64,000 bases of DNA. Source: Candidatus Aenigmatarchaeota archaeon. GTDB taxonomy: Archaea; Aenigmatarchaeota; Aenigmatarchaeia; CG10238-14; SCSR01. Positions 1 through 64,000 of the stretch are shown piece by piece. The notes below the pieces were generated by a model. That model had not been told where the DNA came from. It saw nothing but the letters and a program-made list of their open reading frames with translations, and ran no database searches. Within the stretch, counting starts at the first letter, position 1, and each line of letters starts with the position of its first letter. Location: assembly GCA_018920185.1 (NCBI GenBank), contig JAHLMT010000001.1, positions 78,702 to 142,701 on the forward strand, written 5' to 3'. The translations under genes were made by a program, and so were the position numbers.

Positions 1-48
1 TCGATCTACTAGATTTAGAATAAAACACTCCTAAAGTCTATAGAAGAA

Positions 49-180
49 TGGGCATGGTCGGATTTGAACCGACGACCCCCTGTTATCTTAGATATACGGA
101 GCAATGCCATATAAGACAGGTGCTCCAACCAGGCTATTAGCCACGATCTCCCTTTGTAGTATCGTGAAAGCTACATGCCC
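49..180 (-). tRNA. tRNA with two introns (about 132 nt precursor, 75 nt mature); candidate tRNA-Ile(UAU)
   Basis: On the minus strand the 5' end GGGCATG-TA-GCTT pairs with the 3' end CATGCCC plus discriminator A. The T-arm is GTCGG-TTCAAAT-CCGAC and the variable loop is GGGTC. The D-arm GCTT/GAGC with loop AGCCTGGTTG only forms after removing about 32 nt between positions 13 and 14. The anticodon stem CCTGT/ACAGG is interrupted by 32 nt, read as a 7-nt loop plus a 25-nt intron. Canonical 37/38 splicing gives the loop CTTATAA, anticodon UAU. Confidence 0.6.
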
Positions 181-217
181 TGTATTTATATCATTATCCA
201 CCGACTAATATTTATTA

Positions 218-1126
218 ATGTTTGATAAAACCATCTTGATAAATAAAGTAATTAATATTTTGCGTGAGAATGAATTTGAAATTTTTGTTACACACGGTTC
301 TTTTGATATAGCTGCACGAAGAGAGTATTTACTTCTGATAAAAATTTTATTAAATATAGACTCACTTGATGCGAAACATGCTTTAGATTTGCGCGTTATT
401 TCGTATTTTCTTTCAGCATATCCATTTATAATATCCCAAAGAAACAATAGAGAACACTTGAGTGACAATACAGTTTATTCTCGATTCGAATTACCAGTAA
501 TGACTCCTCATTTGTTTAAAATATTGCTCGAGGAAGAAGAAATGACTGTTACACACTCTTCTAAAGGAAGACATACACAGGAAATAAATACCTTCATTTT
601 GAAAGAAAAGAGAAAAGAACTAGGATTCACTCTGGAAGAACTAGCACAATATGTTGGGATATCCAAAAAAGCTATGTACGAAATTGAAAACAAACGTGTT
701 AATCCACAAAAAGAAACTGTTCGAAAGCTTGAGAGAATACTTGCAACAAGATTAACTTTACCTTACGAAATGAGACATTCAGAACCAGTATATCTGAAAC
801 CAAGAGATAACTTTCAAAAGAAAGTAAGTATGGAATTTTCAAGAATAGGAATAGACAATTCATCTGTTCATTCTTCACCGTTTGAAATTGTAGGGAAAGA
901 AAATTTCTCGCTGATAACTGGCTTATCTACCATACCTTCGGAAGTCAAAAATAAATTAGGAGAGATTAAACAACTATCTAGAATACTTTCATCTAAAGCT
1001 GTGGTGATTTCCAAAAGATCTTATAAGGAATCTTTTGAAGGCGTGCCAATTATCTCAGAACCAGAATTGCTCGAACTAAATTCTTCAAAAGAATTGTCAA
1101 AAATTATAGATGAAAGAAATGCTTAG
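218..1126 (+). CDS. putative HTH (XRE/Cro-C1 family) transcriptional regulator with N-terminal domain of unknown function
   Basis: A 302 aa ORF with a central HTH_3-like segment, LGFTLEELAQYVGISKKAMYEIENKRVNPQKETVRKLERIL. It sits divergent to the tRNA at 49-180. Confidence 0.55.
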   Translation: MFDKTILINKVINILRENEFEIFVTHGSFDIAARREYLLLIKILLNIDSLDAKHALDLRVISYFLSAYPFIISQRNNREHLSDNTVYSRFELPVMTPHLFKILLEEEEMTVTHSSKGRHTQEINTFILKEKRKELGFTLEELAQYVGISKKAMYEIENKRVNPQKETVRKLERILATRLTLPYEMRHSEPVYLKPRDNFQKKVSMEFSRIGIDNSSVHSSPFEIVGKENFSLITGLSTIPSEVKNKLGEIKQLSRILSSKAVVISKRSYKESFEGVPIISEPELLELNSSKELSKIIDERNA

Positions 1127-1581
1127 GTTCCAAGAAATGATAGATAAAATTAGAATACTTTATTCAAATGATATTGATCATCAGAAATAAGTTGTGCCCT
1201 CTAAGGTATTGTGTTCTACTATGCAGAAATTTAACTAGACAAAACAAAAGATTCACCGGCGAAGAAAAGGAGGAAATGATTAAAATGTGTAAATAAGCTT
1301 ATTCAAGCATATAGGTAAAAAGTTTTGGAGTTCACTCATATAGCATATCTTGTAGCCAGAGATTTCAGAGGAACTACAAAGAGAATTTTGAGAAATCTTA
1401 ATTTAGAAATTCTCGGGATTATTAGAGATTTATCTATTCGCTTCAATATAAGAAAAAGTTTCTCTCTTTAGAAAGAAGAAACGTTAAAAGAAGTTTGAAG
1501 TTAATAAAAAAGAAAGCTACATCAAGAGAAGTGTAAATATAATAGAAGGAATTTTGCACCCAAAGTAAGAAATATTTACAG

Positions 1582-2613
1582 TTACCTTATCCAGACTACT
1601 AAATCAGCTCTTTCAACTGCACAAATGCAACAATGACTCATCGACGGACCACTTTCACAACTAGCGAACCATGTTGCAAACCCACAGGAATCTCCTCTAT
1701 CTCCATTAGACCAACCATTAACTGCACAAGAGCAACCTGTACTTTGAGAATATATGGGACTACCCCATGAACTTGTGTAAGCTGCATCTGAAAGTAATTT
1801 TATATCGGCATTAATATTGTTTTCAAAAGCACGTTTTTGAAAAAACTCTTTTCCTTCACTTCCGCATCCATTTGATGACCAATCATTCGGGTTGCTTATT
1901 TTATTAAAAATAACTGCAGTAACGGGATTATTCATATCATATCTGTTTTGTTGCCTCCAGTAAGCACGTGTAATTTTTTCACCATTATTCAAAATAGTCT
2001 TTATATTGGAATCTGATAACTTAACTGAAGTAGGTGAATTAGGATTAGTTACACTTCCCTTTGCTCCTACGTCCCAACAGTTATTAGCTTCTGACGCTTT
2101 ACATACAGCGGCTAATGTCCATCCCCCATCATTAGTAGACATATCACAATAGACTTGGACATCAACGCCGTCCAGTTTTAAGGTATAAACACCATCACCC
2201 ACAGAACCACCGTTATTCAGAATTTCCAAACAACTTTTACCAGTTCCAGGACCAGTAATAGTCAATATAGCTGTACTGCACATGCTTGATGTGCACAGGC
2301 GTAGAGTGTGAGTCCCAACGGATAACATTGAAGGTATTAATGGTATTATTTCAGCAACCTGTCCAGGTTGTATGGGTTGCATTTTTAAATTTACAGACTG
2401 CCCGTCTAAAGTTGCTGTAATTTTAGTTATTTCTGATGTCCCATCATTTCTTATAGTTACCTTACTTCCCGTTGAACCTATTACAGAAAATGGGGTAGCT
2501 AATCTTGAAGTAAATGTCCCAGAAATATAAAGGTAAGCTGTTCCTGCTAGAGCAATTGTAATCATCAGCATTAAAATAACACCAATAACAGTGGAAATTC
2601 CTTTGTTTTCCAT
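1582..2613 (-). CDS. type IV pilin-like protein (class III signal peptide) with C-terminal fibrinogen-related (FReD-like) Cys-rich domain
   Basis: The N-terminus MENKGISTVIGVILMLMITIALAGTAYLY is an archaeal prepilin (DUF361-type) signal. The C-terminal half contains GVYTLKLDGVDVQVYCDMSTNDGGWTL, matching the FReD hallmark (VYCDM.TDGGGWTV), followed by a Cys-rich tail. Confidence 0.7.
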   Translation of the reverse strand: MENKGISTVIGVILMLMITIALAGTAYLYISGTFTSRLATPFSVIGSTGSKVTIRNDGTSEITKITATLDGQSVNLKMQPIQPGQVAEIIPLIPSMLSVGTHTLRLCTSSMCSTAILTITGPGTGKSCLEILNNGGSVGDGVYTLKLDGVDVQVYCDMSTNDGGWTLAAVCKASEANNCWDVGAKGSVTNPNSPTSVKLSDSNIKTILNNGEKITRAYWRQQNRYDMNNPVTAVIFNKISNPNDWSSNGCGSEGKEFFQKRAFENNINADIKLLSDAAYTSSWGSPIYSQSTGCSCAVNGWSNGDRGDSCGFATWFASCESGPSMSHCCICAVERADLVVWIR

Positions 2614-2811
2614 AATTAACTATTGGAATGAATACAAAAAAGTTTTTGACATTACAACCATATCCAAGTACTATTTACCAAGACCGATTTGTTTCCATTT
2701 GATTAAATCATATAAACCGGATTATTTCAGATAATTTTCATCTTTTTTCTCAAATTAGCTATTTTACCCAACTTACAGATAAAACCAAAAGATTTAAATA
2801 TGTGTATGTAG

Positions 2812-2832
2812 GTATATTTAATATTCTTTTTA
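2812..2832 (+). promoter_or_regulatory. putative TATA/BRE region for the thermosome gene (leaderless transcript)
   Basis: AT-rich TATA-like elements (TATATTTAATATTC, CTTTTTATAG) lie about 20-35 nt upstream of the ATG at 2847. No Shine-Dalgarno spacing is needed if the transcript is leaderless. Confidence 0.25.
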
Positions 2833-2846
2833 TAGACGGTGAAATA

Positions 2847-4499
2847 ATGGTTCAAGCTATGGTCGGTCAATTAGGAGGTCAGCCAGTCTTAATTCTCCCA
2901 GAAGGTGCTGTGAGAACTACGGGTAGAGATGCTCAGAAAAACAACATAGTAGCTGCCAAAGCAGTAGCCGACGCGGTAAGAACTACACTCGGTCCAAAAG
3001 GTATGGACAAGATGCTTGTCGATTCTATTGGTGACATCGTCATCACTAACGACGGCGTAACAATTTTGGAAGAAATGGAAATCGAACATCCTGCTGCAAA
3101 GATGATGGTTGAGGTTGCCAAAACACAAAACGAAGAAGTTGGCGATGGCACTACATCAGCTGTTATAATCGCAGGAGAATTGTTGAAAAAAGCCGAAGAA
3201 TTACTGGAACAGGATATACACCCCACAGTAATCACAAAAGGATTCAAAATTGCAAAAGAAGAAGCATTAAAAATCATGGAAGATATAGGAAAGCCAGTCT
3301 CTCTTGACGATACAGAAATTCTGAAGAAAATAGCTATTACAGCAATGTCCGGAAAATCTGTTGAACGCGCATCACCAAAGATAGCTGAACTTGTTGTTGA
3401 AGCTGTCAAGACTGTTGCAGAGACTAGAAACGGTAAAGTTCACGTCGACACAGACAACATCAAAAGAGAAAAGAAACACGGCGGCAGTTCGGAGGATACA
3501 GAATTGGTTCGTGGAATTGTTATAGATAAAGAAGTTGTCCATCCTGCAATGCCAAAGATTGTTAACGATGCAAAGATTGCCTTATTGGATGTTGCTTTAG
3601 AAGTGAAGGAAACCGAGACTGATGCTGAAATTAGAATCACATCACCAGAACAAATGCAAGCTTTCATCGAACAAGAACAGAAAATGTTGAAGGACATGGT
3701 TGATAAAGTTGTATCATCAGGTGCGAATGTTTTGATTTGCCAGAAAGGAATCGATGACATTGCACAGCATTATCTTGCTAAAAAGAAAATCCTTGCATGC
3801 AGAAGGGTGAAGAAATCTGATATGGAGGCTCTTGCTAAAGCGACTGGTGGGAGAATAGTTTCTAATCTGGAAGATTTATCGCCAGAAGATTTAGGTTATG
3901 CCAAGGTTGTTGAAGAAAGAAAAATTGCAGGAGAAGCAATGACATTTATAAGAGATTGCAAAGATCCCAAAGCCGTGACAATATTAGTTCGTGGTTCTAC
4001 AGAACATGTAGTCGATGAAGTAGATAGGAGTGTGGAAGATGCCATAGGTGCCGTTGCTTCTGCTGTTGAGGTGGGTAAAGTTGTTCCTGGAGCAGGTGCT
4101 CCCGAAGCAGAAGTTGCAAAGAGATTAAGAAAATTTGCTGAACAATTTTCGGGACGAGAACAGCTTGCAATAAAAGCATTTGCAGATGCTTTAGAAGTAA
4201 TTCCACGCAGTTTAGCTGAGAATGCAGGCTTAGATCCTATTGATATACTGGTTGCATTAAGAGCTGCGCACGATCAAGGCAAAGTCTCATACGGTGTTGG
4301 CGTTTTTGACGGTGTTGCTATTGACGCTTTCGACAACGGTATTATTGAACCTTTGAAAGTAAAGACACAAGCAATTAAATCAGCTGCAGAAGCTGCAGAG
4401 ATGATATTGAGAATTGATGATGTGATTACGGCAAGTAAGCTTAGTAAGGGCGGCGGTCCAAGTACACCCCCTGGAGCAAGCGAAGGCGGAGAAGAGTAA
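2847..4499 (+). CDS. ths: thermosome subunit (group II chaperonin)
   Basis: The N-terminus [30 protein letters not shown] is typical of thermosomes, and the protein carries the TCP-1/cpn60 motif [12 protein letters not shown]. The start moved to the internal ATG at 2847, in frame with the ORF called from 2802. The C-terminal GGM-like tail is also present. Confidence 0.93.
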
Positions 4500-4883
4500 G
4501 ATAAATTTTACGAAAAATTCTTCTCCTTCAAGCATGTGTATGGAACTAGTACTACATTATCAGATAAAATAAGCATCCCTACATGTTACTATCGAGAAGC
4601 AAAAGTTGAATCAAGAAACCCTTTTAGAGGCGATTGTTAGAATTGAACAATCAAACTAGTAACTACTGCATTTTAACAGTAAATAAACGAAATCCAAAAG
4701 GAAAACAGATTGTATATAGACTAAAATTGTGATGGCAAAGTAGATGTGTATGTGGGTGAACAACTAATTTCAAGAAACAACACGTTCGGAAACAATCAAG
4801 ATTCAATTTATAAAGCAAAGCTTAGAATACTTGGTGAACACTGAATCAAAAGCTTTTATTTCACGTTTTTCAAATAATATAAA

Positions 4884-5360
4884 GTGAGCATGCCCATCAG
4901 AGACGAGGAAGAATTTGAACTAGTTCCTTTATCGCCGATAAGAAGATTAGAAAAAAGAATTGAAAAGCTCGAAAATACTGCCGGTGGTGTTGATGTCAGA
5001 GAATTTTTCCGTGAACTCATTGCAATAATTAGAATGAATCAAGAAATTGTGGATGAGTTAGCTAAATCAAGCGATGCTCTACGAGTTGAACTTGCAAAAC
5101 TACCGGCAAAGATAGATGAAGTTATAAAAAATCTCAATGAGTTGATATCCTATATTAGAGCAGCAGCAACAGAAGAAGCTATGCAAATTCCCCCAACTGT
5201 ATTTCAACCATTAGCAGAAAAACTTGATCAATTGATAGCAGCTAATCAAAAAATAATAGAAAACAATGAAAACATCTCAGGTTTGTTAGAGTCGATAGAA
5301 AAGAAACTCAAGCCGCCATTACCACCAAAACCACCGATACTAAGACCTATACAGAGATAA
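4884..5360 (+). CDS. hypothetical coiled-coil protein with Pro-rich C-terminus (first gene of pilus locus?)
   Basis: A 158 aa, strongly heptad-like ORF ending KLKPPLPPKPPILRPIQR. The start may instead be the ATG at 4890. Confidence 0.5.
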   Translation: MSMPIRDEEEFELVPLSPIRRLEKRIEKLENTAGGVDVREFFRELIAIIRMNQEIVDELAKSSDALRVELAKLPAKIDEVIKNLNELISYIRAAATEEAMQIPPTVFQPLAEKLDQLIAANQKIIENNENISGLLESIEKKLKPPLPPKPPILRPIQR

Positions 5361-5413
5361 ACCACAGTTGATTAGTTATAAATCTAAAAAAACTAAATAA
5401 ATTAAAGGATTGT

Positions 5414-6061
5414 ATGAACTCAAAAGCTGTATCCACAGTTATTGCAGCTGCACTTATTGTTGCAATTGCTCTAGGTTTAACATCTACAGCTTATATCTGG
5501 GGAACCCCGTTGATAGAAAAAAGACAAGAAGCTTCAGTTACAGAAAGAGTTTACAACCAATTCTTACAAACTAACCAAAATTCACTACCAAAAATAATAG
5601 AAGATGTTGCAAATAACAGAGGTGTAAGAAGCTTTACAATTGGTACAAATGGTGCATGGGTATTAAACGCTAATGAAGACTCGATAGAATTTACCTTTAC
5701 AAGTAAGACATCCAATGTAGCAGCAAATATGCAGAATCCTATATCACTAACTCCAGGTGTTCAGTGTACAGGCCAACAGAATTCACCATCACCAGCAGTT
5801 GGCGTATTAGGTCAGGACAGCTCTTCGGTTGTCTGCGTGTCGGCTACTACAGTCGGTGATACTTTTGAAATTAAATACAAAATCTGGTTCCGTGAGTTAG
5901 TAGATAATCCATTTTCACCAACTCAAAAATTCAAAATTGATTTAGAAAAAGATCCAACAGGACTTGACAGATCTTCAAGTAAAACAATAAAAATAACTTT
6001 TGGTGAGAGCGTAACAAGCGGAACATTAATTACAAAGAAAATACTAATTCTACTTATATGA
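5414..6061 (+). CDS. archaeal type IV pilin-like protein (class III signal peptide)
   Basis: The N-terminus MNSKAVSTVIAAALIVAIALGLTSTAYIWG matches the K-A-V-S-T-V-I archaellin/pilin N-terminal domain. Its end overlaps the next ORF (ATGA). Confidence 0.75.
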   Translation: MNSKAVSTVIAAALIVAIALGLTSTAYIWGTPLIEKRQEASVTERVYNQFLQTNQNSLPKIIEDVANNRGVRSFTIGTNGAWVLNANEDSIEFTFTSKTSNVAANMQNPISLTPGVQCTGQQNSPSPAVGVLGQDSSSVVCVSATTVGDTFEIKYKIWFRELVDNPFSPTQKFKIDLEKDPTGLDRSSSKTIKITFGESVTSGTLITKKILILLI

Positions 6062-6477
6062 AAGCTGTCTCTCTAATAGTCCAATTCGTTATTTTCTTTA
6101 CTATAGGCTTGTCATTTTTCTTATTAATAGGTAATCTCTTCAAATTTCAATCAGATTTGATTAAGCGCGACATACTCGAATCTGGTTCAACACTTTCTTT
6201 AAATCAACTATCGGCTGCTTTAATCAACGCAGTAAACTCATGCAAATCGTGCAATAACGTATCTATAAAAATTGATCAGAAACCTATTGCTGAATACACT
6301 CAAATTTATCAACTATCTGATAATTTAATCCTTAAGATAGAACCAGAAAACAAAATAATCAAATCATCTTTGCATAACTTGAATTATTCAATAAATTCTG
6401 ACCCGACAGAATTTTCAGCATCTAAAACAATAACTTTAACATACGACAGAACCAACAATAAATTAGTGATCAAATGA
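6058..6477 (+). CDS. small pilin-like / FlaF-FlaG-like membrane-anchored protein
   Basis: MKAVSLIVQFVIFFTIGLSFFLLIGNL resembles a class III signal / N-terminal TM. The start is translationally coupled (4-nt overlap) to the flanking genes. Confidence 0.55.
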   Translation: MKAVSLIVQFVIFFTIGLSFFLLIGNLFKFQSDLIKRDILESGSTLSLNQLSAALINAVNSCKSCNNVSIKIDQKPIAEYTQIYQLSDNLILKIEPENKIIKSSLHNLNYSINSDPTEFSASKTITLTYDRTNNKLVIK

Positions 6478-8846
6478 ATCCAAGATTCTCTTTGTTCCAA
6501 AAATTAATCAAAGGCTATAGAATAGCAAAAGTAAGCGAATACATTGGAAAATCTGAGCCAGTCCTAGGACAACCAAAATACATTCCAAGTTTACCGAAGC
6601 CAACAACTGTAGGAGAAGTAGCTAGAGCTTTTAATCTGCCTACAACAATGGTAGAAAAACTCTATAATGAAATAAAACAAATCCAAAAACTATCAGAAGA
6701 GCCTGTCGGTGACCCCACAAGTCTAAAAAATAAAATTGAAGATGTGGAGAAAATTGCAGCAAATACAGGAGTGTACATCCTCCCGGAGGTATACAATGCT
6801 ATCAAGCAAGCCAAAGAAAAAGTTCGTGAACTAGAGTTAAACACAGTATCTGATATAGATCCTTTACTTGAAGCCAGAAAGCAGATAGAAGAACTAGAAA
6901 AAGAAAAGAGAATTTTAGAAGCTGCCAAAGCTGCAGCGATGGAAAAATATTATAATCGTGAAATTGACGAAGCTTCTCTTAAAAATATAATTGATAACTA
7001 TGAACAGAGACTTGTTGAAAATGATGTAAGAATTAAAAGCTGGAAAGAAGAGCTAGAAAAATTAGAAAAAGAACCCCAGCTTGCAAGAAAAACTCCAGAA
7101 GAAAAGAAAGAAAGATTTCTTGCAGTCATGCAAGCAGTCAAATCGGGTGAAACAAAAGCTTTTGCACAAATCTCAAAAATACCTCTACCTACATTGCAAC
7201 CTTTAGTAAACGTTCAAATTCCACAACCTTCGACTCCACCACAACTCTTTAAACCAATAAAAACTGTAGAAAGAATAGAAGGGCTTGAAATACCACGCGC
7301 TCCTAAAAAGGCAATAAAAATAAGTTCAATTGAAACCGAAGAAGAAACACCTCATATTTCTCTTACCTATCCTTTAATTCCTAGATTTCCATCAAAAGGC
7401 GACTATGTTTTTGCTTATGCAAAAATTTTCTGGGACGATACTAACAACAGATATGTTTACTATCTTGTTGAGCCAAAACTAACAGAAAAACTGAAAGAAA
7501 TTTATCAAAAAGTTAAGGAAATGCTAGAACAAAGACTTGACATAGATTTTTCTAAGCTGAAGAAAATCGAAGCAAAAGAATTTCTCGATAAACAAATCGA
7601 CGATATTTTGAACTACTTTAACTTCATTCTAACCAAAAAAGAAAAGGAAATTTTGAGATATTACATGTTCAGAGATTTCACAGGCTTAGAGATGATAGAA
7701 CCCTTAATTCAAGATCCCAATATCGAAGATATCAGTTGTGATGGTGTTGGAATCCCAATATTCGTTTTCCACAGAAATCCCGATATAGGGTCAATAGCAA
7801 CAAATATAAAATTCATTAACTCAGACCAACTAGATTCGTTTATAATAAAATTAGCACAAATGTGTGGAAAATCTATATCTATATCAGAACCTTTACTTGA
7901 CGGAACATTACCAGACGGTAGTAGAGTACAAGCAACTCTAGGAACCGATATTGCAAGAAGAGGTTCGAATTTTACAATCAGAAAATTTACAGAAATTCCT
8001 TTAACACCCGTACATTTCATGAACTATGGAACAGTGGACTCAAGCATTCTAGCATACTTATGGTTTGTTATCGACTACGGTAGAAGTGTTCTGATTTCTG
8101 GTGGTACGGCTTCAGGCAAGACTTCTATGTTAAATGTTCTTTCTCTCTTTATCAGACCTGAGAAAAAGATAGTATCAATTGAAGATACTGCCGAGTTAAG
8201 ATTACCACATTATCACTGGGTACCTGTAGTTGCAAGAACTGCTATTGGAACGGAAGGTAAAGGTGAAGTTGATATGTTTGAACTGTTAAGAGAAAGTTTA
8301 CGACAGAGACCCGATTATATTGTAGTAGGTGAAGTTAGGGGGAAAGAAGCATATATCTTATTTCAACAAATGAGTACAGGTCACCCTTCTCTCGCAACCA
8401 TTCACTCTGAAAATATGGCACGACTAGTCAACAGACTAACAACACCACCTATTTCATTACCTGCAGGATTGATCACAGCTTTAGATATAGTGATTTTTCT
8501 TGCACGTATGAAATATAAAAACAAATTTGTCAGAAAAGTCGTTGAAATTGACGAGATTGTTGATTTTGATCTAAACACAAACACACCAATCATCAATCAA
8601 ATCTTTAAATGGGATCCCAAAACTGATAAGTTTGAAATAACAGGTAAAAGCATCTCACTCAAGAAAGTATCGGATTTTACAGGAATTTCTGAAAAAGATA
8701 TCAAAGATGAAATCGAACGAAGAATTGTTGTACTAGAGTGGATGAAGGAGAATAACATAACAGATTATCGAGATGTTCATAGAATATTTTCTATTTATTA
8801 TAACGATCCAGCAAGCTTATTATCATATATACAAGGTGCTGGGTAG
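6474..8846 (+). CDS. FlaI/GspE/VirB11-family secretion ATPase (type IV pilus assembly ATPase) with about 290 aa N-terminal coiled-coil extension
   Basis: Walker A LISGGTASGKTSMLNVL, the Asp/His boxes, YIVVGEVRGKEAYILFQQMSTGHPSLATIHS, and a FlaI-like N-domain (YPLIP.FPSKGDYVFAYAKIF). The first roughly 290 aa are coiled-coil-rich with no FlaI counterpart. Confidence 0.85.
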   Translation: MNPRFSLFQKLIKGYRIAKVSEYIGKSEPVLGQPKYIPSLPKPTTVGEVARAFNLPTTMVEKLYNEIKQIQKLSEEPVGDPTSLKNKIEDVEKIAANTGVYILPEVYNAIKQAKEKVRELELNTVSDIDPLLEARKQIEELEKEKRILEAAKAAAMEKYYNREIDEASLKNIIDNYEQRLVENDVRIKSWKEELEKLEKEPQLARKTPEEKKERFLAVMQAVKSGETKAFAQISKIPLPTLQPLVNVQIPQPSTPPQLFKPIKTVERIEGLEIPRAPKKAIKISSIETEEETPHISLTYPLIPRFPSKGDYVFAYAKIFWDDTNNRYVYYLVEPKLTEKLKEIYQKVKEMLEQRLDIDFSKLKKIEAKEFLDKQIDDILNYFNFILTKKEKEILRYYMFRDFTGLEMIEPLIQDPNIEDISCDGVGIPIFVFHRNPDIGSIATNIKFINSDQLDSFIIKLAQMCGKSISISEPLLDGTLPDGSRVQATLGTDIARRGSNFTIRKFTEIPLTPVHFMNYGTVDSSILAYLWFVIDYGRSVLISGGTASGKTSMLNVLSLFIRPEKKIVSIEDTAELRLPHYHWVPVVARTAIGTEGKGEVDMFELLRESLRQRPDYIVVGEVRGKEAYILFQQMSTGHPSLATIHSENMARLVNRLTTPPISLPAGLITALDIVIFLARMKYKNKFVRKVVEIDEIVDFDLNTNTPIINQIFKWDPKTDKFEITGKSISLKKVSDFTGISEKDIKDEIERRIVVLEWMKENNITDYRDVHRIFSIYYNDPASLLSYIQGAG

Positions 8847-9715
8847 TGGGATTTTACACAAGAGTAGCATTCACACTTTTTGGCAGATTTAGTGATAATT
8901 TAATAGTTTTCTTTCCAGATTTGTCAGATAATTTGAAAAAAGCTGGAATGAAAATTTCTAGTAAAGAGTACATAAGTACAGGAATATTAACATCTTTTTT
9001 ATTTTTCCTCATTGAAATACCATTGCTATCTTTTATTTTTGGTATGTTTTTCCGAAGTGTGATATTAAGTGTAATAACAGCAATTACATTATCTGCACTG
9101 CTTACAATAATAATTTTTTATTTGTTTACAAAATATCCCAACACAGTTGTGGCAGATAGAGCAAAAAAGATAGACACTTATCTACCGTTTGCATCTTTAT
9201 TTCTCTCAACAATTGCTGGTACAAAATTACCTCTAGATCAAGTTTTTAAATTTTTTGTAAAAAATAGCAAATACGGAGAAGTAACCAATCAATTTCAAAT
9301 GATAACTAACGATGTGGAAGCTTTTGGGTTGGACGTTCATACAGCATTGCAAAGAGCTATAGATAGAACACCATCAAAAAAATTGAGAGAAATGTTATAC
9401 GGATTGTTATCTACATCACTCTCAGGCGGAGATGTTGCTATTTATTTGAGAGAAAAAGCTGCAAATCAAATGGAAGATTATAGGCTATCAATAACTCAAT
9501 TCTCTAAAAAATTGGTTTTATTTATCGAGATTTATCTCACAGCAATAGTTTTAGGTGCTATATTTTTTGTAATCCTTACATCGATATTTTCTGGAATTTC
9601 TGGAGTTTCCAGCAACATAATTTTATTACAGTCTCTGATTATTTTTATTTTCCTACCACTGCTGTCACTTCTTTTCATTCTTTTAGTTAAAATATCTTCG
9701 CCAATAGGAGAATGA
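8846..9715 (+). CDS. type II secretion system F-domain membrane protein (TadB/FlaJ N-half-like)
   Basis: A polytopic membrane protein with the T2SSF motif region LREMLYGLLSTSLSGGDVAIYLREKAANQMEDYR. It has a GTG start overlapping the ATPase stop. A downstream ATG (MKISSK) is an alternative start. Confidence 0.7.
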   Translation: MGFYTRVAFTLFGRFSDNLIVFFPDLSDNLKKAGMKISSKEYISTGILTSFLFFLIEIPLLSFIFGMFFRSVILSVITAITLSALLTIIIFYLFTKYPNTVVADRAKKIDTYLPFASLFLSTIAGTKLPLDQVFKFFVKNSKYGEVTNQFQMITNDVEAFGLDVHTALQRAIDRTPSKKLREMLYGLLSTSLSGGDVAIYLREKAANQMEDYRLSITQFSKKLVLFIEIYLTAIVLGAIFFVILTSIFSGISGVSSNIILLQSLIIFIFLPLLSLLFILLVKISSPIGE

Positions 9716-10641
9716 AGATGAAAAAACTAACAATACGACAAATTTCATTTATTACAATAGGAATATCTGCCGTGTTGATAATTACAGGTATAATAACTTC
9801 TGACGCAGGTATAATAGGTAATTCAATAATTCTTTCGACCTTTATAATAGCTGCACCAATTTTATACATCCGTTACAAACGGCTTAGAGAATTTAAAGAG
9901 ATGGAAGAGAAATTTCCGAACTTTCTACGTGATTTAGTGGAGTCGATAAGAGCGGGCCTTCCTCTTCACAAAGCTATAATTGCTGCAAGTAAGATAAACT
10001 ACGGGACTCTTTCAAAAGAAGTAAACAAGATGGCAAATCAACTATCATGGAGAATGCCTATAGATAAAGTGTTGAGTCAATTCGCCCACCGAGTAAAGAA
10101 CAGTAAAAGAATGGCTTCTGGAATACAGGTAATTCTGCAATCTTACCTATCTGGTGGAGATGTGATTTCTACAATTGATTCTGTTGCTGATTCTCAACTG
10201 ACATTAATCGAAGTTGAAAAAGAAAAATCTTCTGCACTCAGTCAATATGTTGTTGTCATGTATGCCATATCTTTAATCTTCATAGGTATAGTAGTAGCTG
10301 TAAACAAGCTAATGATACCTATATTTGGCTTATCGCAGCAGGGAACTGAATTTGGTTTATTAAATCCTTGTGACACCTGTGTTGGATTAGAATGCTCTGT
10401 ATGTTCGTTATTCGAAACGACATCTGGTAACATATTCGGATTAGATCCAAAAAGTATAGGAGCATATTATACAGCTTTATTTTTCTTTATGAGTATCACA
10501 CAATCAATATTTTCTGGTTTAGTTGCAGGTCAAATCAGTGAGGGTTCTGCAATAGCTGGTGCAAGACACAGCCTGATTTTAGCTAGCATAACTTTCGGAA
10601 TATTCAGTATTTTAGTGAGGTTAGGTTTGCTTGGCTCGTAA
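9712..10641 (+). CDS. type II secretion system F-domain membrane protein (TadC/FlaJ C-half-like)
   Basis: T2SSF domain FLRDLVESIRAGLPLHKAIIAASKINYGTLSKEVNKMANQLSWRMPIDKVLSQFAHRVKNSKRMASGIQVILQSYLSGGDV, multiple TM segments, and an ATGA overlap with the upstream gene. Confidence 0.75.
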   Translation: MKMKKLTIRQISFITIGISAVLIITGIITSDAGIIGNSIILSTFIIAAPILYIRYKRLREFKEMEEKFPNFLRDLVESIRAGLPLHKAIIAASKINYGTLSKEVNKMANQLSWRMPIDKVLSQFAHRVKNSKRMASGIQVILQSYLSGGDVISTIDSVADSQLTLIEVEKEKSSALSQYVVVMYAISLIFIGIVVAVNKLMIPIFGLSQQGTEFGLLNPCDTCVGLECSVCSLFETTSGNIFGLDPKSIGAYYTALFFFMSITQSIFSGLVAGQISEGSAIAGARHSLILASITFGIFSILVRLGLLGS

Positions 10642-11143
10642 AGCTCAACTTGCATTTGATTTTTACGTTTCTTTACTCGTCTTTATAGGAATTTTAGGTT
10701 ACTTAACATTTCAACTTTTTCAAATAATTCCAGCAAGTTCTGGTAATTTAAAAGAAGAATCTTTGCGAATAGAAGCTTATCAAATATCAGAATTGCTAAT
10801 CAATGATGGTGGACATCCTATTGATTGGCACACGGTAGGTGATATATCTAATATAAAAAGAATTGGTCTGTCTGACTCAAACAAAAATATAACCAACTTT
10901 TTACTAAGAGGAAAGATAGATCGCTTCAAAACAATATGCAATAACAATTTTAATAATATTAAAAATCTGTTGGATATTAAAGACGAAATAAATGTTACTA
11001 TAATAGAACATGGGCCAAATGTCGATGTGAGCAGTTGCGCATCCAATCAAGCTAAAAAAGTAAGTTTTAGTGTAAGTCGGACAGTTCTAATTAGTGGAAC
11101 TTCCTATCCAACTGAAATTATTGTAGAGGTGTGGAAAAAATGA
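10631..11143 (+). CDS. pilin-like / minor pilin candidate
   Basis: An N-terminal hydrophobic segment MARKAQLAFDFYVSLLVFIGILGYLTF follows a basic residue. The ORF overlaps both neighbours within the pilus operon. Confidence 0.5.
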   Translation: MARKAQLAFDFYVSLLVFIGILGYLTFQLFQIIPASSGNLKEESLRIEAYQISELLINDGGHPIDWHTVGDISNIKRIGLSDSNKNITNFLLRGKIDRFKTICNNNFNNIKNLLDIKDEINVTIIEHGPNVDVSSCASNQAKKVSFSVSRTVLISGTSYPTEIIVEVWKK

Positions 11144-12492
11144 AAGGTCAAATATCAATTCTTGAAGCTATTTTTTCAGCTATAATCCTCTTTATCGCAT
11201 TTAACATGATGATAACTGTTGAGGAGTATCAGACCAAATGGAAAGAATCCTTAAACTTACTCCAAGGAAGGGACGCACTAATTACTGCAGATAGGTTAGG
11301 TAGACTTCACGATTTTGTATTTTCTGACTCATTTGCAAGAGAGTTTCTCAATAAATTAGATGCATTAAAAGATGTTGTAATAAAGAATGAAACTCGAGGA
11401 ACTCTTAAAAATAGACTTTATGTTGCATGCAACTGTACGGATGATAAAAGAGATTATCTACAAAACATTCTTAATGATGTGAAATTTAACACAAGAAAAA
11501 TATCTGCTGTAGTCTGTTCTACCAATTTGTTAACAATAAACAATTGCGGGTCGAATGCAAAATATCCCGATGTACTGGTTATTTGGAGATATGATCCTTT
11601 GGAAGGTGCTGTAAGAAATGCTCTGATAGATTTTGTGAAAGATGGGAATGGTTTAATTGAAATAGCAGATGTACCCAATTCAAGAGTTGACGGGCAAGGG
11701 GACGATGACCATGAGGGGCAGAAAATAATTTTCGGAATAAAATCCATCCAAGGTAATTACCCCAACAATCCAATTGAATTCTTAAAACCTAGAAATTCTT
11801 CGGTGTTACCATACCAATCTTACAAATGGTTTTATCATGTACCTTATTTGTTGCAAGGTACTAGCTCTGAAACAATACCGGTGGAGGATGGAATTGCATC
11901 TTGTTCAACCGAAGGTATGAAAGGTAAAGGTAATTTCAGATTTCGAAATACAGACTACACATTTTGGATATGTGGTACGACTTCTGTATACTGGGATACA
12001 AATGGAAATAATAAGGCGGATAAAGTTGTGACCCCGAGAAATAAATTCTCAATAGGTAATTCTAACTTTTTCTTAAACTATATAGACAGTCCAAGAGAAA
12101 TAAGGATTTCCTTCAAACCGGATTATCTATTCAACAATTTCATTGGTGGGAATAATGTAAACAAACTAGCTCCGATCGACAACGATAAAAACAAGGTTCT
12201 GCTCTCGATGGGTTTCTGGGATCAACAAAGAGAAAAGCCAATAGCAGCAATAATATTCAATGGAACGGGAAATGGAATCACAGCTTGGGTAGCGGATTTC
12301 GCCAGAGATGGATTGACAAATACAGGTGATGATCACAAACAACTTCTAGCCTCATTAATCTTATCAATGGCAAACAAAAGAACTAAAGAAACATTCCAAC
12401 AAATTGGTCAAACAACTTCTTACATAAATGTAAATAACACAGACATCCTAGAAATATATAAAATATATTTGAGCATCGGTAAACCTTTCTAA
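11131..12492 (+). CDS. large pilin-like protein (possible pilus tip or adhesin subunit)
   Basis: The N-terminus MEKMKGQISILEAIFSAIILFIAF (KG|Q.. with Glu near +5/+6) is prepilin-like. It is followed by about 420 aa of Asn/Gly-rich extracellular domain with no recognisable enzyme motifs. Confidence 0.55.
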   Translation: MEKMKGQISILEAIFSAIILFIAFNMMITVEEYQTKWKESLNLLQGRDALITADRLGRLHDFVFSDSFAREFLNKLDALKDVVIKNETRGTLKNRLYVACNCTDDKRDYLQNILNDVKFNTRKISAVVCSTNLLTINNCGSNAKYPDVLVIWRYDPLEGAVRNALIDFVKDGNGLIEIADVPNSRVDGQGDDDHEGQKIIFGIKSIQGNYPNNPIEFLKPRNSSVLPYQSYKWFYHVPYLLQGTSSETIPVEDGIASCSTEGMKGKGNFRFRNTDYTFWICGTTSVYWDTNGNNKADKVVTPRNKFSIGNSNFFLNYIDSPREIRISFKPDYLFNNFIGGNNVNKLAPIDNDKNKVLLSMGFWDQQREKPIAAIIFNGTGNGITAWVADFARDGLTNTGDDHKQLLASLILSMANKRTKETFQQIGQTTSYINVNNTDILEIYKIYLSIGKPF

Positions 12493-12493
12493 A

Positions 12494-14362
12494 CTATCTT
12501 AATCGTAACGCCTCCAAATCTTTTGGCGCGTCTGTTGGTATTCTGAAAATTCTATTGATTGCTCTGGCTAATTCTTGTGTCTTCTGTGGTTCACCATGCA
12601 CACAAATTACTCTATCAGGTTTAGAACTCAGACGACCTACAAATCCTAATAATTGGTTACGATCAGAATGTCCAGATAATCCTTCAATAGTTTCTACCCG
12701 CATTTTTAATTCTATTGTTGTTACTTTCCCATTTTCTGTCGTTACAGGTATTTCTTTCCATCCTTTTTGAATTCTTCTTCCCATACTTCCCTCAGCTTGA
12801 TAACCAACAAATAGCAGAGTATTATTTGGATTTTCTGCCAGCTGGTGTAAATGTTGTATCACAGGTCCACCGGTTAGCATACCTGATGTAGATACAATAA
12901 CACATGGTTTGTCTTCCCACGCCTTTTCTCTTTCTTGTTGCGAAGCAATTCTTTTGAAAATAGAACTTAAGAAAGGATCATTACCTTGAAATATTTTCTT
13001 TTGCATGTTTCTGCTAAGATATTCCGGATATGCTGTGAATATTCCATTAGCATCCCATATCATACCGTCAAGATACACGGGATATTGGAATCCATGCTCG
13101 ACTAATATAGCCATAACTTCTTGTGCCCTCTCAACCGAAAAACTAGGAATTAGAACTATCCCATTTCTCTCCATAGTCCCATTAACAATATCGATTAAAT
13201 ATCTCTCCGTATCAGCTCTATTAGGCATAATATCTTGTACACCACCATATGTGGATTCTAAAATCAGTGTTTCCACTCTCTGAAAATCTGTAAAAGCAGG
13301 GTCCAATAAAGTTGTGCGTCCAAATTTTTGATCTAAGGCATAAACAATATTATGCATACCTTCACCAACATGAAGATGAATTAATGCACTCCCTAAAATA
13401 TGCCCAGCGTTCTGAAATGTTAGTCTCACATCAGGTGCAACATCCGAAACCTCCCCGTATTCCAAAGGTATAGCATGTTTAACAGCTTCTTTTATTCCAC
13501 GCACAGTATACAGAGGAGTTGTAGTACTTTTCTGCATAACATCAACATAATCAAACCACAGTAATGTCGCCAAATCTAAGGTAGGAGTTGTGATATAAAG
13601 TGGCCCATCATATCCATATTCATAAAGCATAGGCACAGCACCCACATGATCCAAATGTGCATGTGAAATAACAATTGCATCAAGTTCGTTGTAATCAAAC
13701 TCTTTTGTGTTAAATATGGGTAACAATTCAGAATTGGTTGCACCGGCCTTAACTCCACAATCAATTAGAACTTTTGACTTCGGTGTTTCCAATAATGCCG
13801 CACTTCTGCCAACTTCTCTCCAACCACCTAAACCGATTATTCTTACCCAATCTCTACTAGATTTTCTTTCACTAAATATCAGTTCACCAACTTTGTTCAA
13901 GAATTCTTTTCTAAACTTTACTTCTGCATGAATAACTTTTCGGATATTTTCGACTATATCCGATTTAATAGCAGGTACTCTTTCAATTCTCGGCATCCAT
14001 AAAGTTTCAGCTCTAATAGTTCGGAATGTTTCCCCACCTCGACCAATTACTAATCCAGGTTTCTGCGCGGCGATTATTACAATGCTTCTCTCAGGCTCAA
14101 AGTAAATTTCTTTTATCTTGGCATCTTCCGGAACTATTTGTTTTATTTTTTCTTTTGTTATTTCCTCATCAAGAACAAGATTTTTTTCTGGTCGAACTTC
14201 TATCCTCTTCTTTATCTGTGATACAACTTGCTTTACTGTATCTTCATGATTTATGAAAAAATCTCGATCTTTAGTGTAAACAATAATTTCACTACCTTCT
14301 AATTCAACTCTACTAACAACTTCTTTTGGTAGTAAGGACTTTACCTTTTCAAGAATCTCCAT
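12494..14362 (-). CDS. fttA: aCPSF1 / transcription termination factor FttA (KH + metallo-beta-lactamase + beta-CASP RNase)
   Basis: N-terminal KH region (VIGRGGETFRTIRAETL), the MBL motif ISHAHLDHVGAVP, and beta-CASP C-terminal motifs. The length of 622 aa is typical. Confidence 0.9.
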   Translation of the reverse strand: MEILEKVKSLLPKEVVSRVELEGSEIIVYTKDRDFFINHEDTVKQVVSQIKKRIEVRPEKNLVLDEEITKEKIKQIVPEDAKIKEIYFEPERSIVIIAAQKPGLVIGRGGETFRTIRAETLWMPRIERVPAIKSDIVENIRKVIHAEVKFRKEFLNKVGELIFSERKSSRDWVRIIGLGGWREVGRSAALLETPKSKVLIDCGVKAGATNSELLPIFNTKEFDYNELDAIVISHAHLDHVGAVPMLYEYGYDGPLYITTPTLDLATLLWFDYVDVMQKSTTTPLYTVRGIKEAVKHAIPLEYGEVSDVAPDVRLTFQNAGHILGSALIHLHVGEGMHNIVYALDQKFGRTTLLDPAFTDFQRVETLILESTYGGVQDIMPNRADTERYLIDIVNGTMERNGIVLIPSFSVERAQEVMAILVEHGFQYPVYLDGMIWDANGIFTAYPEYLSRNMQKKIFQGNDPFLSSIFKRIASQQEREKAWEDKPCVIVSTSGMLTGGPVIQHLHQLAENPNNTLLFVGYQAEGSMGRRIQKGWKEIPVTTENGKVTTIELKMRVETIEGLSGHSDRNQLLGFVGRLSSKPDRVICVHGEPQKTQELARAINRIFRIPTDAPKDLEALRLR

Positions 14363-14387
14363 ACCGACACAGAAAAGTATAATTCAA

Positions 14388-15035
14388 TTATTTAGGTAAT
14401 TTATCCATTTCATGTCGAGTTATCTTTACACCATCTTTTGTTATTACTGCAACATCTATAGCTCTTCCACCAGAGCCGATATCACGCTCAATAGCTGACT
14501 TTATTGCACGTATAGCAAGCTTTGACGCTTCATCAACTGTCATACCCTCTTTATAAGCATCTTCCAAAACACCAAGAGCTATAGGTGAACCAGAGCCGGT
14601 AGAAAAAAATCTCTTTTCTTCTTCAACTGAACCAAGGGGATCAAGAGTGAATATCTTTGGACCTGTGCTGTCATAACCAGCAACTATCAGCTGAACATAA
14701 TAAGGATAAAACTTACTTCCTTGAAGAATGTTTGCTAATAGTGTAGCAGCACCTTTGATTGAGATTTTTCTTTGATTTTCAATTTCAAACAACTTCAATT
14801 CAGCTTTCATGTATCTCGCAAGGGATTCTGCATCACCGGATGCACCTGCAATGGTCATGGCTATATGGTCAGCTAATTGTAATATCTTCTCAGATTCTTT
14901 GCTTGCTACAAGATAACCTAAAGTAGATTTTGTTTCTGAAGCTAACACTACACCATCTTTACATATCATTCCGACTGTTGTCGTTCCCGTCTTTCTTACT
15001 CCAACAGACCTGCTCAATTCTTTCAAAGGCGTCAC
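14388..15035 (-). CDS. psmB: proteasome beta subunit
   Basis: A propeptide is followed by the catalytic Thr in TTTVGMICKDGVVLASETK, and the protein has a beta-subunit fold signature (GSGSPIALGVLE). Confidence 0.92.
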   Translation of the reverse strand: MTPLKELSRSVGVRKTGTTTVGMICKDGVVLASETKSTLGYLVASKESEKILQLADHIAMTIAGASGDAESLARYMKAELKLFEIENQRKISIKGAATLLANILQGSKFYPYYVQLIVAGYDSTGPKIFTLDPLGSVEEEKRFFSTGSGSPIALGVLEDAYKEGMTVDEASKLAIRAIKSAIERDIGSGGRAIDVAVITKDGVKITRHEMDKLPK

Positions 15036-15077
15036 AAGAATCAGTTAATTTTTATTGTTTTATAGACTTTAAATAGA

Positions 15078-15102
15078 TTTTGGTTTTTGGTTTTTGGTTT
15101 TG
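15078..15102. repeat. (TTTTTGG)n microsatellite, about 3.5 units
   Basis: TTTTGGTTTTTGGTTTTTGGTTTTG lies in the proS-psmB intergenic region. Confidence 0.8.
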
Positions 15103-15115
15103 TATTCTATAAAAT

Positions 15116-16555
15116 TTAGTATGTGTTCCCAACATACACTATATATCTCGATTTATCATTGCACCACACACAACTTGAATTGGCTTTTTCTTTCACGCCA
15201 TAGGGAACCCCAATAATCTCTCCACCTTTACTTTCTGCTTTCAAATTATCAGCACAATCTTGCTTACCACACCACTCTGTTTTAACTAATCCGCCTTTTT
15301 CATTTAAAATCTTCCTCAAATCATCCATATTCTTAGCCTCACTTAACCTTTTTTGAAATTCTGATAATGCTTTCTTGTACATATCCGTTTGAATGGATTT
15401 CAGAATATTATCCAACTCTCTTGGTAATTTTTCAAAATGCGATAAAAATTCTTCTCTATCGTTTCTTCTAACCAATGTAACTGTTTTACTTTCAACTTCC
15501 TTCTTTCCTATTTCAATTCTTACCGGGATACCCAACATCTCGTAGTGATTAAACTTCCATCCAGGAGTTTTCTCTCTACTCAAGTCGAGCTTAATCCTGA
15601 ATTTTTTCCTCAATTTTCTGTAAACAGCTTTACAATATTTAATTATATTTTCATCATCCTCGCCAAAAATAGGGACAATAACAGCTTGTACAGATGCAAC
15701 ATTTGGAGGAAGAACTAATCCTTTATCATCACCATGAATAGCTACAACAGCAGCAACAAGTCTTTCAGATATACCATAACACCCTTGATACACATATTGT
15801 TGTGTACCATCTTCTTTTACAAACTTTATGTCAAATGCTTTCGAGAATCTTTGACCAAGATTGTTTATACTTCCCATCTCAAGTACTTTACCATCAGGAA
15901 ATATCGTATAAGCTTCAATTGCTTGAACAGCACCTGCAAATAAACCTGTCTTGACATCAATAAAAACAACAGGAATAGCACAAAATTCATAAACTTTCGA
16001 ATAAATTCTAATCATTTCTTTCATATGTTTGCTGACATCTTTCAATGTAGCATGTAAAGAATGGGCTTCATTCCACAATAACTCTCTATCTCTTATTAAT
16101 GGGCGCGTGTGTTTTGTTTCGTACCTCCAGACGGAGGTAGATTGGTATATCTTAGTTGGCAAATCCCTATGAGATCTTATCCACAATTTCAACATTTCAT
16201 ACATTGCAGTTTCACTTGTCGGTCTCAGAGCAACTTTTTCACCCATTTCATTTTGTCCAGCACGTGTTACCCAGAAAACTTCATCTTGGAATCCTCTTAT
16301 GTGAGCCTCTTCCTTTTTCAAAAGTGATTCAGGAATTAATGGTGGGAAGTAACATTTGGTATATCCGTTTGCATTTAACAAATCTTCAAGAAACCCTATA
16401 GCCTTTTCAAGTATAGCCAAACCATTTCCTTTATAAACTAGAAATCCTTGTAGAGGATATCTCTGATCGATTATGTCAGCCTTTTGGATAACCTCATGAT
16501 ACCATTCAGAGAAATTTTCTGACTTCTTTTTAGTAACGCCTTCTTCTTCAGCCAT
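15116..16555 (-). CDS. proS: prolyl-tRNA synthetase (archaeal/eukaryal type)
   Basis: The N-terminus FSEWYHEVIQKADIIDQRYPLQG, class II motifs, and a C-terminal Zn-binding ProRS-C domain (CVWC...). Confidence 0.92.
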   Translation of the reverse strand: MAEEEGVTKKKSENFSEWYHEVIQKADIIDQRYPLQGFLVYKGNGLAILEKAIGFLEDLLNANGYTKCYFPPLIPESLLKKEEAHIRGFQDEVFWVTRAGQNEMGEKVALRPTSETAMYEMLKLWIRSHRDLPTKIYQSTSVWRYETKHTRPLIRDRELLWNEAHSLHATLKDVSKHMKEMIRIYSKVYEFCAIPVVFIDVKTGLFAGAVQAIEAYTIFPDGKVLEMGSINNLGQRFSKAFDIKFVKEDGTQQYVYQGCYGISERLVAAVVAIHGDDKGLVLPPNVASVQAVIVPIFGEDDENIIKYCKAVYRKLRKKFRIKLDLSREKTPGWKFNHYEMLGIPVRIEIGKKEVESKTVTLVRRNDREEFLSHFEKLPRELDNILKSIQTDMYKKALSEFQKRLSEAKNMDDLRKILNEKGGLVKTEWCGKQDCADNLKAESKGGEIIGVPYGVKEKANSSCVWCNDKSRYIVYVGNTY

Positions 16556-16607
16556 AATAGTTCTTTAAACTTTTTATTTTTAATAAACATTTTATTATCG
16601 GATAATT

Positions 16608-17996
16608 GTGCAAGTAGCTGAAAAATGCGGTGTGGCTGGAGTTTATCTTTCCGTCGCTTCGATACCAGCTTCTAAAGTTCTTTATAATTTATTGTTAGCT
16701 TTATATCATCGGGGGCATGAAGGTGCTGGTATATCAGCTTGTGGGCCACCCGTTCGAACGTATAAAAGAGTGGGGAGAGTACGTGACATATTTGATGAAG
16801 GTCGTACATTAGAGAGATTAACTGGACATGTAGCTATTGGCCACACCAGATACGGTACTACAGGTCTGAATAAACCAAATGACTATCTTCATCCGATAAG
16901 ATCACCTCGTGGAAAATTCTACTTAGCCCATAACGGAACAATCGCACCATACGAATATCAAGAACTTTTGAAGAAGTTTCCAAATTGCAGATTTGATACA
17001 CAAGTTTTAACCGCATTATTAGAAAGTTCGCTTATTAAAACTGGTGGTGATTGGACTAAAGCTTTAGAACTTTCTTCTCAAGAATTAGATGGCTCTTACA
17101 CTTGTGTAGCTCTAGAAAAAGAAAGATTGGTTGCTTTTAGAGAACCACGTGGTTTTAAACCACTAAATGTGGGAGAATTACCAGAAGGTTATGCTATAGC
17201 TTCTGAGACTATAGCGTTACAATCTATAAACGCCAAAAATATTCGACCAGTTAGACCGGGAGAAGTTTTAATTATAGATAAAAATGGAATGAAAAGCGAG
17301 CAATTTGCCGAACCGAATCCGACGCCTTGTGCGTTCGAGTATGTATATTTTTCTGATGTGGCATCAGAATTCGACGGTATGGCATGTTACGATGTTAGAA
17401 CAAATATAGGCAGAATACTTGCTAGAAAATATCCTGTAGAAGCTGATGTGGTGATGGCAATCCCAGATTCTGGACGGGCTGGTGCAGACGGATATGCAAA
17501 AGAATCAGGCATACCTTACACAGAAGGTATAAGAATCAACCGTGAAGTAGGAAGAATATTTATTTTACCTTCTAGCCAGAGAGACGATGCAATGAGACGA
17601 AAATACTTACCCATCGAAAAAGCTGTAAAAGGGAAGAGAATTATTTTAGTCGACGATAGTATTGTCAGAGGTCAGACAACTCGAGTGTTAGTGAATATTT
17701 TGAGGGATGCTGGAGCTAAAGAGGTTCATGTAAGAAGTACATTTCCTGCAATTAGATATCCATGTTTACATGGTGGCGTGGCATTTGCCTCACATGAGGA
17801 GTTGGCGATAAATAAATTTGGAGGAGTGGAAGGTCTTCGAAAATATATTAATGCAGATTCCTTAGTATACCCGACAAAAGAAGATTTGTTAGAAGCAGGT
17901 GTTAATGGTTGTTTTGCATGTGTAGATGGGGTATATCCGCTTAAGCATGTACCTGAATTTTCAACGGTTAAAGCTCTTGGATATGTTGCTGGATAA
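16608..17996 (+). CDS. purF: amidophosphoribosyltransferase (glutamine PRPP amidotransferase)
   Basis: The Ntn Cys is in context (EKCGVAGVY), and the PRTase motif is RIILVDDSIVRGQTTR. The start codon is GTG. Confidence 0.88.
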   Translation: MQVAEKCGVAGVYLSVASIPASKVLYNLLLALYHRGHEGAGISACGPPVRTYKRVGRVRDIFDEGRTLERLTGHVAIGHTRYGTTGLNKPNDYLHPIRSPRGKFYLAHNGTIAPYEYQELLKKFPNCRFDTQVLTALLESSLIKTGGDWTKALELSSQELDGSYTCVALEKERLVAFREPRGFKPLNVGELPEGYAIASETIALQSINAKNIRPVRPGEVLIIDKNGMKSEQFAEPNPTPCAFEYVYFSDVASEFDGMACYDVRTNIGRILARKYPVEADVVMAIPDSGRAGADGYAKESGIPYTEGIRINREVGRIFILPSSQRDDAMRRKYLPIEKAVKGKRIILVDDSIVRGQTTRVLVNILRDAGAKEVHVRSTFPAIRYPCLHGGVAFASHEELAINKFGGVEGLRKYINADSLVYPTKEDLLEAGVNGCFACVDGVYPLKHVPEFSTVKALGYVAG

Positions 17997-18037
17997 TAAA
18001 CATTAATTTTTATAGGCTCTTATTTTAAACAGAGAAA

Positions 18038-19282
18038 ATGAAAATTTCAGTTCTATCAGATCTACACTTTGGATATGCTTACAATTCAGAATTAGAGAAC
18101 GATTGTTTCGATAATGCTGAAGAAGCAATAGAAAAATCTTTAGATTCAGATCTGATAATTCTCTGTGGTGACATATTCGATATTCGTGCACCAAAAACAC
18201 AAACATGGGGTAAAGCCCTGAAAATATTATCAAAGCCTTTGTTACATGATAACCCAGGAATAAAACTTGTTAATATCGATAAACAATTAAAAGAAATTTC
18301 ACAAAGAACTTTAAATCACATACCTGTTATTGCCATTCATGGCAATCACGAAAGACTTGTGAAAGGTGAAATTAATACTGTAGAAGCTTTAGAAAATGCC
18401 GGGTTGGTAATTCACTTACATTTAAACACAATAGTTTTTGAAAAAGATGGAGTGAAAGTTGCCATTCATGGTATGTCTTCTGTGCCAGAAAGATACGCAA
18501 AAGATGTTCTAGACAAATGGAATCCCAAACCAATAGAGGGATGTGTCAACATTCTGCTATTGCACCAAAGCATTGACCCTTATGTCTACTCTCCGTTAGA
18601 ACCACCGAGTCTGACTTTGTCAAACCTACCAAAAGGATTTGACATAATCATCGATGGCCACTTGCACGTTCATGGTATCGAGAAATTAAACGGAACCATT
18701 TTAATGATGCCTGGTAGTACAGTTATAACTCAATTCGAAAAAAATGAAGCTAACACAAGCAAAGTAATAGGAAAAATCACAATTGATAATGAAATAAAAA
18801 CAGAATTCACTCCATTAGAAACAAGTAGAAAATTCTATTACGAGGAGCTGTCCGTTGAAAAATCAGCATTAACACTAAGAGAACAGGTTGAAAGAAAATT
18901 AATCCAAATACTTTATTCTTCAGAACATAAGAAAAAACCAGTTGTGAGAATGAAATTAAAAGGTAGAGACATCAATATATTAGACAAAGATTTGAGAGAA
19001 ATTGAAAACAAATTATCAGATAAAGCAATTTTAATTTTGGTTAAAGAGCTTGAATCTCAAGAATTAACAGAAAAAAGAGAATTATTGAAAAATTTGAGAG
19101 AGCAAAAACTTTCGATTGAGGAACTTGGTTTGAATTTGCTGAAAAAGAATCTAGAAGAGTTTGGTATGGAAGAGGGGTTCGATTATGAGACGATGTTCCA
19201 TCTACTTAGTGAAGATCAAACAGAAAGCGCATTAAATATCTTACTCGGTCAACAAACAAATTTGCAAACATTCAAGCGATAA
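18038..19282 (+). CDS. mre11: Mre11 DNA double-strand break repair nuclease
   Basis: Phosphoesterase motifs SDLHFG, CGDIFD and IHGNHE. It ends 1 nt before rad50. Confidence 0.9.
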   Translation: MKISVLSDLHFGYAYNSELENDCFDNAEEAIEKSLDSDLIILCGDIFDIRAPKTQTWGKALKILSKPLLHDNPGIKLVNIDKQLKEISQRTLNHIPVIAIHGNHERLVKGEINTVEALENAGLVIHLHLNTIVFEKDGVKVAIHGMSSVPERYAKDVLDKWNPKPIEGCVNILLLHQSIDPYVYSPLEPPSLTLSNLPKGFDIIIDGHLHVHGIEKLNGTILMMPGSTVITQFEKNEANTSKVIGKITIDNEIKTEFTPLETSRKFYYEELSVEKSALTLREQVERKLIQILYSSEHKKKPVVRMKLKGRDINILDKDLREIENKLSDKAILILVKELESQELTEKRELLKNLREQKLSIEELGLNLLKKNLEEFGMEEGFDYETMFHLLSEDQTESALNILLGQQTNLQTFKR

Positions 19283-19283
19283 T

Positions 19284-21650
19284 ATGATAACAAAAGTTAG
19301 GTTAAAAAATTGGCGATCACATCTGAATTCTACTTTAGAATTCTCCAAAGGAACTAATGCTTTGATAGGAATTATGGGAAGTGGGAAAACAAGCATTCTC
19401 AATTCTATATGTTTTGGTCTTTTTGGGACAACTCCTGAGATACAATCAAGAAAACTTAAATTAGACGACTTGATAATGAATAAACCTTATTCAAAAGATA
19501 CAGCTGAAGTCGAAGTATTCTTCAGAATCAACGGAAATGAATATTCTGTCAAACGCATCATAGAAAAGAAAAAAGGTACAACCTATTCAGAATTGCGTGA
19601 AAATGGTAAGCTGATAGAAGCGCCAAGCACACAGAGAGTTAACGAACTTGTAGAAAAAATTTTGAAAGTTGATTACGAGCTTTTTAGTAAAGCTATTTAT
19701 TCAGAACAAAATGCTCTCGATTATTTTTTAACTATTCCTAAAGGTCAGAGGATGAAAAAAATAGACGAACTTCTGATGATTGATAAATTTGAAAAAGCCC
19801 GAAGTAATACAATCTCATTGATAAATAAAATATCCGAGAAGAAATCAACAATGGAATCATTACTTGGTAAAGTGAACTTGACAGAATTGCAACAAATGGT
19901 TACCAACATTAAATCGTCACTTGAAAATATTATACTAGAAAAATCTCAATTAGAGAAAGAATTAAAACAAGTTGTATCGACACGCCAGGCTATAGAAAAT
20001 GAACTGAAAATTTTATATAAAACCAAAGAAAATCTCGAAATTTTGAAAAGAGATGAAGCAAGTTTGTCGAGTGCTGTCAATGAACTTTCTTCTTCTATTA
20101 AAGAATTAGAAGAATCTGTAAAAAATGCTGATAAAGAAGAGATAGAAAAAAATGTAAAATCTTTTACTGATATACTTGATAAACTTGAGAATACTATTCG
20201 TGAAAAACAAGAAGAATACCAAAAACTTGCTGACCAGTATTCAAAAGCAAAAGCTGAGGCAGATATTTATAAAAAAGAAACTATAGCTCGACTGCAGAAT
20301 GAACTTGAAGAAAAACTACAACTCCAACGGGATGCTGAAAAAATTAAAAAACAAATAGGTGATGATGCAGATGCGGCACTCGAAAAAAAGAGGGGACTTG
20401 TAGAAAAGTATGTAGGCAAGATAGAAGCTCTTAGAATAAAAATCGAAGATTTATCAAACATAATAGATCAACTTTCGTCAATTAAAGCAAAGTGCCCTAT
20501 TTGTGAATCTAAAATAACAGAAGAGAAGAAAGTAATTCTTATAAAACAAAAGAAAATGCAGATAAAGAATTTGTACGAAGAAATGGAATATGCAACAAAA
20601 CAAAAACAAATAAATGAACAAGAGCTTAGAGATCTGGAGGTCGCCGTCAATAAGTTGAATAAAATACTCGATGCAATAGAAGGACTGAGCGATCTAAAGA
20701 ATAATCTTGAAAATACTCAACATATTTATGCTATTCTTGAAGAAAGTTCTATAAAGCTTGAGCACGAATTGAAAACGGTGAAAAATGAAATTGAGAAAAT
20801 GAACAAAACTCTGACCGAAGCACGTAATCAAAAACAAAAATTGGAATTAATGCTTTTACAGATACGTGATTACGAATCTAAAAAATCCAGAATCGATACA
20901 CTAATCAAACAGAGAGAAGAAATCATCCATCATTTGAAAAGTTTAGAGAAGACAATTTTTGGACGGGACTTACATGCTGTGGAAACTGAACTGAGAAATT
21001 TAGTTGGAAAAGAAAAAGAAATTTCAACAAGAATATCAGCATTAAATCAGCTCCTATCTGAAAGAGAATTTAGATTGAAAGATCTTGAATCGACTTTAAC
21101 TCAAGCAACAAAAGAAAAAGAAGAGATTAAGAAATTGGAGAATCTTATTATTCAATTAAGAGTTTTCGAAAAAGCGCTTGAAGAGACACAGATACAATTG
21201 CGACAGGAGTTTGTCACACTTGTTAATTATTCCATGAATCAACTATGGCAGACTCTGTATCCTTATCAAGACTTCACAGGAATAAGATTAAAAGTTGAAG
21301 AAGGAGATTATGTACTTCAACTATTATCAAGAAATGAATGGGTTAATGTTGAAGGTGTAGCATCTGGTGGTGAAAGAAACATAGCAGCTCTGACATTAAG
21401 AATTTCATTTTCGTTAGTGCTAGCACCGAATTTAAGACTACTTATTTTGGACGAGCCTACAGCGAATATGGATACCAAATCAATAAAGGTTTTAGCAGAT
21501 ACGTTACGCGAAAGAATCGGAGAATTTATAGATCAATGTTTCCTTATTACTCACCAAAGTGAATTGGAAGATGCTGTTACAGGATATGCTTATAGATTAG
21601 AAAGAGACAAATCAATCGATGGATATACGCAAGTTATACGGCTTAATTGA
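19284..21650 (+). CDS. rad50: Rad50 ATPase
   Basis: Walker A GIMGSGKTSILN, a long coiled coil with the zinc hook KAKCPICESK, the signature ASGGERNIAALTLR, and Walker B LLILDEPT. Confidence 0.93.
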   Translation: MITKVRLKNWRSHLNSTLEFSKGTNALIGIMGSGKTSILNSICFGLFGTTPEIQSRKLKLDDLIMNKPYSKDTAEVEVFFRINGNEYSVKRIIEKKKGTTYSELRENGKLIEAPSTQRVNELVEKILKVDYELFSKAIYSEQNALDYFLTIPKGQRMKKIDELLMIDKFEKARSNTISLINKISEKKSTMESLLGKVNLTELQQMVTNIKSSLENIILEKSQLEKELKQVVSTRQAIENELKILYKTKENLEILKRDEASLSSAVNELSSSIKELEESVKNADKEEIEKNVKSFTDILDKLENTIREKQEEYQKLADQYSKAKAEADIYKKETIARLQNELEEKLQLQRDAEKIKKQIGDDADAALEKKRGLVEKYVGKIEALRIKIEDLSNIIDQLSSIKAKCPICESKITEEKKVILIKQKKMQIKNLYEEMEYATKQKQINEQELRDLEVAVNKLNKILDAIEGLSDLKNNLENTQHIYAILEESSIKLEHELKTVKNEIEKMNKTLTEARNQKQKLELMLLQIRDYESKKSRIDTLIKQREEIIHHLKSLEKTIFGRDLHAVETELRNLVGKEKEISTRISALNQLLSEREFRLKDLESTLTQATKEKEEIKKLENLIIQLRVFEKALEETQIQLRQEFVTLVNYSMNQLWQTLYPYQDFTGIRLKVEEGDYVLQLLSRNEWVNVEGVASGGERNIAALTLRISFSLVLAPNLRLLILDEPTANMDTKSIKVLADTLRERIGEFIDQCFLITHQSELEDAVTGYAYRLERDKSIDGYTQVIRLN

Positions 21651-23153
21651 TTACATAAATGTTTCCAAATCTCTCTCGTCAATCCGTTTATTATTGAAGT
21701 TCAAAATCTCATCTTCCAGTTTCATTCCCTTTTCTGAAGCTTTACTTTTCCTTTCTCTCACATTAACTAAAACAGGATAGTTCACAGCTTCGCCGACGAT
21801 ATACGCTTCACCAACTTTTAATCCAGGAATAGAATTCAAGATACTACCTGTAATTCCTTCAGAACTTTTTTTGATATGGTCTAAATCATAAGGATTTGTC
21901 ACACGCATAATCACATGAGTGTTACATTGAGATAATGCAGTTGTAGATAATCTAACTGGTCTTTGCGTAATTAAAGTTAAGCATGCATTAAATTTTCTAC
22001 CCTCGCGTGCTATTTGTTCTATTACCCCACGGGATAATGCACTTTCGTATTCTTCTCCTTCTGGTGCGAATTGATGTGCTTCTTCTATGAATAAAACAAA
22101 AGGAGGAATTTTCTTATACCTTCTTGCTTCGAATAACTTCTTTGCAAAATATGCAACAATTATTTGTTTCTTTTTCAAATGTACTATGTCAGACAAATCA
22201 AAAATTGTCAAATTACCCGGAAATGCAAGTTCATTTAATGACGGAGAGTCTTTATTACCGAATAATCCCGTCGAGTTTAACCCATATATCCAAGACAGCA
22301 TCGGAGCTTTTGTTTTTGAATTAATGCTACTATTCTCTATTTCTGTAATCACATCTTCAAGTGAATAAACTTTCTTTTCTTCTTTAAGTTTTTTAATTAT
22401 ATGAAACAGTTCTCTTTCTTGTACTCCTGACATTTCAGGAATTAAATCAGCAAGTTCAGAAGATGACAAATTGTGAGTTGCAATAGAAATGCTTTTTTCG
22501 TTGAAAATTTTTGTTGATGTTCTATATTTCTCATCTTGAGCAAATCCAGCATATTCACCATGAGGGTCAATCACGATTATCGAAGGTCTTTGTTTCCTTT
22601 CTTTATTTAGAAGTTCTTCTATTAATATGCTTGCCAAATAACTTTTTCCAGCGCCAGACATTGCAAGTATAGCTAAGTGTTTTTGAAATAATTTCGTTAT
22701 ATTCAACTTTGCATCAATATTATGAAATTCGATTTTGCCTAAATTTACGCCAGAGTTGACGTCTAATCCAAGAATATTATACAACAAATTTTCCTCAATC
22801 GGATATACTTCATTGCCAGGTGAAGGAGGAAAAGTAACTTGTTTTTGTATGCCATTAGAGAACACGCATAAAGGATATGCCTGAGCTATCAAATATTCCC
22901 ATCTGTCAACAGGAAACTGTTCTACTAATGATCGACCAGAACGTTCAAATTCGCTAACAGATTCAGCACGTTGATAATAGCGATTTGTTTTTATTATATC
23001 CTCAACTCTCGCAACTAGTATTCCATCTTGTGTATTCAGTTGAACGAACTGACCCTTTCTAATAGGTACACCTTTGTTGTCGTTTAAAACAAACCAGAAT
23101 TCTGTACTATTAGGTCCAGAGTCGGATGAAATAACAGTTCCTATTTCCCGCAT
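21651..23153 (-). CDS. herA: HerA helicase (FtsK-HerA superfamily ATPase)
   Basis: An N-terminal HAS-barrel region, Walker A LAMSGAGKSYLASILIEE, and FtsK-like ATPase domain. The start was trimmed to MREIGTV. It is convergent with and abutting rad50. Confidence 0.85.
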   Translation of the reverse strand: MREIGTVISSDSGPNSTEFWFVLNDNKGVPIRKGQFVQLNTQDGILVARVEDIIKTNRYYQRAESVSEFERSGRSLVEQFPVDRWEYLIAQAYPLCVFSNGIQKQVTFPPSPGNEVYPIEENLLYNILGLDVNSGVNLGKIEFHNIDAKLNITKLFQKHLAILAMSGAGKSYLASILIEELLNKERKQRPSIIVIDPHGEYAGFAQDEKYRTSTKIFNEKSISIATHNLSSSELADLIPEMSGVQERELFHIIKKLKEEKKVYSLEDVITEIENSSINSKTKAPMLSWIYGLNSTGLFGNKDSPSLNELAFPGNLTIFDLSDIVHLKKKQIIVAYFAKKLFEARRYKKIPPFVLFIEEAHQFAPEGEEYESALSRGVIEQIAREGRKFNACLTLITQRPVRLSTTALSQCNTHVIMRVTNPYDLDHIKKSSEGITGSILNSIPGLKVGEAYIVGEAVNYPVLVNVRERKSKASEKGMKLEDEILNFNNKRIDERDLETFM

Positions 23154-23185
23154 AGTTTTTAAATTGATTATTAAAAGATAAAAGT

Positions 23186-23944
23186 ATGTCAATCAAACTG
23201 ATAACCGATTATCCTGTAGCATTTATTACTGATAAGAAAATTCTAGTTATTTCAGATACACATATAGGTATTGAATACACTCTCAACCAATCTGGCATTC
23301 GTATACACAAACAGATAGAAAAATTCAAAGATATACTCGATAAATTAATCGAGTTAACAAAAGCAAAGACTTTAGTAATCCTAGGTGACGTCAAACACAA
23401 AGTTCCTGGTGCTACAATTCAAGAGCTGAAAGATATACCCAAATTCTTAGAATACCTCTCAACAAAAGTAAAAGTTCTTATAACCAAGGGAAATCACGAT
23501 GATTTTTTAGAAAACATGATACCAACAGAAGTTAAGCTATATGGAAGCAGAGGTTTCAAAATTGGCAGATATGGTTTCTTTCACGGACATGCATGGCCTG
23601 GTAAAGCACTTACGAAATGCGATTATTTATTTATGGGTCATATCCAACCATCAATAGAATTCAAAGACAAGCTTGGCTACCAATCTTGGCAACAGGTATG
23701 GTTGAGAGGCAGACTAGATAAGAATGTGATTAAGAAAAGGTACAAAATAAATTCAACTGGTAAACTAAATATTATTATTCTACCATCTTTCAACTCCTTA
23801 CTTGGAAGTCTGAATGTAGTAGAAAAAGAAGATTTATCCGGTCCATTACTAACAAGCAATGCCATGAAGCTGGAAGAAATGAAAACTTATCTTCTGGACG
23901 GGACTTATCTTGGAATACTTAAATATATCCAAAAAGAAATTTAA
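23186..23944 (+). CDS. calcineurin-like metallophosphoesterase
   Basis: Motifs VISDTHIG, LGDVKH, GNHDD and FHGHAW. It sits where NurA is usually found but is not NurA-like. Confidence 0.75.
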   Translation: MSIKLITDYPVAFITDKKILVISDTHIGIEYTLNQSGIRIHKQIEKFKDILDKLIELTKAKTLVILGDVKHKVPGATIQELKDIPKFLEYLSTKVKVLITKGNHDDFLENMIPTEVKLYGSRGFKIGRYGFFHGHAWPGKALTKCDYLFMGHIQPSIEFKDKLGYQSWQQVWLRGRLDKNVIKKRYKINSTGKLNIIILPSFNSLLGSLNVVEKEDLSGPLLTSNAMKLEEMKTYLLDGTYLGILKYIQKEI

Positions 23945-23948
23945 TAAT

Positions 23949-25313
23949 ATGAAACCACTTCTGATATCTTTAGTAATGTTCTTAGCTTTAACTGGTGTAG
24001 CATTAGCACATGAAGTTGCTACAGCTTCTGCAGATCAGATAGGTAATGTTAGAGCAGGTGTTACACCTGATTCATTTCTTTACAGATTAGATGCAGCCAT
24101 TGATAACATTCGTTATTTATTGACATTTGACTCTGCGGCAAAAGCCAAAGTTGGCTTAGAGATTGCACGTGAAAGATTGTTAGAAGTCAAAGAAATGATC
24201 GCCAAAAATAAAATAGAGGCGGCACAAAAAGCTCAGAAAGAACACGCTAAAACTTTAGAAAAAGTTAAATCTTCTATTACAACTTTATCGAGAGACAATT
24301 CAACACGAGAACTCACAGAAACCCTTGAGCTAGAGAAAGAAATTGAAGAGCATGAAGAAGAAGTTAATACTATTAGTGGGGAGTTGAGAATAAAAATTGA
24401 AGTAAAAGGAAAAATTACTCCAGAGCAACAAGCATTAATAGATTCTTTTCTGAATCTGATGCAAAATAAAACAAGTGAAGCCAAAGTAAAAATTGAGAAC
24501 AAGAAAGACGAGGTTAAAGCCAAAATTAAAATTGAAACAGGAAAATCTGATGAAGAAATTGAAGATGATATTAAAAATTTAGAAAGAAAAACTGGTTTAC
24601 TAGACATTAAACAAACAAAAGCAAAAGAACAAATAGACGATTCACTAGAAGAAATAGCTAAAGTTCACTCGCTTTTATTACAAGTCAATGAAACCCAAAT
24701 AAATATCACAGCAGCAAAGATTTTGCTTTCTAGAGCTGAGGATCATTTATCACGTGCCCAAACAACTTTTAACGAAGCAAAATTCGGCGAAGCATTTGGA
24801 TTAGCAAACTCAGCTGAGAGGTTAGCTAAAAGTGCTGAAGAAATTCTAGAAAGATTGCTGAAAGTCAAAGAAGTCAAAAGAGAAATTGAAGTGGAAGTCG
24901 AAGGAGGTGTAGCAAAAATTAAAGTAGGGATAAACGATTTCAAATTAAGGTATAGATTAAATACAACAAACAAAGATGAAATTGTAAGTGACATCGCGGC
25001 TAAAACCGGGTTAAGTATAGAAGAAATTAATTCTGCTTTAGAATTTAAAGTGAAAGAAGCTGAAAAAGAAACCGAACTAGAAGCTGCGGTTGAAGAAGGT
25101 ATTGCTAAAATTAAAACTAAGATAGGTGGTATAGAAACCAAATTTGTAATACCAACCGAAAACAGATCTGAAATTATTTCTAAGATTGCCCAAAGAACTG
25201 GTCTAGAACAAGCAAAAGTAGAGGAAATACTTAAAATAGAAATCGAAAAATCTAAAAGCAGTAAATTAGGTATATCCAGCTCTGAAAAGTCTGGTGAATC
25301 GGAGAAAGATTAA
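23949..25313 (+). CDS. secreted Lys/Glu-rich alpha-helical protein with two internal repeats
   Basis: The signal peptide is MKPLLISLVMFLALTGVALA, with the start moved to this Met. The units GGVAKIKVGINDFKLRY...DEIVSDIAAKTGLSIEEI and EGIAKIKTKIGGIETKFVIP...SEIISKIAQRTGLEQAKVEEI are repeated. Confidence 0.6.
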   Translation: MKPLLISLVMFLALTGVALAHEVATASADQIGNVRAGVTPDSFLYRLDAAIDNIRYLLTFDSAAKAKVGLEIARERLLEVKEMIAKNKIEAAQKAQKEHAKTLEKVKSSITTLSRDNSTRELTETLELEKEIEEHEEEVNTISGELRIKIEVKGKITPEQQALIDSFLNLMQNKTSEAKVKIENKKDEVKAKIKIETGKSDEEIEDDIKNLERKTGLLDIKQTKAKEQIDDSLEEIAKVHSLLLQVNETQINITAAKILLSRAEDHLSRAQTTFNEAKFGEAFGLANSAERLAKSAEEILERLLKVKEVKREIEVEVEGGVAKIKVGINDFKLRYRLNTTNKDEIVSDIAAKTGLSIEEINSALEFKVKEAEKETELEAAVEEGIAKIKTKIGGIETKFVIPTENRSEIISKIAQRTGLEQAKVEEILKIEIEKSKSSKLGISSSEKSGESEKD

Positions 25314-27043
25314 AGTTCAGTCAATAGTTCCTTTTCACTATCCGTCAGCTTATCATAGACTTCCTTGAGAATTTTCAAATCATTCTCACTTAACGCTGAA
25401 ACAAGCTTGTCGCCTTCAAATATATGTCTGCCAATAGTGACATCTTCCATACTAATCGCAACTTTATCCCCTTTCTTAGCTTCACTAATAGTTTTCCCTT
25501 CACTCTGTATTTCCTTCACACGACCTATAATTTTCCCGTTTCTTTTAAGCAATACACCAGCTTTTAAAACACCTCTAATAACCTCGACTCCGAATATTGC
25601 AGGATGTGACATTCTAAATACGGCATCTTTCAGAAATAGCAATTCTACAGGACGACTAACAGTTTCCAACTTCTTTTGCAATTCTTTTTCTTTCCTTTCA
25701 TCACACCATTTCTTATAATCTTCTATCAAACGATAAATGACATTATTTTCAAAAATAGTTACACCTAAATCTTTTGCAATATATTTCATTTCATCAGAAA
25801 CTCTGACATTAAATACAAGAATAACTTTTTTCAATTCATCCTTGTTGCTTTGAGCATTAACAATATCTTCTCTTGTGACCTGTCCGACGTTAGCTTTTTT
25901 TATTGGTATACCTTCTTCTGTCAAAAGTTTTATCATAGCTTCTAAACTACCCAAACTATCAGCTTCAATAACTACACCATCAATATCTTTTGTGAACTCT
26001 ACTCCCTCAACTTCTTTTTGTACCACTTCAACATATTTTTGAATCTCGTCCTCTGATTTTACAGCGATAATAGGAGACCCAGAAATTACATTCTCAAGAT
26101 TAGGTGCGGATATTTTGATTCCTGCTGCAGCTTCCACTTGATCAACGCTCTCAAATTGTCTTTCGACCCTTAATTCTTGCAATTCTCTCGGTCTGAGTAA
26201 TGCTTTTACTTTTGTAATTACAGGCTCTTTACCTCCTACTATCAAAATATCTCCTTTGCGAATTACACCATCATATAATATAACATCAATTGTGGTTCCT
26301 AGCCCACGGACTTTTTTAACTTCCAGCACAGATCCCCTTGCAACGTCAGACAAAGATAACCTATCTTTCAGAAATTGTTGAGCTAATCCGGCTAACATTA
26401 ACAATAATTCGGGTATGCCATCCCCAGTTATCCCCGAACATGGTACAATAGCAACCTGTTTTGTAAAATTAGTAATCTTGTCAAATCTTTCAGAATCAAA
26501 TCCCCTTTCAGCTAATTGAGCAACTAAAGAATAGAACTTTCTGTCGAATTCTTCCAGTACATAATTTTGTTGTTTTTCCAAATTTTCAGAGAAAGAACTA
26601 GAATATGAAAACCACCCTGGGATTTTATCGATTTTTGTAGCAGCGACAACAAAAGGTGTTTTGTATTCTTTTAGAATTGCAAGGGCTTCATCTGTCTGTT
26701 CTTGAAAACCTTGGATAATGTCAACTACCAGAATAGCTAAATCAGCAACACTTCCACCGCGTTTTCTTAAAGTCACGAATGCCGCATGTCCAGGCGTGTC
26801 TATAATCAATAATCCTGGAATTACTAATTCTATTTTAAACTTTTCTAAAAGTGTACCACAAATTTTTTTTATTGTTTGTATTGGTATGTTGGTAGCTCCG
26901 ATGCTTTGAGTTATAGCTCCAGGCTCTTGATTAGCAACAACAGTACCTCTAATCTTGTCTAATAAAGTTGTTTTTCCGTGATCCACATGACCTACTGTGA
27001 GAATTATAGGTGAGCGTATCATTTCTACCACTTGCCATAACAT
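25310..27043 (-). CDS. infB: translation initiation factor aIF5B (IF2 homologue)
   Basis: G-domain IILTVGHVDHGKTTLLDKIRGT, DTPGH and ATKIDK. The length of 577 aa is typical. The true start may be the internal MIRSP, about 27022. Confidence 0.92.
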   Translation of the reverse strand: MLWQVVEMIRSPIILTVGHVDHGKTTLLDKIRGTVVANQEPGAITQSIGATNIPIQTIKKICGTLLEKFKIELVIPGLLIIDTPGHAAFVTLRKRGGSVADLAILVVDIIQGFQEQTDEALAILKEYKTPFVVAATKIDKIPGWFSYSSSFSENLEKQQNYVLEEFDRKFYSLVAQLAERGFDSERFDKITNFTKQVAIVPCSGITGDGIPELLLMLAGLAQQFLKDRLSLSDVARGSVLEVKKVRGLGTTIDVILYDGVIRKGDILIVGGKEPVITKVKALLRPRELQELRVERQFESVDQVEAAAGIKISAPNLENVISGSPIIAVKSEDEIQKYVEVVQKEVEGVEFTKDIDGVVIEADSLGSLEAMIKLLTEEGIPIKKANVGQVTREDIVNAQSNKDELKKVILVFNVRVSDEMKYIAKDLGVTIFENNVIYRLIEDYKKWCDERKEKELQKKLETVSRPVELLFLKDAVFRMSHPAIFGVEVIRGVLKAGVLLKRNGKIIGRVKEIQSEGKTISEAKKGDKVAISMEDVTIGRHIFEGDKLVSALSENDLKILKEVYDKLTDSEKELLTEL

Positions 27044-27091
27044 CTATTCAAACTTATCAATTTTTAAATACATCTAATAATTAGTGATTTC

Positions 27092-27538
27092 ATGCCGTTA
27101 AACATACAAGAAATAATTCCTATAGGTTTGTGTATAGCAACCCAAGACCTGATAGATGCAAAAAGATTTCAGCAAAATTTTGCTGATAACTTGATTTTAA
27201 GAAATCGTGATGTGATGCTAGAAAAAAAGATAACACCCATAAAAAGAGAACTCAATTCTTCTGTACATCAAAAGAAATATCTAGAAGGACACAAAACAGC
27301 TATTATAAATAACATTGATAAAATAATTGCTCTAGTCTCAGCTAGATATACAGAACTCGATTTGAATTTGGTCGACTCTATAGTTTATAATGGCAAATTG
27401 ATAATAGAAAAAGTTTTAAATGCGGAATCATTTGAAAAAATTGCCGAGTTAAATGCAATATTCAAATCCAAAATAACTTTACCTGTTTATGACCTGTTTA
27501 TAAAACATTTGAAGAAATCACGTATTTCGATGATCTAA
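27092..27538 (+). CDS. hypothetical protein
   Basis: A 148 aa ORF with a good start context and no recognisable motif. Confidence 0.4.
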   Translation: MPLNIQEIIPIGLCIATQDLIDAKRFQQNFADNLILRNRDVMLEKKITPIKRELNSSVHQKKYLEGHKTAIINNIDKIIALVSARYTELDLNLVDSIVYNGKLIIEKVLNAESFEKIAELNAIFKSKITLPVYDLFIKHLKKSRISMI

Positions 27539-27697
27539 ATGTCTGATATCGAAAATGAAATAGAGAGATTGAAGATGAAAAAAATTGAGATAACTCATAA
27601 GTTAAACATGACAGAGTTTGTTGACGAGAAAGAAGAATATATGAAAGATCTTGAAAAAATCCAAAAACAGATTGATATCTTAGAAAGAATGAGATAA
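27539..27697 (+). CDS. small coiled-coil protein (52 aa), hypothetical
   Basis: An uncalled ORF, MSDIENEIERLKMKKIEITHKLNMTEFVDEKEEYMKDLEKIQKQIDILERMR. Its ATG directly abuts the upstream stop (TAAATG). Confidence 0.3.
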   Translation: MSDIENEIERLKMKKIEITHKLNMTEFVDEKEEYMKDLEKIQKQIDILERMR

Positions 27698-27819
27698 GCT
27701 ACAGTTTCCTGCCTATAAGCCATCTGAACATTATGAAAATGAATACAAGTAACATTAAACCAAGTCCGATTATTATCCAAGTCATAGGATCAAGAAGATT
27801 CAATAATTGTGGCATACGC

Positions 27820-30156
27820 TCAACTCTCCGATATTAAAATTTTAGTTTTTTTACGTTTAAATTTGGAGACAAAGTTCTTAACTAAATCAAATAATCCTCT
27901 TTTTTCTTTGCTTACATACGTATATCCCACTTCGGGTTTGTATCCTTCTTTCACAGGCCAGAACAAATAAACTAAAATTCCGATAATAAATAGTATTAAC
28001 ACACCTGTAACTATCAACCATACCTTCGATGGTATTTCTACTTCCGTTTCTGTTGTTTCAAGCGCTTTCAACCGATTCTCAACTTCATTTATCAAAGCTT
28101 TTATAGTTTCGAATGTTTGATATGCTTGAAAATAGTTGTCGACATTTATATGATCTTCAGCTTGTTTTATCACAGCTTTAAGTTCTGATAATTTTTGCTC
28201 GACAGATTTCGTATCATTTATTTTACTCTTTAACTCACCCAATTTATTCTCTAACTTGCTAGTATCCAGCTTATACAAAGCCAATGTATTATTTATTTTT
28301 TCTTTCGTTTCATTTGACGGTAGAACTCTCAAAGTAAAATCTTGTGATATAGTAACATTACCGCTGCTTACATTAAATTTAGCGGAATAATCTTTTACAT
28401 CAACATTTCCTATATTGAAAGTTATCGTGAAAGTTCCTGTAGCACCACCGGAGATGTTCTTCAATTGATTAACCGAATACCAGTTTTTGTCTATCCCAAT
28501 TAATTCTAAGGTGATATCTTGCACAGTAGTTCCAGTATTCTTAACCTTTACCTCGGAACTTGCAGTAGAGTTCTGAACTATTTCTATTAACGAAGGTACC
28601 TGTACAAAACTTATGCCTGAAGTAGGTCCAGGCTTTATAATTAATGTATTTTTAGCAGTATCTGAAGTGTAATTCTGATTAGTAGTGCTGTTACATACAT
28701 ACTCGTATATAGAACCAGCTGCAAATGTCTGGATATCAGGATTCGATACTAATGTACCATTTCTGTACAATTTCGCTGTGAATTCAGGCAAGCTTACAGC
28801 ACAACTAACATTTGTTTGTATTGGTGAATCGAGAATCCATTGAGGTGTTATGCTTAAAGTAACTGGTACTATAGCACGGTTAATTGTGAAAGAATTCAAA
28901 CCAGTTAAGTTAAACATGTGATTCGAATAGTTGCCGTATATTTTCCATGTGTATGTTCCGGCTGGAAAAGTTATGTTATAGTAATAATTAGTTGTAGAGG
29001 TGTTTGACATAGTATAAATAGTTGTTGTGCCCGACCAGTCGCCTTGGATTAAAACATTATATAGCTTTGGATCAGTGGCAAATGTTATACTAATTGTGCC
29101 TACTGTAGTTGAATATGTAGATGGTACAGATGTCGATGTTGAATATCTGGGTACTGTAGCTACAAAATAAGTCACAGAATTGCTTGAAAAGTTTGCATTA
29201 CCTGTTACACTAATGGTATAATTATGTAATCCGATACTTGTTAAAGTATCTGAACGCTGTGTAGGATTGGGGTCAGAAGAAAAAATAATTACACCATCTC
29301 TAGCTATTGAAATACTACAATCCGCTTGTGTGCACGAAGCGTTAGCGGTTATATTAACAACAGTACCGTTAATTGTAGTAATATTAGAGTTCAAAGAACC
29401 ATTTAAAAAAACATTTAAGGTGTTTACGCCTTTTCTTACAATGTAAGTTAGTTGATCTGTTGAGTTGAAAGTATTGTTAGTGTCGTTGGCATAAACTCTC
29501 CACATGTATGTTCCAGCTGGTAAATCGGTAAATTTCATATAGTAAACATTGCCCGAACTACTCATGCTATCGTTATGTAGTGAAGCAGCACCAGTAAAAT
29601 TATGTTCCAACAAAACATTTGATATAGCACTATTATCAGTCCAAGTTATGTTAAACCAATACTCCTGTCTAGGTATGTAAGATGAATTTGTACTGGGAGA
29701 TGTGACAATGTTAGAATATTTGGGCGCTGTCACATCGAAGATGGCTAAACTCACATTACTCGAGTTAAACACACCATTAGCATCAAGTGTAGATATATTG
29801 AAGTTATGGTTTCCGATAACAGGAGGTGTATCAACTCTGAAAGCAAAATATTCAGTAGCACCAGCACCAACAATACCTATTGAAGTAGTATTAACCCAAG
29901 ATGCTGGATCTGTATACGCAAAACGACTTGTTGTAGTAGATGGGCTACCTGCAAAAACAAAACCCGGAGGCAAAGTTATATTTACATGAGTTATATTTAT
30001 TGCACCTGTGTTTGTAACACTGAAGTTAACTAATTGACTGGATAGACCAGCTTCCAAGCTGGTGGGAATTGCACTTGCTGTGAATGAGACAGCTAGGGTA
30101 TTGTTAATAATGACGAACAACGTAATCGCAAAAATGCAAATAAACCATTTATTCAT
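27820..30156 (-). CDS. large secreted Asn/Ser/Thr-rich surface protein with C-terminal coiled coil and TM anchor (candidate S-layer glycoprotein)
   Basis: The signal peptide is MNKWFICIFAITLFVIINNTLAVSFTASA. The protein has very many N-x-S/T sequons (roughly 35-40 by eye), a C-terminal heptad region, then the TM segment VWLIVTGVLILFIIGILVYLFWP and a basic tail. Confidence 0.7.
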   Translation of the reverse strand: MNKWFICIFAITLFVIINNTLAVSFTASAIPTSLEAGLSSQLVNFSVTNTGAINITHVNITLPPGFVFAGSPSTTTSRFAYTDPASWVNTTSIGIVGAGATEYFAFRVDTPPVIGNHNFNISTLDANGVFNSSNVSLAIFDVTAPKYSNIVTSPSTNSSYIPRQEYWFNITWTDNSAISNVLLEHNFTGAASLHNDSMSSSGNVYYMKFTDLPAGTYMWRVYANDTNNTFNSTDQLTYIVRKGVNTLNVFLNGSLNSNITTINGTVVNITANASCTQADCSISIARDGVIIFSSDPNPTQRSDTLTSIGLHNYTISVTGNANFSSNSVTYFVATVPRYSTSTSVPSTYSTTVGTISITFATDPKLYNVLIQGDWSGTTTIYTMSNTSTTNYYYNITFPAGTYTWKIYGNYSNHMFNLTGLNSFTINRAIVPVTLSITPQWILDSPIQTNVSCAVSLPEFTAKLYRNGTLVSNPDIQTFAAGSIYEYVCNSTTNQNYTSDTAKNTLIIKPGPTSGISFVQVPSLIEIVQNSTASSEVKVKNTGTTVQDITLELIGIDKNWYSVNQLKNISGGATGTFTITFNIGNVDVKDYSAKFNVSSGNVTISQDFTLRVLPSNETKEKINNTLALYKLDTSKLENKLGELKSKINDTKSVEQKLSELKAVIKQAEDHINVDNYFQAYQTFETIKALINEVENRLKALETTETEVEIPSKVWLIVTGVLILFIIGILVYLFWPVKEGYKPEVGYTYVSKEKRGLFDLVKNFVSKFKRKKTKILISES

Positions 30157-30286
30157 TAACCTCTCCTATAAATTTTTATAAGCTTCCTATAAGATATTGC
30201 TTTTAGCTTCGTATTCGATGAAGAAAGATGGGCGGCATGATTTAAAAATGAATAGTTTGCCGAGTTCTGAGAAGAAGAGACTTGGA

Positions 30287-30757
30287 TTATCTTTTCTCAT
30301 AAATATCTGAAGTTTGAGCCGAGTTAATTAAAATTCTTTTGAAATCTCCTTTGAAATTTAGTTCAAAAACATAAACATCACCAGATTTCAGCGAGTGTTT
30401 ATTGTTAAGTATATCCACATAATGTTCGTCAACATATGCTGTAAAATTAGAAACCTCTAGTTGTCCGGTATTTGCTACAGTAATTAATAAATTCCCGTTA
30501 GAACTAGTAGATACACCAATTATATCAATGCTATACGCAAAATCCTTTATTAAAGCAATAGCTTTGCCAGTTGTTGGAATAAATCTACCAATAAAGGGTA
30601 TATCTCCCAATTTCGGAAACGACCCCACTAACAAATAGCTTGCCAAAAATACTATCAAAGCAAGTAGCGCGCCAAGTGCAATGTTTCCTATTATTCGAAA
30701 AATTACATAGACAGCAATAATTAAGAGTGCAACACCGAAGAAAAATTCTAGAGCCAT
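30287..30757 (-). CDS. membrane-anchored protein with C-terminal beta-sandwich-like domain, hypothetical
   Basis: Two N-terminal TM helices, and a C-terminal LLITVANTGQLEVSNFTAYV pattern reminiscent of CARDB/pilin-like beta domains. It lies upstream of the S-layer candidate on the same strand. Confidence 0.45.
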   Translation of the reverse strand: MALEFFFGVALLIIAVYVIFRIIGNIALGALLALIVFLASYLLVGSFPKLGDIPFIGRFIPTTGKAIALIKDFAYSIDIIGVSTSSNGNLLITVANTGQLEVSNFTAYVDEHYVDILNNKHSLKSGDVYVFELNFKGDFKRILINSAQTSDIYEKR

Positions 30758-30793
30758 AAAGTTATTTTATCTTTAAAATTTAAATGTGGTTTA

Positions 30794-31420
30794 ATGAGTA
30801 GGATTGATGCATTAGAAATTATCAAACAATCGTTCTGGATATCATTTAGACATCCTATTATTTTTACACTCGTCTTACCACTTGTAGTATCGATGATTAC
30901 GGTTTTAATATCAATTTTTGTTTTGTTTTTTAGCCTATATCCAACAAATCTGTTTTTGATTTTTACTTCTTTAGTTCTGCTGTTATTTAGTTTTTGGTTA
31001 GGAATGCTTAGTGCAGGAAGTATAATTTTATTTGTGGAAAAAATTTACAAACATCGAAAAGTTAGATTTTGGGATGTGCTTAACAAAAGTTTTGAAAATA
31101 GCTTGCGGTTGATAATCGCATATTCGCTAGAACAACTTTTCCTTATGTTAGGATTTCTATTTTTTGTAATCCCTGGAATATTTCTGACAGTTAAACTGTC
31201 TTTAGTTGTCCCAGGTTGCATTCTGGAAAAGAAAGGATTTGGAATAAAAAGAAGTTGGAATGCAACAAAAAACAATTTTTGGAAGATATTTTTAATCCTT
31301 GTTATATGGAATGTGTTATTCATGGTTTTTGGTTTTATTCCTTACTTGTCTATTCTAACAATCTTTCTAATACCCGTGTATTTAACAACACTTACTCTGC
31401 TCTACATCCGACTAAGATAG
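30794..31420 (+). CDS. polytopic membrane protein, hypothetical
   Basis: A 208 aa ORF with multiple hydrophobic helices. Confidence 0.45.
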   Translation: MSRIDALEIIKQSFWISFRHPIIFTLVLPLVVSMITVLISIFVLFFSLYPTNLFLIFTSLVLLLFSFWLGMLSAGSIILFVEKIYKHRKVRFWDVLNKSFENSLRLIIAYSLEQLFLMLGFLFFVIPGIFLTVKLSLVVPGCILEKKGFGIKRSWNATKNNFWKIFLILVIWNVLFMVFGFIPYLSILTIFLIPVYLTTLTLLYIRLR

Positions 31421-31424
31421 TTAG

Positions 31425-31501
31425 TGCCCTCGATGGGATTCGAACCCACGACCTTCTCCTTAGGACGGAGCTGCTCTGATTCCAGGCTGAGCTACGAGGG
31501 C
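31425..31501 (-). tRNA. tRNA-Arg (anticodon CCU)
   Basis: The minus strand reads GCCCTCG-TA-GCTC-AGCCTGGAATCA-GAGC-A-GCTCC-GTCCTAA-GGAGA-AGGTC-GTGGG-TTCGAAT-CCCAT-CGAGGGC-A, a clean cloverleaf with no intron. Confidence 0.85.
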
Positions 31502-31544
31502 ATTAATTTACACTTAATTTTAAAATAATTAACTAAAATTAATC

Positions 31545-32255
31545 TTGAGTATGTCAAATAGTTTAAAGGTTCCTAAACATCTTGGTATCATAGTAGATGG
31601 AAACCGCAGATGGGCGCGAGAAAGAAGAATGCCGCCTTGGAAAGGTCATTGGGAAGGTGTAAAAAATCTCGAGAAAATACTTGAATGTTGCTTGAAATTG
31701 AAAATTCGTGAAGTTTCTATTTATGCTCTTTCGACTGAAAATCTTAAGCGTCCGAAAATAGAATTGGATGAGCTCTTTAAAATTTTCTATCATTATCTCA
31801 ATAAATGGGAAAAAGAAGATAGCTTTCTCAGAAAGTATCAAGTCAAAGTTCGCTTTATCGGAGATTTAGAGAAATTACCTCCCAAGCTTGTAAACGCCAT
31901 GGGTAGACTGATGCAAAAGACAGCAAAATACCAGAAAAGAGTGTTAAATTTGCTCATCGCTTATGGAAGTAAATTTGAAATCACTCAAGCCGTGAAAAAG
32001 CTAGCAGAAACTTTGATTAAATTAGGGAAAATTGAGATAACACCAAAAGATATAGAAAAAAATCTTATGATTACTACCCCACTTGACTTAGTTATACGTA
32101 CAGGAGGGTACAGTAGACTTTCTAATTTCTTGTTATGGCAAGCAAGTTATGCTGAAATCTATGTTACAGATACTTTATGGCCCACATTCACAAAAAGAGA
32201 ATTCATGAAAGCTATCAGATGGTACAGCTCTGTAAAAAGAAACTTTGGTGCGTGA
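31545..32255 (+). CDS. uppS: cis-prenyltransferase (undecaprenyl/dolichyl-diphosphate synthase family)
   Basis: Motifs HLGIIVDGNRRWA, YALSTENLKRP and RTGGYSRLSNFLLWQASYAEIYV. Confidence 0.9.
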   Translation: MSMSNSLKVPKHLGIIVDGNRRWARERRMPPWKGHWEGVKNLEKILECCLKLKIREVSIYALSTENLKRPKIELDELFKIFYHYLNKWEKEDSFLRKYQVKVRFIGDLEKLPPKLVNAMGRLMQKTAKYQKRVLNLLIAYGSKFEITQAVKKLAETLIKLGKIEITPKDIEKNLMITTPLDLVIRTGGYSRLSNFLLWQASYAEIYVTDTLWPTFTKREFMKAIRWYSSVKRNFGA

Positions 32256-33342
32256 TTACTTGGATATCTACGATGTAATAGTTATCGGCGGCAGTTTATC
32301 TGGAAGTAGAGTTGCAGAATTGCTTGCACAAAAAGGAAGAAATGTTTTGTTAATAGAAGAACATGAAAAAATTGGGCTACCATGTAAATGTACAGGATTA
32401 GTCAGCTGGAGAACTCTAGAAATTTTGAAGAACTTACCAAAGAATCTGGTTGTAAATAAGTTAGATAAAGGTAAATTCTATGCTCCAGATGGGACATTTT
32501 TTGTTTTGAAATCAAAAAAGTCAGCTTATGTTTTAAACAGAACAGGCTTAGATAAATTTTTATTCGACCAGGCTGTAAAAGCTGGAACCAAAGTTAAAAC
32601 AGAACATTTTGAAACTTTCAAATATAGCGATGGTTATGTAGAAGTTAAAACAAACAAAGATATCTACCGAACAAAAATTCTTATTGGTGCTGATGGAGCA
32701 AACTCTGTTGTAGCAAAAAATGCAAACTTAACAATGCCTAAAAATATTTTTGTTGGTTTGCAAACAACAGCTCAAGGTAATTTTGAACAATATGTAGAAT
32801 TATGGTTTGGTGAAAATATAGCTCCTAAATTTTTTGCATGGGTTGTTCCTGAAAATGAAGAAGTGGCACGAGTAGGGGTAGCAACACACACAAATCCCAA
32901 ACAATATTATGAGAGATTTCTTGAATCTAGATTGAATCATAATGGATTAATACCAAATGTAGCGGGGATTATTAGATTCGGTATAATGAAAGATACCATT
33001 GCTGATAGGATTATTTTAGTGGGTGATGCAGCATGCCAAGTCAAACCATTTTCTGGCGGAGGAATTACTTATGGGTTAATCGCTTCACAAATTTGTGCCG
33101 ACGCTGTTGAGAAAGCTTTTGAAGAAAACAAATTTGATTATAAATTTTTCAAGCAAAATTATGATTTGAAATGGAAAAAAATTCTAGCACCAGCAATTAA
33201 GAAAGGAATGATGTCAAGAAAAATGTTATATCTTTTATCAGATTCTCAAATGAATGTGCTATTCAAAATGATTAAATTGTTTGGATATAAGATTTTGAAT
33301 AGATTTGATTTTGATTTACTGCCGGATAATGTGTTAAACTAA
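32245..33342 (+). CDS. geranylgeranyl reductase-family FAD-dependent oxidoreductase (polyprenol/lipid reductase)
   Basis: FAD-binding DVIVIGGSLSGSRVAELLAQKGRNVLLIEE and GADGANSVVA. It overlaps the uppS end by 11 nt. Confidence 0.8.
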   Translation: MVRDYLDIYDVIVIGGSLSGSRVAELLAQKGRNVLLIEEHEKIGLPCKCTGLVSWRTLEILKNLPKNLVVNKLDKGKFYAPDGTFFVLKSKKSAYVLNRTGLDKFLFDQAVKAGTKVKTEHFETFKYSDGYVEVKTNKDIYRTKILIGADGANSVVAKNANLTMPKNIFVGLQTTAQGNFEQYVELWFGENIAPKFFAWVVPENEEVARVGVATHTNPKQYYERFLESRLNHNGLIPNVAGIIRFGIMKDTIADRIILVGDAACQVKPFSGGGITYGLIASQICADAVEKAFEENKFDYKFFKQNYDLKWKKILAPAIKKGMMSRKMLYLLSDSQMNVLFKMIKLFGYKILNRFDFDLLPDNVLN

Positions 33343-33408
33343 TAAATTCCATTCTTATCAATCTTTTATGGTAGTCATCTGAAGAAACTTTCCATAGTAA
33401 GTTAAAAA

Positions 33409-35223
33409 TTAAAGAAAAGCCTTAACTTTTTTCTTCGAAACAACAGCTCTTAGAATTTCCTTCCCTATGTCAGAATCTTTTGTTATCTTAATGCTTCCTT
33501 TCTTCCCTATAGTTGCAGAAAACAGAAACTTATCTTCGACAAACACACTAACAGCTTTTCCAATTAAATTTCTATTAAAGGCAAATTCGAAACTATTTCC
33601 TCTCTCAAACAACTCAAACTGTACTTCCTTACCTAATGCACCAGTCTTAGGTTCAATTTCAATATGTATTCCTAACTTCTCTTCCAAAGCCGATACAGTA
33701 GCACCTTCCTTCCCTATTAATCTTGGAATCACCTCATTATCCACGCGGATAACAGCTTGATTGTCGGAAACTAATTCTATTTCAGCATAAGGATCAAATC
33801 TTTTAATTTCTTGCATAATTCTTTCTTGAGCTAATTTCTTTAAAGGCGATACACCAACTTGTTTAACAGGGACGATAACATTTTCTTCACCAAAAGTATA
33901 TATTTCGTATTCCAGTTTTCCAGTTTCAAAATCTCTTACTTCAACTACCGGCCTAGCCAAATCAGCTTCTGTCATTCCTGTAGGAACTTTTACTGTTAAC
34001 TCCAACTCATAAACCTTTTTCACTTCACCTTCTTTAACAAAAATCACAGTATCGATAATATGTGGAATAACACCTAGTTCAATTCTTCCGATGAATCTTT
34101 GGATAGCATCAATAGCGTCACTTGCATGAACAACACCCACCATACCCACCCCTGCTAATCTTAGGTCAGAAAATATTTCAAAATCTTTTGTTTTCCTGAC
34201 TTCATCAAACGCCGAATAATCTGGTCTTACCAAAAGGAGTATATCAGCTGTTTTTTCAAAATCACCTTCCAAAGGAGCATATTGTGTAACTTCTGGAGGA
34301 ACCTGTAAATCGCGTGGAGATTCCAAAGTTTTAATTATTTTTCCCTGTTTCTGATAGAATTCAATCAAGCTTCCGCAGAGGGTCGACTTGCCTGAACCTG
34401 GTGGACCAGCAATTAAAATTCCTTCTGCCTTTTCTTTTAATCTTCTCATCAGCTTTTCCGATAATCGGTAGTCTTCTAAAGCTAGTTTAACAATAGGTCT
34501 TACAATTGTTACTTCTAGTCCATCAGAAAATGGGGGGCGGGTAATAGAAATTCTGTAATTTCCTAACTGAATAACGGTAGCGCCAGAACGGATAATTTCA
34601 AAAGAACCTTCTTCACTAATTCTTGTAGCTTCTGAAATCTCGCGAATAATTTTTTCAAGTTCTTCTTTTGTTAAAGATTCTTCTCTTACCTTGACTAGCT
34701 CAAATCTTCCAGGCCTTCCACGTTTAGCCAATGGCACAACTCCTTCTTTCAGATGTACAGACAAAGTGTCTGGTGTAAAGAACTGTTCAAATGTTAAACC
34801 TTCGACTTTTATTTCGGGGGGTATATAGTTTACTTTCACCCCTTCAGCTTCAGCGACAATAGCTTGGACATAATCGGCTGTATAAAGAGTTCCATTTTCA
34901 GTTTTAGCCACATCTCTAATTAATGCATCCATTCTTCCAGCTTTAGCCAACTTTATATCTTCAAGAGAAGGTCTTTCGCCTGCAAATTTCAATTTAATTC
35001 CTCTTTTCTCACATATTTCACGCAATCTTTTCAATTCATCTAACCCGATAAAACCGGGCTCTCTTCCTTTAGAAGCTTGAGCTTGCAGTTCGTCTAAAGC
35101 AGCGTAAGGGATAATTACCTCTACATCTTTCAACTCTTCTTTCTCAATCATTTGGGAAATTTTCGCATCGATTATTATACTAGTATCAAGTACAGCTTTC
35201 AATTTTTCAGCCATACAAATCAA
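33409..35223 (-). CDS. PIN-domain / PhoH-like ATPase with KH domain (COG1855-type)
   Basis: An N-terminal PIN (VLDTSIIID), Walker A GILIAGPPGSGKSTL, and a C-terminal KH-like region. Confidence 0.8.
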   Translation of the reverse strand: MICMAEKLKAVLDTSIIIDAKISQMIEKEELKDVEVIIPYAALDELQAQASKGREPGFIGLDELKRLREICEKRGIKLKFAGERPSLEDIKLAKAGRMDALIRDVAKTENGTLYTADYVQAIVAEAEGVKVNYIPPEIKVEGLTFEQFFTPDTLSVHLKEGVVPLAKRGRPGRFELVKVREESLTKEELEKIIREISEATRISEEGSFEIIRSGATVIQLGNYRISITRPPFSDGLEVTIVRPIVKLALEDYRLSEKLMRRLKEKAEGILIAGPPGSGKSTLCGSLIEFYQKQGKIIKTLESPRDLQVPPEVTQYAPLEGDFEKTADILLLVRPDYSAFDEVRKTKDFEIFSDLRLAGVGMVGVVHASDAIDAIQRFIGRIELGVIPHIIDTVIFVKEGEVKKVYELELTVKVPTGMTEADLARPVVEVRDFETGKLEYEIYTFGEENVIVPVKQVGVSPLKKLAQERIMQEIKRFDPYAEIELVSDNQAVIRVDNEVIPRLIGKEGATVSALEEKLGIHIEIEPKTGALGKEVQFELFERGNSFEFAFNRNLIGKAVSVFVEDKFLFSATIGKKGSIKITKDSDIGKEILRAVVSKKKVKAFL

Positions 35224-35231
35224 TTATATGA

Positions 35232-36467
35232 CTACTTTAATAAAGAGATAATCTTTTGTAGTGTTAGCTCTCTTTGTTCGCCAGTTTTCATATTTTTCAA
35301 TTTGAATTTATTCCTTTTGATCTCTTCAGGACCGATAATAATAACATAGGGTATATCCAAGTTGCTAGCATATTCCAACTGTTTACTAAAGTTCCTTTCC
35401 ATCAAATCCATTTGCGCGGATATACGGTTTTTTCTGAGCTCTTGAACTATTTTTATAGCGTTGTCAATCACTGAACTATTCACATTAGCAACAAAAACTT
35501 TTGTACCACTCTTTTCTTCTTTAAACATTTTATTTTCTTTCATCACCTCGAGAATTCTGTCTAAGCCAAGGGATATACCGGTTGCTGGTATATCTTGACC
35601 GCCAATCATTTTAATAAGATTATCATATCGTCCACCACCGCCGCAACTAACTTTAGTTCCTAAATTGATTTCAAAAACTATAGAAGTATAATACTCTAAT
35701 CCACGTACAAGCGAAATATCAAACTTCAATCTTTTTTCTATTCCAAAGGTTTTTGCCAAATTTAAAAATTTTTCTAGTTCGTTTTTACCTTCGTTATCTG
35801 GTGCGTCTTTTAGACTGCTGATTTTTAAAATCTCTAAAATTTTCTTCGAGTCTATTTTTTTCTGCTTGAGCTCTGCTTCAACTCCCTCCAGACCTATTTT
35901 TTCTAGCTTATCTATCGTTCGAAAAACTTCGAGCATTTCCTCCGTTTTCAGAAATTTTTCGAATTCTTCTTGAAGCAATTTTCTGTTATTAACGCGAATG
36001 TAATAATTTTCGAAACCTAATCTATCTAAAATTTCACAAGTAACGACCACACATTCTACATCAGCTAACAAAGAGCTACTACCAACAACATCTATATCAG
36101 CTTGCCAGAATTCTCTGAATCGTAGGAAAGCGGGATTATCATATCTCCACACTTTCTCTATCTGATATCTTTTGAACGGTTTCGACAATGAAATAGATGA
36201 AACAACTCTTGCTAATGGCATAGTTAAATCAAATCTCAATCCCAATTCACGATTAGACTTGTCTTTGAAATAATAAATTTCATCTTTAACTGCTTCTCCT
36301 AACCCACCTTTCGCTGACAATAGTTCAAAACTTTCAAATGCTGGAGTAATCAAAGGTTCAAATCCGTATTTTTCGAAGACATCCCTGCATACATCTATTA
36401 TCTGCTGTAGCTTTCTTGCATCACCAGGCAACAAATCTCTTGTACCTTTAGGAGGCTGGAATTTCAT
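35232..36467 (-). CDS. hisS: histidyl-tRNA synthetase
   Basis: N-terminal MKFQPPKGTRDLLPGDARK, and class II motifs with GGGRYD. Confidence 0.92.
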   Translation of the reverse strand: MKFQPPKGTRDLLPGDARKLQQIIDVCRDVFEKYGFEPLITPAFESFELLSAKGGLGEAVKDEIYYFKDKSNRELGLRFDLTMPLARVVSSISLSKPFKRYQIEKVWRYDNPAFLRFREFWQADIDVVGSSSLLADVECVVVTCEILDRLGFENYYIRVNNRKLLQEEFEKFLKTEEMLEVFRTIDKLEKIGLEGVEAELKQKKIDSKKILEILKISSLKDAPDNEGKNELEKFLNLAKTFGIEKRLKFDISLVRGLEYYTSIVFEINLGTKVSCGGGGRYDNLIKMIGGQDIPATGISLGLDRILEVMKENKMFKEEKSGTKVFVANVNSSVIDNAIKIVQELRKNRISAQMDLMERNFSKQLEYASNLDIPYVIIIGPEEIKRNKFKLKNMKTGEQRELTLQKIISLLK

Positions 36468-36590
36468 ATTAGATATCTTTGTTTTATTTTTAGAAATAGG
36501 ACTAGCTAAAGCTCCATTCTTTGTGAAGTATATCGCCTTTCACTTTTATCACATAATTTAGAATAAGTTCAAACTTTAAATACATATTCT

Positions 36591-37304
36591 TTATCTACGT
36601 CCCAATACCCTACTTAAAAGAGAAAGAGGAATTTGATAATAATGACCAAAATAAATACCAAAAGGAGCTTCTCTTGCTATCGCATCTACCATCCTCTTAC
36701 CTAAGAAACCGTATTCTAGATTTTTGTCATGCTCAATTTCTTCCGGATCCCTACCATCTTCAACTATATGTATTTTGTATTGAATTGGTACACCTGGTTC
36801 GCCAATTACAATAGGTAAAATAGAGTTTAATTGATAAGGTTGAAAACCGTATCTTAAAAATCTATACGCGTTTCTTTCCAATCTATCAGAAGCCCATGAT
36901 TGCATAGGTAAATGAACTAATACAAGTTCCAAATCATCTGGATATTTCCTGCCCACGTATCTTAAAAATTTTTTCAAAGTCACATCTCTAACTGTTTTAA
37001 GTTCATGTATAATACTCCATGTTCCCGGCTCTACCCAAACTTTATCTACAGATAAACCGCATCTAACTGCATAATCTTGCATAGGTAATGCTGTACCTCT
37101 TCCTGTAGTTACTAAAATATCAGCATCACCTGATTTGACTAACTCTACTCCTTTTTCTATTCTATTTGCAGTATGTGCAGTGTGTGGGTGAAATTTTTCT
37201 ATAAAAGGATTTACAGAGGCTCCATGTACTACTACTATCCCATAACTTGTGCGTACAGTACTCATTGGAGTAACTTTTTCTATCGCCGTCTGTGTTAACA
37301 CCAT
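36591..37304 (-). CDS. DUF218 (YdcF/ElyC-like) domain protein, hypothetical
   Basis: VVVHGASVNPF...GDADILVTTGRG resembles the DUF218 core. The assignment is low-confidence. Confidence 0.45.
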   Translation of the reverse strand: MVLTQTAIEKVTPMSTVRTSYGIVVVHGASVNPFIEKFHPHTAHTANRIEKGVELVKSGDADILVTTGRGTALPMQDYAVRCGLSVDKVWVEPGTWSIIHELKTVRDVTLKKFLRYVGRKYPDDLELVLVHLPMQSWASDRLERNAYRFLRYGFQPYQLNSILPIVIGEPGVPIQYKIHIVEDGRDPEEIEHDKNLEYGFLGKRMVDAIAREAPFGIYFGHYYQIPLSLLSRVLGRR

Positions 37305-37624
37305 GAATATAAAGAGGATAGTAAATTATTTAAACCATCTAACAATCATTAAATCTCTACAAAACAAATTAAAAATAACGGTTAGCGTCGTTAATTTTTG
37401 TCTACATCTTCACTAGAAGACCCTCAACCCGAATTCTTCCTAACATTGAATTTCTTTAAAAGAATGACTTGTATCTCTCTGAATGATCTTACAAACAGTT
37501 TTTGTAGGTGCATATTTTTTCCCCATGTTTATATAAGAAAAGTTCTTCACAATGAATTTGAAGCAAACTTAGGAGTTAATATGCTTGTTACACACTTTAT
37601 TTTTCTAATAGCGAAGTATCTTTA

Positions 37625-38035
37625 CTAACTAATTTCTACAACATCTCCGACAGTGAGTGGCAATTTTTTCTTTTCTCTTCTTTGTAAAACAACTGTTTCA
37701 TTCTTTTCTCTTAAGCGTATATCCAGAAAGTCTTCAATTTTTCTTATAAGCTCTTCATCTGGTTCTAATTCCTCATCTTCTACTCTCTTTATGACAGATT
37801 CCTTTTCGTTAATCTTCTTCGCAAGATCGTATCGTGTTAATCCTTTGCTTTCCCTCACTCTCGCAATTATCCTACCGTAATCTGGTACCAACTCTAAATC
37901 TGTCTCACCTAATTCAGAAACTTTAATAGTTTTTTTAATTGGTGTGTAAGTAGGAGAAACATTAACTTTAGTACCAAACTTTGAACATCTCTCACAAACT
38001 TCTATTACAGCCCCCTCTATTCTGGCAGAAACCAA
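37625..38035 (-). CDS. mbf1: archaeal MBF1-like transcription factor (zinc ribbon + HTH); called start is TTG and the upstream in-frame CxxC is excluded
   Basis: The HTH is GLTRYDLAKKINEKESVIKRVE and one CxxC (CERC) is within the ORF. A second cysteine cluster (ECSCCGKEF) lies in frame upstream, between a TAG stop and the TTG, with no ATG/GTG/TTG available to include it. Confidence 0.65.
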   Translation of the reverse strand: MVSARIEGAVIEVCERCSKFGTKVNVSPTYTPIKKTIKVSELGETDLELVPDYGRIIARVRESKGLTRYDLAKKINEKESVIKRVEDEELEPDEELIRKIEDFLDIRLREKNETVVLQRREKKKLPLTVGDVVEIS

Positions 38036-38228
38036 TCTGGTAAATTCTTTACCACAACAAGAACATTCAGGCGTAATATCATCTCTTGGCTCATTTGATT
38101 TTTTATTTGACTATTATCTACTCAATCTTTATAAACCTTAATTTATAAATCTTTTGCATGAGTGGTTTACGGATCGCTTAAGTTATTTACTTTCTCACTC
38201 CTAATTCTAAAAATCAACTAGTGATTAT

Positions 38229-41222
38229 ATGATAAAAGAAGTTAAAGGTAATTACAATCCAAAGGAGCTCGAGCAAAGAATTATAGAATGGTGGGAATCG
38301 AATAAAATTCCAAATAAATTAACAAAATTGGATCCCAAGAAAAAGAAATTCTATCTTCTAGACGGGCCACCATATGTTAACAACATTCCTCATGTAGGTC
38401 ATATTAAAACAACTACATGCAAAGATATATGGTCTAAGTTCAAACTTATGCAAGGTTTCAGCTCATGGTTTCAACCAGGATTCGATACACATGGTTTACC
38501 AATAGAAAATATGGTAGAAAAAACACTAGGAATAACATCAAAGAAAGATATCGAAAAAATGGGTATTGATAAATTTATTGAGGCATGTAAAAAGTTTGCT
38601 ACTGGCAATGAAAAAATCTGGTTAGAGCTTTATAAAAAGTTGGGTGCATGGAGAGGATATGTAGAACCTTACATTACTTACCAGAATTATTACATTGAAT
38701 CAGGTTGGTGGACTGTTAAAAAACTTGCAGAAAAGGGGATGTTAGTCGAAGGAGAGAAGTCAACTTTCTGGTGCTCACATTGTCAAACAGCTTTGGCAGG
38801 TTATGAAGTTTCCGATAGTTACGCAGATGTAAAGGATCCTTACATATATGTGAAATTTCCAGTAAAAGGTAGAAAGAATGAGTATATAATTGCATTCACA
38901 ACTACACCATGGACCTTGATAAGTAATGTTGCTCTGGCCGTGCATCCTGAAGAATATTATGTAAGAGTGAAAGTTGGAAATGAAGTCTATATATTAGCTG
39001 AAAAAAGAGTGGAGCCTGTACTAAAAGATTTACTTAAAATCAAGTACGAAATCCTAGAAAAGTTTTTAGGAAAGGAGCTAGATGGTTTACAATATTTACC
39101 AATTTTAAAAGTACCTACTCAGGAAAAATTAACCAAAACCAATGCTCACAGAGTGATACTATCAATTCCTGTATTAAAATCTAAATCATACAAACATGGT
39201 TTATTAGAAAACATTAAAGAACTTAAAAAAGGGGAATTCTTCGATTTTGTTACAGTAGAGGAAGGTAGTGGAGTAGTACACACAGCTCCTGGCCACGGTC
39301 CCGAGGATCACTATATCGGAGAACATTACAAACTACCTATGGTTTCACCTATTGATGATGAAGGTAAATTTACAGAGGAGGCTGGTGAATTTAAAGGAAT
39401 ATTTGTTAAAGATGCTGATAAGCTTATAATAGAACGACTTCAGAAAAATAATTTACTTTTGCATTTCGGCTGGATAACACACTCCTACCCTTTATGCTGG
39501 AGATGTAAAACACCTCTGATTTACAGATTAAGTAAACAATGGTTCTTTACCATAGACTTGATTAAAGAACAGATGATAAAAGAAAACAAGAAAGTTAACT
39601 GGTTACCAAGTTTTGGTAAAGAGAGATTTCATAACTGGTTAGACGAGGCTGTTGATTGGTGCGTATCAAGACAAAGATATTGGGGAATTCCTTTACCAAT
39701 ATGGATCTGCAATAATTGTAGCAAAAAAGAAATAATTGGAAGTGTGGAAGAGTTGAAAACAAAATCGGCAACAAAATTACCGAAAGAAATAGATTTGCAC
39801 AAACATGTTGTTGATAAAATAGAGTTAATATGTGATAACTGTCACTCAAGAATGACCAGAGTACCAGATGTATTAGATGTCTGGTTTGATTCGGGTATAT
39901 CCACATGGGCATCTCTCGGATATCCTTATCGAAATAAAGAGATTTTTGAAAAATTATGGCCGGCTGATATGGTTTGTGAATCACAAGATCAGATAAGAGG
40001 ATGGTTTTATAGTTTGATGTTTTGTGGCGTGGCAACTTTCGGTTCCGCTCCTTATAATGGAGTTTCTTTAATGGGTTGGGTTGTAGATGAAAAAGGAGAA
40101 AAGATGAGCAAGTCTTTGGGTAATGTTATCTGGGCTGAGGATGCGTTAGAGAAATTAGGTGCGGACATACTTAGACTTTATTATTGTTGGGAAGTTGCGC
40201 CTTGGGAGGTTCAAAACTTTAGCTTCAAAACAGCAGAAGAAATTAGAAAAGCTTTGAACATTTTATGGAATTCTTATTCATTTTTTACAACATATGTTAC
40301 TCAAGATTTCAAACCGACTTTTAGAAATTTAAAAATAGAAGACAAATGGATACAATCGAAGCTACATTCCTTGATTAAGGATGTAACAAACTATTTAGAA
40401 AATTTTGAATTTCATAATGCTGGAAGAAAAATTATAGATTTTGTAGTTAATGATCTAAGCAGAACATATATTAAGTTAATTCGCGACAGAGTTTGGGTAA
40501 GTGAAACGGGCGAAAACAAACTTGCTGCATTATCCATGTTATACCAATGCTTGTTAACTGTATCAAAATTACTTGCTCCAATAACACCATTTTTATCAGA
40601 AGAAATTTATCAAAATTTAGAAGGTAAAGAAAAATCTGTTTTCATGACACAATGGCCTAATGTAAATGAAAAATTGATTGATAAAGAACTCGAACAACAG
40701 ATGGAAATAGCAAAAGAAATAATTGAAGCAAGCTTAGCCGCGAGACAATTGGCTGGAATTAAATTAAGGTGGCCTGTATCAGAAATTCTTGTTCAAACTG
40801 ACAATGAAAATGTTATAAAAGTTTTAGACAAATTAGACAGTATTTTACTATTTATGTGTAATGCTAAATCAATAGGCGTTGATAAAAATCCCTCAGGTAA
40901 AGAATTTTCCGAAGTTCAATTCAAGTACGGAAAAGTTTATGTTAATAGAACTCTTGATAAAGAATTATTAGAAGAAGCTTTAATCAAAGAACTAATACGA
41001 GAAGTTCAGAATCTAAGAAAGCAAAATAAGTTCAATGTAAAAGAAAAGATTATACTATCTATAAAAACAGAAAAGGAGATAGAAAAGACAGTAGAAAAAT
41101 ACACAGATACTATAAAGAAAGAAGTAGGTGCAACGAAAATTGTGTTTGGTGAACAAGGCAATTATAAAGGAAAATTAAATTTTGAAGATAGGATAATCGA
41201 ACTAAGCTTTGATAGAGTTTGA
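38229..41222 (+). CDS. ileS: isoleucyl-tRNA synthetase
   Basis: HIGH-type PPYVNNIPHVGH, WCVSRQRYWGIPLPIW (Ile/Val-type), KMSKSLGN, and the Zn motifs CNNC...CDNC. The length is 997 aa. Confidence 0.78.
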   Translation: MIKEVKGNYNPKELEQRIIEWWESNKIPNKLTKLDPKKKKFYLLDGPPYVNNIPHVGHIKTTTCKDIWSKFKLMQGFSSWFQPGFDTHGLPIENMVEKTLGITSKKDIEKMGIDKFIEACKKFATGNEKIWLELYKKLGAWRGYVEPYITYQNYYIESGWWTVKKLAEKGMLVEGEKSTFWCSHCQTALAGYEVSDSYADVKDPYIYVKFPVKGRKNEYIIAFTTTPWTLISNVALAVHPEEYYVRVKVGNEVYILAEKRVEPVLKDLLKIKYEILEKFLGKELDGLQYLPILKVPTQEKLTKTNAHRVILSIPVLKSKSYKHGLLENIKELKKGEFFDFVTVEEGSGVVHTAPGHGPEDHYIGEHYKLPMVSPIDDEGKFTEEAGEFKGIFVKDADKLIIERLQKNNLLLHFGWITHSYPLCWRCKTPLIYRLSKQWFFTIDLIKEQMIKENKKVNWLPSFGKERFHNWLDEAVDWCVSRQRYWGIPLPIWICNNCSKKEIIGSVEELKTKSATKLPKEIDLHKHVVDKIELICDNCHSRMTRVPDVLDVWFDSGISTWASLGYPYRNKEIFEKLWPADMVCESQDQIRGWFYSLMFCGVATFGSAPYNGVSLMGWVVDEKGEKMSKSLGNVIWAEDALEKLGADILRLYYCWEVAPWEVQNFSFKTAEEIRKALNILWNSYSFFTTYVTQDFKPTFRNLKIEDKWIQSKLHSLIKDVTNYLENFEFHNAGRKIIDFVVNDLSRTYIKLIRDRVWVSETGENKLAALSMLYQCLLTVSKLLAPITPFLSEEIYQNLEGKEKSVFMTQWPNVNEKLIDKELEQQMEIAKEIIEASLAARQLAGIKLRWPVSEILVQTDNENVIKVLDKLDSILLFMCNAKSIGVDKNPSGKEFSEVQFKYGKVYVNRTLDKELLEEALIKELIREVQNLRKQNKFNVKEKIILSIKTEKEIEKTVEKYTDTIKKEVGATKIVFGEQGNYKGKLNFEDRIIELSFDRV

Positions 41223-41967
41223 TGTAATGAGATTTCTTATTTTTCAGCATGTACCACATGAGCATCTAGGAAGAATATCAACTTATTGTGAAAAAGAAAA
41301 TATTGATTTAGAAATAGTCGAACTTTGGAAATCACATAAAATCCCTAATGTAACAGATTTTGATGGACTAATAATTATGGGCGGACCAATGTCAGTATAC
41401 GATGAAGAAAGTTCTTATCCTACTAAGCTACATGAATTAAGTACAATAAGATTAGCTATCAGAAACAAAATTCCTATTCTAGGTTTCTGCTTAGGTAGTC
41501 AATTACTTGCTAATGCTTTAGGCGCGAGTGTATATCCAAATGTGATTAACGGCCAGAGGGTAAAAGAAATAGGATTCTTTCAAGTTGAATTAACAGAAGA
41601 AGGTCGAAAAGATCCATTATTCTCTGGTTTATCGTCACCATTAATAGTTCTCCAATGGCATGGAGATGCATTTGATATACCAAACAAAGCTATAAAACTT
41701 GCTACTGCTCCATTATGTCCAAATCAAGCTTTTAGATATGATACAGCTTACGGTTTGTTATTTCACTTGGAATTTACACAAGAAATGGTAAAAAACCAAT
41801 TAGAAATTGACAGAGTGTGGATACATAAAGACAATGAATTAGACGAAGATGAGATATTGAAGCAAGCATTAGAAAATGATACTTTAATGGAAAAACAATG
41901 TCAAAGACTGTTCTATAATTTTCTTAAATTAATTAATTCAAGGATTCGAGAAGATGAAATTATCTAA
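41209..41967 (+). CDS. class I glutamine amidotransferase-like protein
   Basis: Catalytic Cys in ILGFCLGSQLLA, His in LQWHGDAF. It overlaps the ileS end. Confidence 0.75.
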   Translation: MIEFDVMRFLIFQHVPHEHLGRISTYCEKENIDLEIVELWKSHKIPNVTDFDGLIIMGGPMSVYDEESSYPTKLHELSTIRLAIRNKIPILGFCLGSQLLANALGASVYPNVINGQRVKEIGFFQVELTEEGRKDPLFSGLSSPLIVLQWHGDAFDIPNKAIKLATAPLCPNQAFRYDTAYGLLFHLEFTQEMVKNQLEIDRVWIHKDNELDEDEILKQALENDTLMEKQCQRLFYNFLKLINSRIREDEII

Positions 41968-42355
41968 GAAATATTTAATTCTTCTCAGTTTAATTTCTTC
42001 TTTAGTTGGCTTAGCTTTAATCTACATAGCAACAATAAACTTAGAACCTAAACAGATAGCTATTAGTGAGATAAGCGCCGACATGGAAGGTAGGAAAATT
42101 AGTACTACAGGTTATTTGGTAAATAAAAAGGAACATAAAGATGGACATTTGTTTCTAACTGTTTCTGATGATAAAGCGGAAATACAAGTTGTATTGTTTT
42201 CAGATTTAATGAAAAGTTTAAGTCAAATTGGGATTACACCTGATAATTTTAAGTTAAATGTCAAAATTGCAGTAAAAGGAATTCTAGAGAATTATAAAGG
42301 TAGATTGGAAATCATTCCTAAAAGCTTGAATGATATAAAAATTCTCGGTGATTGA
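41954..42355 (+). CDS. membrane-anchored OB-fold-like protein, hypothetical
   Basis: An N-terminal TM/signal (LILLSLISSLVGLALIYIA) followed by an OB-like segment, TTGYLVNKKEHKDGHLFLTVSDDKAEIQVVLF. Confidence 0.5.
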   Translation: MKLSKKYLILLSLISSLVGLALIYIATINLEPKQIAISEISADMEGRKISTTGYLVNKKEHKDGHLFLTVSDDKAEIQVVLFSDLMKSLSQIGITPDNFKLNVKIAVKGILENYKGRLEIIPKSLNDIKILGD

Positions 42356-42749
42356 CGCTTAATTCTAAGATAAATTATGAATCAAATACACGAAGAATTA
42401 TCTTTTTTGAATAACTTCATGAATTTTGGAAACATTTGAATTTAACATAGTTCTTTTAGCTAACCAACACTTATTGTGGTCTAATGTTCTACTTTTCTTG
42501 CACTCAGCTGGTAAAGTTCTTAAATTAAAATAAAGAATTTTAATTCCAATACAAACAATAGAACAAGAACAATGGCATAGCTTCCGCTAAAAGTATTGAT
42601 AAATTGTATAAAGATACGAAACCTGTATTCTGAAAAGAGATGAGGAGATTAAGAGAAGTTATTTTAAGACTAGAAAGTAAAGGTAAAATAAAACTTGAAG
42701 AGGTTCAGGGACTAAACCTAATATTTATAGAATTAACAATCAATAATTA

Positions 42750-43994
42750 ATGCTCATCGAAATTTTATTTTTCTCCCTTATAGGTATTGTTGTGGGTATT
42801 CTTCTTGGGTTGCTTCCTGGCTTCCATTTAAATAATTTAGTTCCTCTAGTATTTTTACTATTACCTATTGTCACTTCACCTCATTATTTAGCTGTATTAA
42901 TAGTTTCAATAGCAATAGCACAAGTTTTCACAAGTTTTATTCCGTCGGTATATCTAGGAGCCCCCGACGGTGATAGCAATGCACTATCAATTTTACCAGG
43001 TCATAGACTTCTATTAGAAGGAAGAGGTTATGAAGCTATTCAACTGACAGTTGTCGGAGGATTTGGTGCATTGATATTAAGTATACTTTTTGTTTTATTT
43101 TTTGGAAATTATTTTGTTTCACTCTACAACATTATCCGACCTTACATTGCATATCCACTTATTGCTGTAGTGCTTTTCATGATATTTTCAGAAAAACAGA
43201 TTAAGAAAATCCTCTCAGCAAGTTTAGTTGTAATCCTCTCAGGAATTTTGGGTATACTCGTTCTTAATTCCTCAATAGTTTCGCAACAGAATGTACTATT
43301 TCCTACATTTGCAGGATTATTTTCTATAAGCATACTAATAACTTCAATAACAGAAAAAACAAAAATACCAAAACAGAAAATCGATAAAGAATTGAAAATA
43401 TCTAAGTTCAACATTATAAAATCTATGGTTCTTGGTGTAATTGCAGGAGTTCTTGTGGGATTGTTGCCGGCAGTTGGTGTATCTCAAGCAGCTACATTCA
43501 TGCAATATCTCGGCGGTTTAAACGAAGCCAGAACATTTCTTGTGACTCTTTCAGGCATAAACACAGCCAATGAAGTAATTTCTTTGAACTCACTTTACCT
43601 AATATCAAATCCTCGTTCTGGTGCTTCTGTAGCCATAGAAAGAATCTTATCTGAGATAAGCTTTGACGAAGTTCTGCTTTTTCTAGGCGTGATATTTCTC
43701 ACTTCAGGAATTGTAGTGCCTATTACACTATTTCTTGGTAGAACAATACCAAAATTTCTGGATAAAATAAATTATACAATTCTCTCGATTCTTGTAATAA
43801 TTTTCTTGGAGATTTTGATAGTTCTAATGACTGGGATATACGGTTTGTTAATCGGATTAACAGCTACTGGGATAGGTTTGTTATGTACTTATACAGGAGT
43901 TAGGAGAAGCAACTGTATGGGGATCTTGTTATTACCGAGTATTTTCTTTTTTACAGGGTTAAATCCATTAATTTTAACTTTATTAAACATTTAA
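42750..43994 (+). CDS. TctA-family (DUF112) polytopic membrane protein
   Basis: Duplicated GLLPG motifs (GILLGLLPGFHLNN..., GVLVGLLPAVGVSQAATFMQY) and more than 10 TM helices. Confidence 0.7.
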   Translation: MLIEILFFSLIGIVVGILLGLLPGFHLNNLVPLVFLLLPIVTSPHYLAVLIVSIAIAQVFTSFIPSVYLGAPDGDSNALSILPGHRLLLEGRGYEAIQLTVVGGFGALILSILFVLFFGNYFVSLYNIIRPYIAYPLIAVVLFMIFSEKQIKKILSASLVVILSGILGILVLNSSIVSQQNVLFPTFAGLFSISILITSITEKTKIPKQKIDKELKISKFNIIKSMVLGVIAGVLVGLLPAVGVSQAATFMQYLGGLNEARTFLVTLSGINTANEVISLNSLYLISNPRSGASVAIERILSEISFDEVLLFLGVIFLTSGIVVPITLFLGRTIPKFLDKINYTILSILVIIFLEILIVLMTGIYGLLIGLTATGIGLLCTYTGVRRSNCMGILLLPSIFFFTGLNPLILTLLNI

Positions 43995-43997
43995 AAG

Positions 43998-45779
43998 ATG
44001 GATATGAAAGATATAGATTCAAAAAAACTGAAAGAACTTTATTTAGAATTTTTCAAACAAAAAAATCATGTAGTCATTCCTAATGCTTCACTCATTCCAA
44101 AGGAAGATCCAACAGTTCTATTTACAACCGCTGGTATGCACCCAATTGTGAGATATTTGTTAGGTGAACCTCATCCTCTTGGAAAGAGATTGACAAATGT
44201 GCAGAAATGTCTCCGAACAGACGATATTGATTCAGTTGGTGATGACTCACATCTGACTTTTTTTGAAATGTTGGGAAATTGGTCACTTGGAGACTATTGG
44301 AAAGAGGAAGCAATTAAATGGAGTTGGGAATTTCTAACAGATGAAAAATGGCTCGGTATAGATAAGAACAAAATTTATATATCAGTTTTTGCTGGAGACG
44401 AAGATGCACCAAGAGATGAAGAAAGCGCAAGTATTTGGCGAAGTTTAGGAGTCCCAAGTGAAAGAATTTTCTATTTATCCAAAAAGGATAACTGGTGGGG
44501 TCCTGCCGGGGCTACCGGTCCGTGTGGCCCGGATACCGAGATGTTTTATGACACCGGAAAAGAACCACATGGCGAAGATTGTAGACCAGGAGATTCATGT
44601 GGAAAATATGTTGAGATATGGAATGATGTGTTTATGCAATATAACAAAACTGCAGATGGTAAATATGAATTACTGAAACAGAAGAATGTTGATACAGGAA
44701 TGGGTGTTGAAAGAACAGTCGCCATATTACAGAATAAAAAAAGTGTTTATGAAATTGAAACATTCAAACCAATAGTTGAAAAAATAAAAGAACTTGCGAA
44801 AATAAAATCACCAGATGAAAACCAAGAGAGATCTATAAGAATCATCACCGATCACATTAGAGCATCCACATTTGTTTTATCTGAAGAAATAGTTCCAAGT
44901 AATGTTGATAGGGGATATGTGCTACGCAGATTGATAAGACGTTCTATAAGGCATGGAAAACTGATAGGGATAGAAAAAGAATTCCTCGGTGATTTAGCCG
45001 AAATAGTTATCAACATATACAAAGACAGTTATCCGGAGCTAGAAAAAAAGAAAGAATTTATCCTAACTGAGTTGAAAAAAGAGGAAATAAAATTCAGAAA
45101 TACCCTTGAAAAAGGCTTGAAGAAATTCGAGGAACTTGCAAGACAAGTAAAAATAATTGACGGTAAGAGTGCATTCCTGTTGTTTCAGAGTTTTGGTTTT
45201 CCAATAGAAATGACAAAAGAACTTGCGAAAGAACTGAATATCGCTGTTGATGAAAAGGGGTTTGAGGAAGAATTTAAAAAACATCAACAAATTTCTCGAA
45301 TCGGTGCTGAGAAGAAGTTTAAAGGTGGACTAAGTGATGCTTCTGAACAAACAACAAAATTGCATACAGCAACGCATCTTTTGAATGAAGCAATACGCAG
45401 AGTTTTTAATAGGAAAGACATAGTGCAAAAAGGTTCGAATATCACGCCAGAAAGGTTACGATTTGATTTTAATTTTGAGAGAAAATTAACTGAAGACGAA
45501 ATAAAAGCTATAGAAAATCTTGTTAATGAACAGATTAAAAAAGGATTACCAGTAAGAAGAGAAATTATGACACTAGAGGAGGCTAAAAGATTGGGTGCAC
45601 AAGGTGTTTTTGAACACAAGTATGAAGAAAAGGTTTCTGTTTATATCATAGGCGATTTTTCGATTGAAATATGTGGTGGACCACACGTGAAAAATACAAA
45701 AGAAGTTGGTAGATTTAGAATAATAAAAGAAGAGGGTGTTGCAGCAGGCATAAGAAGAATAAAAGCAATTGTTGAGTAA
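43998..45779 (+). CDS. alaS: alanyl-tRNA synthetase, compact form (593 aa; catalytic + editing, no C-Ala domain)
   Basis: LFTTAGMHPIV, HLTFFEMLGNWSLGDYWK and WWGPAGATGPCGPDTEMFYD in the catalytic core. The editing-domain Zn motifs are HTATH and CGGPH. Confidence 0.85.
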   Translation: MDMKDIDSKKLKELYLEFFKQKNHVVIPNASLIPKEDPTVLFTTAGMHPIVRYLLGEPHPLGKRLTNVQKCLRTDDIDSVGDDSHLTFFEMLGNWSLGDYWKEEAIKWSWEFLTDEKWLGIDKNKIYISVFAGDEDAPRDEESASIWRSLGVPSERIFYLSKKDNWWGPAGATGPCGPDTEMFYDTGKEPHGEDCRPGDSCGKYVEIWNDVFMQYNKTADGKYELLKQKNVDTGMGVERTVAILQNKKSVYEIETFKPIVEKIKELAKIKSPDENQERSIRIITDHIRASTFVLSEEIVPSNVDRGYVLRRLIRRSIRHGKLIGIEKEFLGDLAEIVINIYKDSYPELEKKKEFILTELKKEEIKFRNTLEKGLKKFEELARQVKIIDGKSAFLLFQSFGFPIEMTKELAKELNIAVDEKGFEEEFKKHQQISRIGAEKKFKGGLSDASEQTTKLHTATHLLNEAIRRVFNRKDIVQKGSNITPERLRFDFNFERKLTEDEIKAIENLVNEQIKKGLPVRREIMTLEEAKRLGAQGVFEHKYEEKVSVYIIGDFSIEICGGPHVKNTKEVGRFRIIKEEGVAAGIRRIKAIVE

Positions 45780-45797
45780 TAAGATGGTTTGGATAGA

Positions 45798-46874
45798 TTA
45801 ACTACGGTAGAAAATTAAAAACTCAGATGACAAGTCGTGCTCTAATCTTTTCATGATTTCGGGTGGTAATCTAGCGACATCTGCAACGCCATCCCAATCA
45901 ACAAAACTACTTCTCACCCTCACTCCACTATCACCTGTTACTCTGTTCGGTATAAAAAGATCGGGTCCTATTCTGTGTGTAACGATTATACCTCTTTCAC
46001 CTTCTTTGACTTGTTCATTTATATTATCCTCTTTTCTGATTTCTATCACAACATAAGGAACAAAAGGAAAATAAGTTAAATCATCTCCATCACGTTCTTC
46101 TGTAATTTGCATCGAAGCCCCATTCATATAATCTCCGTACCACCCTCCAAATTTTCTATTCTTATAAATGTTATGTTTAAACATTCTTAACATATCCCGG
46201 GTCATACCAACACCACCAAACAATATAGCCTGTAAATACAGCGATTGTGACTCGTTAAGTCTCTCGCCGGTCATTAGAAGTAATGGAGCTATATCTTCAT
46301 ATACACCTACTTGATTATTTTGAAAATGTTCGATAAGTCTATCAACAATAGGTGAAAAAAACTTTATCATATCTTCTCTATTTTTACTAGACGCTATTTG
46401 TTTTGCAGTTCTAGCATCAACTTCTACACCATGGAACTTTCCACCAAACCTCGAAGCCAATTCATTCAAAAACATTTTTAATACATCATTATCAGTGACG
46501 GTACCTAACCAGTATTGGTTTTTTGGGAATCCCCTTATGGATAAAGCCCACGCTGAAAAATTTGCCATTTGTTTAACAATATCCTCACCCCAATAAACAG
46601 TTTTAGGGTTCCCTGTAGTTCCTGAAGAGGTACTTCTCACCAGTACACCTCTGTAGTTGCGTGGAATTAGTTCACATGGGTCCAAATTACGTAAAAAGTC
46701 ATCAGTAACATATGGTAGTCTTCTTAAATCTCTTAACGAAGTTATACTATTGGGGTTTAAGCCAGTCTTTTCTGTGTATCTTGACCAAAATGGTGTTTGC
46801 TCAAAATGAGCTTTAACTATTCTTCCTACATGCTCGTCTAAATCAATACTTTCATTAAAATACGGTACTAACAT
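45798..46874 (-). CDS. PaaK/coenzyme F390 synthetase-family adenylate-forming enzyme (divergent member)
   Basis: AMP-binding P-loop TSSGTTGNPKTVYW and 358 aa. It is divergent from the transglutaminase-PaaK-V4R genes. Confidence 0.65.
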   Translation of the reverse strand: MLVPYFNESIDLDEHVGRIVKAHFEQTPFWSRYTEKTGLNPNSITSLRDLRRLPYVTDDFLRNLDPCELIPRNYRGVLVRSTSSGTTGNPKTVYWGEDIVKQMANFSAWALSIRGFPKNQYWLGTVTDNDVLKMFLNELASRFGGKFHGVEVDARTAKQIASSKNREDMIKFFSPIVDRLIEHFQNNQVGVYEDIAPLLLMTGERLNESQSLYLQAILFGGVGMTRDMLRMFKHNIYKNRKFGGWYGDYMNGASMQITEERDGDDLTYFPFVPYVVIEIRKEDNINEQVKEGERGIIVTHRIGPDLFIPNRVTGDSGVRVRSSFVDWDGVADVARLPPEIMKRLEHDLSSEFLIFYRS

Positions 46875-46912
46875 CTTTACTATTTTTAAAATTTAAATAT
46901 AAAAATAAATAT

Positions 46913-47503
46913 ATGAGCCCGGCAGAAAATATGTCAGAATACTTAAAGCCTTCTACTTATTGTAAGTCCGATGATCCTGAAATAAAGCAACTTGCTTTAA
47001 AGATAACCAGAAATAAAAAAAACGATAAAGAAAAGGCAAAAGCTCTTTTTGAATGGGTAAGAGATAAAATAGAATACAGAATAACAAAAATCGTTGGTGC
47101 AAAAAAAATTTTAAAAAGAAATCCAAAATATGGTTCATCTTTCGATAAAACAAATTTGTTAATAGCCTTATGTAGGTCAATAGGTATACCAGCTCGTTAC
47201 GTTTTACTAAATTGTGATATAAAAGTTAAAAAGCCAAATGTACCAACAAGAGCTTTACATTATGTAGCAGAAATATTTGTTAATAATCGATGGGTTATTG
47301 CTGATCCCACATTTTCCAAATCAATTTCTTCCGTTGTGGACATCAGCGAATGGGGGAAACCTACTTGGAGCAGAGTTTATAAAATTGAAAAAACCGCTAG
47401 TCTTTCAAAATTTAAAATAATGTTAATGAACTTTATTATGCCTTTTATTCCATCAGTAAAGAAAATATATAAAGCAATTGAAGAATCGCGGGTGAGCCGA
47501 TGA
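46913..47503 (+). CDS. transglutaminase-like cysteine protease superfamily protein
   Basis: A Cys-His-Asp core: NLLIALCRSIGIPARYV, HYVAEIF, WVIADPT. Confidence 0.75.
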   Translation: MSPAENMSEYLKPSTYCKSDDPEIKQLALKITRNKKNDKEKAKALFEWVRDKIEYRITKIVGAKKILKRNPKYGSSFDKTNLLIALCRSIGIPARYVLLNCDIKVKKPNVPTRALHYVAEIFVNNRWVIADPTFSKSISSVVDISEWGKPTWSRVYKIEKTASLSKFKIMLMNFIMPFIPSVKKIYKAIEESRVSR

Positions 47504-48894
47504 AAAAATATTGGAATCCTGAAATAGAAACTGATAGAGAGACGTTGAATAGAATAATTAAAAGAAGATTATCGTATACTGTTAGATACGCTTATAATTT
47601 TTCACCTTTTTATAGAGAATTGTTCGATAAACTCGGGGTAAAACCTGAAGACATCAGAGAACCCAAAGACTTATTAGAAAAGTTACCTATCATAACTCGT
47701 GAAGATATAATTAATGCTCAACCACCCCTTTCAAATTCTTTCAAATTTTTTTCTGCACCACCCGGGTACGGGTTTACACGACCTTATACATCGGGCACCT
47801 CCGGCTCCCCTAAGATAACAAGACGAACTTTTGATGATTGGGACTCTTCTAGAGAACGTTGCGCACGTGGTTATACTATGGTTGGAATTCTCCCAACTGA
47901 TGTTGTTTTAGATATGTTACCATTTGGTATAAATGTTTCTGGACTCGCATCTTTATTTGGATTCTACCGAACTGTAGGAGCTGAGGTAATTACACTAGGT
48001 GTTTCATTGTACCCCAAAAAAACTGATATATTTTCAATACATAGACCTACTGTTATCTTTGGTATGGCATCCTATGTTGATAGACTTGCGAGAGAATTAA
48101 AGTTAGGTGGTTTAGATACAGAGAAATTAGGTATTAGAACAATTCTAGTTGTAGGAGAACCCTCTACTAAAGAAAAAAGAGATAGAATTTCTGAAGCTTT
48201 TGGTGGAGCTAAGGTTTATGATTGGTATGCGAGTGATGAAGGTGATGTAATGGCCGTGCAATGTAAACCTAATATCGGCAGCGGTAATGAGAACGATTTG
48301 GGAATGCATGTAAACGAAGACAGAATTTTAATGTTTGTAATAAATAAGAAAACTCGATCAGAAGAGGCAAAAGGTAACGTTGGGATAGACGTTATAACAA
48401 CGCTACTCGATGAAGGAGAATATAGTGGTATGGTCTTATTAAACTACTCACACGGTGATCAATTTGCTATTATATCAACTGATACGTGTGAATATTGTGG
48501 AAGATGTTTGAAAAGAATTTCTCATCCTACACGAGAAAGAGATGAAATACTGATTGGACCAGCAAAGTTACCCTTATCAGATGTTGAAGCTGCTATTAAT
48601 TCATCTGAAAGCAGAAAATATTTAACAGGGGAATACGAAATTGTCTACCATTTCGATGAAATAGATAGGTTATATAAAGTAACAATTAGAGTAGATACTC
48701 TAGGAAGCGTAGAACATAATTTTAAACAAAGAATAGCTAATCAAATAAGGGATAAAATTTTCGCGGCAAATTATCCAATTTCAGTAGTTACACAACAATC
48801 TCAGATAGGTGAACTAAATATAGAAGTAGTTGATGAGGGTTCGTTAGAAGTTTATAAATCTCCAGGTAAACCGAGGAGAATTATTAAGGTATAA
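47500..48894 (+). CDS. phenylacetate-CoA ligase (PaaK)-family adenylate-forming enzyme
   Basis: N-terminal KKYWNPEIET, the P-loop YTSGTSGSPKIT, and the C-terminal CEYCGRCLKRISH region typical of PaaK/F390 synthetases. It has an ATGA overlap with the upstream gene. Confidence 0.85.
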   Translation: MKKYWNPEIETDRETLNRIIKRRLSYTVRYAYNFSPFYRELFDKLGVKPEDIREPKDLLEKLPIITREDIINAQPPLSNSFKFFSAPPGYGFTRPYTSGTSGSPKITRRTFDDWDSSRERCARGYTMVGILPTDVVLDMLPFGINVSGLASLFGFYRTVGAEVITLGVSLYPKKTDIFSIHRPTVIFGMASYVDRLARELKLGGLDTEKLGIRTILVVGEPSTKEKRDRISEAFGGAKVYDWYASDEGDVMAVQCKPNIGSGNENDLGMHVNEDRILMFVINKKTRSEEAKGNVGIDVITTLLDEGEYSGMVLLNYSHGDQFAIISTDTCEYCGRCLKRISHPTRERDEILIGPAKLPLSDVEAAINSSESRKYLTGEYEIVYHFDEIDRLYKVTIRVDTLGSVEHNFKQRIANQIRDKIFAANYPISVVTQQSQIGELNIEVVDEGSLEVYKSPGKPRRIIKV

Positions 48895-48915
48895 GATTAA
48901 AAATAATCAATTAGA

Positions 48916-49467
48916 ATGCTAAGCAGAAACTTTTTAATTGAATTATTAGAAACAGGACAACTAAGAGTAGACGAAAATGGTCATTTAATCTTGTTTAATG
49001 AATTTGGAATTTTAACGCCCTCTGGAGTAGTTGTTAAACTTAGAGAATTGTTAGAAAGACAATTTGGGGAAAAAGTAGCAGACAAAATTCTTATGAAATT
49101 AGGAGAATATCAAGTAGAAGCTGCAGCAAAACGTTATATTAAAATACTGGGTATACATAGATTAGATAAAAATAAGATAATTCAATTCACAGAAAAAATT
49201 CTTAATGTTCTAGGATGGGGTAAAATTTTAGTTCAACCATTTCATGATAGTATAGTTACAGTTATTATGAAGGAAAGTGCATTAGGAATAAGATATAGAA
49301 AAATGTATAAAAAGAATAGTAAACGACCGATTGATTTTTGGGTTGCAGGCATGTTAAAAAAACACTTTTCAGTTATTTTTGAAACAGAGGTTAAAGTGAA
49401 AGAAACCAAATGTATGGCTATGGGGCATCCTTATTGTGAATTTTTGATAAAGAAGGTTAAACCTTAA
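48916..49467 (+). CDS. V4R-domain protein (predicted small-molecule/hydrocarbon-binding, COG1719-like)
   Basis: The C-terminal V4R signature KCMAMGHPYCEF, and 183 aa. Confidence 0.65.
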   Translation: MLSRNFLIELLETGQLRVDENGHLILFNEFGILTPSGVVVKLRELLERQFGEKVADKILMKLGEYQVEAAAKRYIKILGIHRLDKNKIIQFTEKILNVLGWGKILVQPFHDSIVTVIMKESALGIRYRKMYKKNSKRPIDFWVAGMLKKHFSVIFETEVKVKETKCMAMGHPYCEFLIKKVKP

Positions 49468-50170
49468 TTCCATATGCGGCTTTACCTAACTTCATACCTT
49501 GGTTAGTTATTTCAATAGGAAATATATCGGTTGAATGATTTGTTCTTCTCATTTTTCTTATAATCAAACTTCTTGGTGTACCACCTGCGGCATATTCAAG
49601 ATAATGCAAGATTATAACACCATCAGCTAAAAATTCTTCAAAACCAAATCTACTCAATGCTTTTGTTTCTGTTTCCGGTACTTCAGTTATTAACAAACTA
49701 GTTACATCAAGACTCTTCAAACTTTTCATAAATCCAAAGACTTCAGCTCTGATTTTAGTTAAATCCATTTCACCTACTTTCCATCCCATCGTGGCTATTG
49801 ACAAGCTATCAAGAACAAATCTTTTTGCATCTACTTTCTTCACATAGTTAATAGTTGCAGTTGTTAACTCTTTAATTCCAGTGGGTTCTAAAGGAACAAG
49901 TAAAAATTTACCAGCTTTCATGTATTTCTGGAATTCAGTATCCCACCCAAATCTGCTAACATCTTGTAAAATCTCATCCTCTTTCTGTTCTAGTGTAACA
50001 TATACACCATTCTCCCCTTTCCTTAATCCGTGCAAAAGATATTGCATACAAAACAATGTTTTTCCAGTACCAGTCTGTCCTGCAACTAGATTAACAGAAT
50101 TCTTAACAAAACCACCTTCAATTAATTTATCCAACCCAGGAATCCCACTTTCTACTCTTTCAACCGCCAT
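49457..50170 (-). CDS. KaiC-like / RecA-superfamily ATPase (single domain)
   Basis: GIPGLDKLIEGGF and Walker A LVAGQTGTGKTLFCMQYL. The length of 237 aa is like archaeal KaiC/FlaH-like proteins. Confidence 0.8.
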   Translation of the reverse strand: MAVERVESGIPGLDKLIEGGFVKNSVNLVAGQTGTGKTLFCMQYLLHGLRKGENGVYVTLEQKEDEILQDVSRFGWDTEFQKYMKAGKFLLVPLEPTGIKELTTATINYVKKVDAKRFVLDSLSIATMGWKVGEMDLTKIRAEVFGFMKSLKSLDVTSLLITEVPETETKALSRFGFEEFLADGVIILHYLEYAAGGTPRSLIIRKMRRTNHSTDIFPIEITNQGMKLGKAAYGIKV

Positions 50171-50191
50171 AATTATTATTAAGACTTTTAA

Positions 50192-50650
50192 CTATTTACG
50201 CTTCTTTTTTAATTTGGTTTCAATCTCAACCAATTCTTTAAATAAATCAGAATAGGCAGATTTCAGATCATCTTCACCAATTTCCTTTGCATAAAACTTT
50301 TTCTTGAACTCTTTAATCATCGATCTAATTTCTCGACGTCTTTTTGTAAGGATAGCAGTTTCCAGAGCTTTTGTGTAGAATAAATGTAAAATACTAGCTA
50401 AAATTAAAAGTGCTCCTAGAGAAAGTAAACCTAAAACAAAATGGGGCTCAACTTCTGCAACCAAAATTCGAATCAAGTAGGATATACCAATAAAATCTAA
50501 TCCCAAAGCCATTAGAAAGATGCTAAGTGAAATCCGCTTAAAAGCTTCTTGTGCGAAATAAAAAATCACATAAGGTGCTGTTATAAACACAAAAAAGTTG
50601 ATGAAGTTTACTAAATTCGATATTATAAGCTGAATTTCAGGATTGACCAT
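50192..50650 (-). CDS. small membrane protein, hypothetical
   Basis: A 152 aa ORF with 3-4 predicted TM helices and a charged C-terminal helix. Confidence 0.45.
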   Translation of the reverse strand: MVNPEIQLIISNLVNFINFFVFITAPYVIFYFAQEAFKRISLSIFLMALGLDFIGISYLIRILVAEVEPHFVLGLLSLGALLILASILHLFYTKALETAILTKRRREIRSMIKEFKKKFYAKEIGEDDLKSAYSDLFKELVEIETKLKKKRK

Positions 50651-50668
50651 AATTATTATTTGTTTTTA

Positions 50669-51142
50669 TTAAGTTAGTACACATGTTGCTGGTGGGGATA
50701 CCATTAATTTGCATAATGATTTGAAAATTTCTGTTTCGTTAGCACCAACAAACTTGTCCTCGCCATAAATGCTCAGAATAGTTATTTTTGATTTGTCTAG
50801 AGTTTCGTCAACTATTTCTTCAAGGTAAATGGAGAATAGAGTTGTTTTACCTACGGTAGCTATTGTTTGTTTGTATTCATTAGCAAAAAATTCTAGTGCG
50901 GCTTTTTGATTAACACAATTGTCACATCCCATATTGTATTCAAAAGTGATTAAAGTTGCACCAGATTGTATTAATACATCTGCTAAATTAGGATCAAGCC
51001 GATAATCAATTATGTTCGATTCAGGTAACTTAACTGTTTGTTTAGGATAGAAAGATTGTATGATAGCATATGCAAATGTTGAGAATAACATAACAGCTAT
51101 TAGAAACAATCCTATCCACGATGACTTGAATTTGAATTTCAT
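50669..51142 (-). CDS. membrane-anchored thioredoxin-like protein (CxxC)
   Basis: An N-terminal TM/signal plus FEYNMGCDNCVNQKAALEFF, a CxxC in a thioredoxin-like context. Confidence 0.55.
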   Translation of the reverse strand: MKFKFKSSWIGLFLIAVMLFSTFAYAIIQSFYPKQTVKLPESNIIDYRLDPNLADVLIQSGATLITFEYNMGCDNCVNQKAALEFFANEYKQTIATVGKTTLFSIYLEEIVDETLDKSKITILSIYGEDKFVGANETEIFKSLCKLMVSPPATCVLT

Positions 51143-51175
51143 AAAAATTAATTTTTAATTTTCTAATTTAAGAAC

Positions 51176-51967
51176 ATGGTACTTGAAAAAATTATTACAA
51201 TAAGAGAAGCTATTAGACATCCCTTGTGGATGTTTGTTATCGGTGCTATAGTTTCCGTTATTAGCCTCTTCATTTCCTTCTTAATCTTCTCAGAATCTGT
51301 AGGGTTATTCACAAGTGTTTTGGTGACTTTCATCATGACACCTTTCATGGTTAATCTTCTCACATACGAAGCATTCATGACAGAAGTTGAAATCAAAAGA
51401 AGAATAAAATCAAATTTTTTCCAAAGACATGCAGATATGCTTCTGATTTATACAGCATTCTTTTCAGGCATGGTAGTTGCTTTATCCTTAACTTTTATAT
51501 TTTTGCCTGATCCGACTGTGGAAAAACTTTTTGCTGACCAAATAACAGAAATTAAGCTTATCAGAGGCAGTTTCTTGATTTCTAGCACATTTCTAAAGAT
51601 AGCCACTAACAATATTGGTGTTCTTGTGTTGGCTACTTTGTTCGCTTTTATCTTCGGTTCTGGAGCGATATTTATCTTGTCTTGGAATGCTTCTGTACTT
51701 TCTACTGCAATTGGTTTGACAGCTAAATCGATTGGCGGTTTATCAGGAATACCTGTCGCACTTATTACATATCTCCCGCATGGTGTGTTTGAAATAATGG
51801 CCTACTTTCTAGCCGGTATAGCAGGAGGAATATTATCAGCTGTGACTATGAGAAGAAAAACCGAATTGTTTGGTGTAATGGTTTTGGATAGTGTAAAAGT
51901 GCTTGCATTAGCTATATTATTGTTATTGGTTGGGGCATGGATAGAGACTTTAATGATTTCGGCATAA
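51176..51967 (+). CDS. SpoIIM/DUF95-family membrane protein
   Basis: A polytopic protein with the motif region LPHGVFEIMAYFLAGIAGG. Confidence 0.6.
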   Translation: MVLEKIITIREAIRHPLWMFVIGAIVSVISLFISFLIFSESVGLFTSVLVTFIMTPFMVNLLTYEAFMTEVEIKRRIKSNFFQRHADMLLIYTAFFSGMVVALSLTFIFLPDPTVEKLFADQITEIKLIRGSFLISSTFLKIATNNIGVLVLATLFAFIFGSGAIFILSWNASVLSTAIGLTAKSIGGLSGIPVALITYLPHGVFEIMAYFLAGIAGGILSAVTMRRKTELFGVMVLDSVKVLALAILLLLVGAWIETLMISA

Positions 51968-51983
51968 CTGTAGAAGTTTTTGA

Positions 51984-52379
51984 TTAAACACAAGTTACAG
52001 AAGCTGTGATGCTCCTTCCAGTTGGTGGGGTGATTCTATAAATACAGTCCCTTGTCCCACTTCCTAAGCATGTATCATCAAAGTTAACAGTGGTACCGGG
52101 TTGTATGGTTATGGATTGTGTGCTTACTGTATTGGTACAAGGTGTCCCTGTATCTCCAGCAGGTGCAGTCTGCAAACATGTAAATGACGATATAGTCTCA
52201 GTACCTGCATTTCTTAAAACCAATCTAACAGATGTCCCAGAACAAGAACCCTCAACAACTTCTAAGCCTTGTGACGTACGTGTATAAACGCCAGAAATAT
52301 TCAAGTAAGCCATTCCTCCAAGTGCGACGACAATCAACAAAATCAGAATAGTAGCTATAATAGTTGATATACCTTTCAT
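51984..52379 (-). CDS. archaeal type IV pilin (class III signal peptide), Cys-containing
   Basis: The N-terminus MKGISTIIATILILLIVVALGGMAYLNISGVYT is paralogous to the N-terminus of the 1582-2613 protein. The mature domain is 131 aa and Thr/Gly-rich. Confidence 0.75.
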   Translation of the reverse strand: MKGISTIIATILILLIVVALGGMAYLNISGVYTRTSQGLEVVEGSCSGTSVRLVLRNAGTETISSFTCLQTAPAGDTGTPCTNTVSTQSITIQPGTTVNFDDTCLGSGTRDCIYRITPPTGRSITASVTCV

Positions 52380-52472
52380 CGATATCTTTAAATAATTTAT
52401 ACTTCTTCATTTATAAAGGTTTTTTTTGCTTTTTGACTATTTGTCAGTAATTATTTTAGTATAATTCTGAAA

Positions 52473-55127
52473 TTATTCTAAATAAATTGCAGGTTTACCA
52501 TATTTAGCTCTTGAGGCTTTACCTTCAGGATCGTATTTCTCTTTATCCGAAGCTTTGTATAGCTCTATTTTTTTAAAAGAAAATGTTTTCTGCAAATATT
52601 GTAAAGATTCCTTGAAGTAATTCAATTCCTTATCTGTCACAAAATATAAATAAGCATTTTTCTTTTCTCCTGCTAACTTCAAAACTTGATTTAGGTCTTC
52701 TTGAGTTTTTTTGAAAATATTTTCTAGTTCTAAAACATCTCTATTAATTTTCTTCTCATCAAATGTAGGCCAGGGGCCTAAGGAAATGAAATTTTTGTTG
52801 CCCAATCTCGACCACAACTCTTCAGCAATATGTGGCGTGAAGGGCGTAACCAACTTTAATGCTGTGGATATACCTTCTTTCAGAATAGTTCTATTACAAT
52901 TTCTAATACCACCACATCTTTCAATGTAATGTTCCAATTCATTTAAAAGTTGAAATACACTATATTGGATTCCTGATCTGAACTTCATTAATTCGTAATT
53001 TTCTGTGGCTTCTTTGATACAATTTTGTAATATAGTTTCCATATATTTGTCTAAATTATTTGGCGAATTTCTTTTAGCTTTCCTCCAGTTTTTAACAAGT
53101 AGCTCTAAAAATTCAAGTCGAGAAGAAAATGCTTTTAAGGAATCTTCTCTCCAATCTGCATCGTCCATATTTTCATTTGCTGCAGCAATATTAATTCTTA
53201 CTAAATCAGCACCATATTTCTGAATCAAATCTTTCAATGGTATAATATTACCACGAGATTTAGCCATTTTTTCGCCCCCAACTTTTACGAAGCCATTAAC
53301 ACCATAAGCTTTAGGCCAATACTTCTGATCATCCCAGATTGCGACATGATGAAAAAGTGCGTAAGTTAGATGGTTTTGGATTAAATCTTTACCAGAATTC
53401 CTTAAATCAAATGGATAGAAATATTCAAATTCCTCTCTCATTTCTTTTATTAGATCCTCATTTAATTTCGATTTTTTACTAATTTCTTTTGAATTACCTT
53501 TGCCCAAGAACACATAGTCAAAAATCTCATCAGTTAATTTTTCAGCAGGTATTTCATTTTCATTGATAACTCTTGCTATTGTATAATATGCCATATAAAT
53601 TACAGAATCGCTTAAAGTTTCGACTATCCATTCTTTATCCCACGGTAACTTTGTACCCAATCCACTTTTTCTTGCACACGCTTTATCATCCAACCAATCA
53701 ACAGTGTTGAGGAATTGTATCCTAGCTTCTTCAGGATAGAATTTCATTTGTTGGATGCACTGCTTTACCTTTTCTTTCCATCCTTTGTCAGAAAATTTCA
53801 AGAACCACTGATTTTCTAAAATTTTAACATGACATCTGTGTGTGCAGCGGCATATAACAGGATTACTAGCTTCCCACATCTTGTCTGCAATATTTTGATT
53901 AACGAAATCTTCTATCAATGCATTCTTAACTTCTGAAACTTTTTTACCAGCATACTTTCCACAAATTTCTCTAAGAATTCCTGTATGGTACTCTTTTTTG
54001 TAAACTATAGATGTTGCCTCCTCTAATTTCTCAGTTTCTTTCGTAGATTTTATTCCCATTTTTTCAGAAACCTCAACCGCAGGACATTCACCAAAACCTT
54101 CGACTTTTATTACAGAAATCGGCTGAATTTTCTCACCTAGTTCTTTCAAAGCCACATAGTCATAAGGCGCATGTGCAGGTACTGACATTACTATTCCTGT
54201 AGCTGTTGCCGGATCTACAAACTCACCTGGAAGTATAGGAACAGATTTATTAGTAACAAGATTTGTAACTGATTTGTTGATTAATTCTTTGCTAGAAATT
54301 CCGCCTAAAATCTCAACGTCTCTTAACTGATCTTTAAATTTTTCTATAGTTTCTTGAGTAACAATCCAGACTTCATTTTTAATTTTTACTTTTACATGGT
54401 TTGCTTTAGGATTAATCCAGAGATTTGTTACACCATAAATTGTTTCTGGTCTTAATGTCGCACATGGTAAGATTTCACCTGAATCGAGTTTGAACTTCAA
54501 TAAAACAAATTCAATCGGGCTTTCTCCTTCACCTTTCAATCTGTCGTGATCGCCTGTAGGCGATTGATCATGTGGACACCAAATTACAGGATGGGTTCCT
54601 TGAGTGACATAGCCTTTCTTTCTTAATGTATTGTACTGCCATTCAATGAAACGATTATAAGTTGGTGTGATAGCAGTAACAAAAGTCCTTCTCCAATCGA
54701 TAGAATAGCCGATAGATTTAAAATCTTCGATAAAACCTTTCATCCAAAATCTTGCAACTGTCTCAGCACCACCACTAACGAATTCTTTCAAATCTTTATC
54801 AGTAGCCCCATATAACTTAAACGTTTCGATCTGTGTCTTGTCACCTTGCTTTAATCTTTCTACAGTTCCCAGTATAGGTTCACCGGTTGCATGAAAACCT
54901 TGTGGAAATAAAACATTGAATCCCTGCATTCTTTTAAATCTTGCGTAAACATCACCGCGGGTAAAAGTAAAACCAGCACCTATATGTGGCCTGCCATTTA
55001 GGTAAGGATAAGGAATTGTGATAAAGAATTTTTTCTTTTTTGGATTTACATTAGCTTCGAAGATTTTTGCTTTAGCCCATTTGGTCTGCCATTTTCGTTC
55101 TATTTTTTTAAAATCCATAAAAAACAC
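52473..55127 (-). CDS. leuS: leucyl-tRNA synthetase (archaeal type)
   Basis: N-terminal MDFKKIERKWQTKW, HIGH-type PYPYLNGRPHIGAG, KMAKSRGN, and a CP1 editing domain. The true start is probably the MDFKK Met, about 55118. Confidence 0.9.
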   Translation of the reverse strand: MFFMDFKKIERKWQTKWAKAKIFEANVNPKKKKFFITIPYPYLNGRPHIGAGFTFTRGDVYARFKRMQGFNVLFPQGFHATGEPILGTVERLKQGDKTQIETFKLYGATDKDLKEFVSGGAETVARFWMKGFIEDFKSIGYSIDWRRTFVTAITPTYNRFIEWQYNTLRKKGYVTQGTHPVIWCPHDQSPTGDHDRLKGEGESPIEFVLLKFKLDSGEILPCATLRPETIYGVTNLWINPKANHVKVKIKNEVWIVTQETIEKFKDQLRDVEILGGISSKELINKSVTNLVTNKSVPILPGEFVDPATATGIVMSVPAHAPYDYVALKELGEKIQPISVIKVEGFGECPAVEVSEKMGIKSTKETEKLEEATSIVYKKEYHTGILREICGKYAGKKVSEVKNALIEDFVNQNIADKMWEASNPVICRCTHRCHVKILENQWFLKFSDKGWKEKVKQCIQQMKFYPEEARIQFLNTVDWLDDKACARKSGLGTKLPWDKEWIVETLSDSVIYMAYYTIARVINENEIPAEKLTDEIFDYVFLGKGNSKEISKKSKLNEDLIKEMREEFEYFYPFDLRNSGKDLIQNHLTYALFHHVAIWDDQKYWPKAYGVNGFVKVGGEKMAKSRGNIIPLKDLIQKYGADLVRINIAAANENMDDADWREDSLKAFSSRLEFLELLVKNWRKAKRNSPNNLDKYMETILQNCIKEATENYELMKFRSGIQYSVFQLLNELEHYIERCGGIRNCNRTILKEGISTALKLVTPFTPHIAEELWSRLGNKNFISLGPWPTFDEKKINRDVLELENIFKKTQEDLNQVLKLAGEKKNAYLYFVTDKELNYFKESLQYLQKTFSFKKIELYKASDKEKYDPEGKASRAKYGKPAIYLE

Positions 55128-55154
55128 TTGATTAATTGATTAAAAATCATATGA

Positions 55155-56087
55155 TTAAGCTTTTGTATCTAGCAATCTGAGTGTTTCCAAATGTTCTTTT
55201 ACTTCTTCTGCATCAAATTGTAGCTCATTATAACCCTTCTGGTGGTGAAGATATTGTGAAAGATGATACAACCATAAGAAATACCTGTAACTATTTATAA
55301 CACGTTTTACTTCATCAGATGTCAACTTTAACAAATTTATGTCATGCATCCATATCAATCTTTCGGCTGTATTTGTTGGCATTTCTAAAATTGCATGTCC
55401 ATATCCTTTTTCGATTAAATTATAGAGTTCTTCTAAAATTTTAAGCTGGACATATCTCAAGGGACCGTACTTGAATGAACGAGCTTCCCCACCACCATTG
55501 TCGGTCTGATAAAGTGCAAGACCTCTGTTTAAATCGAAATGGGTAATAAATGAACCTTTAAATTTTTGGCAACCGGTTTCCATAATTCGTTGGCTTTCTT
55601 TTCTCTTGTCTCTTATCTTCCTCATTATTCTAGTATCTCTCATTTCTTCTATAACTTTCTTTTTAGCTTGTTGTAAATATTCCTCATCACCACCAACAAC
55701 AAAGCCATCTAAAACTCTACTCGGGAAAACTCTATTTGGATCATTCATGTAAAATGACATACAAGATCCGAAATCCTTCACCTCTAAATCTGGAAGTGAC
55801 TCAACATTAGGTAGATCGCCCACTATTACATATTCTACTGGTGAAGAAGGATACCCTTCTAATCTACCATTACTACCAGTAATTATTAAAGCCATATGAG
55901 GAAATTCGAGAGTTGATAATGCTCTACGAGTCATTCGATTAAATCTTTCGTTCGCATCTCTTACACGTCTAACATAAGTCCTGTAATCAGCGAAGGGAGA
56001 AAGTGGTGGAAAAGGCGTTCCGTAGAGCGTTGAATAATCATTTAACTTGTTTCTTAAATTTCTTAGAAAGGTATTATCGATTGTCAT
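55155..56087 (-). CDS. hypothetical protein (310 aa)
   Basis: A long ORF whose start overlaps the upstream 81 aa ORF. The segment TGSNGRLEGYPSSPVEYVIVGD is weakly nucleotidyltransferase-like but lacks the catalytic Asp pair. Confidence 0.45.
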   Translation of the reverse strand: MTIDNTFLRNLRNKLNDYSTLYGTPFPPLSPFADYRTYVRRVRDANERFNRMTRRALSTLEFPHMALIITGSNGRLEGYPSSPVEYVIVGDLPNVESLPDLEVKDFGSCMSFYMNDPNRVFPSRVLDGFVVGGDEEYLQQAKKKVIEEMRDTRIMRKIRDKRKESQRIMETGCQKFKGSFITHFDLNRGLALYQTDNGGGEARSFKYGPLRYVQLKILEELYNLIEKGYGHAILEMPTNTAERLIWMHDINLLKLTSDEVKRVINSYRYFLWLYHLSQYLHHQKGYNELQFDAEEVKEHLETLRLLDTKA

Positions 56088-56319
56088 AATTCCTCAACCT
56101 CTTCCCATATCTACGAACGATATTTTCAGGATTTATCCCACTCAATAATGCTCTTGCGTCACGATTTGGTATTCTTGGGGGATAGCTATTTCGATTGTTA
56201 GCATTTCGATCATCAGCAACACGGAGATGGTAAGAATTATAACCATATCTTTGTACAAGTTCTACCCGACCTAATTCAGGAACACTAAAAATCCTAAGCA
56301 CTTTGTAGGAACTACTCAT
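56074..56319 (-). CDS. small Arg/Asn-rich basic protein, hypothetical
   Basis: An 81 aa low-complexity, basic ORF (RNANNRNSYPPRIPNRDARALL) overlapping the downstream gene start by 14 nt. Confidence 0.35.
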   Translation of the reverse strand: MSSSYKVLRIFSVPELGRVELVQRYGYNSYHLRVADDRNANNRNSYPPRIPNRDARALLSGINPENIVRRYGKRLRNYDNR

Positions 56320-56590
56320 TTGTCATCACCAGAATAACAAAATTAACTATTAACTCTTTCAACCAGGTCCTCTGCTTATTTGCAGAATCCTCCCCTATTG
56401 CCCCTTTGAAATAACTTTAAAGGCCCATAGAGGAAGTGTAAACAGATTTGTGATTAGGTAAATAATTCTAGAAAAGATATCTCTCATTATACTTTTGGCC
56501 GATTCAATTGAACTCATCAACAACCACTAGGGTTATTTCCATATTTCATTAAAACTTTAAAGTTTATAAATATTATAGATAGATTACTAC

Positions 56591-56713
56591 GCCCCTATAG
56601 CTCAGTTTGGATAGAGCAACGCACATAAAGGTTGAACCTTCTATCTATCTGAAAAGAAGGATTGATAAAAGGATGAAAGGCGGAGGTCGTGGGTTCAAAT
56701 CCCACTGGGGGCA
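56591..56713 (+). tRNA. intron-containing tRNA (123 nt precursor), isotype unresolved
   Basis: An acceptor stem GCCCCTA/TGGGGGC with discriminator A, D-arm GCTC-AGTTTGGATA-GAGC, variable loop AGGTC, and T-arm GTGGG-TTCAAAT-CCCAC. About 49 extra nt lie in the anticodon region, including the hairpin CCTTCT...AGAAGG. The mature anticodon stem could not be reconstructed unambiguously. Confidence 0.6.
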
Positions 56714-56749
56714 TATCTTTAAACAAAACAAAATAAATTATTTGATTAA

Positions 56750-57508
56750 ATGACCAGAATTATTAGTATAGCATCTGGTAAAGGTGGTGTTGGTAAGACA
56801 ACATTAGTTTCTAACTTGTCCCATGTTTTAACAGAATTAGGTAAAGATGTTACAGTTATTGATGCAAATTTAACTACACCTCATCTTGGTTTGCATCTAG
56901 GATTTCATATGGTTCCTAAATCTTTACATGATTTTTTGAGAGGTGATGCAAAATTAAAAGATATAATTTATTATCACCCATATGGTTTCAAAGTAATACC
57001 AGCGGGATTGTCTGTAAATGAGTTAATTGGAGTTGATGCAAACAAACTACAAAATCTTACATTAAATCTCCTAGGTAAAACAGATTTTATCTTGCTTGAC
57101 TCAGCACCCTCTTTAGGCAAAGAAGCAACTTTGTCATTAAAAATCTCGGATGAGATACTTTTACTAACAAATCCAAATATACCTGCTGTACTTGATATCT
57201 TGAAAGTTGCTAAAATTGCAGAAAATTTAAACAAGGTCATTCTTGGCATAGTTGTTAATCGGGTTAATAGAAAAGAAAACGAATTATCTTTAAAAGAAAT
57301 AGAAGATCTTGTTAAATATCCTGTAATTAGTGAAATACCAGAAGACATCAACGTGCAGAAATCATTAACTGCTAGAAGGGCATTGGTTGATTATAATCCT
57401 GAATCTCCTGCTGCAATAGAAATGAGGAAGTTGGGATATTTTCTTGTTGGTAAAGAATTCAATTACAAGCAGAGTTTTTTAAAAAGATTATTTAGTTGGT
57501 TTAAATAG
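56750..57508 (+). CDS. minD: MinD/ParA-family P-loop ATPase
   Basis: Deviant Walker A ASGKGGVGKTT, LDSAPS, and 252 aa. Confidence 0.85.
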   Translation: MTRIISIASGKGGVGKTTLVSNLSHVLTELGKDVTVIDANLTTPHLGLHLGFHMVPKSLHDFLRGDAKLKDIIYYHPYGFKVIPAGLSVNELIGVDANKLQNLTLNLLGKTDFILLDSAPSLGKEATLSLKISDEILLLTNPNIPAVLDILKVAKIAENLNKVILGIVVNRVNRKENELSLKEIEDLVKYPVISEIPEDINVQKSLTARRALVDYNPESPAAIEMRKLGYFLVGKEFNYKQSFLKRLFSWFK

Positions 57509-59135
57509 CATCTAAACTAATTTCGAAAGCAGCGCAAGGCATTTCTAAATTCCATTGCTCAAGAACAACCGGAGAAATTTCACCCAATATTCCTATTGAC
57601 TTGTTATTCACGACTATACTTGCTTGTCTACCTTCGATGAATGTTTCACTAGAATTTTCTTTAAACGAGTATATGACACCCATTTGCTTCAATAAAGATT
57701 CAACCACCCCCTTAACTTCAGCATAACTACTTTTTGAATGTGAAATTACACATGCAACTTTTCTTATAGTTTTTGACATGGTTTCTTCATCATTATCAGG
57801 AACAACAACATCACCAACTTCGAAAATATTCTGTGGATATTCAACATGCTTATTAGCAGAGAGAACTTCCATTAAGCTTGGTAATAGCCAATTTCTCAAA
57901 CATATGTACTCTGATGAAACTGGATTCTCTAATTCAATCACAGCTTCACTCTTAATGTTCATCTTATCGAATAAATTCTTATGATTGGTTAATATAGGTC
58001 TAATAATTTCTTGAAAACCGAATCCGACTAGCAGTTGTCTTACTTTGTTTGACAGTTTTTCTATGGGATGAACCTTTCCTATAGTAGCTACGCTTGGTAA
58101 ATGAGGAATAAAATTATTGAATCCGTATCCAATTGCAACATCTTCAATCAAATCAACCTTATGCAAAATGTCAGTTCTATAAGCTGGAATAAAAACTTTT
58201 AACATACCTTTATTTTCAATTACATCATAACCCATTCTGTTAAGCGCATCTATTATATCACTTTTTTTCAGATCCAGACCAATTAATTTATTTGTTTCAT
58301 CAATTCCCAAATCTATAAAGGTGGGATTAAGATTGGGTACAACTTCAGATTTTTCACCATAAAATATTTTTGTAGCCTCTATTATACAACCGCGTTCAGC
58401 AAAATTAGTTACAATTATATTCAGAGTTTGTAGGACAGCTTCTTTATCAGTTCCGGTTAATTCGACAAAAAGATTCTTAGTTTTTTCTGTTACACGAGTT
58501 CTTTCTGAATTTATTATCGGAGGAAAGCTGAAAATTCCTTTTGCATCGATCCACGCAGGTAGCTTTTTCAGTCCAGATAAAATATGACCATATTCCTTGC
58601 CTTTAGGAATTTTTTCTAGAACTTCGGCTAAAGTTATTTCTTCATTTGTATCTAATGGAACAATTTTTTCATCAGAACTTACTTCGGTGTATACGATATT
58701 TGGTATAATCTTGTCAAAATCGTGAATGCCAATTGCAACCTTCTCCCTCTTCCTACCTATAGTATCAGTCAAAACATCTTGTATGTTCATTAAACTTCTG
58801 ATAAAACTATCTGTTATTGACACATTTCTAATAACTGAAGCAGCGAGATATGGCCTATAAGGGAGATAAGAAGCTTTAATATGCAATTGAGGACTGTTAA
58901 CAGTAAACTTTTTCAAACCTTTCTGTAATCCTAAATATTGTTTGATAGCTCGTGATAAGCCTTCTATACCAAATAAATCTGGTCTATCTGGTGTTAACTC
59001 TACAGTTATCTCGGTCTCAGTTTTACTTTCAACATTTGTTTTCATCAAATGGATAATTTCTTCTAACTGTTCATCGGAAAGCCTTTTTCCAATCAAGTTT
59101 AACAAATCTTTTTTATCATAAGTAATTGTTGGCAT
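57501..59135 (-). CDS. pheT: phenylalanyl-tRNA synthetase beta subunit (archaeal)
   Basis: [17 protein letters not shown] and [19 protein letters not shown]. The start was trimmed to the ATG overlapping the pheS stop (ATG/TAA overlap at 59133-59137). Confidence 0.88.
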
Positions 59136-60394
59136 TATCTCACCATTTCCTTGTTTCTTAACCAACTCAAATTATCAGAATAAAGATAGCGTATATCACT
59201 AATGCCAAGCTTTATCATTGCTAATCTCCCAATTCCTAATCCCCATGCCAATACAGGAACTTCTATACCCAATGGATAAGTAACTTCTGGTCGGAATATG
59301 CCAGCTCCACCAAACTCTGTCCACCCAAGATCTTTAATAAACGCGATACCTTCAACAGATGGTTCTGTGAATGGGAAATAACTGGGCTTAAACCTGACCC
59401 TTTCAGCACCAAAAGTTTCTGCAATTTCTTTCAAATATCCCAGTAAATTTTTAAAATTAAGTTCCTCACCAACAACAATTCCTTCACATTGATCAAATTC
59501 GATAAAATGCTTAGAATCAATCACATCAGGTCTGAAATTTCTGTCAATGACAAACATCTTATAAGGCAAATCATCTCTTTTTAATTTCGATAAAGTTCTA
59601 GCTGAAACAGCTGTAGTTTGGCTTCTGAGAATTAATCTTTTAGCTAGTTCAAAATTCCAATTGCCCCACCCCCTGCTCCCAGTAATCCAACCTTTATTAT
59701 GTGTTTCTTCTACACGTTTCCACAAATTCTCATCGATGACTTTTCCTTGTTTAGGTTCTTTAACTATGAAAATATCATGAATACCTCTTGCTGGATGATC
59801 AGAAGGCATGAACAAAGCATCCGCATTCCAAAAATTCAATTCAACTAGTGGTCCTTTAGCTTCCACAAATCCTAAACCGATTAATTTCTCTCTCACTTCT
59901 TCTATTATTTGTCTGTAAGGGTGCAGTTTACCAGGATATACCTTAGGCACGGGAATGTTAACATCATACTTTTTGAATTTCACTTGTTTCCATAATCCAC
60001 TTTTTAGCAGTTGTGGTGTTAGGGTTGTAACTTCTTTACCAATTAATTTATCAGCTTCACTCACAACTATTTTTCTTATCAGTTTTCTTTGTAGAAGAAT
60101 ATTAACTAAATTTTGCTCAACTTCCTCTCCCCTTTCGATTTTTTCTAAAGCTTCTTGTTCGGGAATTTTTCCAGGATACTTTATTAACACAAGGTCTTTT
60201 CCATAAGATTCGATCCATTTGTTTTTTAAAGCCCACTGCAATCCAATATAGAAATTTCCTATACTTTTCTTAGCTTCATCGAATGATAGAGACTTCATGG
60301 GTTGTTTATTAAGAATCTCTACTAATTGTTTCTCTGGAAGACCTTTCTTAAGATATTCTTTACCTTCTTGAGTTAATTCATATTTTTGAACCAT
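59135..60394 (-). CDS. pheS: phenylalanyl-tRNA synthetase alpha subunit
   Basis: Class II core FNFDALFMP-like motif ADALFMPSDHPARGIHDIF, and GLGIGRLAM. Confidence 0.9.
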   Translation of the reverse strand: MVQKYELTQEGKEYLKKGLPEKQLVEILNKQPMKSLSFDEAKKSIGNFYIGLQWALKNKWIESYGKDLVLIKYPGKIPEQEALEKIERGEEVEQNLVNILLQRKLIRKIVVSEADKLIGKEVTTLTPQLLKSGLWKQVKFKKYDVNIPVPKVYPGKLHPYRQIIEEVREKLIGLGFVEAKGPLVELNFWNADALFMPSDHPARGIHDIFIVKEPKQGKVIDENLWKRVEETHNKGWITGSRGWGNWNFELAKRLILRSQTTAVSARTLSKLKRDDLPYKMFVIDRNFRPDVIDSKHFIEFDQCEGIVVGEELNFKNLLGYLKEIAETFGAERVRFKPSYFPFTEPSVEGIAFIKDLGWTEFGGAGIFRPEVTYPLGIEVPVLAWGLGIGRLAMIKLGISDIRYLYSDNLSWLRNKEMVR

Positions 60395-60872
60395 ATTGCA
60401 TATGTTGTTTTATTCGATTTAATATTTTTTTAAATTCGTTTTCTTCTATGTTAGATAATAAATTGCTTAGACTCTGTATATAACTCGGTAATTCTTTTGA
60501 AGATACAGCTGGATTGAAATAAGTTCTTTCTGAAACTTCAGACAGTTTTTTCCTCCCATCCCACCAATCGGCATATTTTTCGGGATCAATGGGTAGAAGT
60601 TCTAGGATCTTTATCTTGTCAGGAAAACCTTTAGGTGAATATAAAATACATCCTTCCCCCATTTCCCTATCGTTCAATTCAATAGCATAAGCATATACCT
60701 CACCGTTAAAGAAAGGTTGTCTCAATCGATAAATAGCTCTTCTAGTTAAAGGATCGGAACTAGCATATTCAATGATTGCATGTTTTAACCAATCAGGTGG
60801 TAATTCTCCGTCATGTGAGAGATATGTAATCTCATCAATTCTGTTCTCTATTAACTTTGAACCGTCTTTCAC
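60378..60872 (-). CDS. hypothetical protein co-transcribed with pheST
   Basis: A 164 aa ORF with no recognised motif, overlapping the pheS start by 17 nt. Confidence 0.45.
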   Translation of the reverse strand: MKDGSKLIENRIDEITYLSHDGELPPDWLKHAIIEYASSDPLTRRAIYRLRQPFFNGEVYAYAIELNDREMGEGCILYSPKGFPDKIKILELLPIDPEKYADWWDGRKKLSEVSERTYFNPAVSSKELPSYIQSLSNLLSNIEENEFKKILNRIKQHMQYGSKI

Positions 60873-60994
60873 CAGTCATTCAGACTCACCTCTTTCAAGC
60901 GAATTAACAGAACTAGATAAGCCACAATTTTCAGTTTAGAAATTGGCTGTACATCACAATCTTATTATTTATTTTGTTGGACAAGTTTATAAAT

Positions 60995-62086
60995 CTAATC
61001 TTTTAATAGAAAATTTTCAATTTGGTTTTTGGCTCTCTCTCTTTCTCTCTGATGATGAGTTAAGAACCTTTTTACCTTTTCAGATAAATAGTGTTTGACT
61101 TCGCCAGATGTTAATTTACCATTTCTAAAATCACTAAATATCTGTTTTATTTTTCTGTCGTCTTCCTCAAACATGAAATATAAATAATTGCACGCAACGT
61201 CTATTTCTGGATTTCCGCCAAATTTCTTGTGTTCTTCTAAAGTTTTTGCACCCCCAGAGAATGCACCCATTATTTTCTTTTCGGCAACTTCAGGTTCGTC
61301 GGTAAGATAAATACATGTCTCTGGTTTACTTCCAGACATCTTTCCACCCAATAAACCTGGCATAAACTTATGATAAGTAGATGCCGGTTTAACAAAATTC
61401 AATTTGGCTGCTATGTCTCTTACTAAGCGCATGTACGGATCTTGATCAATCCCGATGTTAGTTACGGTTGGTTTGCGGCCGCCGTATTCATCTAACTGTG
61501 GAAACAAAATGTGTGCAGATTGCATTACAGCATAAAATATTTGTCCAGGATTTGTTTCGTTTGTAAATCCAAAAATAGCTTTTATTGCAGAAAATGTGGT
61601 TTTAGTTGAGATTTTTATAGCCAATTCATATAATTTTGCAAGTTTTGTAGAAATGAATATTTTAGTTTTTTTTGGATCAAATCCTAATGCAATTATATCG
61701 GGGATCACAAAATCGTATGCATTTTTAGTAGCCTTTTCTATCGTTTCGGCTTTCTTAAAAACATATGTTTCATCATTTGAAATTGGTATGAAAACATCTG
61801 CACCGTTTTTCTGGAAAAATAACGCCTCCCTCAAAACCATCAAATTACCCAAGTGCAATGGACCAGAAGGATTGAATCCTGTAAGTACAGCAAATGGTTT
61901 CTTGTTTTTAATAGCGTCAACTATCAAGCCAAAATCACGATGGCCGAAAACAATTCCTCTACGATAGAGGGTATCTAAATTCTTTAGTTGTTTCAAATAA
62001 GGATCAATTCTTTCTATGCCAAACTCTTGCATCGTTTGCTCATAATTTATTTCACCTTCAACTGAGTCAACTGTAATTTTAGCCAT
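60995..62086 (-). CDS. trpS: tryptophanyl-tRNA synthetase (archaeal/eukaryal type)
   Basis: HIGH-type GFNPSGPLHLGN, GIDQDPYMRLVRDIA, and KMSGSK. Confidence 0.85.
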   Translation of the reverse strand: MAKITVDSVEGEINYEQTMQEFGIERIDPYLKQLKNLDTLYRRGIVFGHRDFGLIVDAIKNKKPFAVLTGFNPSGPLHLGNLMVLREALFFQKNGADVFIPISNDETYVFKKAETIEKATKNAYDFVIPDIIALGFDPKKTKIFISTKLAKLYELAIKISTKTTFSAIKAIFGFTNETNPGQIFYAVMQSAHILFPQLDEYGGRKPTVTNIGIDQDPYMRLVRDIAAKLNFVKPASTYHKFMPGLLGGKMSGSKPETCIYLTDEPEVAEKKIMGAFSGGAKTLEEHKKFGGNPEIDVACNYLYFMFEEDDRKIKQIFSDFRNGKLTSGEVKHYLSEKVKRFLTHHQRERERAKNQIENFLLKD

Positions 62087-62189
62087 ATAATCAGCCTGTT
62101 AAAGAGTAATTTAGAAATAGAAGCAAATAAAGTCTACAATCTAAGACATAAACCATTGGAACATATCATCATCTTTATTTAATAAATGT

Positions 62190-62210
62190 AACAATTTAAA
62201 CTTTAATATC
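62190..62210 (+). promoter_or_regulatory. putative TATA region upstream of rps6e (leaderless)
   Basis: AATTTAAACTTTAATATCC lies 14-34 nt upstream of the ATG at 62224. Confidence 0.2.
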
Positions 62211-62223
62211 CTTGTGATAGATT

Positions 62224-62646
62224 ATGACAAACTTCACTATCGTGGTTTCAGATCCTGAAACTAGAAAATCTTATCAGATTGTAATAGACCAAGATAAAGC
62301 TATTTCTCTTGTTGGCAAAAAAATCGGTGATGAAATACAAGGTGAGTTATTTGGATTATCTGGATATACTCTTAAAATTACTGGCGGGAGTGATAAAGAT
62401 GGATTTCCTATGCATCCCGCCGTTCAAGGACAGGGAAGAAAAAGGGCCCTTCTAACAGGACCACCAGGATTTCATCCAAAGTTGAAAGGAGAGAGGAAAA
62501 GAAAAACGGTTCGTGGAAATACAATTTCTCAAGATATAGCTCAAATAAATATGAAAATTATTACAAAAGGACAGAAACCACTAGAAGAAGTATTTCCACC
62601 AAAAGAAAAGAAATCTGAAGGAGGTGGAGAAAGTAAATCAAGTTGA
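62224..62646 (+). CDS. rps6e: ribosomal protein S6e
   Basis: [27 protein letters not shown] and [15 protein letters not shown]. Confidence 0.9.
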
Positions 62647-63853
62647 TTACAGACTGATACCAGAAGTTAACATTGGTATGGTTGGTCATGTCTCTCATGG
62701 AAAAACAACTTTAGTAAAAGCACTAACAGGTAAGCTAACTCTTACCCATTCTGAAGAATTGAAAAGAGGAATAACAATAAGATTAGGATATGCAGATTCA
62801 ACAATTTACAAATGTCCTAATTGTGGAAAATATTCTACTAATAAAAAATGCATTTATTGCCTTTCTGATACAGAACCTGTTCGTACAGTGAGTTTTATTG
62901 ACGCTCCTGGTCATGAAACACTAATGGCTACTGTATTAACAGGAGCAAGCCTGATGGATGGTGCTATTCTTCTGATAGCCGCAAATGAAAAATGTCCACA
63001 GCCACAAACTCGTGAACATCTGAAAGCACTAGAAGTTGTCGGTATTAAGAATGTTATTATAGTTCAAAGTAAAATTGATCTAGTAACAAAAGAACAAGCT
63101 ATGGAAAATTACAACCAGATAAAAGAATTTGTCAAAGGAAGTATTATTGAAAACTCGCCAATCATTCCTGTCTCAGCGCAGTATAACATTAATATTGATG
63201 TTTTATTAGATGCAATTCAAAGTTTGATACCTACACCCAAAAGAAATCTTGATTCAGATCCTTTAATGTATGTTGCACGTAGTTTTGATATTAACAGACC
63301 CGGCACAATACCGAAGAAATTAGTAGGGGGAATAATAGGCGGTTCGGTCGTCCAAGGTAAGTTTAAAGTTGGCGATGAAATAGAGATTAAACCAGGCGTT
63401 TTAAAGAGAGATGTTTACGAACCATTAAAAACAAGAATCGTGGGTTTGGAAAAAGCAAAGATTGATTTAGAAGAAGCTAGTGCTGGTGGACTTTTAGGAA
63501 TGATGACTGAATTGGATCCGGCGTTAACAAAATCTGATGGTCTTGTGGGTAATGTTGTTGGTCTTCCTGGGAAATTACCGGAAGTAATGGACTCGTTAAA
63601 TCTGGAATTACACTTGCTAGAGCGAGTGGTTGGTGCCAAAGAATTAGCTGCAGTAGAACCAATTAAACTAAACGAGACACTTCTGATAAACGTCGGTACT
63701 AGCCGATCTATTGGTAATGTAACCTCAATTAAGAAAGGAACAGTTCAGTTGAATCTAAAGATTCCTGTTTGCGCTAATAGAAATGAAAGAGTTGTTATTT
63801 CAAGACAGATTCAAGGAAGATGGCGACTAGTTGGATATGGTGTCATCGAGTAA
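62624..63853 (+). CDS. eif2g: translation initiation factor aIF2 gamma subunit
   Basis: [18 protein letters not shown], the zinc ribbon CPNCGKY...CIYC, DAPGH and QSKIDL. A GTG start overlaps rps6e, with an alternative internal ATG at about 62679. Confidence 0.9.
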
Positions 63854-63879
63854 AAATTTATCCTGGGCAATTTACAGTT

Positions 63880-63990
63880 GCTTGGACGCTCCTGCCCGCC
63901 GGTGGAACAATTCTATAAACGCAGGTTCTAGGAGTACCTGAAGATGTACAAGAGTTATCAATTAAGGTAGCTGTTGTGCCAGGCTCTATC
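63880..63990. other. GC-rich structured island in otherwise AT-rich DNA (possible ncRNA 5' portion, truncated by window edge)
   Basis: GCTTGGACGCTCCTGCCCGCCGGTGGAAC...CAGGTtctaggagtACCTG...GTGCCAGGCTC. The local GC content is far above flanking intergenic DNA. No ORF was called here. Confidence 0.25.
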
Positions 63991-64000
63991 GTTGGTTTAT

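Follow-up and report, generated by a model that had tools for sequence, protein, structure and literature searches.

A 132-nt gene near the start of a 64,000-nt stretch of archaeal DNA (the window) is very probably a functional tRNA-Ile(UAU) gene of an Aenigmatarchaeota (DPANN) archaeon, interrupted by two introns, whose transcript would be processed as proposed below to yield a tRNA that decodes AUA. The original prediction for this locus had named “some DPANN” among the possible lineages, and the protein encoded next to the tRNA agrees: a truncated database entry with 100% identity to it is labelled “Candidatus Aenigmatarchaeota archaeon”, and the matches at 54-77% are labelled Candidatus Aenigmarchaeota. 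The window has 34% G+C, is ~94% coding and contains archaeal informational genes, among them those for the thermosome, an FttA-type factor, the proteasome, aIF5B, aIF2-gamma, S6e and many aminoacyl-tRNA synthetases.

Gene anatomy and spliced product

The gene reads from position 180 down to 49 of the window (Table 1), and string assembly of its parts, in the order exon, intron, exon, intron, exon (13 + 32 + 26 + 25 + 36 nt from 5' to 3'), restores all 132 nt exactly. The original prediction had placed an intron of about 32 nt at 13/14 and one of about 25 nt at 37/38, and both the exact reassembly and an enumeration of BHB motifs bear this out. Once the two are removed, ARAGORN scores the 75-mer at 121.2 as tRNA-Ile(tat) and draws a canonical cloverleaf in which all stems are paired (acceptor 7 bp, D 4 bp, anticodon 5 bp, T 5 bp; T loop TTCAAAT). 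The acceptor, T arm and variable loop are thus canonical, as had been claimed, and the same cloverleaf confirms that the D stem GCUU/GAGC is formed only after removal of the first intron. This tRNA carries G21 in place of the usual A21. With intron 1 alone removed, the intron mode of ARAGORN places the identical 25-nt intron in the anticodon loop; with intron 2 alone removed, ARAGORN makes no call. Neither intron contains a C/D-box guide motif by eye.

Table 1. Positions of the tRNA gene, its parts and flanking signals, and of two synthetase genes, in the window
Feature	Position	Strand	Basis or remarks
Complete pre-tRNA-Ile(UAU) gene, 132 nt, CCA not encoded	49..180	-	ARAGORN 121.2 on spliced product
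Exon 1, GGGCATGTAGCTT, 13 nt, tRNA positions 1-13: acceptor 5' strand, U8 A9, D-stem 5' strand GCUU	168..180	-	
Intron 1, TCACGATACTACAAAGGGAGATCGTGGCTAAT, 32 nt, at 13/14, relaxed HBh'	136..167	-	BHB enumeration and MFE fold
Exon 2, AGCCTGGTTGGAGCACCTGTCTTATA, 26 nt, positions 14-37: D loop AGCCUGGUUG, D-stem 3' strand GAGC, A26	110..135	-	
Exon 2, remaining part: anticodon-stem 5' strand CCUGU, loop CUUAUA	within 110..135	-	
Anticodon UAU	113-111	-	within exon 2
Intron 2, TGGCATTGCTCCGTATATCTAAGAT, 25 nt, canonical 37/38, strict hBHBh'	85..109	-	BHB enumeration and ARAGORN intron mode
Exon 3, AACAGG...CATGCCCA, 36 nt, positions 38-73: A38, ACAGG, variable loop GGGUC	49..84	-	
Exon 3, remaining part: T arm GUCGG-UUCAAAU-CCGAC, acceptor 3' strand, discriminator A73	within 49..84	-	
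Probable archaeal TATA-like box TAAATATT, putative promoter	207..214	-	27 to 34 nt upstream of tRNA position 1
T-rich stretch TTCTTCTAT immediately 3' of the discriminator base, putative transcription stop	40..48	-	sequence only
Candidate isoleucyl-tRNA synthetase, 997 aa	38229..41222	+	Pfam tRNA-synt_1 (1e-118), Anticodon_1, DUF5915
LeuRS, separate ORF	52473-55127		

A promoter at the TATA-like box would leave little or no 5' leader on the transcript. Relatives have a similar box, TTAAATAC or TTTAATAT, at an equal distance from the tRNA. The region that separates the tRNA from the divergent gene for a 302-aa protein is only 37 nt long (181-217). Also within it is a conserved box, GATATAAAT, which reads ATTTATATC on the plus strand at about 185-193; its spacing of about 26-33 nt from the ATG that follows at 218 suggests a leaderless mRNA. 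The tRNA's own box abuts the start codon at 218, and both boxes are conserved in relatives.

Splice registers and precursor folding

To define the splice registers, all position pairs able to form a 4-bp central helix were enumerated, with each cut placed after the second base of a 3-nt bulge. The central helix of intron 2 pairs CUUA (115-112; tRNA positions 32-35) with UAAG (90-87), between the bulges UA-U and AU-A, where the hyphen marks the cut. With the 5-bp anticodon stem as its outer helix and 2 bp (G-C, G-U) in the inner one, the motif is of the strict hBHBh' type (H=4, h=5, h'=2). This register puts the junction at 37/38 and gives the loop CUUAUAA with the anticodon UAU, just as the original prediction had it, and leaves no place for the UGA that had been named as a possible alternative. 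For intron 1, UAGC (U8-C11; 173-170) pairs with GCUA (141-138) as the central helix, the 5' bulge is UU-U, and CACGAU (166-161) pairs with AUCGUG (147-142) in an inner helix of 6 bp. The 3' site, AU-A, has no outer helix, which makes this motif (H=4, h=0, h'=6) a relaxed HBh' of the accepted kind. At both introns the junctions fall two nt into 3-nt bulges beside 4-bp helices. Because the central helix at 13/14 uses U8-C11, the D arm would be unable to form before intron 1 is removed.

Folded without constraints, the precursor reaches an MFE of -46.7 kcal/mol (z = -3.1; 1 of 200 shuffles was equally stable). In this fold the acceptor stem is present, and so are three elements of the intron-1 motif, namely its UAGC/GCUA helix, UUU bulge and inner helix. 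The intron-2 BHB is missing from the fold, which favours instead the pairing of GGAGCAC, on the 3' side of the D arm, with GUUGCUCC inside intron 2; the model with the intron-2 BHB is ~10 kcal/mol worse than the thermodynamic optimum at 37 C. Intron 2 (85-109, minus strand) includes UGCUCC, which is complementary to GGAGCA (G21-A26; 121-127, minus strand). Pairing between the D arm and intron 2 could be due to chance or, more speculatively, could order the two splicing events.

Since the 13/14 motif has no outer helix, its cleavage would require an endonuclease with broad specificity. Such enzymes are needed for relaxed motifs, and in DPANN they include the alpha4 type with an L3 loop (PMC5829648). 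DPANN endonucleases, which differ from those of the Crenarchaeota discussed below, are of the alpha4 type with L3 loop, the (alpha-beta)2 type or the epsilon2 type (PMC5829648). The window and the 10 kb upstream of it encode neither a splicing endonuclease nor an RtcB-type ligase.

Detection by tRNA finders

Standard tools pass over this gene. ARAGORN without intron mode makes no call at 49..180 and reports only a tRNA-Arg(CCU) at 31424-31501, and in intron mode it still misses the raw gene because of the D-arm intron. Rfam at its gathering score finds nothing at 49..180 and reports the gene at 31424-31501 and an intron-containing tRNA at 56591-56713. In E-value mode, Rfam aligns 150..49 of the unspliced DNA with 25.6 bits, below the 29-bit gathering threshold of RF00005, and this alignment starts from a wrong 5' end inside intron 1 and has four mismatches in the acceptor stem. 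A low RF00005 score is what the D-arm intron leads one to expect of the unspliced DNA. The freedom to remove inserts does not by itself create tRNAs: when up to two BHB-compatible inserts were removed from 300 random 220-nt pieces of the window before running ARAGORN, not one tRNA was called in the 300 pieces or in any of their 616,082 variants. The gene is a concrete case of what default tRNA finders overlook, and genomes of this kind seem to have no AUA decoder unless searches that allow several introns are run.

The orthologous gene in relatives

Relatives were collected through the neighbouring 302-aa protein or through gene order, and the tRNA sequence was not a criterion. It is an HTH/PDDEXK protein encoded at 218-1126 on the plus strand, and five NCBI MAGs and one Logan assembly contain it with 100% identity; in all six the sequence of the tRNA gene is identical too. 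MAGs that contain the locus are GCA_038998935.1, GCA_038997185.1, GCA_039091315.1, GCA_038997065.1 and GCA_038998575.1. The nearest GTDB species representatives are Aenigmatarchaeota MAGs. Wherever upstream DNA is present and synteny holds, the more distant loci (L007-L010, L132-L136 and L138) have a tRNA with the loop CTTATA at the syntenic place. Its stems change and still pair: the anticodon stem is CCUGU/ACAGG, AUUGU/GCAAU, ACUGU/GCAGU or AUCGA/UCGAU, and the T stem is GUCGG, CCCGG, CGGAG, AUGGG, AAGGG or CACGG.

The 13/14 insert is found in none of these syntenic relatives, since GTAGCTT is joined straight to AGCCTGGTT. Three other loci, L137 (whose neighbour protein is 80% identical) and the metagenome loci L079 and L092, contain GTAGCTTAGCCTGGTTGGAGCAC uninterrupted, which is the exact predicted join of exon 1 and exon 2 with the unusual G21 included. 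Other introns occupy the D arm in the clade: L007, L009 and L010 have a mini-intron of 13-15 nt near 20/21, the intron of L008, L132-L135 and L138 lies at 23/24, is 21 nt long and shares a conserved helix, AACUCU/AGAGUU, and L136 has three introns, at 20/21, 23/24 and 37/38. Among genes whose neighbour proteins are 67-84% identical, the state of the D arm thus ranges over an intron at 13/14 (32 nt), at ~20/21 (13-15 nt), at 23/24 (21 nt), both of the last two, or none, while the 37/38 intron is retained in every one of these clade members. L010 and L138 show a further insert of 15-17 nt after position 43/44, which duplicates TCGATAA. The confinement of the 13/14 intron to this species leaves its helices without support from covariation. 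Transposition of the introns was considered and rejected, as neither has copies in the window or in ~139 loci beyond chance 10-14-mers.

We suggest, tentatively and with rather more doubt than conviction, that 13/14 may be an uncatalogued position for a tRNA intron and that the orthologous gene may record a very fast turnover of introns within a narrow Aenigmatarchaeota clade. If so, these genes would form a natural series in which to study the gain, loss and movement of BHB introns, and the host would have an endonuclease that accepts a U8-C11 motif which blocks folding of the D arm before splicing. D-arm intron positions that differ among close relatives are in any case material for the open question of the origin and mobility of archaeal tRNA introns.

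UAU genes in a wider metagenome sample

A scan of metagenome data with the pattern AGCCTGGTT...RGCA NNNNN CTTATA returned at least 120 stretches, and about 97 real tRNA genes are found among the matches listed, counting the window itself and four added GTDB relatives. An intron of 13-85 nt at 37/38 is present in 66 genes among these matches, 58 of them with a perfect 4-bp central helix in register. Introns in the D loop or D stem occur in 10 of the genes listed and T-arm introns in several. The insert at 13/14 is seen in one of about 100 UAU genes among the matches listed, that of the window only. In 47 distinct spliced UAU tRNAs, 99.7% of cells are paired and 16 of 21 pairs have changed on both sides, figures that are inflated and partly circular, as the rule-based parser demanded paired stems at extraction. 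At least 15 UAU genes among the matches listed, whose domain of origin is not established, have no 37/38 intron, which weakens the idea that UAU tRNAs strictly require it in the way known for yeast Pus1. The encoded-UAU solution appears to be common in uncultured archaea, with at least about 100 genes, most of them with archaeal-type introns.

Surroundings of the gene

The window and its flanks hold an unusually dense set of tRNA-related genes. Synthetase genes in the window include those for ProRS, HisRS, IleRS, AlaRS, LeuRS, PheRS alpha and beta and a TyrRS/TrpRS-type enzyme. Immediately beyond window position 1 (6520-9289 of locus L001) lie genes for a CCA-adding enzyme and an RNase Z-like metallo-beta-lactamase of 305 aa, no more than 3.5 kb from the tRNA gene, and the gene for ThrRS follows slightly beyond.

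The window also contains a second disrupted tRNA (56591-56713, plus strand), to which Rfam gives 45.7 bits with a 57-nt insert in the anticodon arm. ARAGORN's own call for it, His (atg), is implausible. Splicing by hand removes a 14-nt intron at 30/31 of the hBH type (H = CAAC/GUUG, outer helix of 3 bp) and a 34-nt intron at 37/38 whose central helix has only three of four pairs, and leaves a probable tRNA-Arg(UCU) (ARAGORN 117.8). AGA is the dominant Arg codon, at 29 per 1000.

Further along, a 343-aa ORF (1582-2613, minus strand) has no Pfam match; its hydrophobic N-terminus, MENKGISTVIGVILMLMITIALAG, resembles that of archaeal pilins. Four assemblies of the same species have this ORF, and it is absent in L002 and L006, where the thermosome gene directly follows the 302-aa gene; this looks like a strain-level insertion or deletion. 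Between 4884 and 12492 (plus strand), small proteins with pilin-like N-termini stand beside a 790-aa T2SSE-type ATPase and two T2SSF membrane proteins, a cluster that probably encodes a type IV pilus-like or archaellum-like surface apparatus. Such surface apparatus is often seen in host-attached DPANN archaea.

AUA decoding and the proposed pathway

AUA makes up 793 of the 1848 Ile codons (43%) in the ORFs of the window and, at 39.8 per 1000, is the fourth commonest codon there. This appreciable use makes a dedicated reader of AUA indispensable. The UAU anticodon is encoded in the genome, as part of the loop CUUAUAA that BHB-phased splicing yields and that the syntenic relatives keep. The window has no CAU tRNA: its only three canonical T arms belong to Ile(UAU), Arg(CCU) and the probable Arg(UCU). 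No match to the TiaS family is found among the 56 ORFs of the window or the called genes of the 10 kb upstream, and one 133-aa protein consisting of an OB fold only (41954-42355) is unlike TiaS in length and architecture. To judge from its domain architecture, the product of the ORF at 38229..41222 is a candidate IleRS, the enzyme expected to charge this tRNA. The presence of A73, C4-G69, U12-A23 and A37 is presumably compatible with Ile identity as in E. coli, with the assignment to Ile resting on the anticodon.

These elements can be arranged in a pathway. The gene would be transcribed into a precursor of ~132 nt, in which the archaeal splicing endonuclease would cut the two BHB motifs, the strict hBHBh' at 37/38 and the relaxed HBh' at 13/14. 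Ligation of the exons would be followed by addition of CCA, a step that is included because CCA is not encoded. IleRS would then charge the 75-nt tRNA with isoleucine, and the product, with or without a modification of U34, would read AUA, putatively in place of the TiaS/agmatidine route. The second disrupted tRNA of the window also needs a non-canonical intron removed, at 30/31, so the organism must be able to process such introns.

Could the gene be functional and yet not be the sole decoder of AUA? If TiaS and a tRNA-Ile2(CAU) were also encoded, the UAU tRNA would be redundant or transitional. The DNA inspected amounts to 64 kb and ~10 kb of flank, and some bacteria do possess tilS together with a TAT tRNA (PMC3575796), so the presence of UAU alone is no proof that TiaS is absent. 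However, neither TiaS nor a CAU tRNA is in the window, and the archaeal lineages reported to have tRNA-Ile(UAU), namely Nanoarchaeum, Korarchaeum and ARMAN-2, -4 and -5, are all without TiaS (PMC3239211; PMC6000648), which makes redundancy unlikely.

More drastic readings deny the gene its function or its anticodon. A decaying pseudogene that has accumulated two insertions and is never spliced would account for the failure of the standard tools, for the relaxed motif at 13/14 and for an intron-2 BHB that is not the MFE structure. It is very improbable, though, for a gene in which every stem is perfect once the inserts are precisely removed and correctly phased bulges bound both of them; moreover, its syntenic position is conserved with a UAU tRNA kept by all relatives, its sequence is identical in six assemblies, and AUA is heavily used. 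The splice register itself might be different and yield another anticodon or D arm, for example through a join at 12/13 or through the alternative D arm GUGGCUAAUA... of the Rfam alignment. A cut one base earlier, at 12/13, does produce the same mature sequence, because a U flanks both sides, and the E-value mode of Rfam did align an alternative 5' end within intron 1. Yet the shifted register lacks the 4-bp central helix, the Rfam alternative has those four acceptor mismatches and scores below threshold, the relatives are contiguous as GTAGCTTAGCC, and no BHB register in the enumeration of the gene gives any other anticodon, so that there is next to no chance of a different product.

Comparison with known systems

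How the genome-encoded UAU is distributed in archaea has been described before. One survey names Nanoarchaeum and Korarchaeum as the only carriers of tRNA-UAU among 167 archaeal genomes (PMC6000648). The original prediction had likewise cited these two as the lineages that have tRNA-Ile(UAU) and lack TiaS; this is correct as far as it goes, but they do not stand alone and the present gene is less singular than such a list implies, since ARMAN-2, -4 and -5 also have tRNA-Ile(UAU), with both TiaS and tRNA-Ile(CAU) absent (PMC3239211). Our literature search on TiaS in DPANN found nothing relevant beyond that study (Fujishima et al. 2011).

The ARMAN lineages (Micrarchaeota/Parvarchaeota) are the closest parallel, being DPANN archaea that likewise encode UAU in the genome for AUA (Fujishima et al. 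2011, PMC3239211). The pre-tRNA-Ile(UAU) of ARMAN-2 has a strict hBHBh' intron at 37/38 that is 25 nt long, as here, and that is cleaved in vitro (PMC3239211), and non-canonical introns occur in other tRNAs of both organisms. The ARMAN-2 gene has a single intron, whereas the present one has a second at 13/14 and comes from the phylum Aenigmatarchaeota. For ARMAN, the absence of TiaS and the type of endonuclease are established, while our reading covers the genes of the window and of the 10 kb upstream. Nanoarchaeum equitans and Korarchaeum cryptofilum share the archaeal tRNA-Ile(UAU), there in TiaS-less genomes, and the Korarchaeum gene has an intron too; they are other lineages, and the available text mentions no D-arm intron for theirs (PMC6000648).

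The UAU anticodon and a 37/38 intron are also shared with eukaryotic tRNA-Ile(UAU), whose intron is required by Pus1 to make the pseudouridine-A-pseudouridine anticodon (PMC4090602). The intron is tied to modification there, whereas at least 15 UAU genes among the metagenome matches listed do without it. In Mycoplasma mobile, the UAU anticodon carries no modification, and it is left to IleRS and the ribosome to discriminate against AUG (PMC3575796). The encoded UAU of the present archaeon would extend to another DPANN phylum the solution that uses it instead of agmatidine to read AUA.

Multi-intron tRNAs with non-canonical introns were reportedly described in Crenarchaeota by Marck & Grosjean in 2003 and by Sugahara in 2008. 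The tRNAs of Thermoproteales and other Crenarchaeota resemble ours in having short introns outside the anticodon loop, with relaxed HBh' or hBH motifs, and in combining a non-canonical and a canonical intron in one gene (reviewed in PMC4090602). That review lists the positions 3/4, 20/21, 22/23, 25/26, 29/30, 30/31, 45/46, 53/54, 56/57, 59/60 “etc.”; unlike these, 13/14 is not named, and the host here is a DPANN archaeon (PMC4090602). Phrase searches of the literature returned no report of an intron at 13/14 either.

None of these results overturns the current understanding. That tRNA-Ile(UAU) can occur without TiaS is already known from the published cases of Nanoarchaeum, Korarchaeum and ARMAN, and the modest novelty of the present gene lies in the 13/14 site and in the lability of D-arm introns among its close relatives.

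Follow-up and report, generated by a model that had tools for sequence, protein, structure and literature searches.

The locus and its genes

The window analysed here, i.e., the whole stretch of 64,000 nucleotides of Candidatus Aenigmatarchaeota DNA, holds an open reading frame at 1582..2613 that runs from ATG to stop and encodes 343 amino acids in the ORF list. The sequence-only reading had these limits exactly, and to them we add the strand, which is minus. The encoded protein, hereafter the target, is a modular archaeal type IV pilin, in which a class III signal, a helix and a beta-sandwich are joined by a linker to a disulfide-rich head of 218 amino acids (residues 126-343). Its gene is divergent from a thermosome gene (2802-4499), and a filament-assembly operon (4884-12492) lies 2.3 kb from it, comprising genes for a coiled-coil protein, two class-III-signal proteins, an ATPase, two T2SSF proteins and two more membrane or class III proteins. 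The features on which the text relies are given below, where FReD stands for fibrinogen-related domain.

1582..2613, minus strand: whole gene, modular pilin of 343 aa (stop codon at 1582-1584; from the ORF list and an identical NCBI protein of an Aenigmatarchaeota MAG)
2599..2613, minus strand: predicted leader peptide MENKG, residues 1-5 (TIGR02537 match over residues 3-34; FlaFind-type motif K4-G5-I6-S7-T8-V9)
2512..2598, minus strand: hydrophobic N-terminal alpha-helix, residues 6-34 (AF2 helix 8-34; similarity to the small pilin and to the LamG-pilin P0019)
2257..2490, minus strand: globular beta-sandwich of the pilin, the shared 'chassis', residues 42-119, with C107/C112
2239..2256, minus strand: Gly/Pro linker TGPGTG from the pilin module to the head, residues 120-125
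2104..2238, minus strand: FReD A subdomain, residues 126-170, C128...YC156DM...GGW165T (NF040941, PF00147, phmmer, hhalign)
1585..2103, minus strand: remaining head, residues 171-343, with a FReD-like central sheet and a family-specific distal region (terminal strand ...ERADLVVWIR)
1621..1734, minus strand: most conserved block of the head, residues 294-331 (near-invariant or invariant in 33 archaeal and bacterial sequences)
5414..6477, plus strand: two class-III-signal proteins, candidate pilins or minor pilins, 5414-6061 and 6058-6477 (FlaFind-type scan; weak UpsA similarity)
6474..8846, plus strand: type IV filament assembly ATPase, FlaI/PilB-like, 790 aa (PF00437 T2SSE, 120.8 bits)
8846..10641, plus strand: two platform-protein genes, 8846-9715 and 9712-10641 (PF00482 T2SSF, ~51 bits each)
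10631..12492, plus strand: operon-distal genes 10631-11143 (170 aa, N-terminal TM) and 11131-12492 (453 aa, class III motif; motif scan)
51984..52379, minus strand: small pilin of 131 aa, N-terminus closely related to that of the target; candidate for the major pilin of a filament in which the target would sit (TIGR02537 21.3 bits, cutoff 20)

Between the target stop and a convergent HTH/PDDEXK-like gene (218-1126) there is a gap of 455 bp (1127-1581), long for a compact genome, in which no Rfam match, credible ORF or terminator-like site was found. Elsewhere in the window, an Rfam tRNA match on the plus strand (56591-56713) takes up 123 nt for a model of 71 positions, which suggests an intron-containing archaeal tRNA.

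A fusion of this kind could come from a chimeric or frameshifted ORF, in which MAG misassembly joined an unrelated pilin start to a bacterial-type domain, and the occurrence of the head family in bacteria too would fit such an origin. However, seven independent MAG contigs (up to 288 kb) carry the identical protein in the identical gene context, and approximately 18 full-length homologs (32-64% identity) keep the whole architecture down to the lowest of these identities, therefore the gene is not an assembly artefact. Furthermore, GC content is ~33% throughout the window, with no compositional break at the target gene. Contigs, homologs and uniform GC together effectively refute misassembly, to which we give a negligible chance. 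At NCBI the exact match is titled 'MAG: fibrinogen-like YCDxxxxGGGW domain-containing protein [Candidatus Aenigmatarchaeota archaeon]'.

The pilin module and its filament machinery

The N-terminus of the target, MENKGISTVIGVILMLMITIALAGTAYLY, had been read as a class III (prepilin) signal, and the model searches bear this out. In the NCBIfam scan residues 3-34 matched TIGR02537 at E 9.1e-11 (41.1 bits, cutoff 20), and a FlaFind-type motif was found using a regular expression with a hydrophobicity filter, the pattern reportedly being that of Szabo et al. 2007. In MENKG|ISTVIGVILMLMITIALAGTAYLY a short charged leader ending in [KR][GA] is followed by ~20 hydrophobic residues, and cleavage by a prepilin peptidase is predicted after G5. 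The comparison with archaeal pilin models that had been proposed for this region gave a divided outcome: TIGR02537 was well above its cutoff, whereas Pfam PF07790 Pilin_N was a near miss (22.9 bits, E 1.6e-4, cutoff 25.2), i.e., the NCBIfam model of the Pilin_N region passes though the Pfam model is sub-threshold.

The target has the archaeal pilin fold, in which, as in archaeal pili of solved structure, a long N-terminal helix leads into an Ig-like beta-sandwich at the C-terminal side, and its matches to solved structures show that the module resembles filament-forming subunits over almost the full length of those subunits. The N-terminal alpha-helix of type IV pilins is the assembly interface in the filament core. 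A likeness of the target to the small pilin at 51984-52379 had also been claimed, and was recovered by alignment to residues 4-67 of the target, with 43% identity over 68 aa (E 6e-7).

Cognate machinery is encoded close by, in the form of a T2SSE ATPase (6474-8846) and two T2SSF genes (8846-10641). In a 2026 preprint, an ATPase with a split platform protein is given as the organisation of TFF 'system 1' and of DPANN subsystem-4A loci, which the ATPase and two platform genes of the window operon match (10.64898/2026.04.22.720090). No Pfam family was found for the operon-distal genes (10631-12492). The operon is not near the target orthologs P0002 and P0007, as such, its proximity to the target gene is supportive, not diagnostic. 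In the ATPase, the T2SSE core covers residues 443-658 only, and an N-terminal extension of ~310 residues is Lys/Glu-rich and coiled-coil-like; the gene ahead of the class III pair (4884-5360) also has a coiled-coil appearance.

The ATPase bears on a reading in which the class III signal would tether a ligand-binding protein at the cell surface or in a short pseudopilus, for nutrient capture and not as an adhesin, as in the Sulfolobus Bas system. The likeness is that of a ligand-binding type of protein with a prepilin-type signal, binding by the target being argued from analogy. According to archaeal TFF surveys, substrate-binding proteins of Sulfolobales use class III signals. A need for nutrient capture would also fit DPANN archaea, which rely on scavenged metabolites. 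The ATPase also matches BasE, at 209.7 bits, far below the cutoff of 1000; however, it fits FlaI far better, which is its closest NCBIfam model at 415.8 bits (below the cutoff of 550). Moreover, the substrates of the bindosome are ABC-type solute-binding proteins that lack a pilin beta-sandwich, whereas the target has the full beta-sandwich of filament subunits and no transporter context, with no ABC transporter adjoining its gene. Nutrient capture of this type is, in our judgement, quite unlikely.

An anchored receptor has also to be considered, in which the helix would remain uncleaved as a signal-anchor and the Ig-like domain would be a stalk that keeps the head clear of the membrane or S-layer, no pilus being involved. 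Cleavage and polymerisation of the target are predictions from sequence, no prepilin peptidase (PibD/FlaK/EppA, peptidase A24) was found among the 26 window ORFs scanned with Pfam, Pilin_N is sub-threshold, and the linkage to the pilus operon is not kept in P0002 and P0007; each of these would sit well with an anchor. Against them stand the leader and helix, which score above the class III model cutoff and are common to bona fide short pilins and to the class III proteins of the operon. Furthermore, in a CPR bacterium (see below) this head is joined to a canonical prepilin N-terminus of bacterial type, N-methylation motif included, which argues that display on a pilus is the context under selection. 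We regard an uncleaved anchor as improbable.

The fibrinogen-like head and its relatives

The fibrinogen-related call of the sequence-only reading was built on GVYTLKLDGVDVQVYCDMSTNDGGWTL at residues 141-167, and for this block the call held. The A-subdomain pattern ...SC...YCDM...GGGWT... is present with its conserved Cys pair (C128 and C156) and DM...GGW165T, the match to NF040941 GGGWT_bact has E 2.3e-15 (56.3 bits, curated cutoff 30; PGAP assigns the same name), and Pfam Fibrinogen_C PF00147 is above cutoff (24.1 bits, cutoff 22). Taken with the TIGR02537 match (E 9.1e-11), these scores are far beyond chance. Of the 14 cysteines, 12 lie in the head and two in the first 120 residues, i.e., the pilin domain.

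Past the A subdomain the sequence evidence ends. The PF00147 search that had been suggested for the head succeeded for the A subdomain and not for the rest of the ~220-residue domain, with profile positions 2-48 of 221 aligned; a whole-domain match covering the A, B and P subdomains was not obtained. The A2 profile aligned with PDB FReDs over at most positions 3-104 of 215, and phmmer from the head matched XEEL/intelectin/fibrinogen. With ITLN1 (query sequence identical to 4wmq_A), hhalign gave 97% probability over 53 A-subdomain columns only, and no intelectin-wide homology including the ligand-binding C-terminal third was found. In this third lies the ITLN1 ligand site (N260, E262, H263, E274, W288, Y297), a segment for which no counterpart was detectable in the alignment to the target head. 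A PDB sequence search gave no match for the distal half, and the Ca2+/ligand motifs of the FReD P subdomain are not identifiable in the head, as that region has no sequence alignment. As sequence likeness to FReDs and intelectin is confined to the A subdomain and the distal half lacks a PDB match, the head cannot be said to conserve the canonical Ca2+/ligand pocket.

The modelled head has both the three-dimensional fold of FReDs and an overall similarity to the fold of intelectins (X-type lectins). The label 'FReD-like' given to the target earlier is thus right for its modelled structure and does not extend to sequence beyond the A subdomain. In structural alignments to FReDs, identity is 15-19% and ~70-85 of 224 residues are not superposed. 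Compared with FReDs (FGL1, fibrinogen beta/gamma, angiopoietin-like proteins, ficolins), the distal part of the target is family-specific and has six extra Cys, and compared with intelectins (ITLN1 4wmq, Xenopus XEEL 4wmo, lamprey serum lectin 7e1e) the head is ~60 residues shorter. With the FReD fold and A subdomain present and a full-length sequence match to FReDs or intelectins absent, the head is most aptly placed in a prokaryotic branch of its own within the FReD/intelectin superfamily. In this head the A subdomain and central sheet would form the conserved scaffold. The family-specific distal region, with its GWSN...CE.GP..H.C block, is the site that likely determines specificity. The block itself (residues 294-331: C294..G300-W301-S-N303..C310..W315..C319-E320..P323..H327.C329) may be a ligand or metal site or a disulfide knot. 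Many FReDs bind proteins rather than sugars.

A profile search with the head gave 8,422 matches at E <= 1e-3 among 1.84 billion representatives, and only ~30 clusters (50% identity) match all of its 215 positions. The target is a member of NF040941; however, this family models only the A block of 46 residues, whereas the head family of the target spans 215 positions. The matches to the whole head fall into four groups.

Group i: archaeal class-III-signal proteins of 340-434 aa (Aenigmatarchaeota, Nanoarchaeota, Diapherotrites, metagenomes)
Group ii: P0069, one bacterial-type pilin (PF07963 N_methyl 24.0 bits, cutoff 21.2; TIGR02532 17.8 bits, cutoff 16.3)
Group iii: high-GC bacterial lipoprotein-like multidomain proteins with the domain at the end ('Deltaproteobacteria' and 'Gammaproteobacteria' MAG names)
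Group iv: short stand-alone forms of 230-250 aa

The other strong matches come from giant proteins (1,000-8,000 aa), which match the profile 3-15 times, always within the A block alone. P0050-P0052, P0054 and others are among these giants, and P0050 has 15 A-block stretches in 4,522 aa. P0014 combines the chassis and A block of the target with a different distal part. The metagenomic proteins P0044, P0045, P0067 and P0075 (230-235 aa) are stand-alone heads that lack both a pilin and a signal sequence; three start with MGC..., and all four make up the most divergent clade of a rough tree. Two GGGWT domains, a divergent one upstream and a C-terminal one of the target's family, are seen in the high-GC bacterial lipoprotein-like proteins P0055, P0058, P0064, P0080, P0082 and P0089 ('Deltaproteobacteria' MAG names), and P0058 also has eight Stig1-like Cys repeats.

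The helix insertion NNINADIKLLSDAA (14-17 aa) of the target's archaeal clade is found elsewhere only in the high-GC bacterial proteins, and archaeal and bacterial heads are intermixed in a rough NJ tree, which has no support values. The intermixing and the common insertion suggest that heads have been exchanged between archaea and bacteria.

Head swapping and a candidate role in attachment

The pilin module also carries heads of other kinds. Approximately 25 LamG-annotated proteins of Aenigmatarchaeota (P0019-P0043) match only the first ~25% of the target query. In pairwise comparison with P0019, residues 1-80 of the target are 64% identical to residues 1-80, and residues 81-119 are 77% identical to residues 296-332, where GTHTLRLCTSSMCSTAILTI is identical. 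In P0019-type proteins LamG is thus inserted in a loop of the target's pilin sandwich, whereas the target head is appended after the last strand; P0038 (LamG and CBM_4_9) has its chassis split as in P0019. These alignments indicate a scaffold (window 2257-2613, minus strand) to which a domain can be added in two ways, within a loop or at the C-terminus. The LamG-headed pilins share the chassis, phylum and presumed surface-recognition role of the target, and differ from it in having a LamG jelly-roll for a head and not a FReD-like one. DPANN LamG proteins are adhesion candidates (e.g., PMC7414124).

Similar exchanges are seen in other genomes. The ortholog P0007, from a Nanoarchaeota MAG (GCA_964360275.1, L006 10001-12106), is directly followed by a paralog whose class III N-terminus (…KKSQAALEFLTTYGWAFLIILIMIGALSYFGILSPSKLLPNRCNFGPEIGCVDY…) is nearly identical to its own and whose head is CBM_4_9-like (weak Pfam match). 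On the 324-kb contig of P0069 (L007, ENA ERZ27297473 k141_398198), three adjacent pilins (7388-11251) have one bacterial prepilin chassis (SFTL.ELLIV.AIL...) with LamG, a divergent GGGWT and a full head of the target's family, respectively, and a fourth LamG pilin is located 8 kb off (19386-20480). The LeuRS of this contig shares 79% identity with a protein of Candidatus Colwellbacteria, and its named top matches are all Parcubacteria or Patescibacteria, therefore we assign the contig to a CPR bacterium. Across related genomes the pilin scaffold is retained and its head varies (loop LamG, CBM-like, other GGGWT), suggesting that the recognition modules form a repertoire.

The target has no N-X-S/T sequons, where 4.9 are expected by shuffling (P ~0.005), and seven of its orthologs also have none where ~2-6 would be expected; this is not true of every ortholog, P0006 having 13. 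By contrast with the 16 expected, a 778-aa secreted protein at 27820-30156 (minus strand), which has a signal-like N-terminal sequence, contains 37 N-glycosylation sequons; it probably is a surface protein or S-layer-like and carries much glycosylation, and the cell probably glycosylates its own surface. The only Pfam match of this protein is pullulanase X25-like (28.9 bits). Avoidance of glycosylation by the target would suit a glycan-binding module, though this is only suggestive.

In our view the target is probably cleaved and joins a pilus as a tip or low-abundance subunit, where its head binds a ligand on a partner cell for attachment. A prepilin peptidase encoded elsewhere would cut after G5, and the N-terminal helix would co-polymerise with a small major pilin, e.g., the 131-aa protein at 51984-52379. 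Given its bulky head, the target would probably enter the filament in low abundance or at the tip. From there the head would stick out of the pilus and bind a ligand at the surface of another cell. By analogy with ficolins and intelectins this ligand may be a glycan or acetylated group, or else it is possibly a protein, and such binding would attach the DPANN cell to its host or partner. Whether the target sits at the tip or in the shaft, and with which pilin it partners, we purely infer.

If the target were instead the major shaft pilin, every subunit would be headed and the whole filament coated as a multivalent 'lectin brush'. Its pilin module is complete and resembles filament-forming subunits over almost all of their length, and the beta-sandwich is the outer surface in solved archaeal T4P, so that a C-terminal appendage could face outward; the tolerance of the chassis for LamG loop insertion and C-terminal fusion also suggests that both sites are surface-exposed. 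However, a head of 218 aa makes heavy steric demands on a pilin of 115 aa, and the small 131-aa pilin with a related helix in the same genome is a more conventional major subunit. In addition, modelling put bacterial modular pilins at the tip (PMC8179133, PMC9934059). A headed shaft is therefore unlikely, and we retain the tip or low-abundance subunit as the preferred reading.

Modular pilins, i.e., a pilin module with a functional domain that is not of the filament, are well catalogued in bacteria, with >1,200 in 264 architectures (Raynaud et al. 2021, PMC8179133). Dataset S1 of that survey lists eight bacterial proteins with IPR012902-IPR002181 (pilin and fibrinogen C-terminal domain) and two more with an extra domain. 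The nearest analogues with experimental backing are those of S. sanguinis, where PilC has a ConA-like lectin module and PilB a vWA module, and these adhesins are in a tip complex (PMC8179133, PMC9934059). The target is of the same design, as residues 1-119 form a small pilin module that is followed by the short linker TGPGTG and a FReD-like head, a grafted binding domain of a kind not confined to pili. Unlike the bacterial proteins, its module is archaeal, with a TIGR02537-type signal, an Ig-like sandwich and no IPR012902 motif (Pfam and NCBIfam scans gave no N_methyl match for IPR012902/PF07963), and the archaeal chassis takes a LamG loop insertion besides C-terminal grafts. Archaeal-type N-termini are outside the survey (PMC8179133) because it was keyed on the bacterial IPR012902. 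Two archaeal TFF surveys make no mention of fibrinogen, lectin or LamG modules on pilins, and our literature search found no paper that joins such pilin modules with DPANN. The modular-pilin design is thus already known and the target already auto-annotated in part, and the architecture reported here is well supported.

A wider proposal, which we offer tentatively as possible rather than likely, is that DPANN and CPR share horizontally exchanged lectin-like heads (FReD-like, LamG, CBM-like), which each lineage would mount on its own pilin scaffold through C-terminal grafts or loop insertions. Head-swapped pilins, in tandem or as paralogs, would then be a host-recognition cassette that sets partner range, and the GWSN...CE.GP..H.C heads a prokaryotic class of lectins, hitherto uncharacterised, with kinship to the ancestor of the FReDs and intelectins of animals.

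DPANN archaea and CPR bacteria are two radiations of ultrasmall, largely episymbiotic cells. The means by which DPANN archaea locate and keep hold of their hosts are poorly understood, with type IV pili the usual suspects. The target is a concrete candidate for this attachment, having a confidently modelled head, a conserved patch and natural head-swap variants, and it extends to archaeal pili the modular-pilin principle, which has been experimentally demonstrated only in bacteria. That a pilin of a CPR bacterium bears this head as well points to one solution common to both radiations. Furthermore, the head documents a compact branch of the fibrinogen/intelectin fold in prokaryotes, which is relevant to how these lectins of animal innate immunity arose, and if the head is a lectin, its ligand would help to identify the hosts of Aenigmatarchaeota.

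Follow-up and report, generated by a model that had tools for sequence, protein, structure and literature searches.

Is the cluster of eight genes at positions 4884–12492 of this Aenigmatarchaeota contig a pilus or an archaellum, and what is the long sequence that precedes the catalytic core of its motor ATPase? We analyzed the cluster in the context of the window, which is the whole 64-kb stretch of DNA presented here. The locus is an unremarkable type IV pilus (TFF) operon, well conserved, from a tiny DPANN archaeon. Its one unusual feature concerns the motor ATPase, which has taken up a helical domain that in related operons exists as a separate protein, encoded just 5' of the ATPase gene.

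All eight open reading frames lie on the + strand. ORF1 (4884–5360, 156–158 aa, probable start ATG 4890) precedes two genes for pilin-like proteins (5414–6061, 215 aa; 6058–6477, 139 aa), the pilus assembly ATPase (6474–8846, 790 aa, T2SSE), two platform proteins (8846–9715, 289 aa; 9712–10641, 307–309 aa, probable start 9718), a third pilin-like protein (10631–11143, 170 aa), and a modular pilin (11131–12492, 450–453 aa). From 5414 onward the consecutive genes overlap by 4, 4, 1, 4, 11, and 13 nt. Such overlaps occur at six of six junctions in the operon, whereas elsewhere in the window, which is compact (~94% coding), 9 of 28 junctions between genes on the same strand overlap. The first-pass annotation described this arrangement as a tightly coupled operon for two class III-signal pilins, two further pilin-like proteins, a FlaI/GspE ATPase, and two separate T2SS-F membrane proteins, and we could confirm both layout and gene content. 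Relatives carry the same operon at the same chromosomal site, and its neighbors are genes for thermosome, CPSF, proteasome, and ProRS. ORF1 was also correctly described as a coiled-coil protein with a proline-containing tail: the product is cytoplasmic and all-helical, with no predicted transmembrane (TM) segment and a conserved LPPxPP tail. It is found directly 5' of the pilin genes in every orthologous operon (51–80% identity in loci L003, L005, L006, L012, L013, and L022). Searches of Pfam and NCBIfam returned nothing beyond sub-threshold coiled-coil matches, comparison of its profile with PDB sequences matched designed helical bundles only, and similarity to the N-terminal extension of the ATPase was not found.

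The ATPase is a member of the VirB11/GspE/FlaI family of secretion ATPases (Pfam T2SSE PF00437, E 7e-35). Its nucleotide-binding motifs, namely Walker A (GGTASGKTS), Asp box, Walker B, and His box, are all intact, and their residues do not vary among the aligned sequences. The nearest solved structure is that of A. fulgidus GspE (2OAP, 401 bits, E 6e-119, aa 313–783; FlaI: 303 bits), which is a clade 2 pilus ATPase (AF0659; Makarova Fig. S4; PMC4858521). A match to PilB3_C is weak (E 0.011). Among the NCBIfam models the best match is FlaI (NF058587, 415.8 bits, E 2.6e-124). This ranking, the name "flagellar protein FlaI" assigned by JGI to many relatives, and the listing of FlaG/FlaI/FlaJ for Aenigmarchaeota MAGs (PMC8407114) are what one would expect from a reduced archaellum operon dedicated to motility, as metagenomic surveys of Aenigmarchaeota have annotated such homologues. 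We consider this reading very improbable, because the FlaI score remains below the equivalog cut-off of 550, AfGspE fits the ATPase better than FlaI does, the platform is split over two genes, and neither archaellins (archaellin-length FlaB) nor FlaC-H/X are encoded in or beside the operon. Furthermore, the window encodes a single KaiC-like ATPase, which lies 37 kb from the operon and is described far better by KaiC_arch models than by ArlH (32 bits, cut-off 215). A prepilin peptidase (PibD/FlaK/EppA, Peptidase_A24) was not found among the window ORFs with at least five predicted TM segments, which correspond to TadC, GPDPase_memb-like, TctA, and SpoIIM-like proteins. The gene for class III signal peptidase is often encoded away from the pilus locus (PMC4858521). 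These absences had been noted before, and they hold for the peptidase in the 64-kb window and for FlaC-H/X in the vicinity of the operon. Together with the ATPase scores, the missing archaellum genes support the earlier preference for an adhesion pilus, and the sequence data support assignment of the locus as a type IV pilus rather than an archaellum.

The split platform had been singled out as atypical for archaea. The 289-aa protein contains one T2SSF domain (PF00482, E 1.8e-13) and five hydrophobic segments, and aligns to positions 6–244 of 555 in the ArlJ model. The second protein, for which gene callers and orthologues use the start at 9718 (307 aa), also contains one such domain (E 1.7e-13) and aligns to ArlJ 196–442/465, BasF 371–562/656, and UpsF 264–423/484. 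The two adjacent genes correspond to the N-half and the C-half, respectively, of the FlaJ/ArlJ, UpsF, and BasF models. This division is well documented in archaea, so that the claim of atypicality has to be dropped: as a rule, system 1/Epd pili have a two-gene platform (EpdJ/EpdK), such platforms have been described for 4A/4B loci (PMC4858521, PMC4371748, bioRxiv 10.64898/2026.04.22.720090), and many clade 2 loci contain two tadC-like genes (PMC4858521).

Several characterized systems share features with the operon. Clade 2/system 2 pili (AfGspE AF0659, H. volcanii PilB3-PilC3 type) resemble it in the ATPase core, which by similarity score is closest to AfGspE among solved relatives, and in an ATPase N-terminus longer than that of FlaI. 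The window also codes for a stand-alone archaeal MinD, for PilA-like pilins, and for an additional large pilin, which matches the proposed ancestral plan of four components plus a FleN/MinD partner (PMC4858521). In contrast to this locus, system 2 has been described as having a single platform gene (bioRxiv 10.64898/2026.04.22.720090), even though many clade 2 loci have two tadC genes (PMC4858521); the large clade 2 pilin is of the all-beta arCOG02911 type, whereas the one examined here contains an alpha/beta ThuA-like domain; and a helical module in the ATPase has not been described for clade 2. The system 1/Epd pili of Methanococcus (EpdL, EpdJ, EpdK), for which occurrence in DPANN has been reported, resemble the locus in having two co-transcribed half-size platform genes, here located beside the ATPase gene, and, near the ATPase, genes for several minor pilins with class III signal peptides of the KGQ type. 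They differ by a dedicated EppA-type peptidase, which the locus lacks, and the ATPases of the system-1-like operons L014 and L016 share only ~32% identity with the core examined here. Bacterial Tad/Flp systems (TadA, TadB, TadC) follow the same plan of one ATPase and two single-T2SSF platform proteins, and CpaF is clearly homologous to the ATPase, though at a greater distance (E 1e-43). However, the ATPase scores only 168 bits against the TadA model (TIGR03819, cut-off 373), the locus encodes no TadZ, secretin, or Flp-type pilin, and its signal peptides as well as its ATPase core are of archaeal type.

Lineage-specific N-terminal additions are documented on archaeal TFF ATPases. The present ATPase begins with the motif MNPRFSLFQKLIKGYR (6474–6521, + strand, aa 1–16), a short predicted helix (aa 7–15, modeled by AF2 with low confidence). 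The consensus MKxxxSLxxKxIxGYK starts both the long (742–842 aa) and the short (565–643 aa) members of this ATPase family. It is followed by an inserted module of ~190 aa (6606–7175, + strand, aa ~45–234) and by a Pro-rich disordered linker (7176–7355, + strand, aa 235–294; pLDDT <50 across aa 234–303). The linker with its conserved G-x-E-I-P motif is common to the short-form relatives, and G270 and P274 are invariant or near-invariant in both forms. The module is all helical (pLDDT 82–93 across aa 80–200) and consists of an HTH-like helix pair and subsequent long helices, with the hairpin KYYNREIDEASLKNIIDNYEQRL contained in a CdvA-like three-helix part (aa ~130–233, nt 6861–7172). Of the ~295–313 aa that precede the FlaI-like core, only the ~190-aa module represents an insertion that is both folded and lineage-specific. 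It is missing from the short-form ATPases encoded by orthologous operons. Pfam and structure searches revealed neither sequence nor fold similarity of the N-terminus to GspE N1E, MshEN, or PilB-PilZ type domains.

The module does have homologues elsewhere. A search of 1.8 billion proteins identified five stand-alone, cytoplasmic proteins (P0122–P0126, E 3e-29 to 4e-9), in which the module forms the core and is accompanied by a CBS pair or a Zn ribbon plus a winged helix-turn-helix (wHTH) domain. In five of five cases the corresponding gene is located immediately upstream of the gene for a canonical ~510-aa pilus ATPase and terminates at, or within ~35 nt of, its start codon, with an overlap of 4 nt in some cases. 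The two platform genes are also present wherever the contig reaches far enough. These loci are paralogous, system-1-like pilus operons, one of them in a related Aenigmatarchaeota genome. The initial description of a ~290-aa extension with no counterpart was therefore right in that the extension is genuine and part of the same ORF, and wrong about its length and its lack of relatives.

The juxtaposition of the two genes in the paralogous operons raises the concern that the N-terminal 290–315 aa actually belong to a different gene located upstream, joined wrongly through a frameshift or an assembly error, since in principle a one-base error could fuse two genes with a 4-nt overlap. We regard such an artifact as next to impossible. 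Two independent Logan assemblies and the NCBI MAG GCA_038996915.1 contain one and the same 790-aa ORF, and at least 16 orthologues of 742–842 aa carry the region in one uninterrupted ORF (59–68% identity). The fused protein also lacks the C-terminal wHTH/CBS portion of the stand-alone proteins, and its core shares only ~32% identity with ATPases encoded next to stand-alone module proteins (L014, L016). Finally, since the first 16 residues form the N-terminal motif typical of this ATPase family, the module is located inside the ATPase gene and not ahead of it. The helical module was inserted within the flexible N-terminal linker of the ATPase in one sublineage.

Because the module is separate and adjacent to the ATPase gene in paralogous operons, we read it as a dedicated, ATPase-associated accessory or regulatory subunit that would here be covalently tethered to the motor. 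Judged from gene order and homology, it is best read as a Rosetta-stone fusion between the pilus ATPase and an accessory subunit not described before. In the stand-alone forms the terminal wHTH domain, which is absent from the fused form, probably mediates docking. The N-terminal domains in the GspE N1E-GspL, MshEN, and PilB-PilZ-FimX systems are extra domains of an assembly ATPase that provide the contact surface for a regulatory or accessory protein, and may serve as a working model for the fused module by functional analogy only.

The C-terminal half of the module weakly resembles the coiled-coil domain of CdvA (PF18822; S. islandicus CdvA, PDB 9S9G). The module itself matches no Pfam family, PF18822 included (gathering threshold 30 bits), and three of its relatives match PF18822 below this threshold (best: 23.4 bits, E 6.3e-5), so that every sequence signal stays under curated thresholds. 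Unlike CdvA, which works in cell division, the module occurs in the context of a pilus motor and lacks the PRC barrel and the E3B peptide. The three-helix coiled coil probably serves for oligomerization or for contact with other proteins that contain the same hairpin. 

The four pilin-like proteins of the operon start with a class III signal peptide, consisting of a short basic leader, [GA] at position -1, and a hydrophobic helix. None of them reaches a curated pilin model in Pfam or NCBIfam, and orthologues retain all four N-termini. The 215-aa protein carries a PilA-type signal (MNSKA|VSTVIAAALIV...; K[GA]|[IV]STV in orthologues), a single N-terminal TM segment, and a weak match to UpsA (E 0.075). 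The 139-aa protein, encoded with an ATGA overlap at both ends, begins with MKA|VSLIVQFVIFF..., and its orthologues share [KR][AS]|[VI]SL followed by a hydrophobic helix. The 170-aa protein (MARKA|QLAFDFYVSLL; KG|QLSxDFYVAL in orthologues, family pattern KG|QLSxDFY) matches DUF7287 weakly (E 0.047). It has a 170-aa counterpart in the Archaeoglobales-labelled locus L023 and is replaced by a 491-aa DUF2341 protein in L022, a more distant relative. For the last gene (MEKMKG|QISILEAI; pattern KG|QISxxEA) the upstream start at 11131 is backed by orthologues that begin with MEKVKGQ or MAKVKGQ. Its product combines the signal peptide with a ThuA/GATase1/GIFT-like alpha/beta domain and a beta-sandwich, and is globular, modular, and uniform in length among orthologues. 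With 9.6% Asn and 6.9% Gly in a genome of 33% GC it is not notably Asn/Gly-rich, in contrast to what the first-pass annotation had stated for its ectodomain. Elsewhere in the window, two further pilins reach arch_flag_Nterm, a pilin with a fibrinogen-like lectin domain is encoded at 1582–2613, and a stand-alone gene at 51984–52379 codes for a PilA-like pilin of 131 aa.

By analogy to other TFF machines, the four class III signal-peptide proteins would be processed by a prepilin peptidase encoded elsewhere. The hexameric GspE/FlaI-type ATPase would dock on a heterodimeric platform of half-size FlaJ/TadC proteins and drive insertion of pilins into a surface filament. The shaft may be built from PilA-like pilins, with the 215-aa operon protein and the 131-aa protein as candidates, and the 139-, 170-, and 450-aa proteins are most likely minor or initiator pilins. 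The 450-aa protein, which the first-pass annotation had suggested as a possible tip subunit and which may occupy a tip or initiator position, may display its ThuA/GATase1-like domain as a globular head. Such a filament would likely serve for adhesion rather than swimming, with a host cell or a surface as the probable target.

A functional filament could also serve mainly for DNA uptake, or as a short, bindosome-like pseudopilus that displays the 450-aa protein for capture of substrates or glycans. Natural transformation in Methanococcus requires Epd-type pili (PMC10133366), and SPIII-bearing binding proteins have been proposed to functionalize TFF machines for scavenging (bioRxiv 10.64898/2026.04.22.720090). 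The conserved, enzyme-like or sugar-handling-like fold of the 450-aa protein (ThuA, GIFT/OST48) and its uniform length, unlike that of a fast-evolving adhesin, are consistent with such a role, as is the requirement of DPANN archaea for external nucleotides and nutrients. On the other hand, neither competence-specific genes nor genes for binding proteins or ABC transporters adjoin the operon, the BasE model (209.7 bits, cut-off 1000) and the BasF model (14.8 and 26.8 bits, cut-off 1300) fit poorly, and the lectin-domain pilin and PilA-like pilins in the window suit adhesion. A main role other than adhesion is unlikely, if still worth considering. We favor the explanation that the locus is a conserved pilus operon with a split platform and a fused accessory module, used for adhesion rather than swimming, and assign it a probability of roughly 0.7 as a whole.

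A more speculative extension, which we think is rather doubtful, is that the module represents a previously unrecognized family of cytoplasmic motor accessory subunits of archaeal type IV pili, that its CdvA-related coiled coil self-associates, and that its hairpin, shared with small membrane proteins (for example that encoded at 50192–50650, beside a KaiC-like ATPase) and with the cytoplasmic tails of Ig-domain surface proteins that span the membrane once, joins surface proteins and pilus machines in a single positioned assembly. If true, the stand-alone module proteins would put this linked assembly under nucleotide sensing by CBS domains, and the module family would be a cytoskeleton-like organizer of the host-contact apparatus of DPANN archaea.

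The eight plus-strand ORFs of the pilus operon lie at 4884–12492, exactly where the first-pass annotation had placed them, and all junctions from position 5414 on overlap as it had claimed (by 4, 4, 1, 4, 11, and 13 nt). Outside the operon, 9 of 28 same-strand junctions in the window overlap when the longest ORFs are used. Since all six operon junctions overlap, the tight coupling is genuine, even if overlaps are frequent in such a compact genome (the window has 33% GC and is about 94% coding). To follow the operon across relatives we assembled synteny from exact-protein look-ups; a contig scan with the ATPase had yielded just seven loci. The eight genes keep their order between a thermosome gene and convergent CPSF–proteasome–ProRS genes in five loci from related MAGs and metagenome contigs (L003, L005, L006, L012, and L013). 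A more distant relative (L022) carries the same operon at the same site and in the same order, with a 491-aa DUF2341 protein in place of the 170-aa gene (10631–11143). An Archaeoglobales-labelled contig (L023) contains the ATPase, two platform genes, a 170-aa gene, and a 465-aa gene. The shared order and chromosomal site identify a conserved chromosomal pilus operon rather than a one-off. The last operon protein (11131–12492) is 100% identical to QW818_00220 from another Aenigmatarchaeota MAG (NCBI; GCA_038996915.1, contig JAWAFN010000001.1), where the flanking gene calls also agree. Some relatives contain intein/LAGLIDADG insertions, namely in the pilus ATPase orthologue P0013 (1339 aa) and in a CPSF/beta-CASP protein (1153 aa; L012, 16161–19622); the window copies of both genes are intein-free. 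Between the thermosome gene and ORF1 the window has a 385-nt stretch with no long ORF (4500–4883), at the place of which L003 (7854–8231) and L004 have a 125-aa protein.

The 790-aa ATPase (6474–8846) contains a T2SSE domain (E = 7e-35); of the curated models FlaI fits the protein best, far ahead of BasE and TadA. The closest solved structure is Archaeoglobus fulgidus GspE (2OAP; E = 6e-119 over query residues 313–783), with weaker matches to Sulfolobus acidocaldarius FlaI (E ~4e-89) and CpaF (E = 1e-43). Makarova et al. treat this GspE (AF0659) as a typical pilus ATPase of clade 2, one of the published groupings of archaeal type IV filament (TFF) loci (PMC4858521, Fig. S4). The proposal that the operon encodes a pilus and not an archaellum is therefore supported, because the FlaI score of 415.8 bits stays under the 550-bit equivalog cut-off and AfGspE is closer than FlaI. 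The reported absence of a prepilin peptidase also holds, as no Peptidase_A24 occurs among the polytopic ORFs of the window. As to individual candidates, a 263-aa protein with six TM segments (51176–51967) is SpoIIM-like instead of a prepilin peptidase, and a KaiC-like ATPase (49457–50170) considered as FlaH/ArlH fits KaiC_arch_3 far better (167 bits versus 32 bits for ArlH).

The two platform genes (8846–9715 and 9712–10641) encode proteins of 289 and 307/309 aa with one T2SSF domain apiece, the first matching the N-half and the second the C-half of the full-length models of FlaJ/ArlJ, UpsF, and BasF. The contrast drawn earlier with FlaJ and UpsF is correct, but this arrangement is already known in archaea and is not atypical (PMC4371748; PMC4858521; bioRxiv 10.64898/2026.04.22.720090). 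The Epd pili of Methanococcus maripaludis require two co-regulated pilC paralogues, EpdJ and EpdK (PMC4371748), and two TadC components are described for clade 1, many clade 2 loci, and clade 4B (Makarova et al., PMC4858521). Sivabalasarma and Albers (2026 preprint, bioRxiv 10.64898/2026.04.22.720090) list two platform genes as the hallmark of system 1, DPANN included, and as present in some DPANN 4A loci. We also find two platform genes in Thermoplasmatota relatives. Existing literature thus largely deflates the claims of atypicality.

At the N-terminus of the ATPase, alignment of long (742–842 aa) and short (565–643 aa) relatives shows that both forms begin with the family-wide motif MKxxxSLxxKxIxGYK. 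Only the long forms continue with an insertion of ~190 aa (residues ~45–234 in the window protein), C-terminal of which follow a Pro-rich linker, in which a GxEIP motif is conserved, and a FlaI-like N-domain starting at SLTYPLIPR (residue ~295). AlphaFold2 models residues ~45–233 as confident helices (pLDDT 82–93 over residues 80–200) with disordered flanks; a Foldseek comparison of the N-terminal model with the PDB returned nothing with E below 0.5. The possibility that a frameshift had joined a separate ORF to the ATPase can be dismissed, since an identical 790-aa ORF is found in three independent assemblies. Furthermore, the short-form ATPase P0021 (599 aa) sits in an orthologous eight-gene operon, which argues that the module is an insertion within an orthologous gene and not a mis-joined ORF. 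The extension is accordingly one genuine part of the protein, conserved among the long-form relatives. A rough neighbor-joining tree of the ATPase core groups the long forms together, but the group also takes in a few short forms and leaves out one long form. This topology points to a module that may have been gained and then occasionally lost, or gained repeatedly.

With the module alone as query, a word-indexed homology search recovered one partial self-match and no relatives. An exhaustive phmmer search with residues 40–240 against 1.84 billion representatives detected, besides ATPase orthologues, five stand-alone module proteins (P0122–P0126, E = 2.6e-29 to 4.2e-9). In P0122 and P0123 the module lies between a basic N-terminus and a CBS pair, and a wHTH-like domain forms the C-terminus. 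In P0124, P0125, and P0126 a Pro-rich linker joins the module to a wHTH-like domain, and P0124 and P0125 additionally have an N-terminal Zn-ribbon motif (CPKCG). All five genes directly precede a T2SSE ATPase gene, four of them with a 4-nt overlap. Four contigs extend beyond the ATPase gene; there the ATPase has 508–510 aa, and two T2SSF genes and a ~145-aa pilin-like gene come next. The fifth contig (L018) stops inside the ATPase gene. These system-1-like ATPases have no extension and share ~32% identity with the window core. Upstream of the module protein, L014, L016, and L019 have about five small genes, which in L014 and L016 begin with K(G/S)Q-type leaders.

L014 comes from a related Aenigmatarchaeota genome (Mre11 73% and HerA 70% identical to the window). 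In that genome a complete system-1-like operon (5357–14304) separates Rad50 from HerA; besides the genes for the stand-alone module protein, the ATPase, and two platform proteins, it has five small pilin-like genes, one KaiC-like gene, and a further pilin-like gene. In the window the stop codons of Rad50 and HerA abut at 21650/21651, which identifies this second operon as a presence/absence polymorphism.

The extension was initially described as lacking a counterpart in canonical FlaI, PilB, or TadA. It does have counterparts, namely five stand-alone homologues, each encoded next to a pilus ATPase gene. Judged from sequence and gene neighborhood, the module probably belongs to a dedicated partner of pilus ATPases that has become covalently fused in the window lineage, a classic Rosetta-stone pattern. 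All stand-alone forms share the wHTH and the fused form lacks it; a role of the wHTH as a docking element would fit this absence. We found no description of this protein family: Pfam contains no model for it, and Makarova et al. 2016 (PMC4858521) do not mention CBS or wHTH partners. TFF ATPases are known to bear subsystem-specific N-terminal domains as possible contacts for accessory proteins (bioRxiv 10.64898/2026.04.22.720090).

The C-terminal half of the module follows the consensus LExxKxxLxxAKxxxxxKYYxREIDExxFxxxMxxYExxLxE. This half also recurs in large Ig-domain surface proteins and in small membrane proteins, where it follows a TM helix and forms the cytoplasmic tail. In the window, a 152-aa protein with three TM segments (50192–50650, minus strand) contains a diverged KYYxREIDE-type hairpin in its cytoplasmic tail (KKFYAKEIGEDDLKSAYSDLFKELVE). 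Its gene belongs to a three-gene cluster (49457–51142, minus strand) with the KaiC-like ATPase and a 157-aa protein with one TM segment; KaiC-like genes also occur within or adjoining other Aenigmatarchaeota pilus operons (L008, L014). Three independent, weak signals liken the module to the coiled-coil domain of CdvA. Pfam PF18822 gives sub-threshold matches in 3 of 19 relatives (best E = 6.3e-5), and a profile search of all PDB sequences produced a CdvA match with E = 0.04 in which the Y-x-x-x-E-I-x-E motif is aligned. We found no literature joining CdvA-like proteins to pili. A SHOCT-like similarity of the hairpin received no support from Pfam.

Four operon proteins begin with class III signal peptides (MNSKA↓VSTV, MKA↓VSLIVQF, MARKA↓QLAFDFY, and MEKMKG↓QISILEA), and their orthologues keep these motifs (K[GA]↓[IV]STV, [KR][AS]↓[VI]SL, KG↓QLSxDFY, and KG↓QISxxEA). 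None of the four reaches a curated pilin model, so that the pilin call rests on N-terminal motifs and context. The family of the 450-aa protein (11131–12492) contains 86 sequences, and all source-named members are from Aenigmat-/Aenigmarchaeota. Nearly all are 424–494 aa long, share 31–74% identity with the window protein, and contain no Pfam domain; two ectodomain cysteines, C97 and C99, are invariant. Although its ectodomain had been called Asn/Gly-rich, the protein is ordinary in composition, and modular pilin is the most apt description. GspK and PilY1-associated complexes provide examples of large minor pilins; by this analogy a position at the filament tip or as initiator is plausible. 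The product of ORF1 (4884–5360) is a helical protein of 156–158 aa with no TM segment and a conserved LPPxPP tail. No relatives of known function are detectable: Pfam and NCBIfam yield sub-threshold coiled-coil noise alone, and a profile search against PDB sequences returned designed bundles only. A paralogous relationship to the ATPase module was considered and rejected (BLASTP E = 0.24 or worse).

Other genes in the window may contribute to pili or to the cell surface. On the opposite strand, 2.3 kb upstream of the operon, lies a gene for a 343-aa pilin (1582–2613, minus strand; arch_flag_Nterm 41 bits) fused to a lectin-like head, a fibrinogen-like GGGWT domain (YCDxxxxGGGW; NF040941, 56 bits; Pfam Fibrinogen_C, E = 4e-5); relatives carry other genes in this slot. 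A stand-alone 131-aa PilA/UpsA-like pilin (51984–52379, minus strand; MKG↓ISTIIATILILL) scores over the arch_flag_Nterm cut-off and is a candidate major pilin of the operon machinery. An archaeal MinD (56750–57508, plus strand) matches TIGR01969 with 234 bits, over the 201.75 cut-off. It is the stand-alone FleN/MinD-type ATPase that Makarova et al. expected beside clade 1 and clade 2 pili; roles as partners or regulators of archaeal pili have been suggested for ATPases of the MinD and KaiC families (PMC4858521). Near the MinD gene, Rfam identifies a 123-nt tRNA (56591–56713, plus strand; 45.7 bits), probably an archaeal one with an intron, that is absent from the ARAGORN calls; a normal tRNA-Arg (CCT) is found at 31424–31501 (minus strand). 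Hydrophobic segments close to either end of a 778-aa protein (27820–30156, minus strand; weak pullulanase X25-like match) are likely to be an N-terminal signal and a C-terminal anchor. Together with a secreted 467-aa DUF5667 protein (23910–25313, plus strand), this protein is a candidate for the cell-surface repertoire.

For DPANN archaea, which live attached to host cells, type IV pili are a prime candidate for the means of attachment. To our knowledge, DPANN pilus machines are known from annotation only. Surveys of Aenigmarchaeota MAGs list FlaG/FlaI/FlaJ as archaellum proteins (PMC8407114); at this locus at least, such listings correspond to a conserved eight-gene pilus operon. The well-modelled modular pilin with its ThuA/GIFT-like head may form the filament end that contacts the host or binds ligands. 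These observations do not overturn current understanding but add detail to the idea that archaeal TFF ATPases diversify through N-terminal additions. Their main interest is narrow: a fusion to the ATPase exposes an undescribed accessory-protein module of archaeal pilus motors. The fusion points to a concrete, hitherto undescribed partner family with three architectures, one fused and two stand-alone (wHTH with a CBS pair or with a Zn ribbon), which provides a testable handle on the regulation or positioning of these motors.

Follow-up and report, generated by a model that had tools for sequence, protein, structure and literature searches.

A conserved archaeal gene module combining an EhpF-like adenylating enzyme with a PaaK/F390-synthetase-family ligase, possibly for activation of aromatic carboxylates

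Closest described systems

In the EhpF/EhpG system of Pantoea agglomerans (D-alanylgriseoluteic acid pathway), EhpF consists of an ANL N-terminal domain with a PaaK-type N-terminal region, a P-loop, and an A7 Asp, and has no C-terminal domain. EhpF is said to have been described by Bera et al. in 2010 as a phenazine-dicarboxylate-activating enzyme, the proposed outcome reportedly being reduction of an aryl carboxylate to the aldehyde. In the classical EhpF systems, an aldehyde dehydrogenase captures the activated group through its catalytic Cys. EhpF is always encoded beside a specific partner enzyme, which a table in PMC11278526 gives as an aldehyde dehydrogenase. Relatives of EhpF carry the NCBI names “arylcarboxylate reductase” or “phenazine antibiotic biosynthesis protein.”

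Coenzyme F390 synthetase (FtsA, TIGR03335), which turns F420 into a redox-inactive form (PMC3087415), is encoded by stand-alone genes in F420-rich methanogens such as Methanothermobacter. The fold of the same ANL subfamily, with the canonical motifs including the A10 Lys, is found in PaaK, NatL2, AjiA1, and ClxA. The last three complete ester or amide formation without CoA; as far as the titles of their PDB entries tell, they bind or adenylate aryl acids.

V4R domains with an E-x2-C-x7-C zinc site serve as phenol sensors in MopR, PoxR, and DmpR. MJ1460 and BchJ are stand-alone V4R proteins, and MsvR is a V4R redox-responsive regulator. ATP-grasp/COG1305 operons, in which amidoligases neighbor transglutaminase-like peptidases, were reportedly predicted by Iyer et al. 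in 2009.

Gene organization

The window analyzed here is a 64,000-nucleotide stretch of an Aenigmatarchaeota metagenome-assembled genome, and all positions refer to it. The four open reading frames (ORFs) proposed in an earlier sequence-only reading were confirmed at exactly the same coordinates. Together with their surroundings, they form the following layout.

45798..46874, minus strand: LigA, EhpF-like ANL adenylating enzyme, 358 aa, no C-terminal domain (profile, AF2/Foldseek, alignment)
46875..46912, no strand: divergent intergenic region, 38 bp, AT-rich, between LigA and the transglutaminase-like gene (sequence)
46913..47503, plus strand: transglutaminase-core (papain-like fold) protein, 196 aa (PF01841, 3ISR alignment)
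47500..48894, plus strand: LigB, two-domain ANL ligase of the PaaK/F390-synthetase family, 464 aa (HMMs, motifs)
48916..49467, plus strand: stand-alone V4R protein of the MopR/PoxR-type fold, 183 aa (PF02830, profile, AF2/Foldseek)
49457..50170, minus strand: single-domain KaiC-like (RecA-superfamily) ATPase, 237 aa (PF06745)
50192..50650, minus strand: predicted membrane protein, 152 aa (weakly supported link to the module)

The family assignments hold for PF01841 Transglut_core (E = 1e-19), PF00501 AMP-binding, PF02830 V4R (E = 2e-13), and the PaaK/F390 NCBIfam models, and all previously quoted motifs were found: SSGTTGNPK (LigA 83 to 91), YTSGTSGSPK and CEYCGRC (LigB 96 to 105 and 330 to 336), and KCMAMGHPYCEF (V4R 165 to 176). 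The ATGA start/stop overlap between the transglutaminase-like gene and LigB is real (47500 to 47503); this coupling and the gap of only 21 nt between LigB and the V4R gene point to co-transcription of the three genes. The 38-bp divergent spacer probably contains back-to-back archaeal promoters with the TATA-like elements TTTTTAAAA and TTTAAATA, and the resulting mRNAs are probably leaderless or nearly so. The equivalent spacers in three related loci (L004, L015, and L016) are 33 to 77 bp long and AT-rich, with TATA-like boxes.

The gene for the KaiC-like ATPase is convergent on the V4R gene and overlaps its 3' end by 11 nt. The 152-aa predicted membrane protein, which had no match in a Pfam family search, possibly belongs with the module: over 73 aa, it is 31% identical (E = 2e-9) to a 154-aa ORF that lies between the V4R and KaiC genes, in locus L001 only. 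The genome is gene dense and the module is flanked by unrelated housekeeping genes; ORFs scanned around it, between about 25 and 64 kb of the window, gave no metabolic hint.

Conservation of the module across archaea

The neighborhood was compared among 12 independent loci, with GC contents of 0.33 to 0.58, protein identities of 26 to 62%, and shuffled gene order. LigA and LigB are found together in all 11 informative loci. In DPANN-type loci, the V4R gene always lies directly after LigB on the same strand (8 of 8), and the contigs of all four non-self V4R homologs found (P0240 to P0243) match in size four contigs with LigB homologs (P0004 and P0007 to P0009). In 7 loci, the transglutaminase-like gene is the neighbor of LigA on the other strand; the KaiC-like gene is convergent on the V4R gene in 6 of 6, including L002, L010, L016, L017, and, with one ORF in between, L001. 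The KaiC-like ATPase is thus a conserved fifth member of the module; the four-gene cluster originally described is a conserved grouping, but this gene, just beyond the interval, was missing from it.

A gene-dense genome, the unrelated housekeeping flanks, and the location of LigA on the opposite strand could suggest chance adjacency of unrelated genes. However, the five families cluster together in nine independent loci of low GC content, where they take at least four different orders and orientations, and the LigA-LigB pair is retained in high-GC haloarchaeal contigs. Since the families recur together despite the low identities and rearranged order, the association is far beyond chance, and that explanation is effectively refuted. 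The suggestion that these genes form a functional cluster, which lack of conservation in related genomes would have contradicted, is strongly supported by conservation of the set over Aenigmatarchaeota-like, low-GC brine, and haloarchaeal contigs. The module thus recurs in small-genome (DPANN-type) and salt-loving archaea. No description of it was found by a search of the literature, in agreement with the earlier view that it is not a named pathway.

The haloarchaeal version differs. In Saliphagus (L009), the locus and its 10-kb flanks contain only LigB, a protein of ~240 aa (U240), LigA, and a regulator of the FilR1 type. No gene for a transglutaminase-like, V4R, or KaiC-like protein was found there, and these three are therefore not essential to the core chemistry. 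The invariant core of the module is the LigA-LigB pair.

LigA is an EhpF-type half-enzyme

LigA had been taken for a divergent PaaK. It is an adenylating enzyme, as that assignment implied, but it is an EhpF-type half-enzyme and not a PaaK paralogue; the whole ANL C-terminal domain is missing. A Pfam search gave no match, and the match to the PaaK/F390 NCBIfam models is confined to N-terminal residues 14 to 117. A profile of five homologs matches EhpF (3L2K/3HGU) over residues 7 to 331 (E = 7e-26), and Foldseek searches with the AF2 model (pLDDT 84) place EhpF first (TM, 0.79 to 0.82), above the PaaK N-terminal domains. LigA shares the domain architecture of EhpF, although the two proteins are only about 21 to 23% identical. 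It contains the P-loop (SSGTTGNPK, 83 to 91), a GWYGDYMNG region equivalent to A5, and the A7 Asp315; an alignment of 17 sequences shows no variation at G85, K91, or D315.

Like EhpF, LigA is always encoded beside a specific partner. EhpF-like genes outside the module pair with aldehyde dehydrogenases, whereas the window module has no such enzyme and its partners are a complete ANL ligase and the transglutaminase-like, V4R, and KaiC-like proteins. More distant EhpF-like domains occur in fusion proteins with aldehyde dehydrogenase, aminotransferase, Zn-ADH, alpha/beta-hydrolase, or SCP2 domains, an array that fits a family handing its activated acyl group to a partner.

LigB resembles F390 synthetases but retains carboxylate-adenylating motifs

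LigB, previously labeled a canonical PaaK-like ligase, does belong to the PaaK/F390 family but lies closer to F390 synthetase than to PaaK. Its best full-length HMM match is TIGR03335 (F390_ftsA) with 249 bits (cut-off, 458.7), compared to 101 to 126 bits for the PaaK NCBIfam models (cut-offs, 646 to 700). A neighbor-joining tree makes it a sister clade to the methanogen FtsA proteins, and it is ~35% identical to Methanothermobacter FtsA, with a similar length. The CEYCGRC sequence, thought to be C-terminal, is the ordinary CxCGR motif of PaaK-family enzymes, which directly precedes the A8 hinge region and which PaaK and FtsA contain as well. The long start of LigB is backed by homologs that align from residues 3 to 5; the 424-aa NCBI call (P0001) is judged to be too short. 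NCBI annotates this protein only as “AMP-binding protein.”

The relationship to FtsA brings up F390-like signaling, in which LigB, as a functional analogue of F390 synthetase, would transfer AMP or GMP onto a hydroxyl group of a cofactor such as a deazaflavin or flavin. The product would be a redox-stress signal or an inactivated cofactor, sensed or sequestered by the V4R protein, with the KaiC-like ATPase transducing the signal and a hydrolase (the transglutaminase-like protein or, in halophiles, U240) reversing the modification. Such a role would agree with the HMM ranking and the tree, with the loss of redox activity of F420 upon modification, with the sensor function of V4R domains in MopR/PoxR and in the redox-responsive MsvR, and with a proposal, seen as a title cited in PMC5847659, that archaeal KaiC-like ATPases are signaling hubs. 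We nevertheless consider it unlikely. LigB scores far below the TIGR03335 cut-off, and the FtsA signatures ETSGTSG, SYGMNVGA, A7 E-D, and, most conspicuously, A10 Arg are all replaced by canonical, PaaK-like carboxylate-adenylating versions: A3 YTSGTSGSPK, A5 YASDE, A7 HGD, A8 RERDE, and A10 GKPRRI with its Lys (this Lys is missing from the L015 ortholog). None of the module partners (V4R, KaiC-like, EhpF-like, or transglutaminase-like) was found beside FtsA-clade genes of methanogens and Thermoproteota, whereas LigB, encoded in a DPANN archaeon, has its module partners; no F420-related gene was seen among the ORFs scanned between about 25 and 64 kb of the window. An EhpF-type carboxylate activator as the invariant partner would also be left unexplained.

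LigB could instead be a phenylacetate- or aryl-acetate-CoA ligase of aryl-acid catabolism, as used by archaea with 2-oxoacid oxidoreductases, with LigA as a degenerate paralogue and the other genes as bystanders. Its matches to PaaK structures (E = 2e-27 to 1e-20) and PaaK NCBIfam models, as well as its generic NCBI name, would favor this. However, its scores fall below the PaaK equivalog cut-offs by a factor of at least 5, paa, IOR, and ACD genes were not found between about 25 and 64 kb of the window or in related loci, and LigB lacks a paa or benzoxazole gene context. The supposed bystanders are conserved through rearrangements, and LigA is under clear constraint and keeps its catalytic residues. 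We regard CoA activation for catabolism as somewhat less likely than F390-like signaling.

Partner proteins

The transglutaminase-like protein (PF01841, 71 bits; cut-off, 23) has no signal peptide and shares with 3ISR an N-terminal “P-S-x-Y-C-x-S-D” region. Its reported Cys-His-Asp triad is not present in the window protein, where these positions are Ser76-His116-Asp131. Ser76 (codon TCT, 47138 to 47140) aligns with the catalytic Cys of 3ISR, and this position is Cys in 6 of 7 orthologs (L002, L004, L010, L011, L015, and L016), with the His and Asp invariant. Because Ser replaces the nucleophilic Cys, the protein may be slow, altered, or inactive in this genome. As in the amidoligase neighborhoods, the gene for a small COG1305-type transglutaminase-core protein adjoins that for an ATP-dependent ligase, but there the ligases are ATP-grasp enzymes, whereas those of the module are of the ANL type, without alpha-E or circularly permuted ATP-grasp partners.

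The V4R protein (PF02830, 50 bits; cut-off, 31) consists of this domain alone, without the AAA+ or HTH output domains of MopR, PoxR, and DmpR. Its profile aligns residues 15 to 181 with the MopR sensor domain (5KBE; E = 3e-4), and Foldseek searches with the AF2 model (pLDDT 74) find PoxR/MopR/DmpR first (TM, about 0.66), with Bet3/TRAPP and H-NOX next. A weak NCBIfam match to MsvR was also seen. Residues D140, E163, C166, and C174 form a probable zinc site of the E-x2-C-x7-C type. The E..C.A.G...C pattern does not vary among 7 orthologs; the first ligand is Asp in the window protein and Cys in L004 and L016. The residues that we take to contact phenol in MopR are apparently not conserved, as judged from a weak alignment.

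The transglutaminase core is a fold of protein cross-linking enzymes and isopeptidases. In a protein modification system, a small acid, or else the carboxylate of a protein or peptide, would be activated by the ligases, and the transglutaminase-fold enzyme would attach it to, or take it off, a lysine or cysteine of a target protein. The target might even be the V4R protein, which has invariant cysteines and whose model also matches Bet3/TRAPP subunits, where Bet3 carries covalently bound palmitate. These cysteines, however, are located exactly at the MopR zinc-ligand positions and are therefore probably structural, small molecules are the substrates of the characterized ANL enzymes in the PaaK and EhpF branches, and the haloarchaeal version lacks both the transglutaminase-like and V4R genes. 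With the Cys nucleophile also missing from the window protein, protein modification seems improbable as the function of the module.

The KaiC-like ATPase has a GQTGTGKT Walker A motif and matches PF06745 (189 bits) and, under the cut-off of 249, TIGR03880 (167 bits).

Proposed function

Activation and transfer of a small aryl or acyl carboxylate, as suggested in the sequence-only reading, remains the best interpretation. It gains support from the full-length homology of LigA to EhpF, the intact carboxylate-adenylating motifs of LigB, and the similarity between the V4R protein and phenol-sensor domains that contain zinc. We tentatively propose, with somewhat less than even confidence, that the archaeal module uses ATP to activate a hydrophobic aromatic or heteroaromatic acid at its carboxylate group(s) and couples these to a nucleophile; transfer onto a protein target seems less probable.

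We infer the substrate class, step order, protein contacts, and roles of the transglutaminase-like, V4R, and KaiC-like proteins as follows. The V4R protein would bind the aromatic ligand, using a pocket like that of MopR, and hand it to LigB or take it from LigB. LigB, which has both ANL domains and the A10 lysine, would adenylate a carboxylate and then catalyze a second half-reaction yielding a thioester, ester, or amide. LigA would make a second acyl-adenylate, to be captured by a partner nucleophile, as without its C-terminal domain LigA could not process the adenylate itself. The candidate capturing partner is LigB or the LigB product, LigB being the only universal partner. Another candidate, for DPANN archaea, is the transglutaminase-fold protein with a Cys-His-Asp triad, which in their version of the module is always encoded next to LigA; it would become acylated itself and then transfer the acyl group to an amine or release it by hydrolysis. 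The KaiC-like ATPase might regulate the module or couple it to the state of the cell.

The module thus looks like a small-molecule tailoring or salvage pathway acting on a cofactor-like metabolite, and most likely it would use ATP to activate an aromatic (di)carboxylate and would then transfer it.

Organization and conservation of the gene cluster

The sequence-only reading had grouped two PaaK-family ligases, a transglutaminase-like protein, and a V4R-domain protein into one gene cluster. The four open reading frames (ORFs) lie where it placed them and encode all the peptide motifs that it quoted, and their association is clearly conserved in related loci, in varying gene orders. However, the unit exceeds these four genes, because a KaiC-like gene, missed in that reading, also belongs to it.

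Genes of the module in the window
45798-46874, minus strand: LigA, EhpF-like ANL enzyme, 358-aa ORF with exactly the coordinates first assigned
46913-47503, plus strand: TG, transglutaminase-like protein (Transglut_core), 196-aa ORF
47500-48894, plus strand: LigB, PaaK/F390-synthetase-family ANL ligase (PF00501, AMP-binding), 464-aa ORF
48916-49467, plus strand: V4R, stand-alone V4R-domain protein (PF02830), 183-aa ORF
49457-50170, minus strand: KaiC, single-domain KaiC-like (RecA-superfamily) ATPase that contains a Walker A motif

At 47500-47503, an ATGA includes both the stop codon of TG and the start codon of LigB, an overlap that had been noted, and LigB and V4R are separated by 21 nt. The divergent spacer between LigA and TG is 38 bp long and AT-rich. 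The neighborhoods of LigB and LigA homologs were compared after annotation of their ORFs against reference copies and clustering.

Gene orders in the window and in related loci (L numbers) of other contigs
Window: LigA(-); TG LigB V4R(+); KaiC(-)
L015: the window order in mirror image, likewise beside AlaRS
L016: TG(-); LigA LigB V4R(+); KaiC(-)
L002: LigA(+) TG(-) LigB V4R(+) KaiC(-)
L004: V4R LigB(+) LigA(-) TG(+)
L017: LigA(-); LigB V4R(+); KaiC(-)
L001: LigB V4R(+), one ORF, KaiC(-)
L010 (low-GC brine contig): U240(+) TG(-); LigA LigB V4R(+); KaiC(-)
L011: TG(-); LigA LigB
L005 and L007 (higher-GC brine contigs): U240 LigA LigB
L009 (the haloarchaeon Saliphagus): FilR1-type regulator, LigB, U240, LigA

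In this census, which is small (pattern scans of genome and metagenome contigs with LigA profiles yielded just 1 and 3 loci, respectively) and biased to sequences having GWYGDYM and VYEDIAP motifs, LigA and LigB occur together in all 11 informative loci. V4R adjoins LigB on the same strand in each of the 8 DPANN-type loci, and in 7 loci TG is found next to LigA, every time on the other strand. The KaiC-like gene is convergent on V4R in 6 of 6 cases, mostly overlapping its 3' end. The invariant core of the module is the LigA-LigB pair: TG, V4R, and KaiC are all missing within 10 kb in the Saliphagus locus. Clustering of all ORFs reveals no further family that recurs among the module loci. Orthologs share 26 to 62% identity with the window proteins and the GC content of the loci ranges from 0.33 to 0.58, which indicates that they represent different lineages. 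A search of 5.8 billion clusters retrieved four non-self homologs of V4R, whose contigs equal those of four LigB homologs in length. The control genes of the FtsA (coenzyme F390 synthetase) clade from Methanothermobacter, Methanoculleus, and a Thermoproteota metagenome-assembled genome, unlike LigB, have none of the module's neighbors. These conservation data refute chance adjacency, the probability of which is negligible.

Genomic surroundings

The module lies in a region (window positions 25310-63853) with unusually many translation genes; seven of these, which surround it within a span of about 27 kb, encode aminoacyl-tRNA synthetases.

Translation genes near the module
25310-27043: aIF5B/IF-2
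35232-36467: HisRS
38229-41222: IleRS
43998-45779: AlaRS
52473-55127: LeuRS
57501-60394: PheRS beta and alpha
60995-62086: Trp/Tyr-type aminoacyl-tRNA synthetase
62624-63853: aIF2-gamma

AlaRS is the only translation gene whose proximity is common to a related locus (L015). Its product is short (593 aa), is matched end to end by PRK01584, and consists of the catalytic core and an SAD editing-type domain, about 300 residues less than the standard archaeal AlaRS models. A 123-nt Rfam tRNA match at 56591-56713, not reported by ARAGORN, is presumably an intron-containing archaeal tRNA, in line with an archaeal host; the window proteins are 100% identical to entries of a Candidatus Aenigmatarchaeota metagenome-assembled genome. 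The 604-aa protein encoded at 33409-35223 has PIN, T2SSE-type ATPase, and KH domains together. The gene at 42750-43994, which lies two genes upstream of the module, encodes a TctA-family tricarboxylate-transporter membrane subunit; neither TctB nor TctC is recognized near it, and TctA is not conserved beside the module in other loci. The GC content is flat (about 33% throughout), the flanks consist of housekeeping genes, and the module is found on no plasmid; a mobile-element or plasmid origin was therefore rejected.

LigA, a predicted EhpF-type half-enzyme

LigA has no Pfam match, and its similarity to the PaaK/F390 NCBIfam models (E about 1e-9) is confined to residues 14-117. In hmmsearch with a profile built from LigA and its four closest homologs, the EhpF structure (3L2K/3HGU) is matched over its full length with an E value of 7e-26, whereas the best PaaK match (E = 9e-11) covers only the N-terminal ~100 residues. 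The AlphaFold model of LigA (pLDDT 84) retrieves EhpF as the top Foldseek match, with TM scores of 0.79 to 0.82, followed by the N-terminal domains of PaaK with 0.56 to 0.62 (target-normalized). By full-length sequence and predicted fold, LigA is thus of the EhpF type and nearer to EhpF than to PaaK, and its initial description as a PaaK-family ligase does not hold. Its 358 residues align end to end with the 366-aa EhpF, and the ANL C-terminal domain, including the A10 Lys region, is missing; all that follows the A7 GD motif (position 315) is a single strand region plus a terminal helix. Nevertheless, the P-loop residues G85 and K91 and the A7 Asp315 are invariant in an alignment of 17 diverse relatives, so LigA looks like a functional adenylation half-enzyme.

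An exhaustive profile search (E <= 1e-10) yields 127 cluster representatives of the LigA family, nearly all of them 320 to 380 aa long. Fusions, with aldehyde dehydrogenase, class-III aminotransferase, Zn-ADH, alpha/beta-hydrolase, or SCP2 domains, occur in a small number of distant members. Relatives encoded in bacterial and haloarchaeal replicons are annotated as 'arylcarboxylate reductase' or 'phenazine antibiotic biosynthesis protein'. A title cited in PMC3175449 describes EhpF as an atypical ANL enzyme without the C-terminal domain. In three annotated records, from Halalkalicoccus, Burkholderia, and Proteus, relatives of LigA adjoin an aldehyde dehydrogenase of the EhpG type. The acyl-adenylate made by EhpF is presumably captured by the catalytic Cys of an aldehyde dehydrogenase. 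In contrast, LigA has no such neighbor: an aldehyde dehydrogenase is found neither among the scanned ORFs of the window (about 25-64 kb) nor in any module locus. The idea that EhpG itself might be a LigB-like ligase was rejected, as the Proteus table of PMC11278526 lists it as an aldehyde dehydrogenase and other records agree.

In loci L002 and L004, the LigA slot is occupied by another EhpF-like subtype with 26 to 28% identity to the window LigA, while their LigBs remain close to the window LigB (40 to 51% identity). Therefore, the module seems to require 'an EhpF-like enzyme' rather than one specific lineage. In Saliphagus sp. JCM 18423, the LigA homolog (9881-10962 in L009) is broken into two overlapping frames (9881-10936 and 10669-10962), which suggests a frameshift, a pseudogene, or a sequencing error. 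On plasmid p1 of Streptomyces angustmyceticus (L020, 3832-10053), an EhpF-like 'arylcarboxylate reductase' gene is found within a futalosine-pathway menaquinone cluster, together with mqnC, mqnE, and the gene for 1,4-dihydroxy-6-naphthoate synthase; this context hints at a role of this EhpF-like branch in activating a naphthoate carboxylate.

LigB, a predicted carboxylate-adenylating ligase

LigB is a complete two-domain member of the ANL adenylate-forming superfamily: it contains A3 (YTSGTSGSPK), A5 (YASDE), A7 (HGD), A8 (RERDE), and A10 (GKPRRI) and scores 41 bits against PF00501 (cut-off, 29.9). Its top model is TIGR03335, coenzyme F390 synthetase (FtsA), matched over residues 4-462 with 249.1 bits, which is well under the equivalog cut-off of 458.7 bits. 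The PaaK models TIGR02155 and NF041878 give 101 and 126 bits, respectively, and their equivalog cut-offs of 646 and 700 are not reached. The closest relatives beyond its own clade are methanogen FtsA proteins (about 32 to 36% identity), and a quick neighbor-joining tree, calculated without support values, places the module LigBs beside the FtsA clade and away from PaaK. The signature residues of the FtsA clade, however, are absent from LigB and its orthologs.

Motifs of the FtsA clade compared with LigB and its orthologs
A3: FtsA clade, ETSGTSG (ETSGTSGxPK); LigB and orthologs, [YC]TSGTxG
After A3: FtsA clade, SYGMNVGA; LigB and orthologs, PxGxNxSG
A7: FtsA clade, T-E-D; LigB and orthologs, x-G-D
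A10 catalytic-lysine position: FtsA clade, Arg (G-R-PKR); LigB and orthologs, Lys (GK-PxRI; in PaaK, GK-AxRV)

F390 synthetase adenylylates or guanylylates the 8-OH group of coenzyme F420 (PMC3087415). Because of the motif differences, this name does not fit LigB, which has the catalytic signature of carboxylate-adenylating ligases. The same differences, along with the obligatory EhpF-like partner, make it unlikely that the module is an F390-like nucleotide-signal system, a reading that draws on the ancestry of LigB and on the sensor-like V4R and KaiC proteins. As for the original assignment of LigB as a canonical PaaK-like ligase, the quoted motifs are confirmed, but LigB is nearer to F390 synthetase than to PaaK. 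That LigB serves ordinary aryl-CoA ligase catabolism is very unlikely, given the missed PaaK cut-offs and the absence of pathway genes from the scanned ORFs of the window (about 25-64 kb) and from the related loci. The CEYCGRC sequence, first taken for a C-terminal feature, is the usual CxCGR motif of the PaaK family, located ahead of the A8 hinge region.

The public annotation of LigB (P0001, 424 aa) skips the ATG at the overlap with the TG stop codon and begins about 40 codons 3' of it (47500-47619). LigB homologs and PaaK structures align starting at residue 3-5, favoring the 464-aa version, so the deposited NCBI start is probably wrong and the 424-aa product too short. In L015, the locus most like the window, the LigB ortholog (338-1729) has Leu at the position of the A10 catalytic Lys (PGLLKEL) and a divergent A8 region; this may be a degenerate copy.

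TG, V4R, and the KaiC-like ATPase

TG matches PF01841 with an E value of 1e-19 and 71.2 bits (gathering cut-off, 23), covering all 108 model positions. The fold assignment made at first reading is thus upheld; the Cys-His-Asp triad ascribed to the protein is not, since Ser76 aligns with the nucleophilic Cys of 3ISR and the window protein has Ser-His-Asp instead. The codon of Ser76, TCT, is one transversion from TGT. Six orthologs have Cys at this position, and His116 and Asp131 are invariant. The activity of the window enzyme may be changed, reduced, or lost.

V4R matches PF02830 with an E value of 2e-13 and 50.4 bits (cut-off, 31). The entire protein, and not just the Pfam-matched C terminus, aligns with the phenol-sensor domain of MopR (profile positions 15-181 versus MopR 26-194). 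With its AlphaFold model, which has a moderate pLDDT of 74 and a poorly modeled N-terminal stretch of 33 residues, the best Foldseek matches are PoxR, MopR, and DmpR (TM about 0.66; E = 3e-9), followed by palmitate-carrying Bet3/TRAPP subunits and then by H-NOX and MJ1460. The MopR zinc ligands C155/E178/C181/C189 align with V4R residues D140/E163/C166/C174. All orthologs retain E163, C166, and C174 of this putative zinc site; the residue at position 140 varies, with Asp in the window protein and Cys in L004 and L016. The earlier assignment to the V4R family is borne out by the score and by the MopR/PoxR-type fold; the protein is a stand-alone, predicted ligand-binding module without an output domain. 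The Bet3 resemblance, combined with the transglutaminase fold of TG, could point to a protein-modification system. This possibility is unlikely, as the V4R cysteines map to the putative zinc site and both TG and V4R are dispensable in haloarchaea.

The KaiC-like protein scores 189 bits against PF06745, over its cut-off, and 166.7 bits against TIGR03880, under the cut-off of 249.45. The sole PADLOC match is a weak P-loop match of this protein to mad8 (E = 2e-4); with no real match, a defense system was dropped from consideration.

U240 of the halophile version

U240, a family of ~240-aa proteins, is found only in halophile versions of the module and is absent from the window. Its copies are located at 341-1063 in L005, 609-1385 in L007, ~9226-9951 in L009, and 2-514 in L010. 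U240 has neither a Pfam nor a PDB match. Its GNQD is invariant, a GD motif occurs in all three sequences spanning the corresponding region, and a His lies further downstream, an arrangement reminiscent of a degenerate metallophosphoesterase (calcineurin-like).

Possible function of the module

The module comprises two enzymes of the adenylate-forming type, both of which have intact ATP and adenylate motifs while LigA has no domain for the second half-reaction; a protein with a papain fold and a Cys-His-Asp triad (Ser instead of Cys in the window); a MopR-like fold of the type that binds aromatic ligands, with a putative zinc site; and a KaiC-like ATPase. Their genes are joined by a specific association that is conserved between loci, and some of them also by translational coupling. 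If it works as EhpF does, LigA would form an aryl-adenylate that has to pass to a partner nucleophile; the fusions of its relatives to enzymes that use activated acyl groups or aldehydes would fit such a hand-over. LigB, the universal partner, could activate a second carboxylate and finish the ligation. TG, which in the DPANN version of the module is always encoded beside LigA and usually has a Cys nucleophile, is a plausible acyl-acceptor/transferase or hydrolase. V4R, always co-directional with LigB, could plausibly carry or present the substrate or product, a hydrophobic aromatic compound, and the KaiC-like ATPase might have a regulatory role. Carboxylate activation and hand-over as a general scheme is quite possible, if short of probable; confidence in any single step is much lower. 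Against the scheme stand the Ser76 variant of TG in the window genome, the lack of TG, V4R, and KaiC in the haloarchaeal version, and the neighboring genes, which give no clue to the substrate, those in the window being for translation and housekeeping.

A more specific version has only a small chance of being correct. Here, an archaeal 'split ligase' would consist of a half-ANL enzyme of the EhpF type obligately paired with a full ANL enzyme related to F390 synthetase; in DPANN archaea, TG would capture the acyl-adenylate, and the resulting acyl-enzyme would pass the acyl group to an amine. Amide or isopeptide formation would thereby be driven by ATP without CoA, and the system would make or salvage an aromatic cofactor-like or signaling metabolite, held by V4R and linked to the KaiC-like ATPase.

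Novelty and implications

All module components belong to known superfamilies; their combination is new. This applies to the obligatory pairing of an EhpF-type half-ligase with an F390-synthetase-related full ligase and to the association of that pair, in DPANN archaea, with TG, V4R, and KaiC as accessories and, in halophiles, with U240. A full-text literature search found no paper joining F390 synthetase with V4R, hydrocarbon-binding protein, transglutaminase, or DPANN; comparative-genomics supplements may hold a prior mention. Annotation of the 'coenzyme F390 synthetase' type is not transferable to the LigB clade. The module provides a concrete set of partners for three little-understood groups, namely, EhpF-type half-ANL enzymes, stand-alone V4R proteins, and archaeal single-domain KaiC-like ATPases. 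DPANN archaea have tiny genomes and keep few biosynthetic genes. Since this five-gene module is kept in Aenigmatarchaeota-like lineages and shared with halophilic archaea, its function is likely important to the DPANN hosts, and if TG truly intercepts an acyl-adenylate, this would represent a new amide-bond-forming route.
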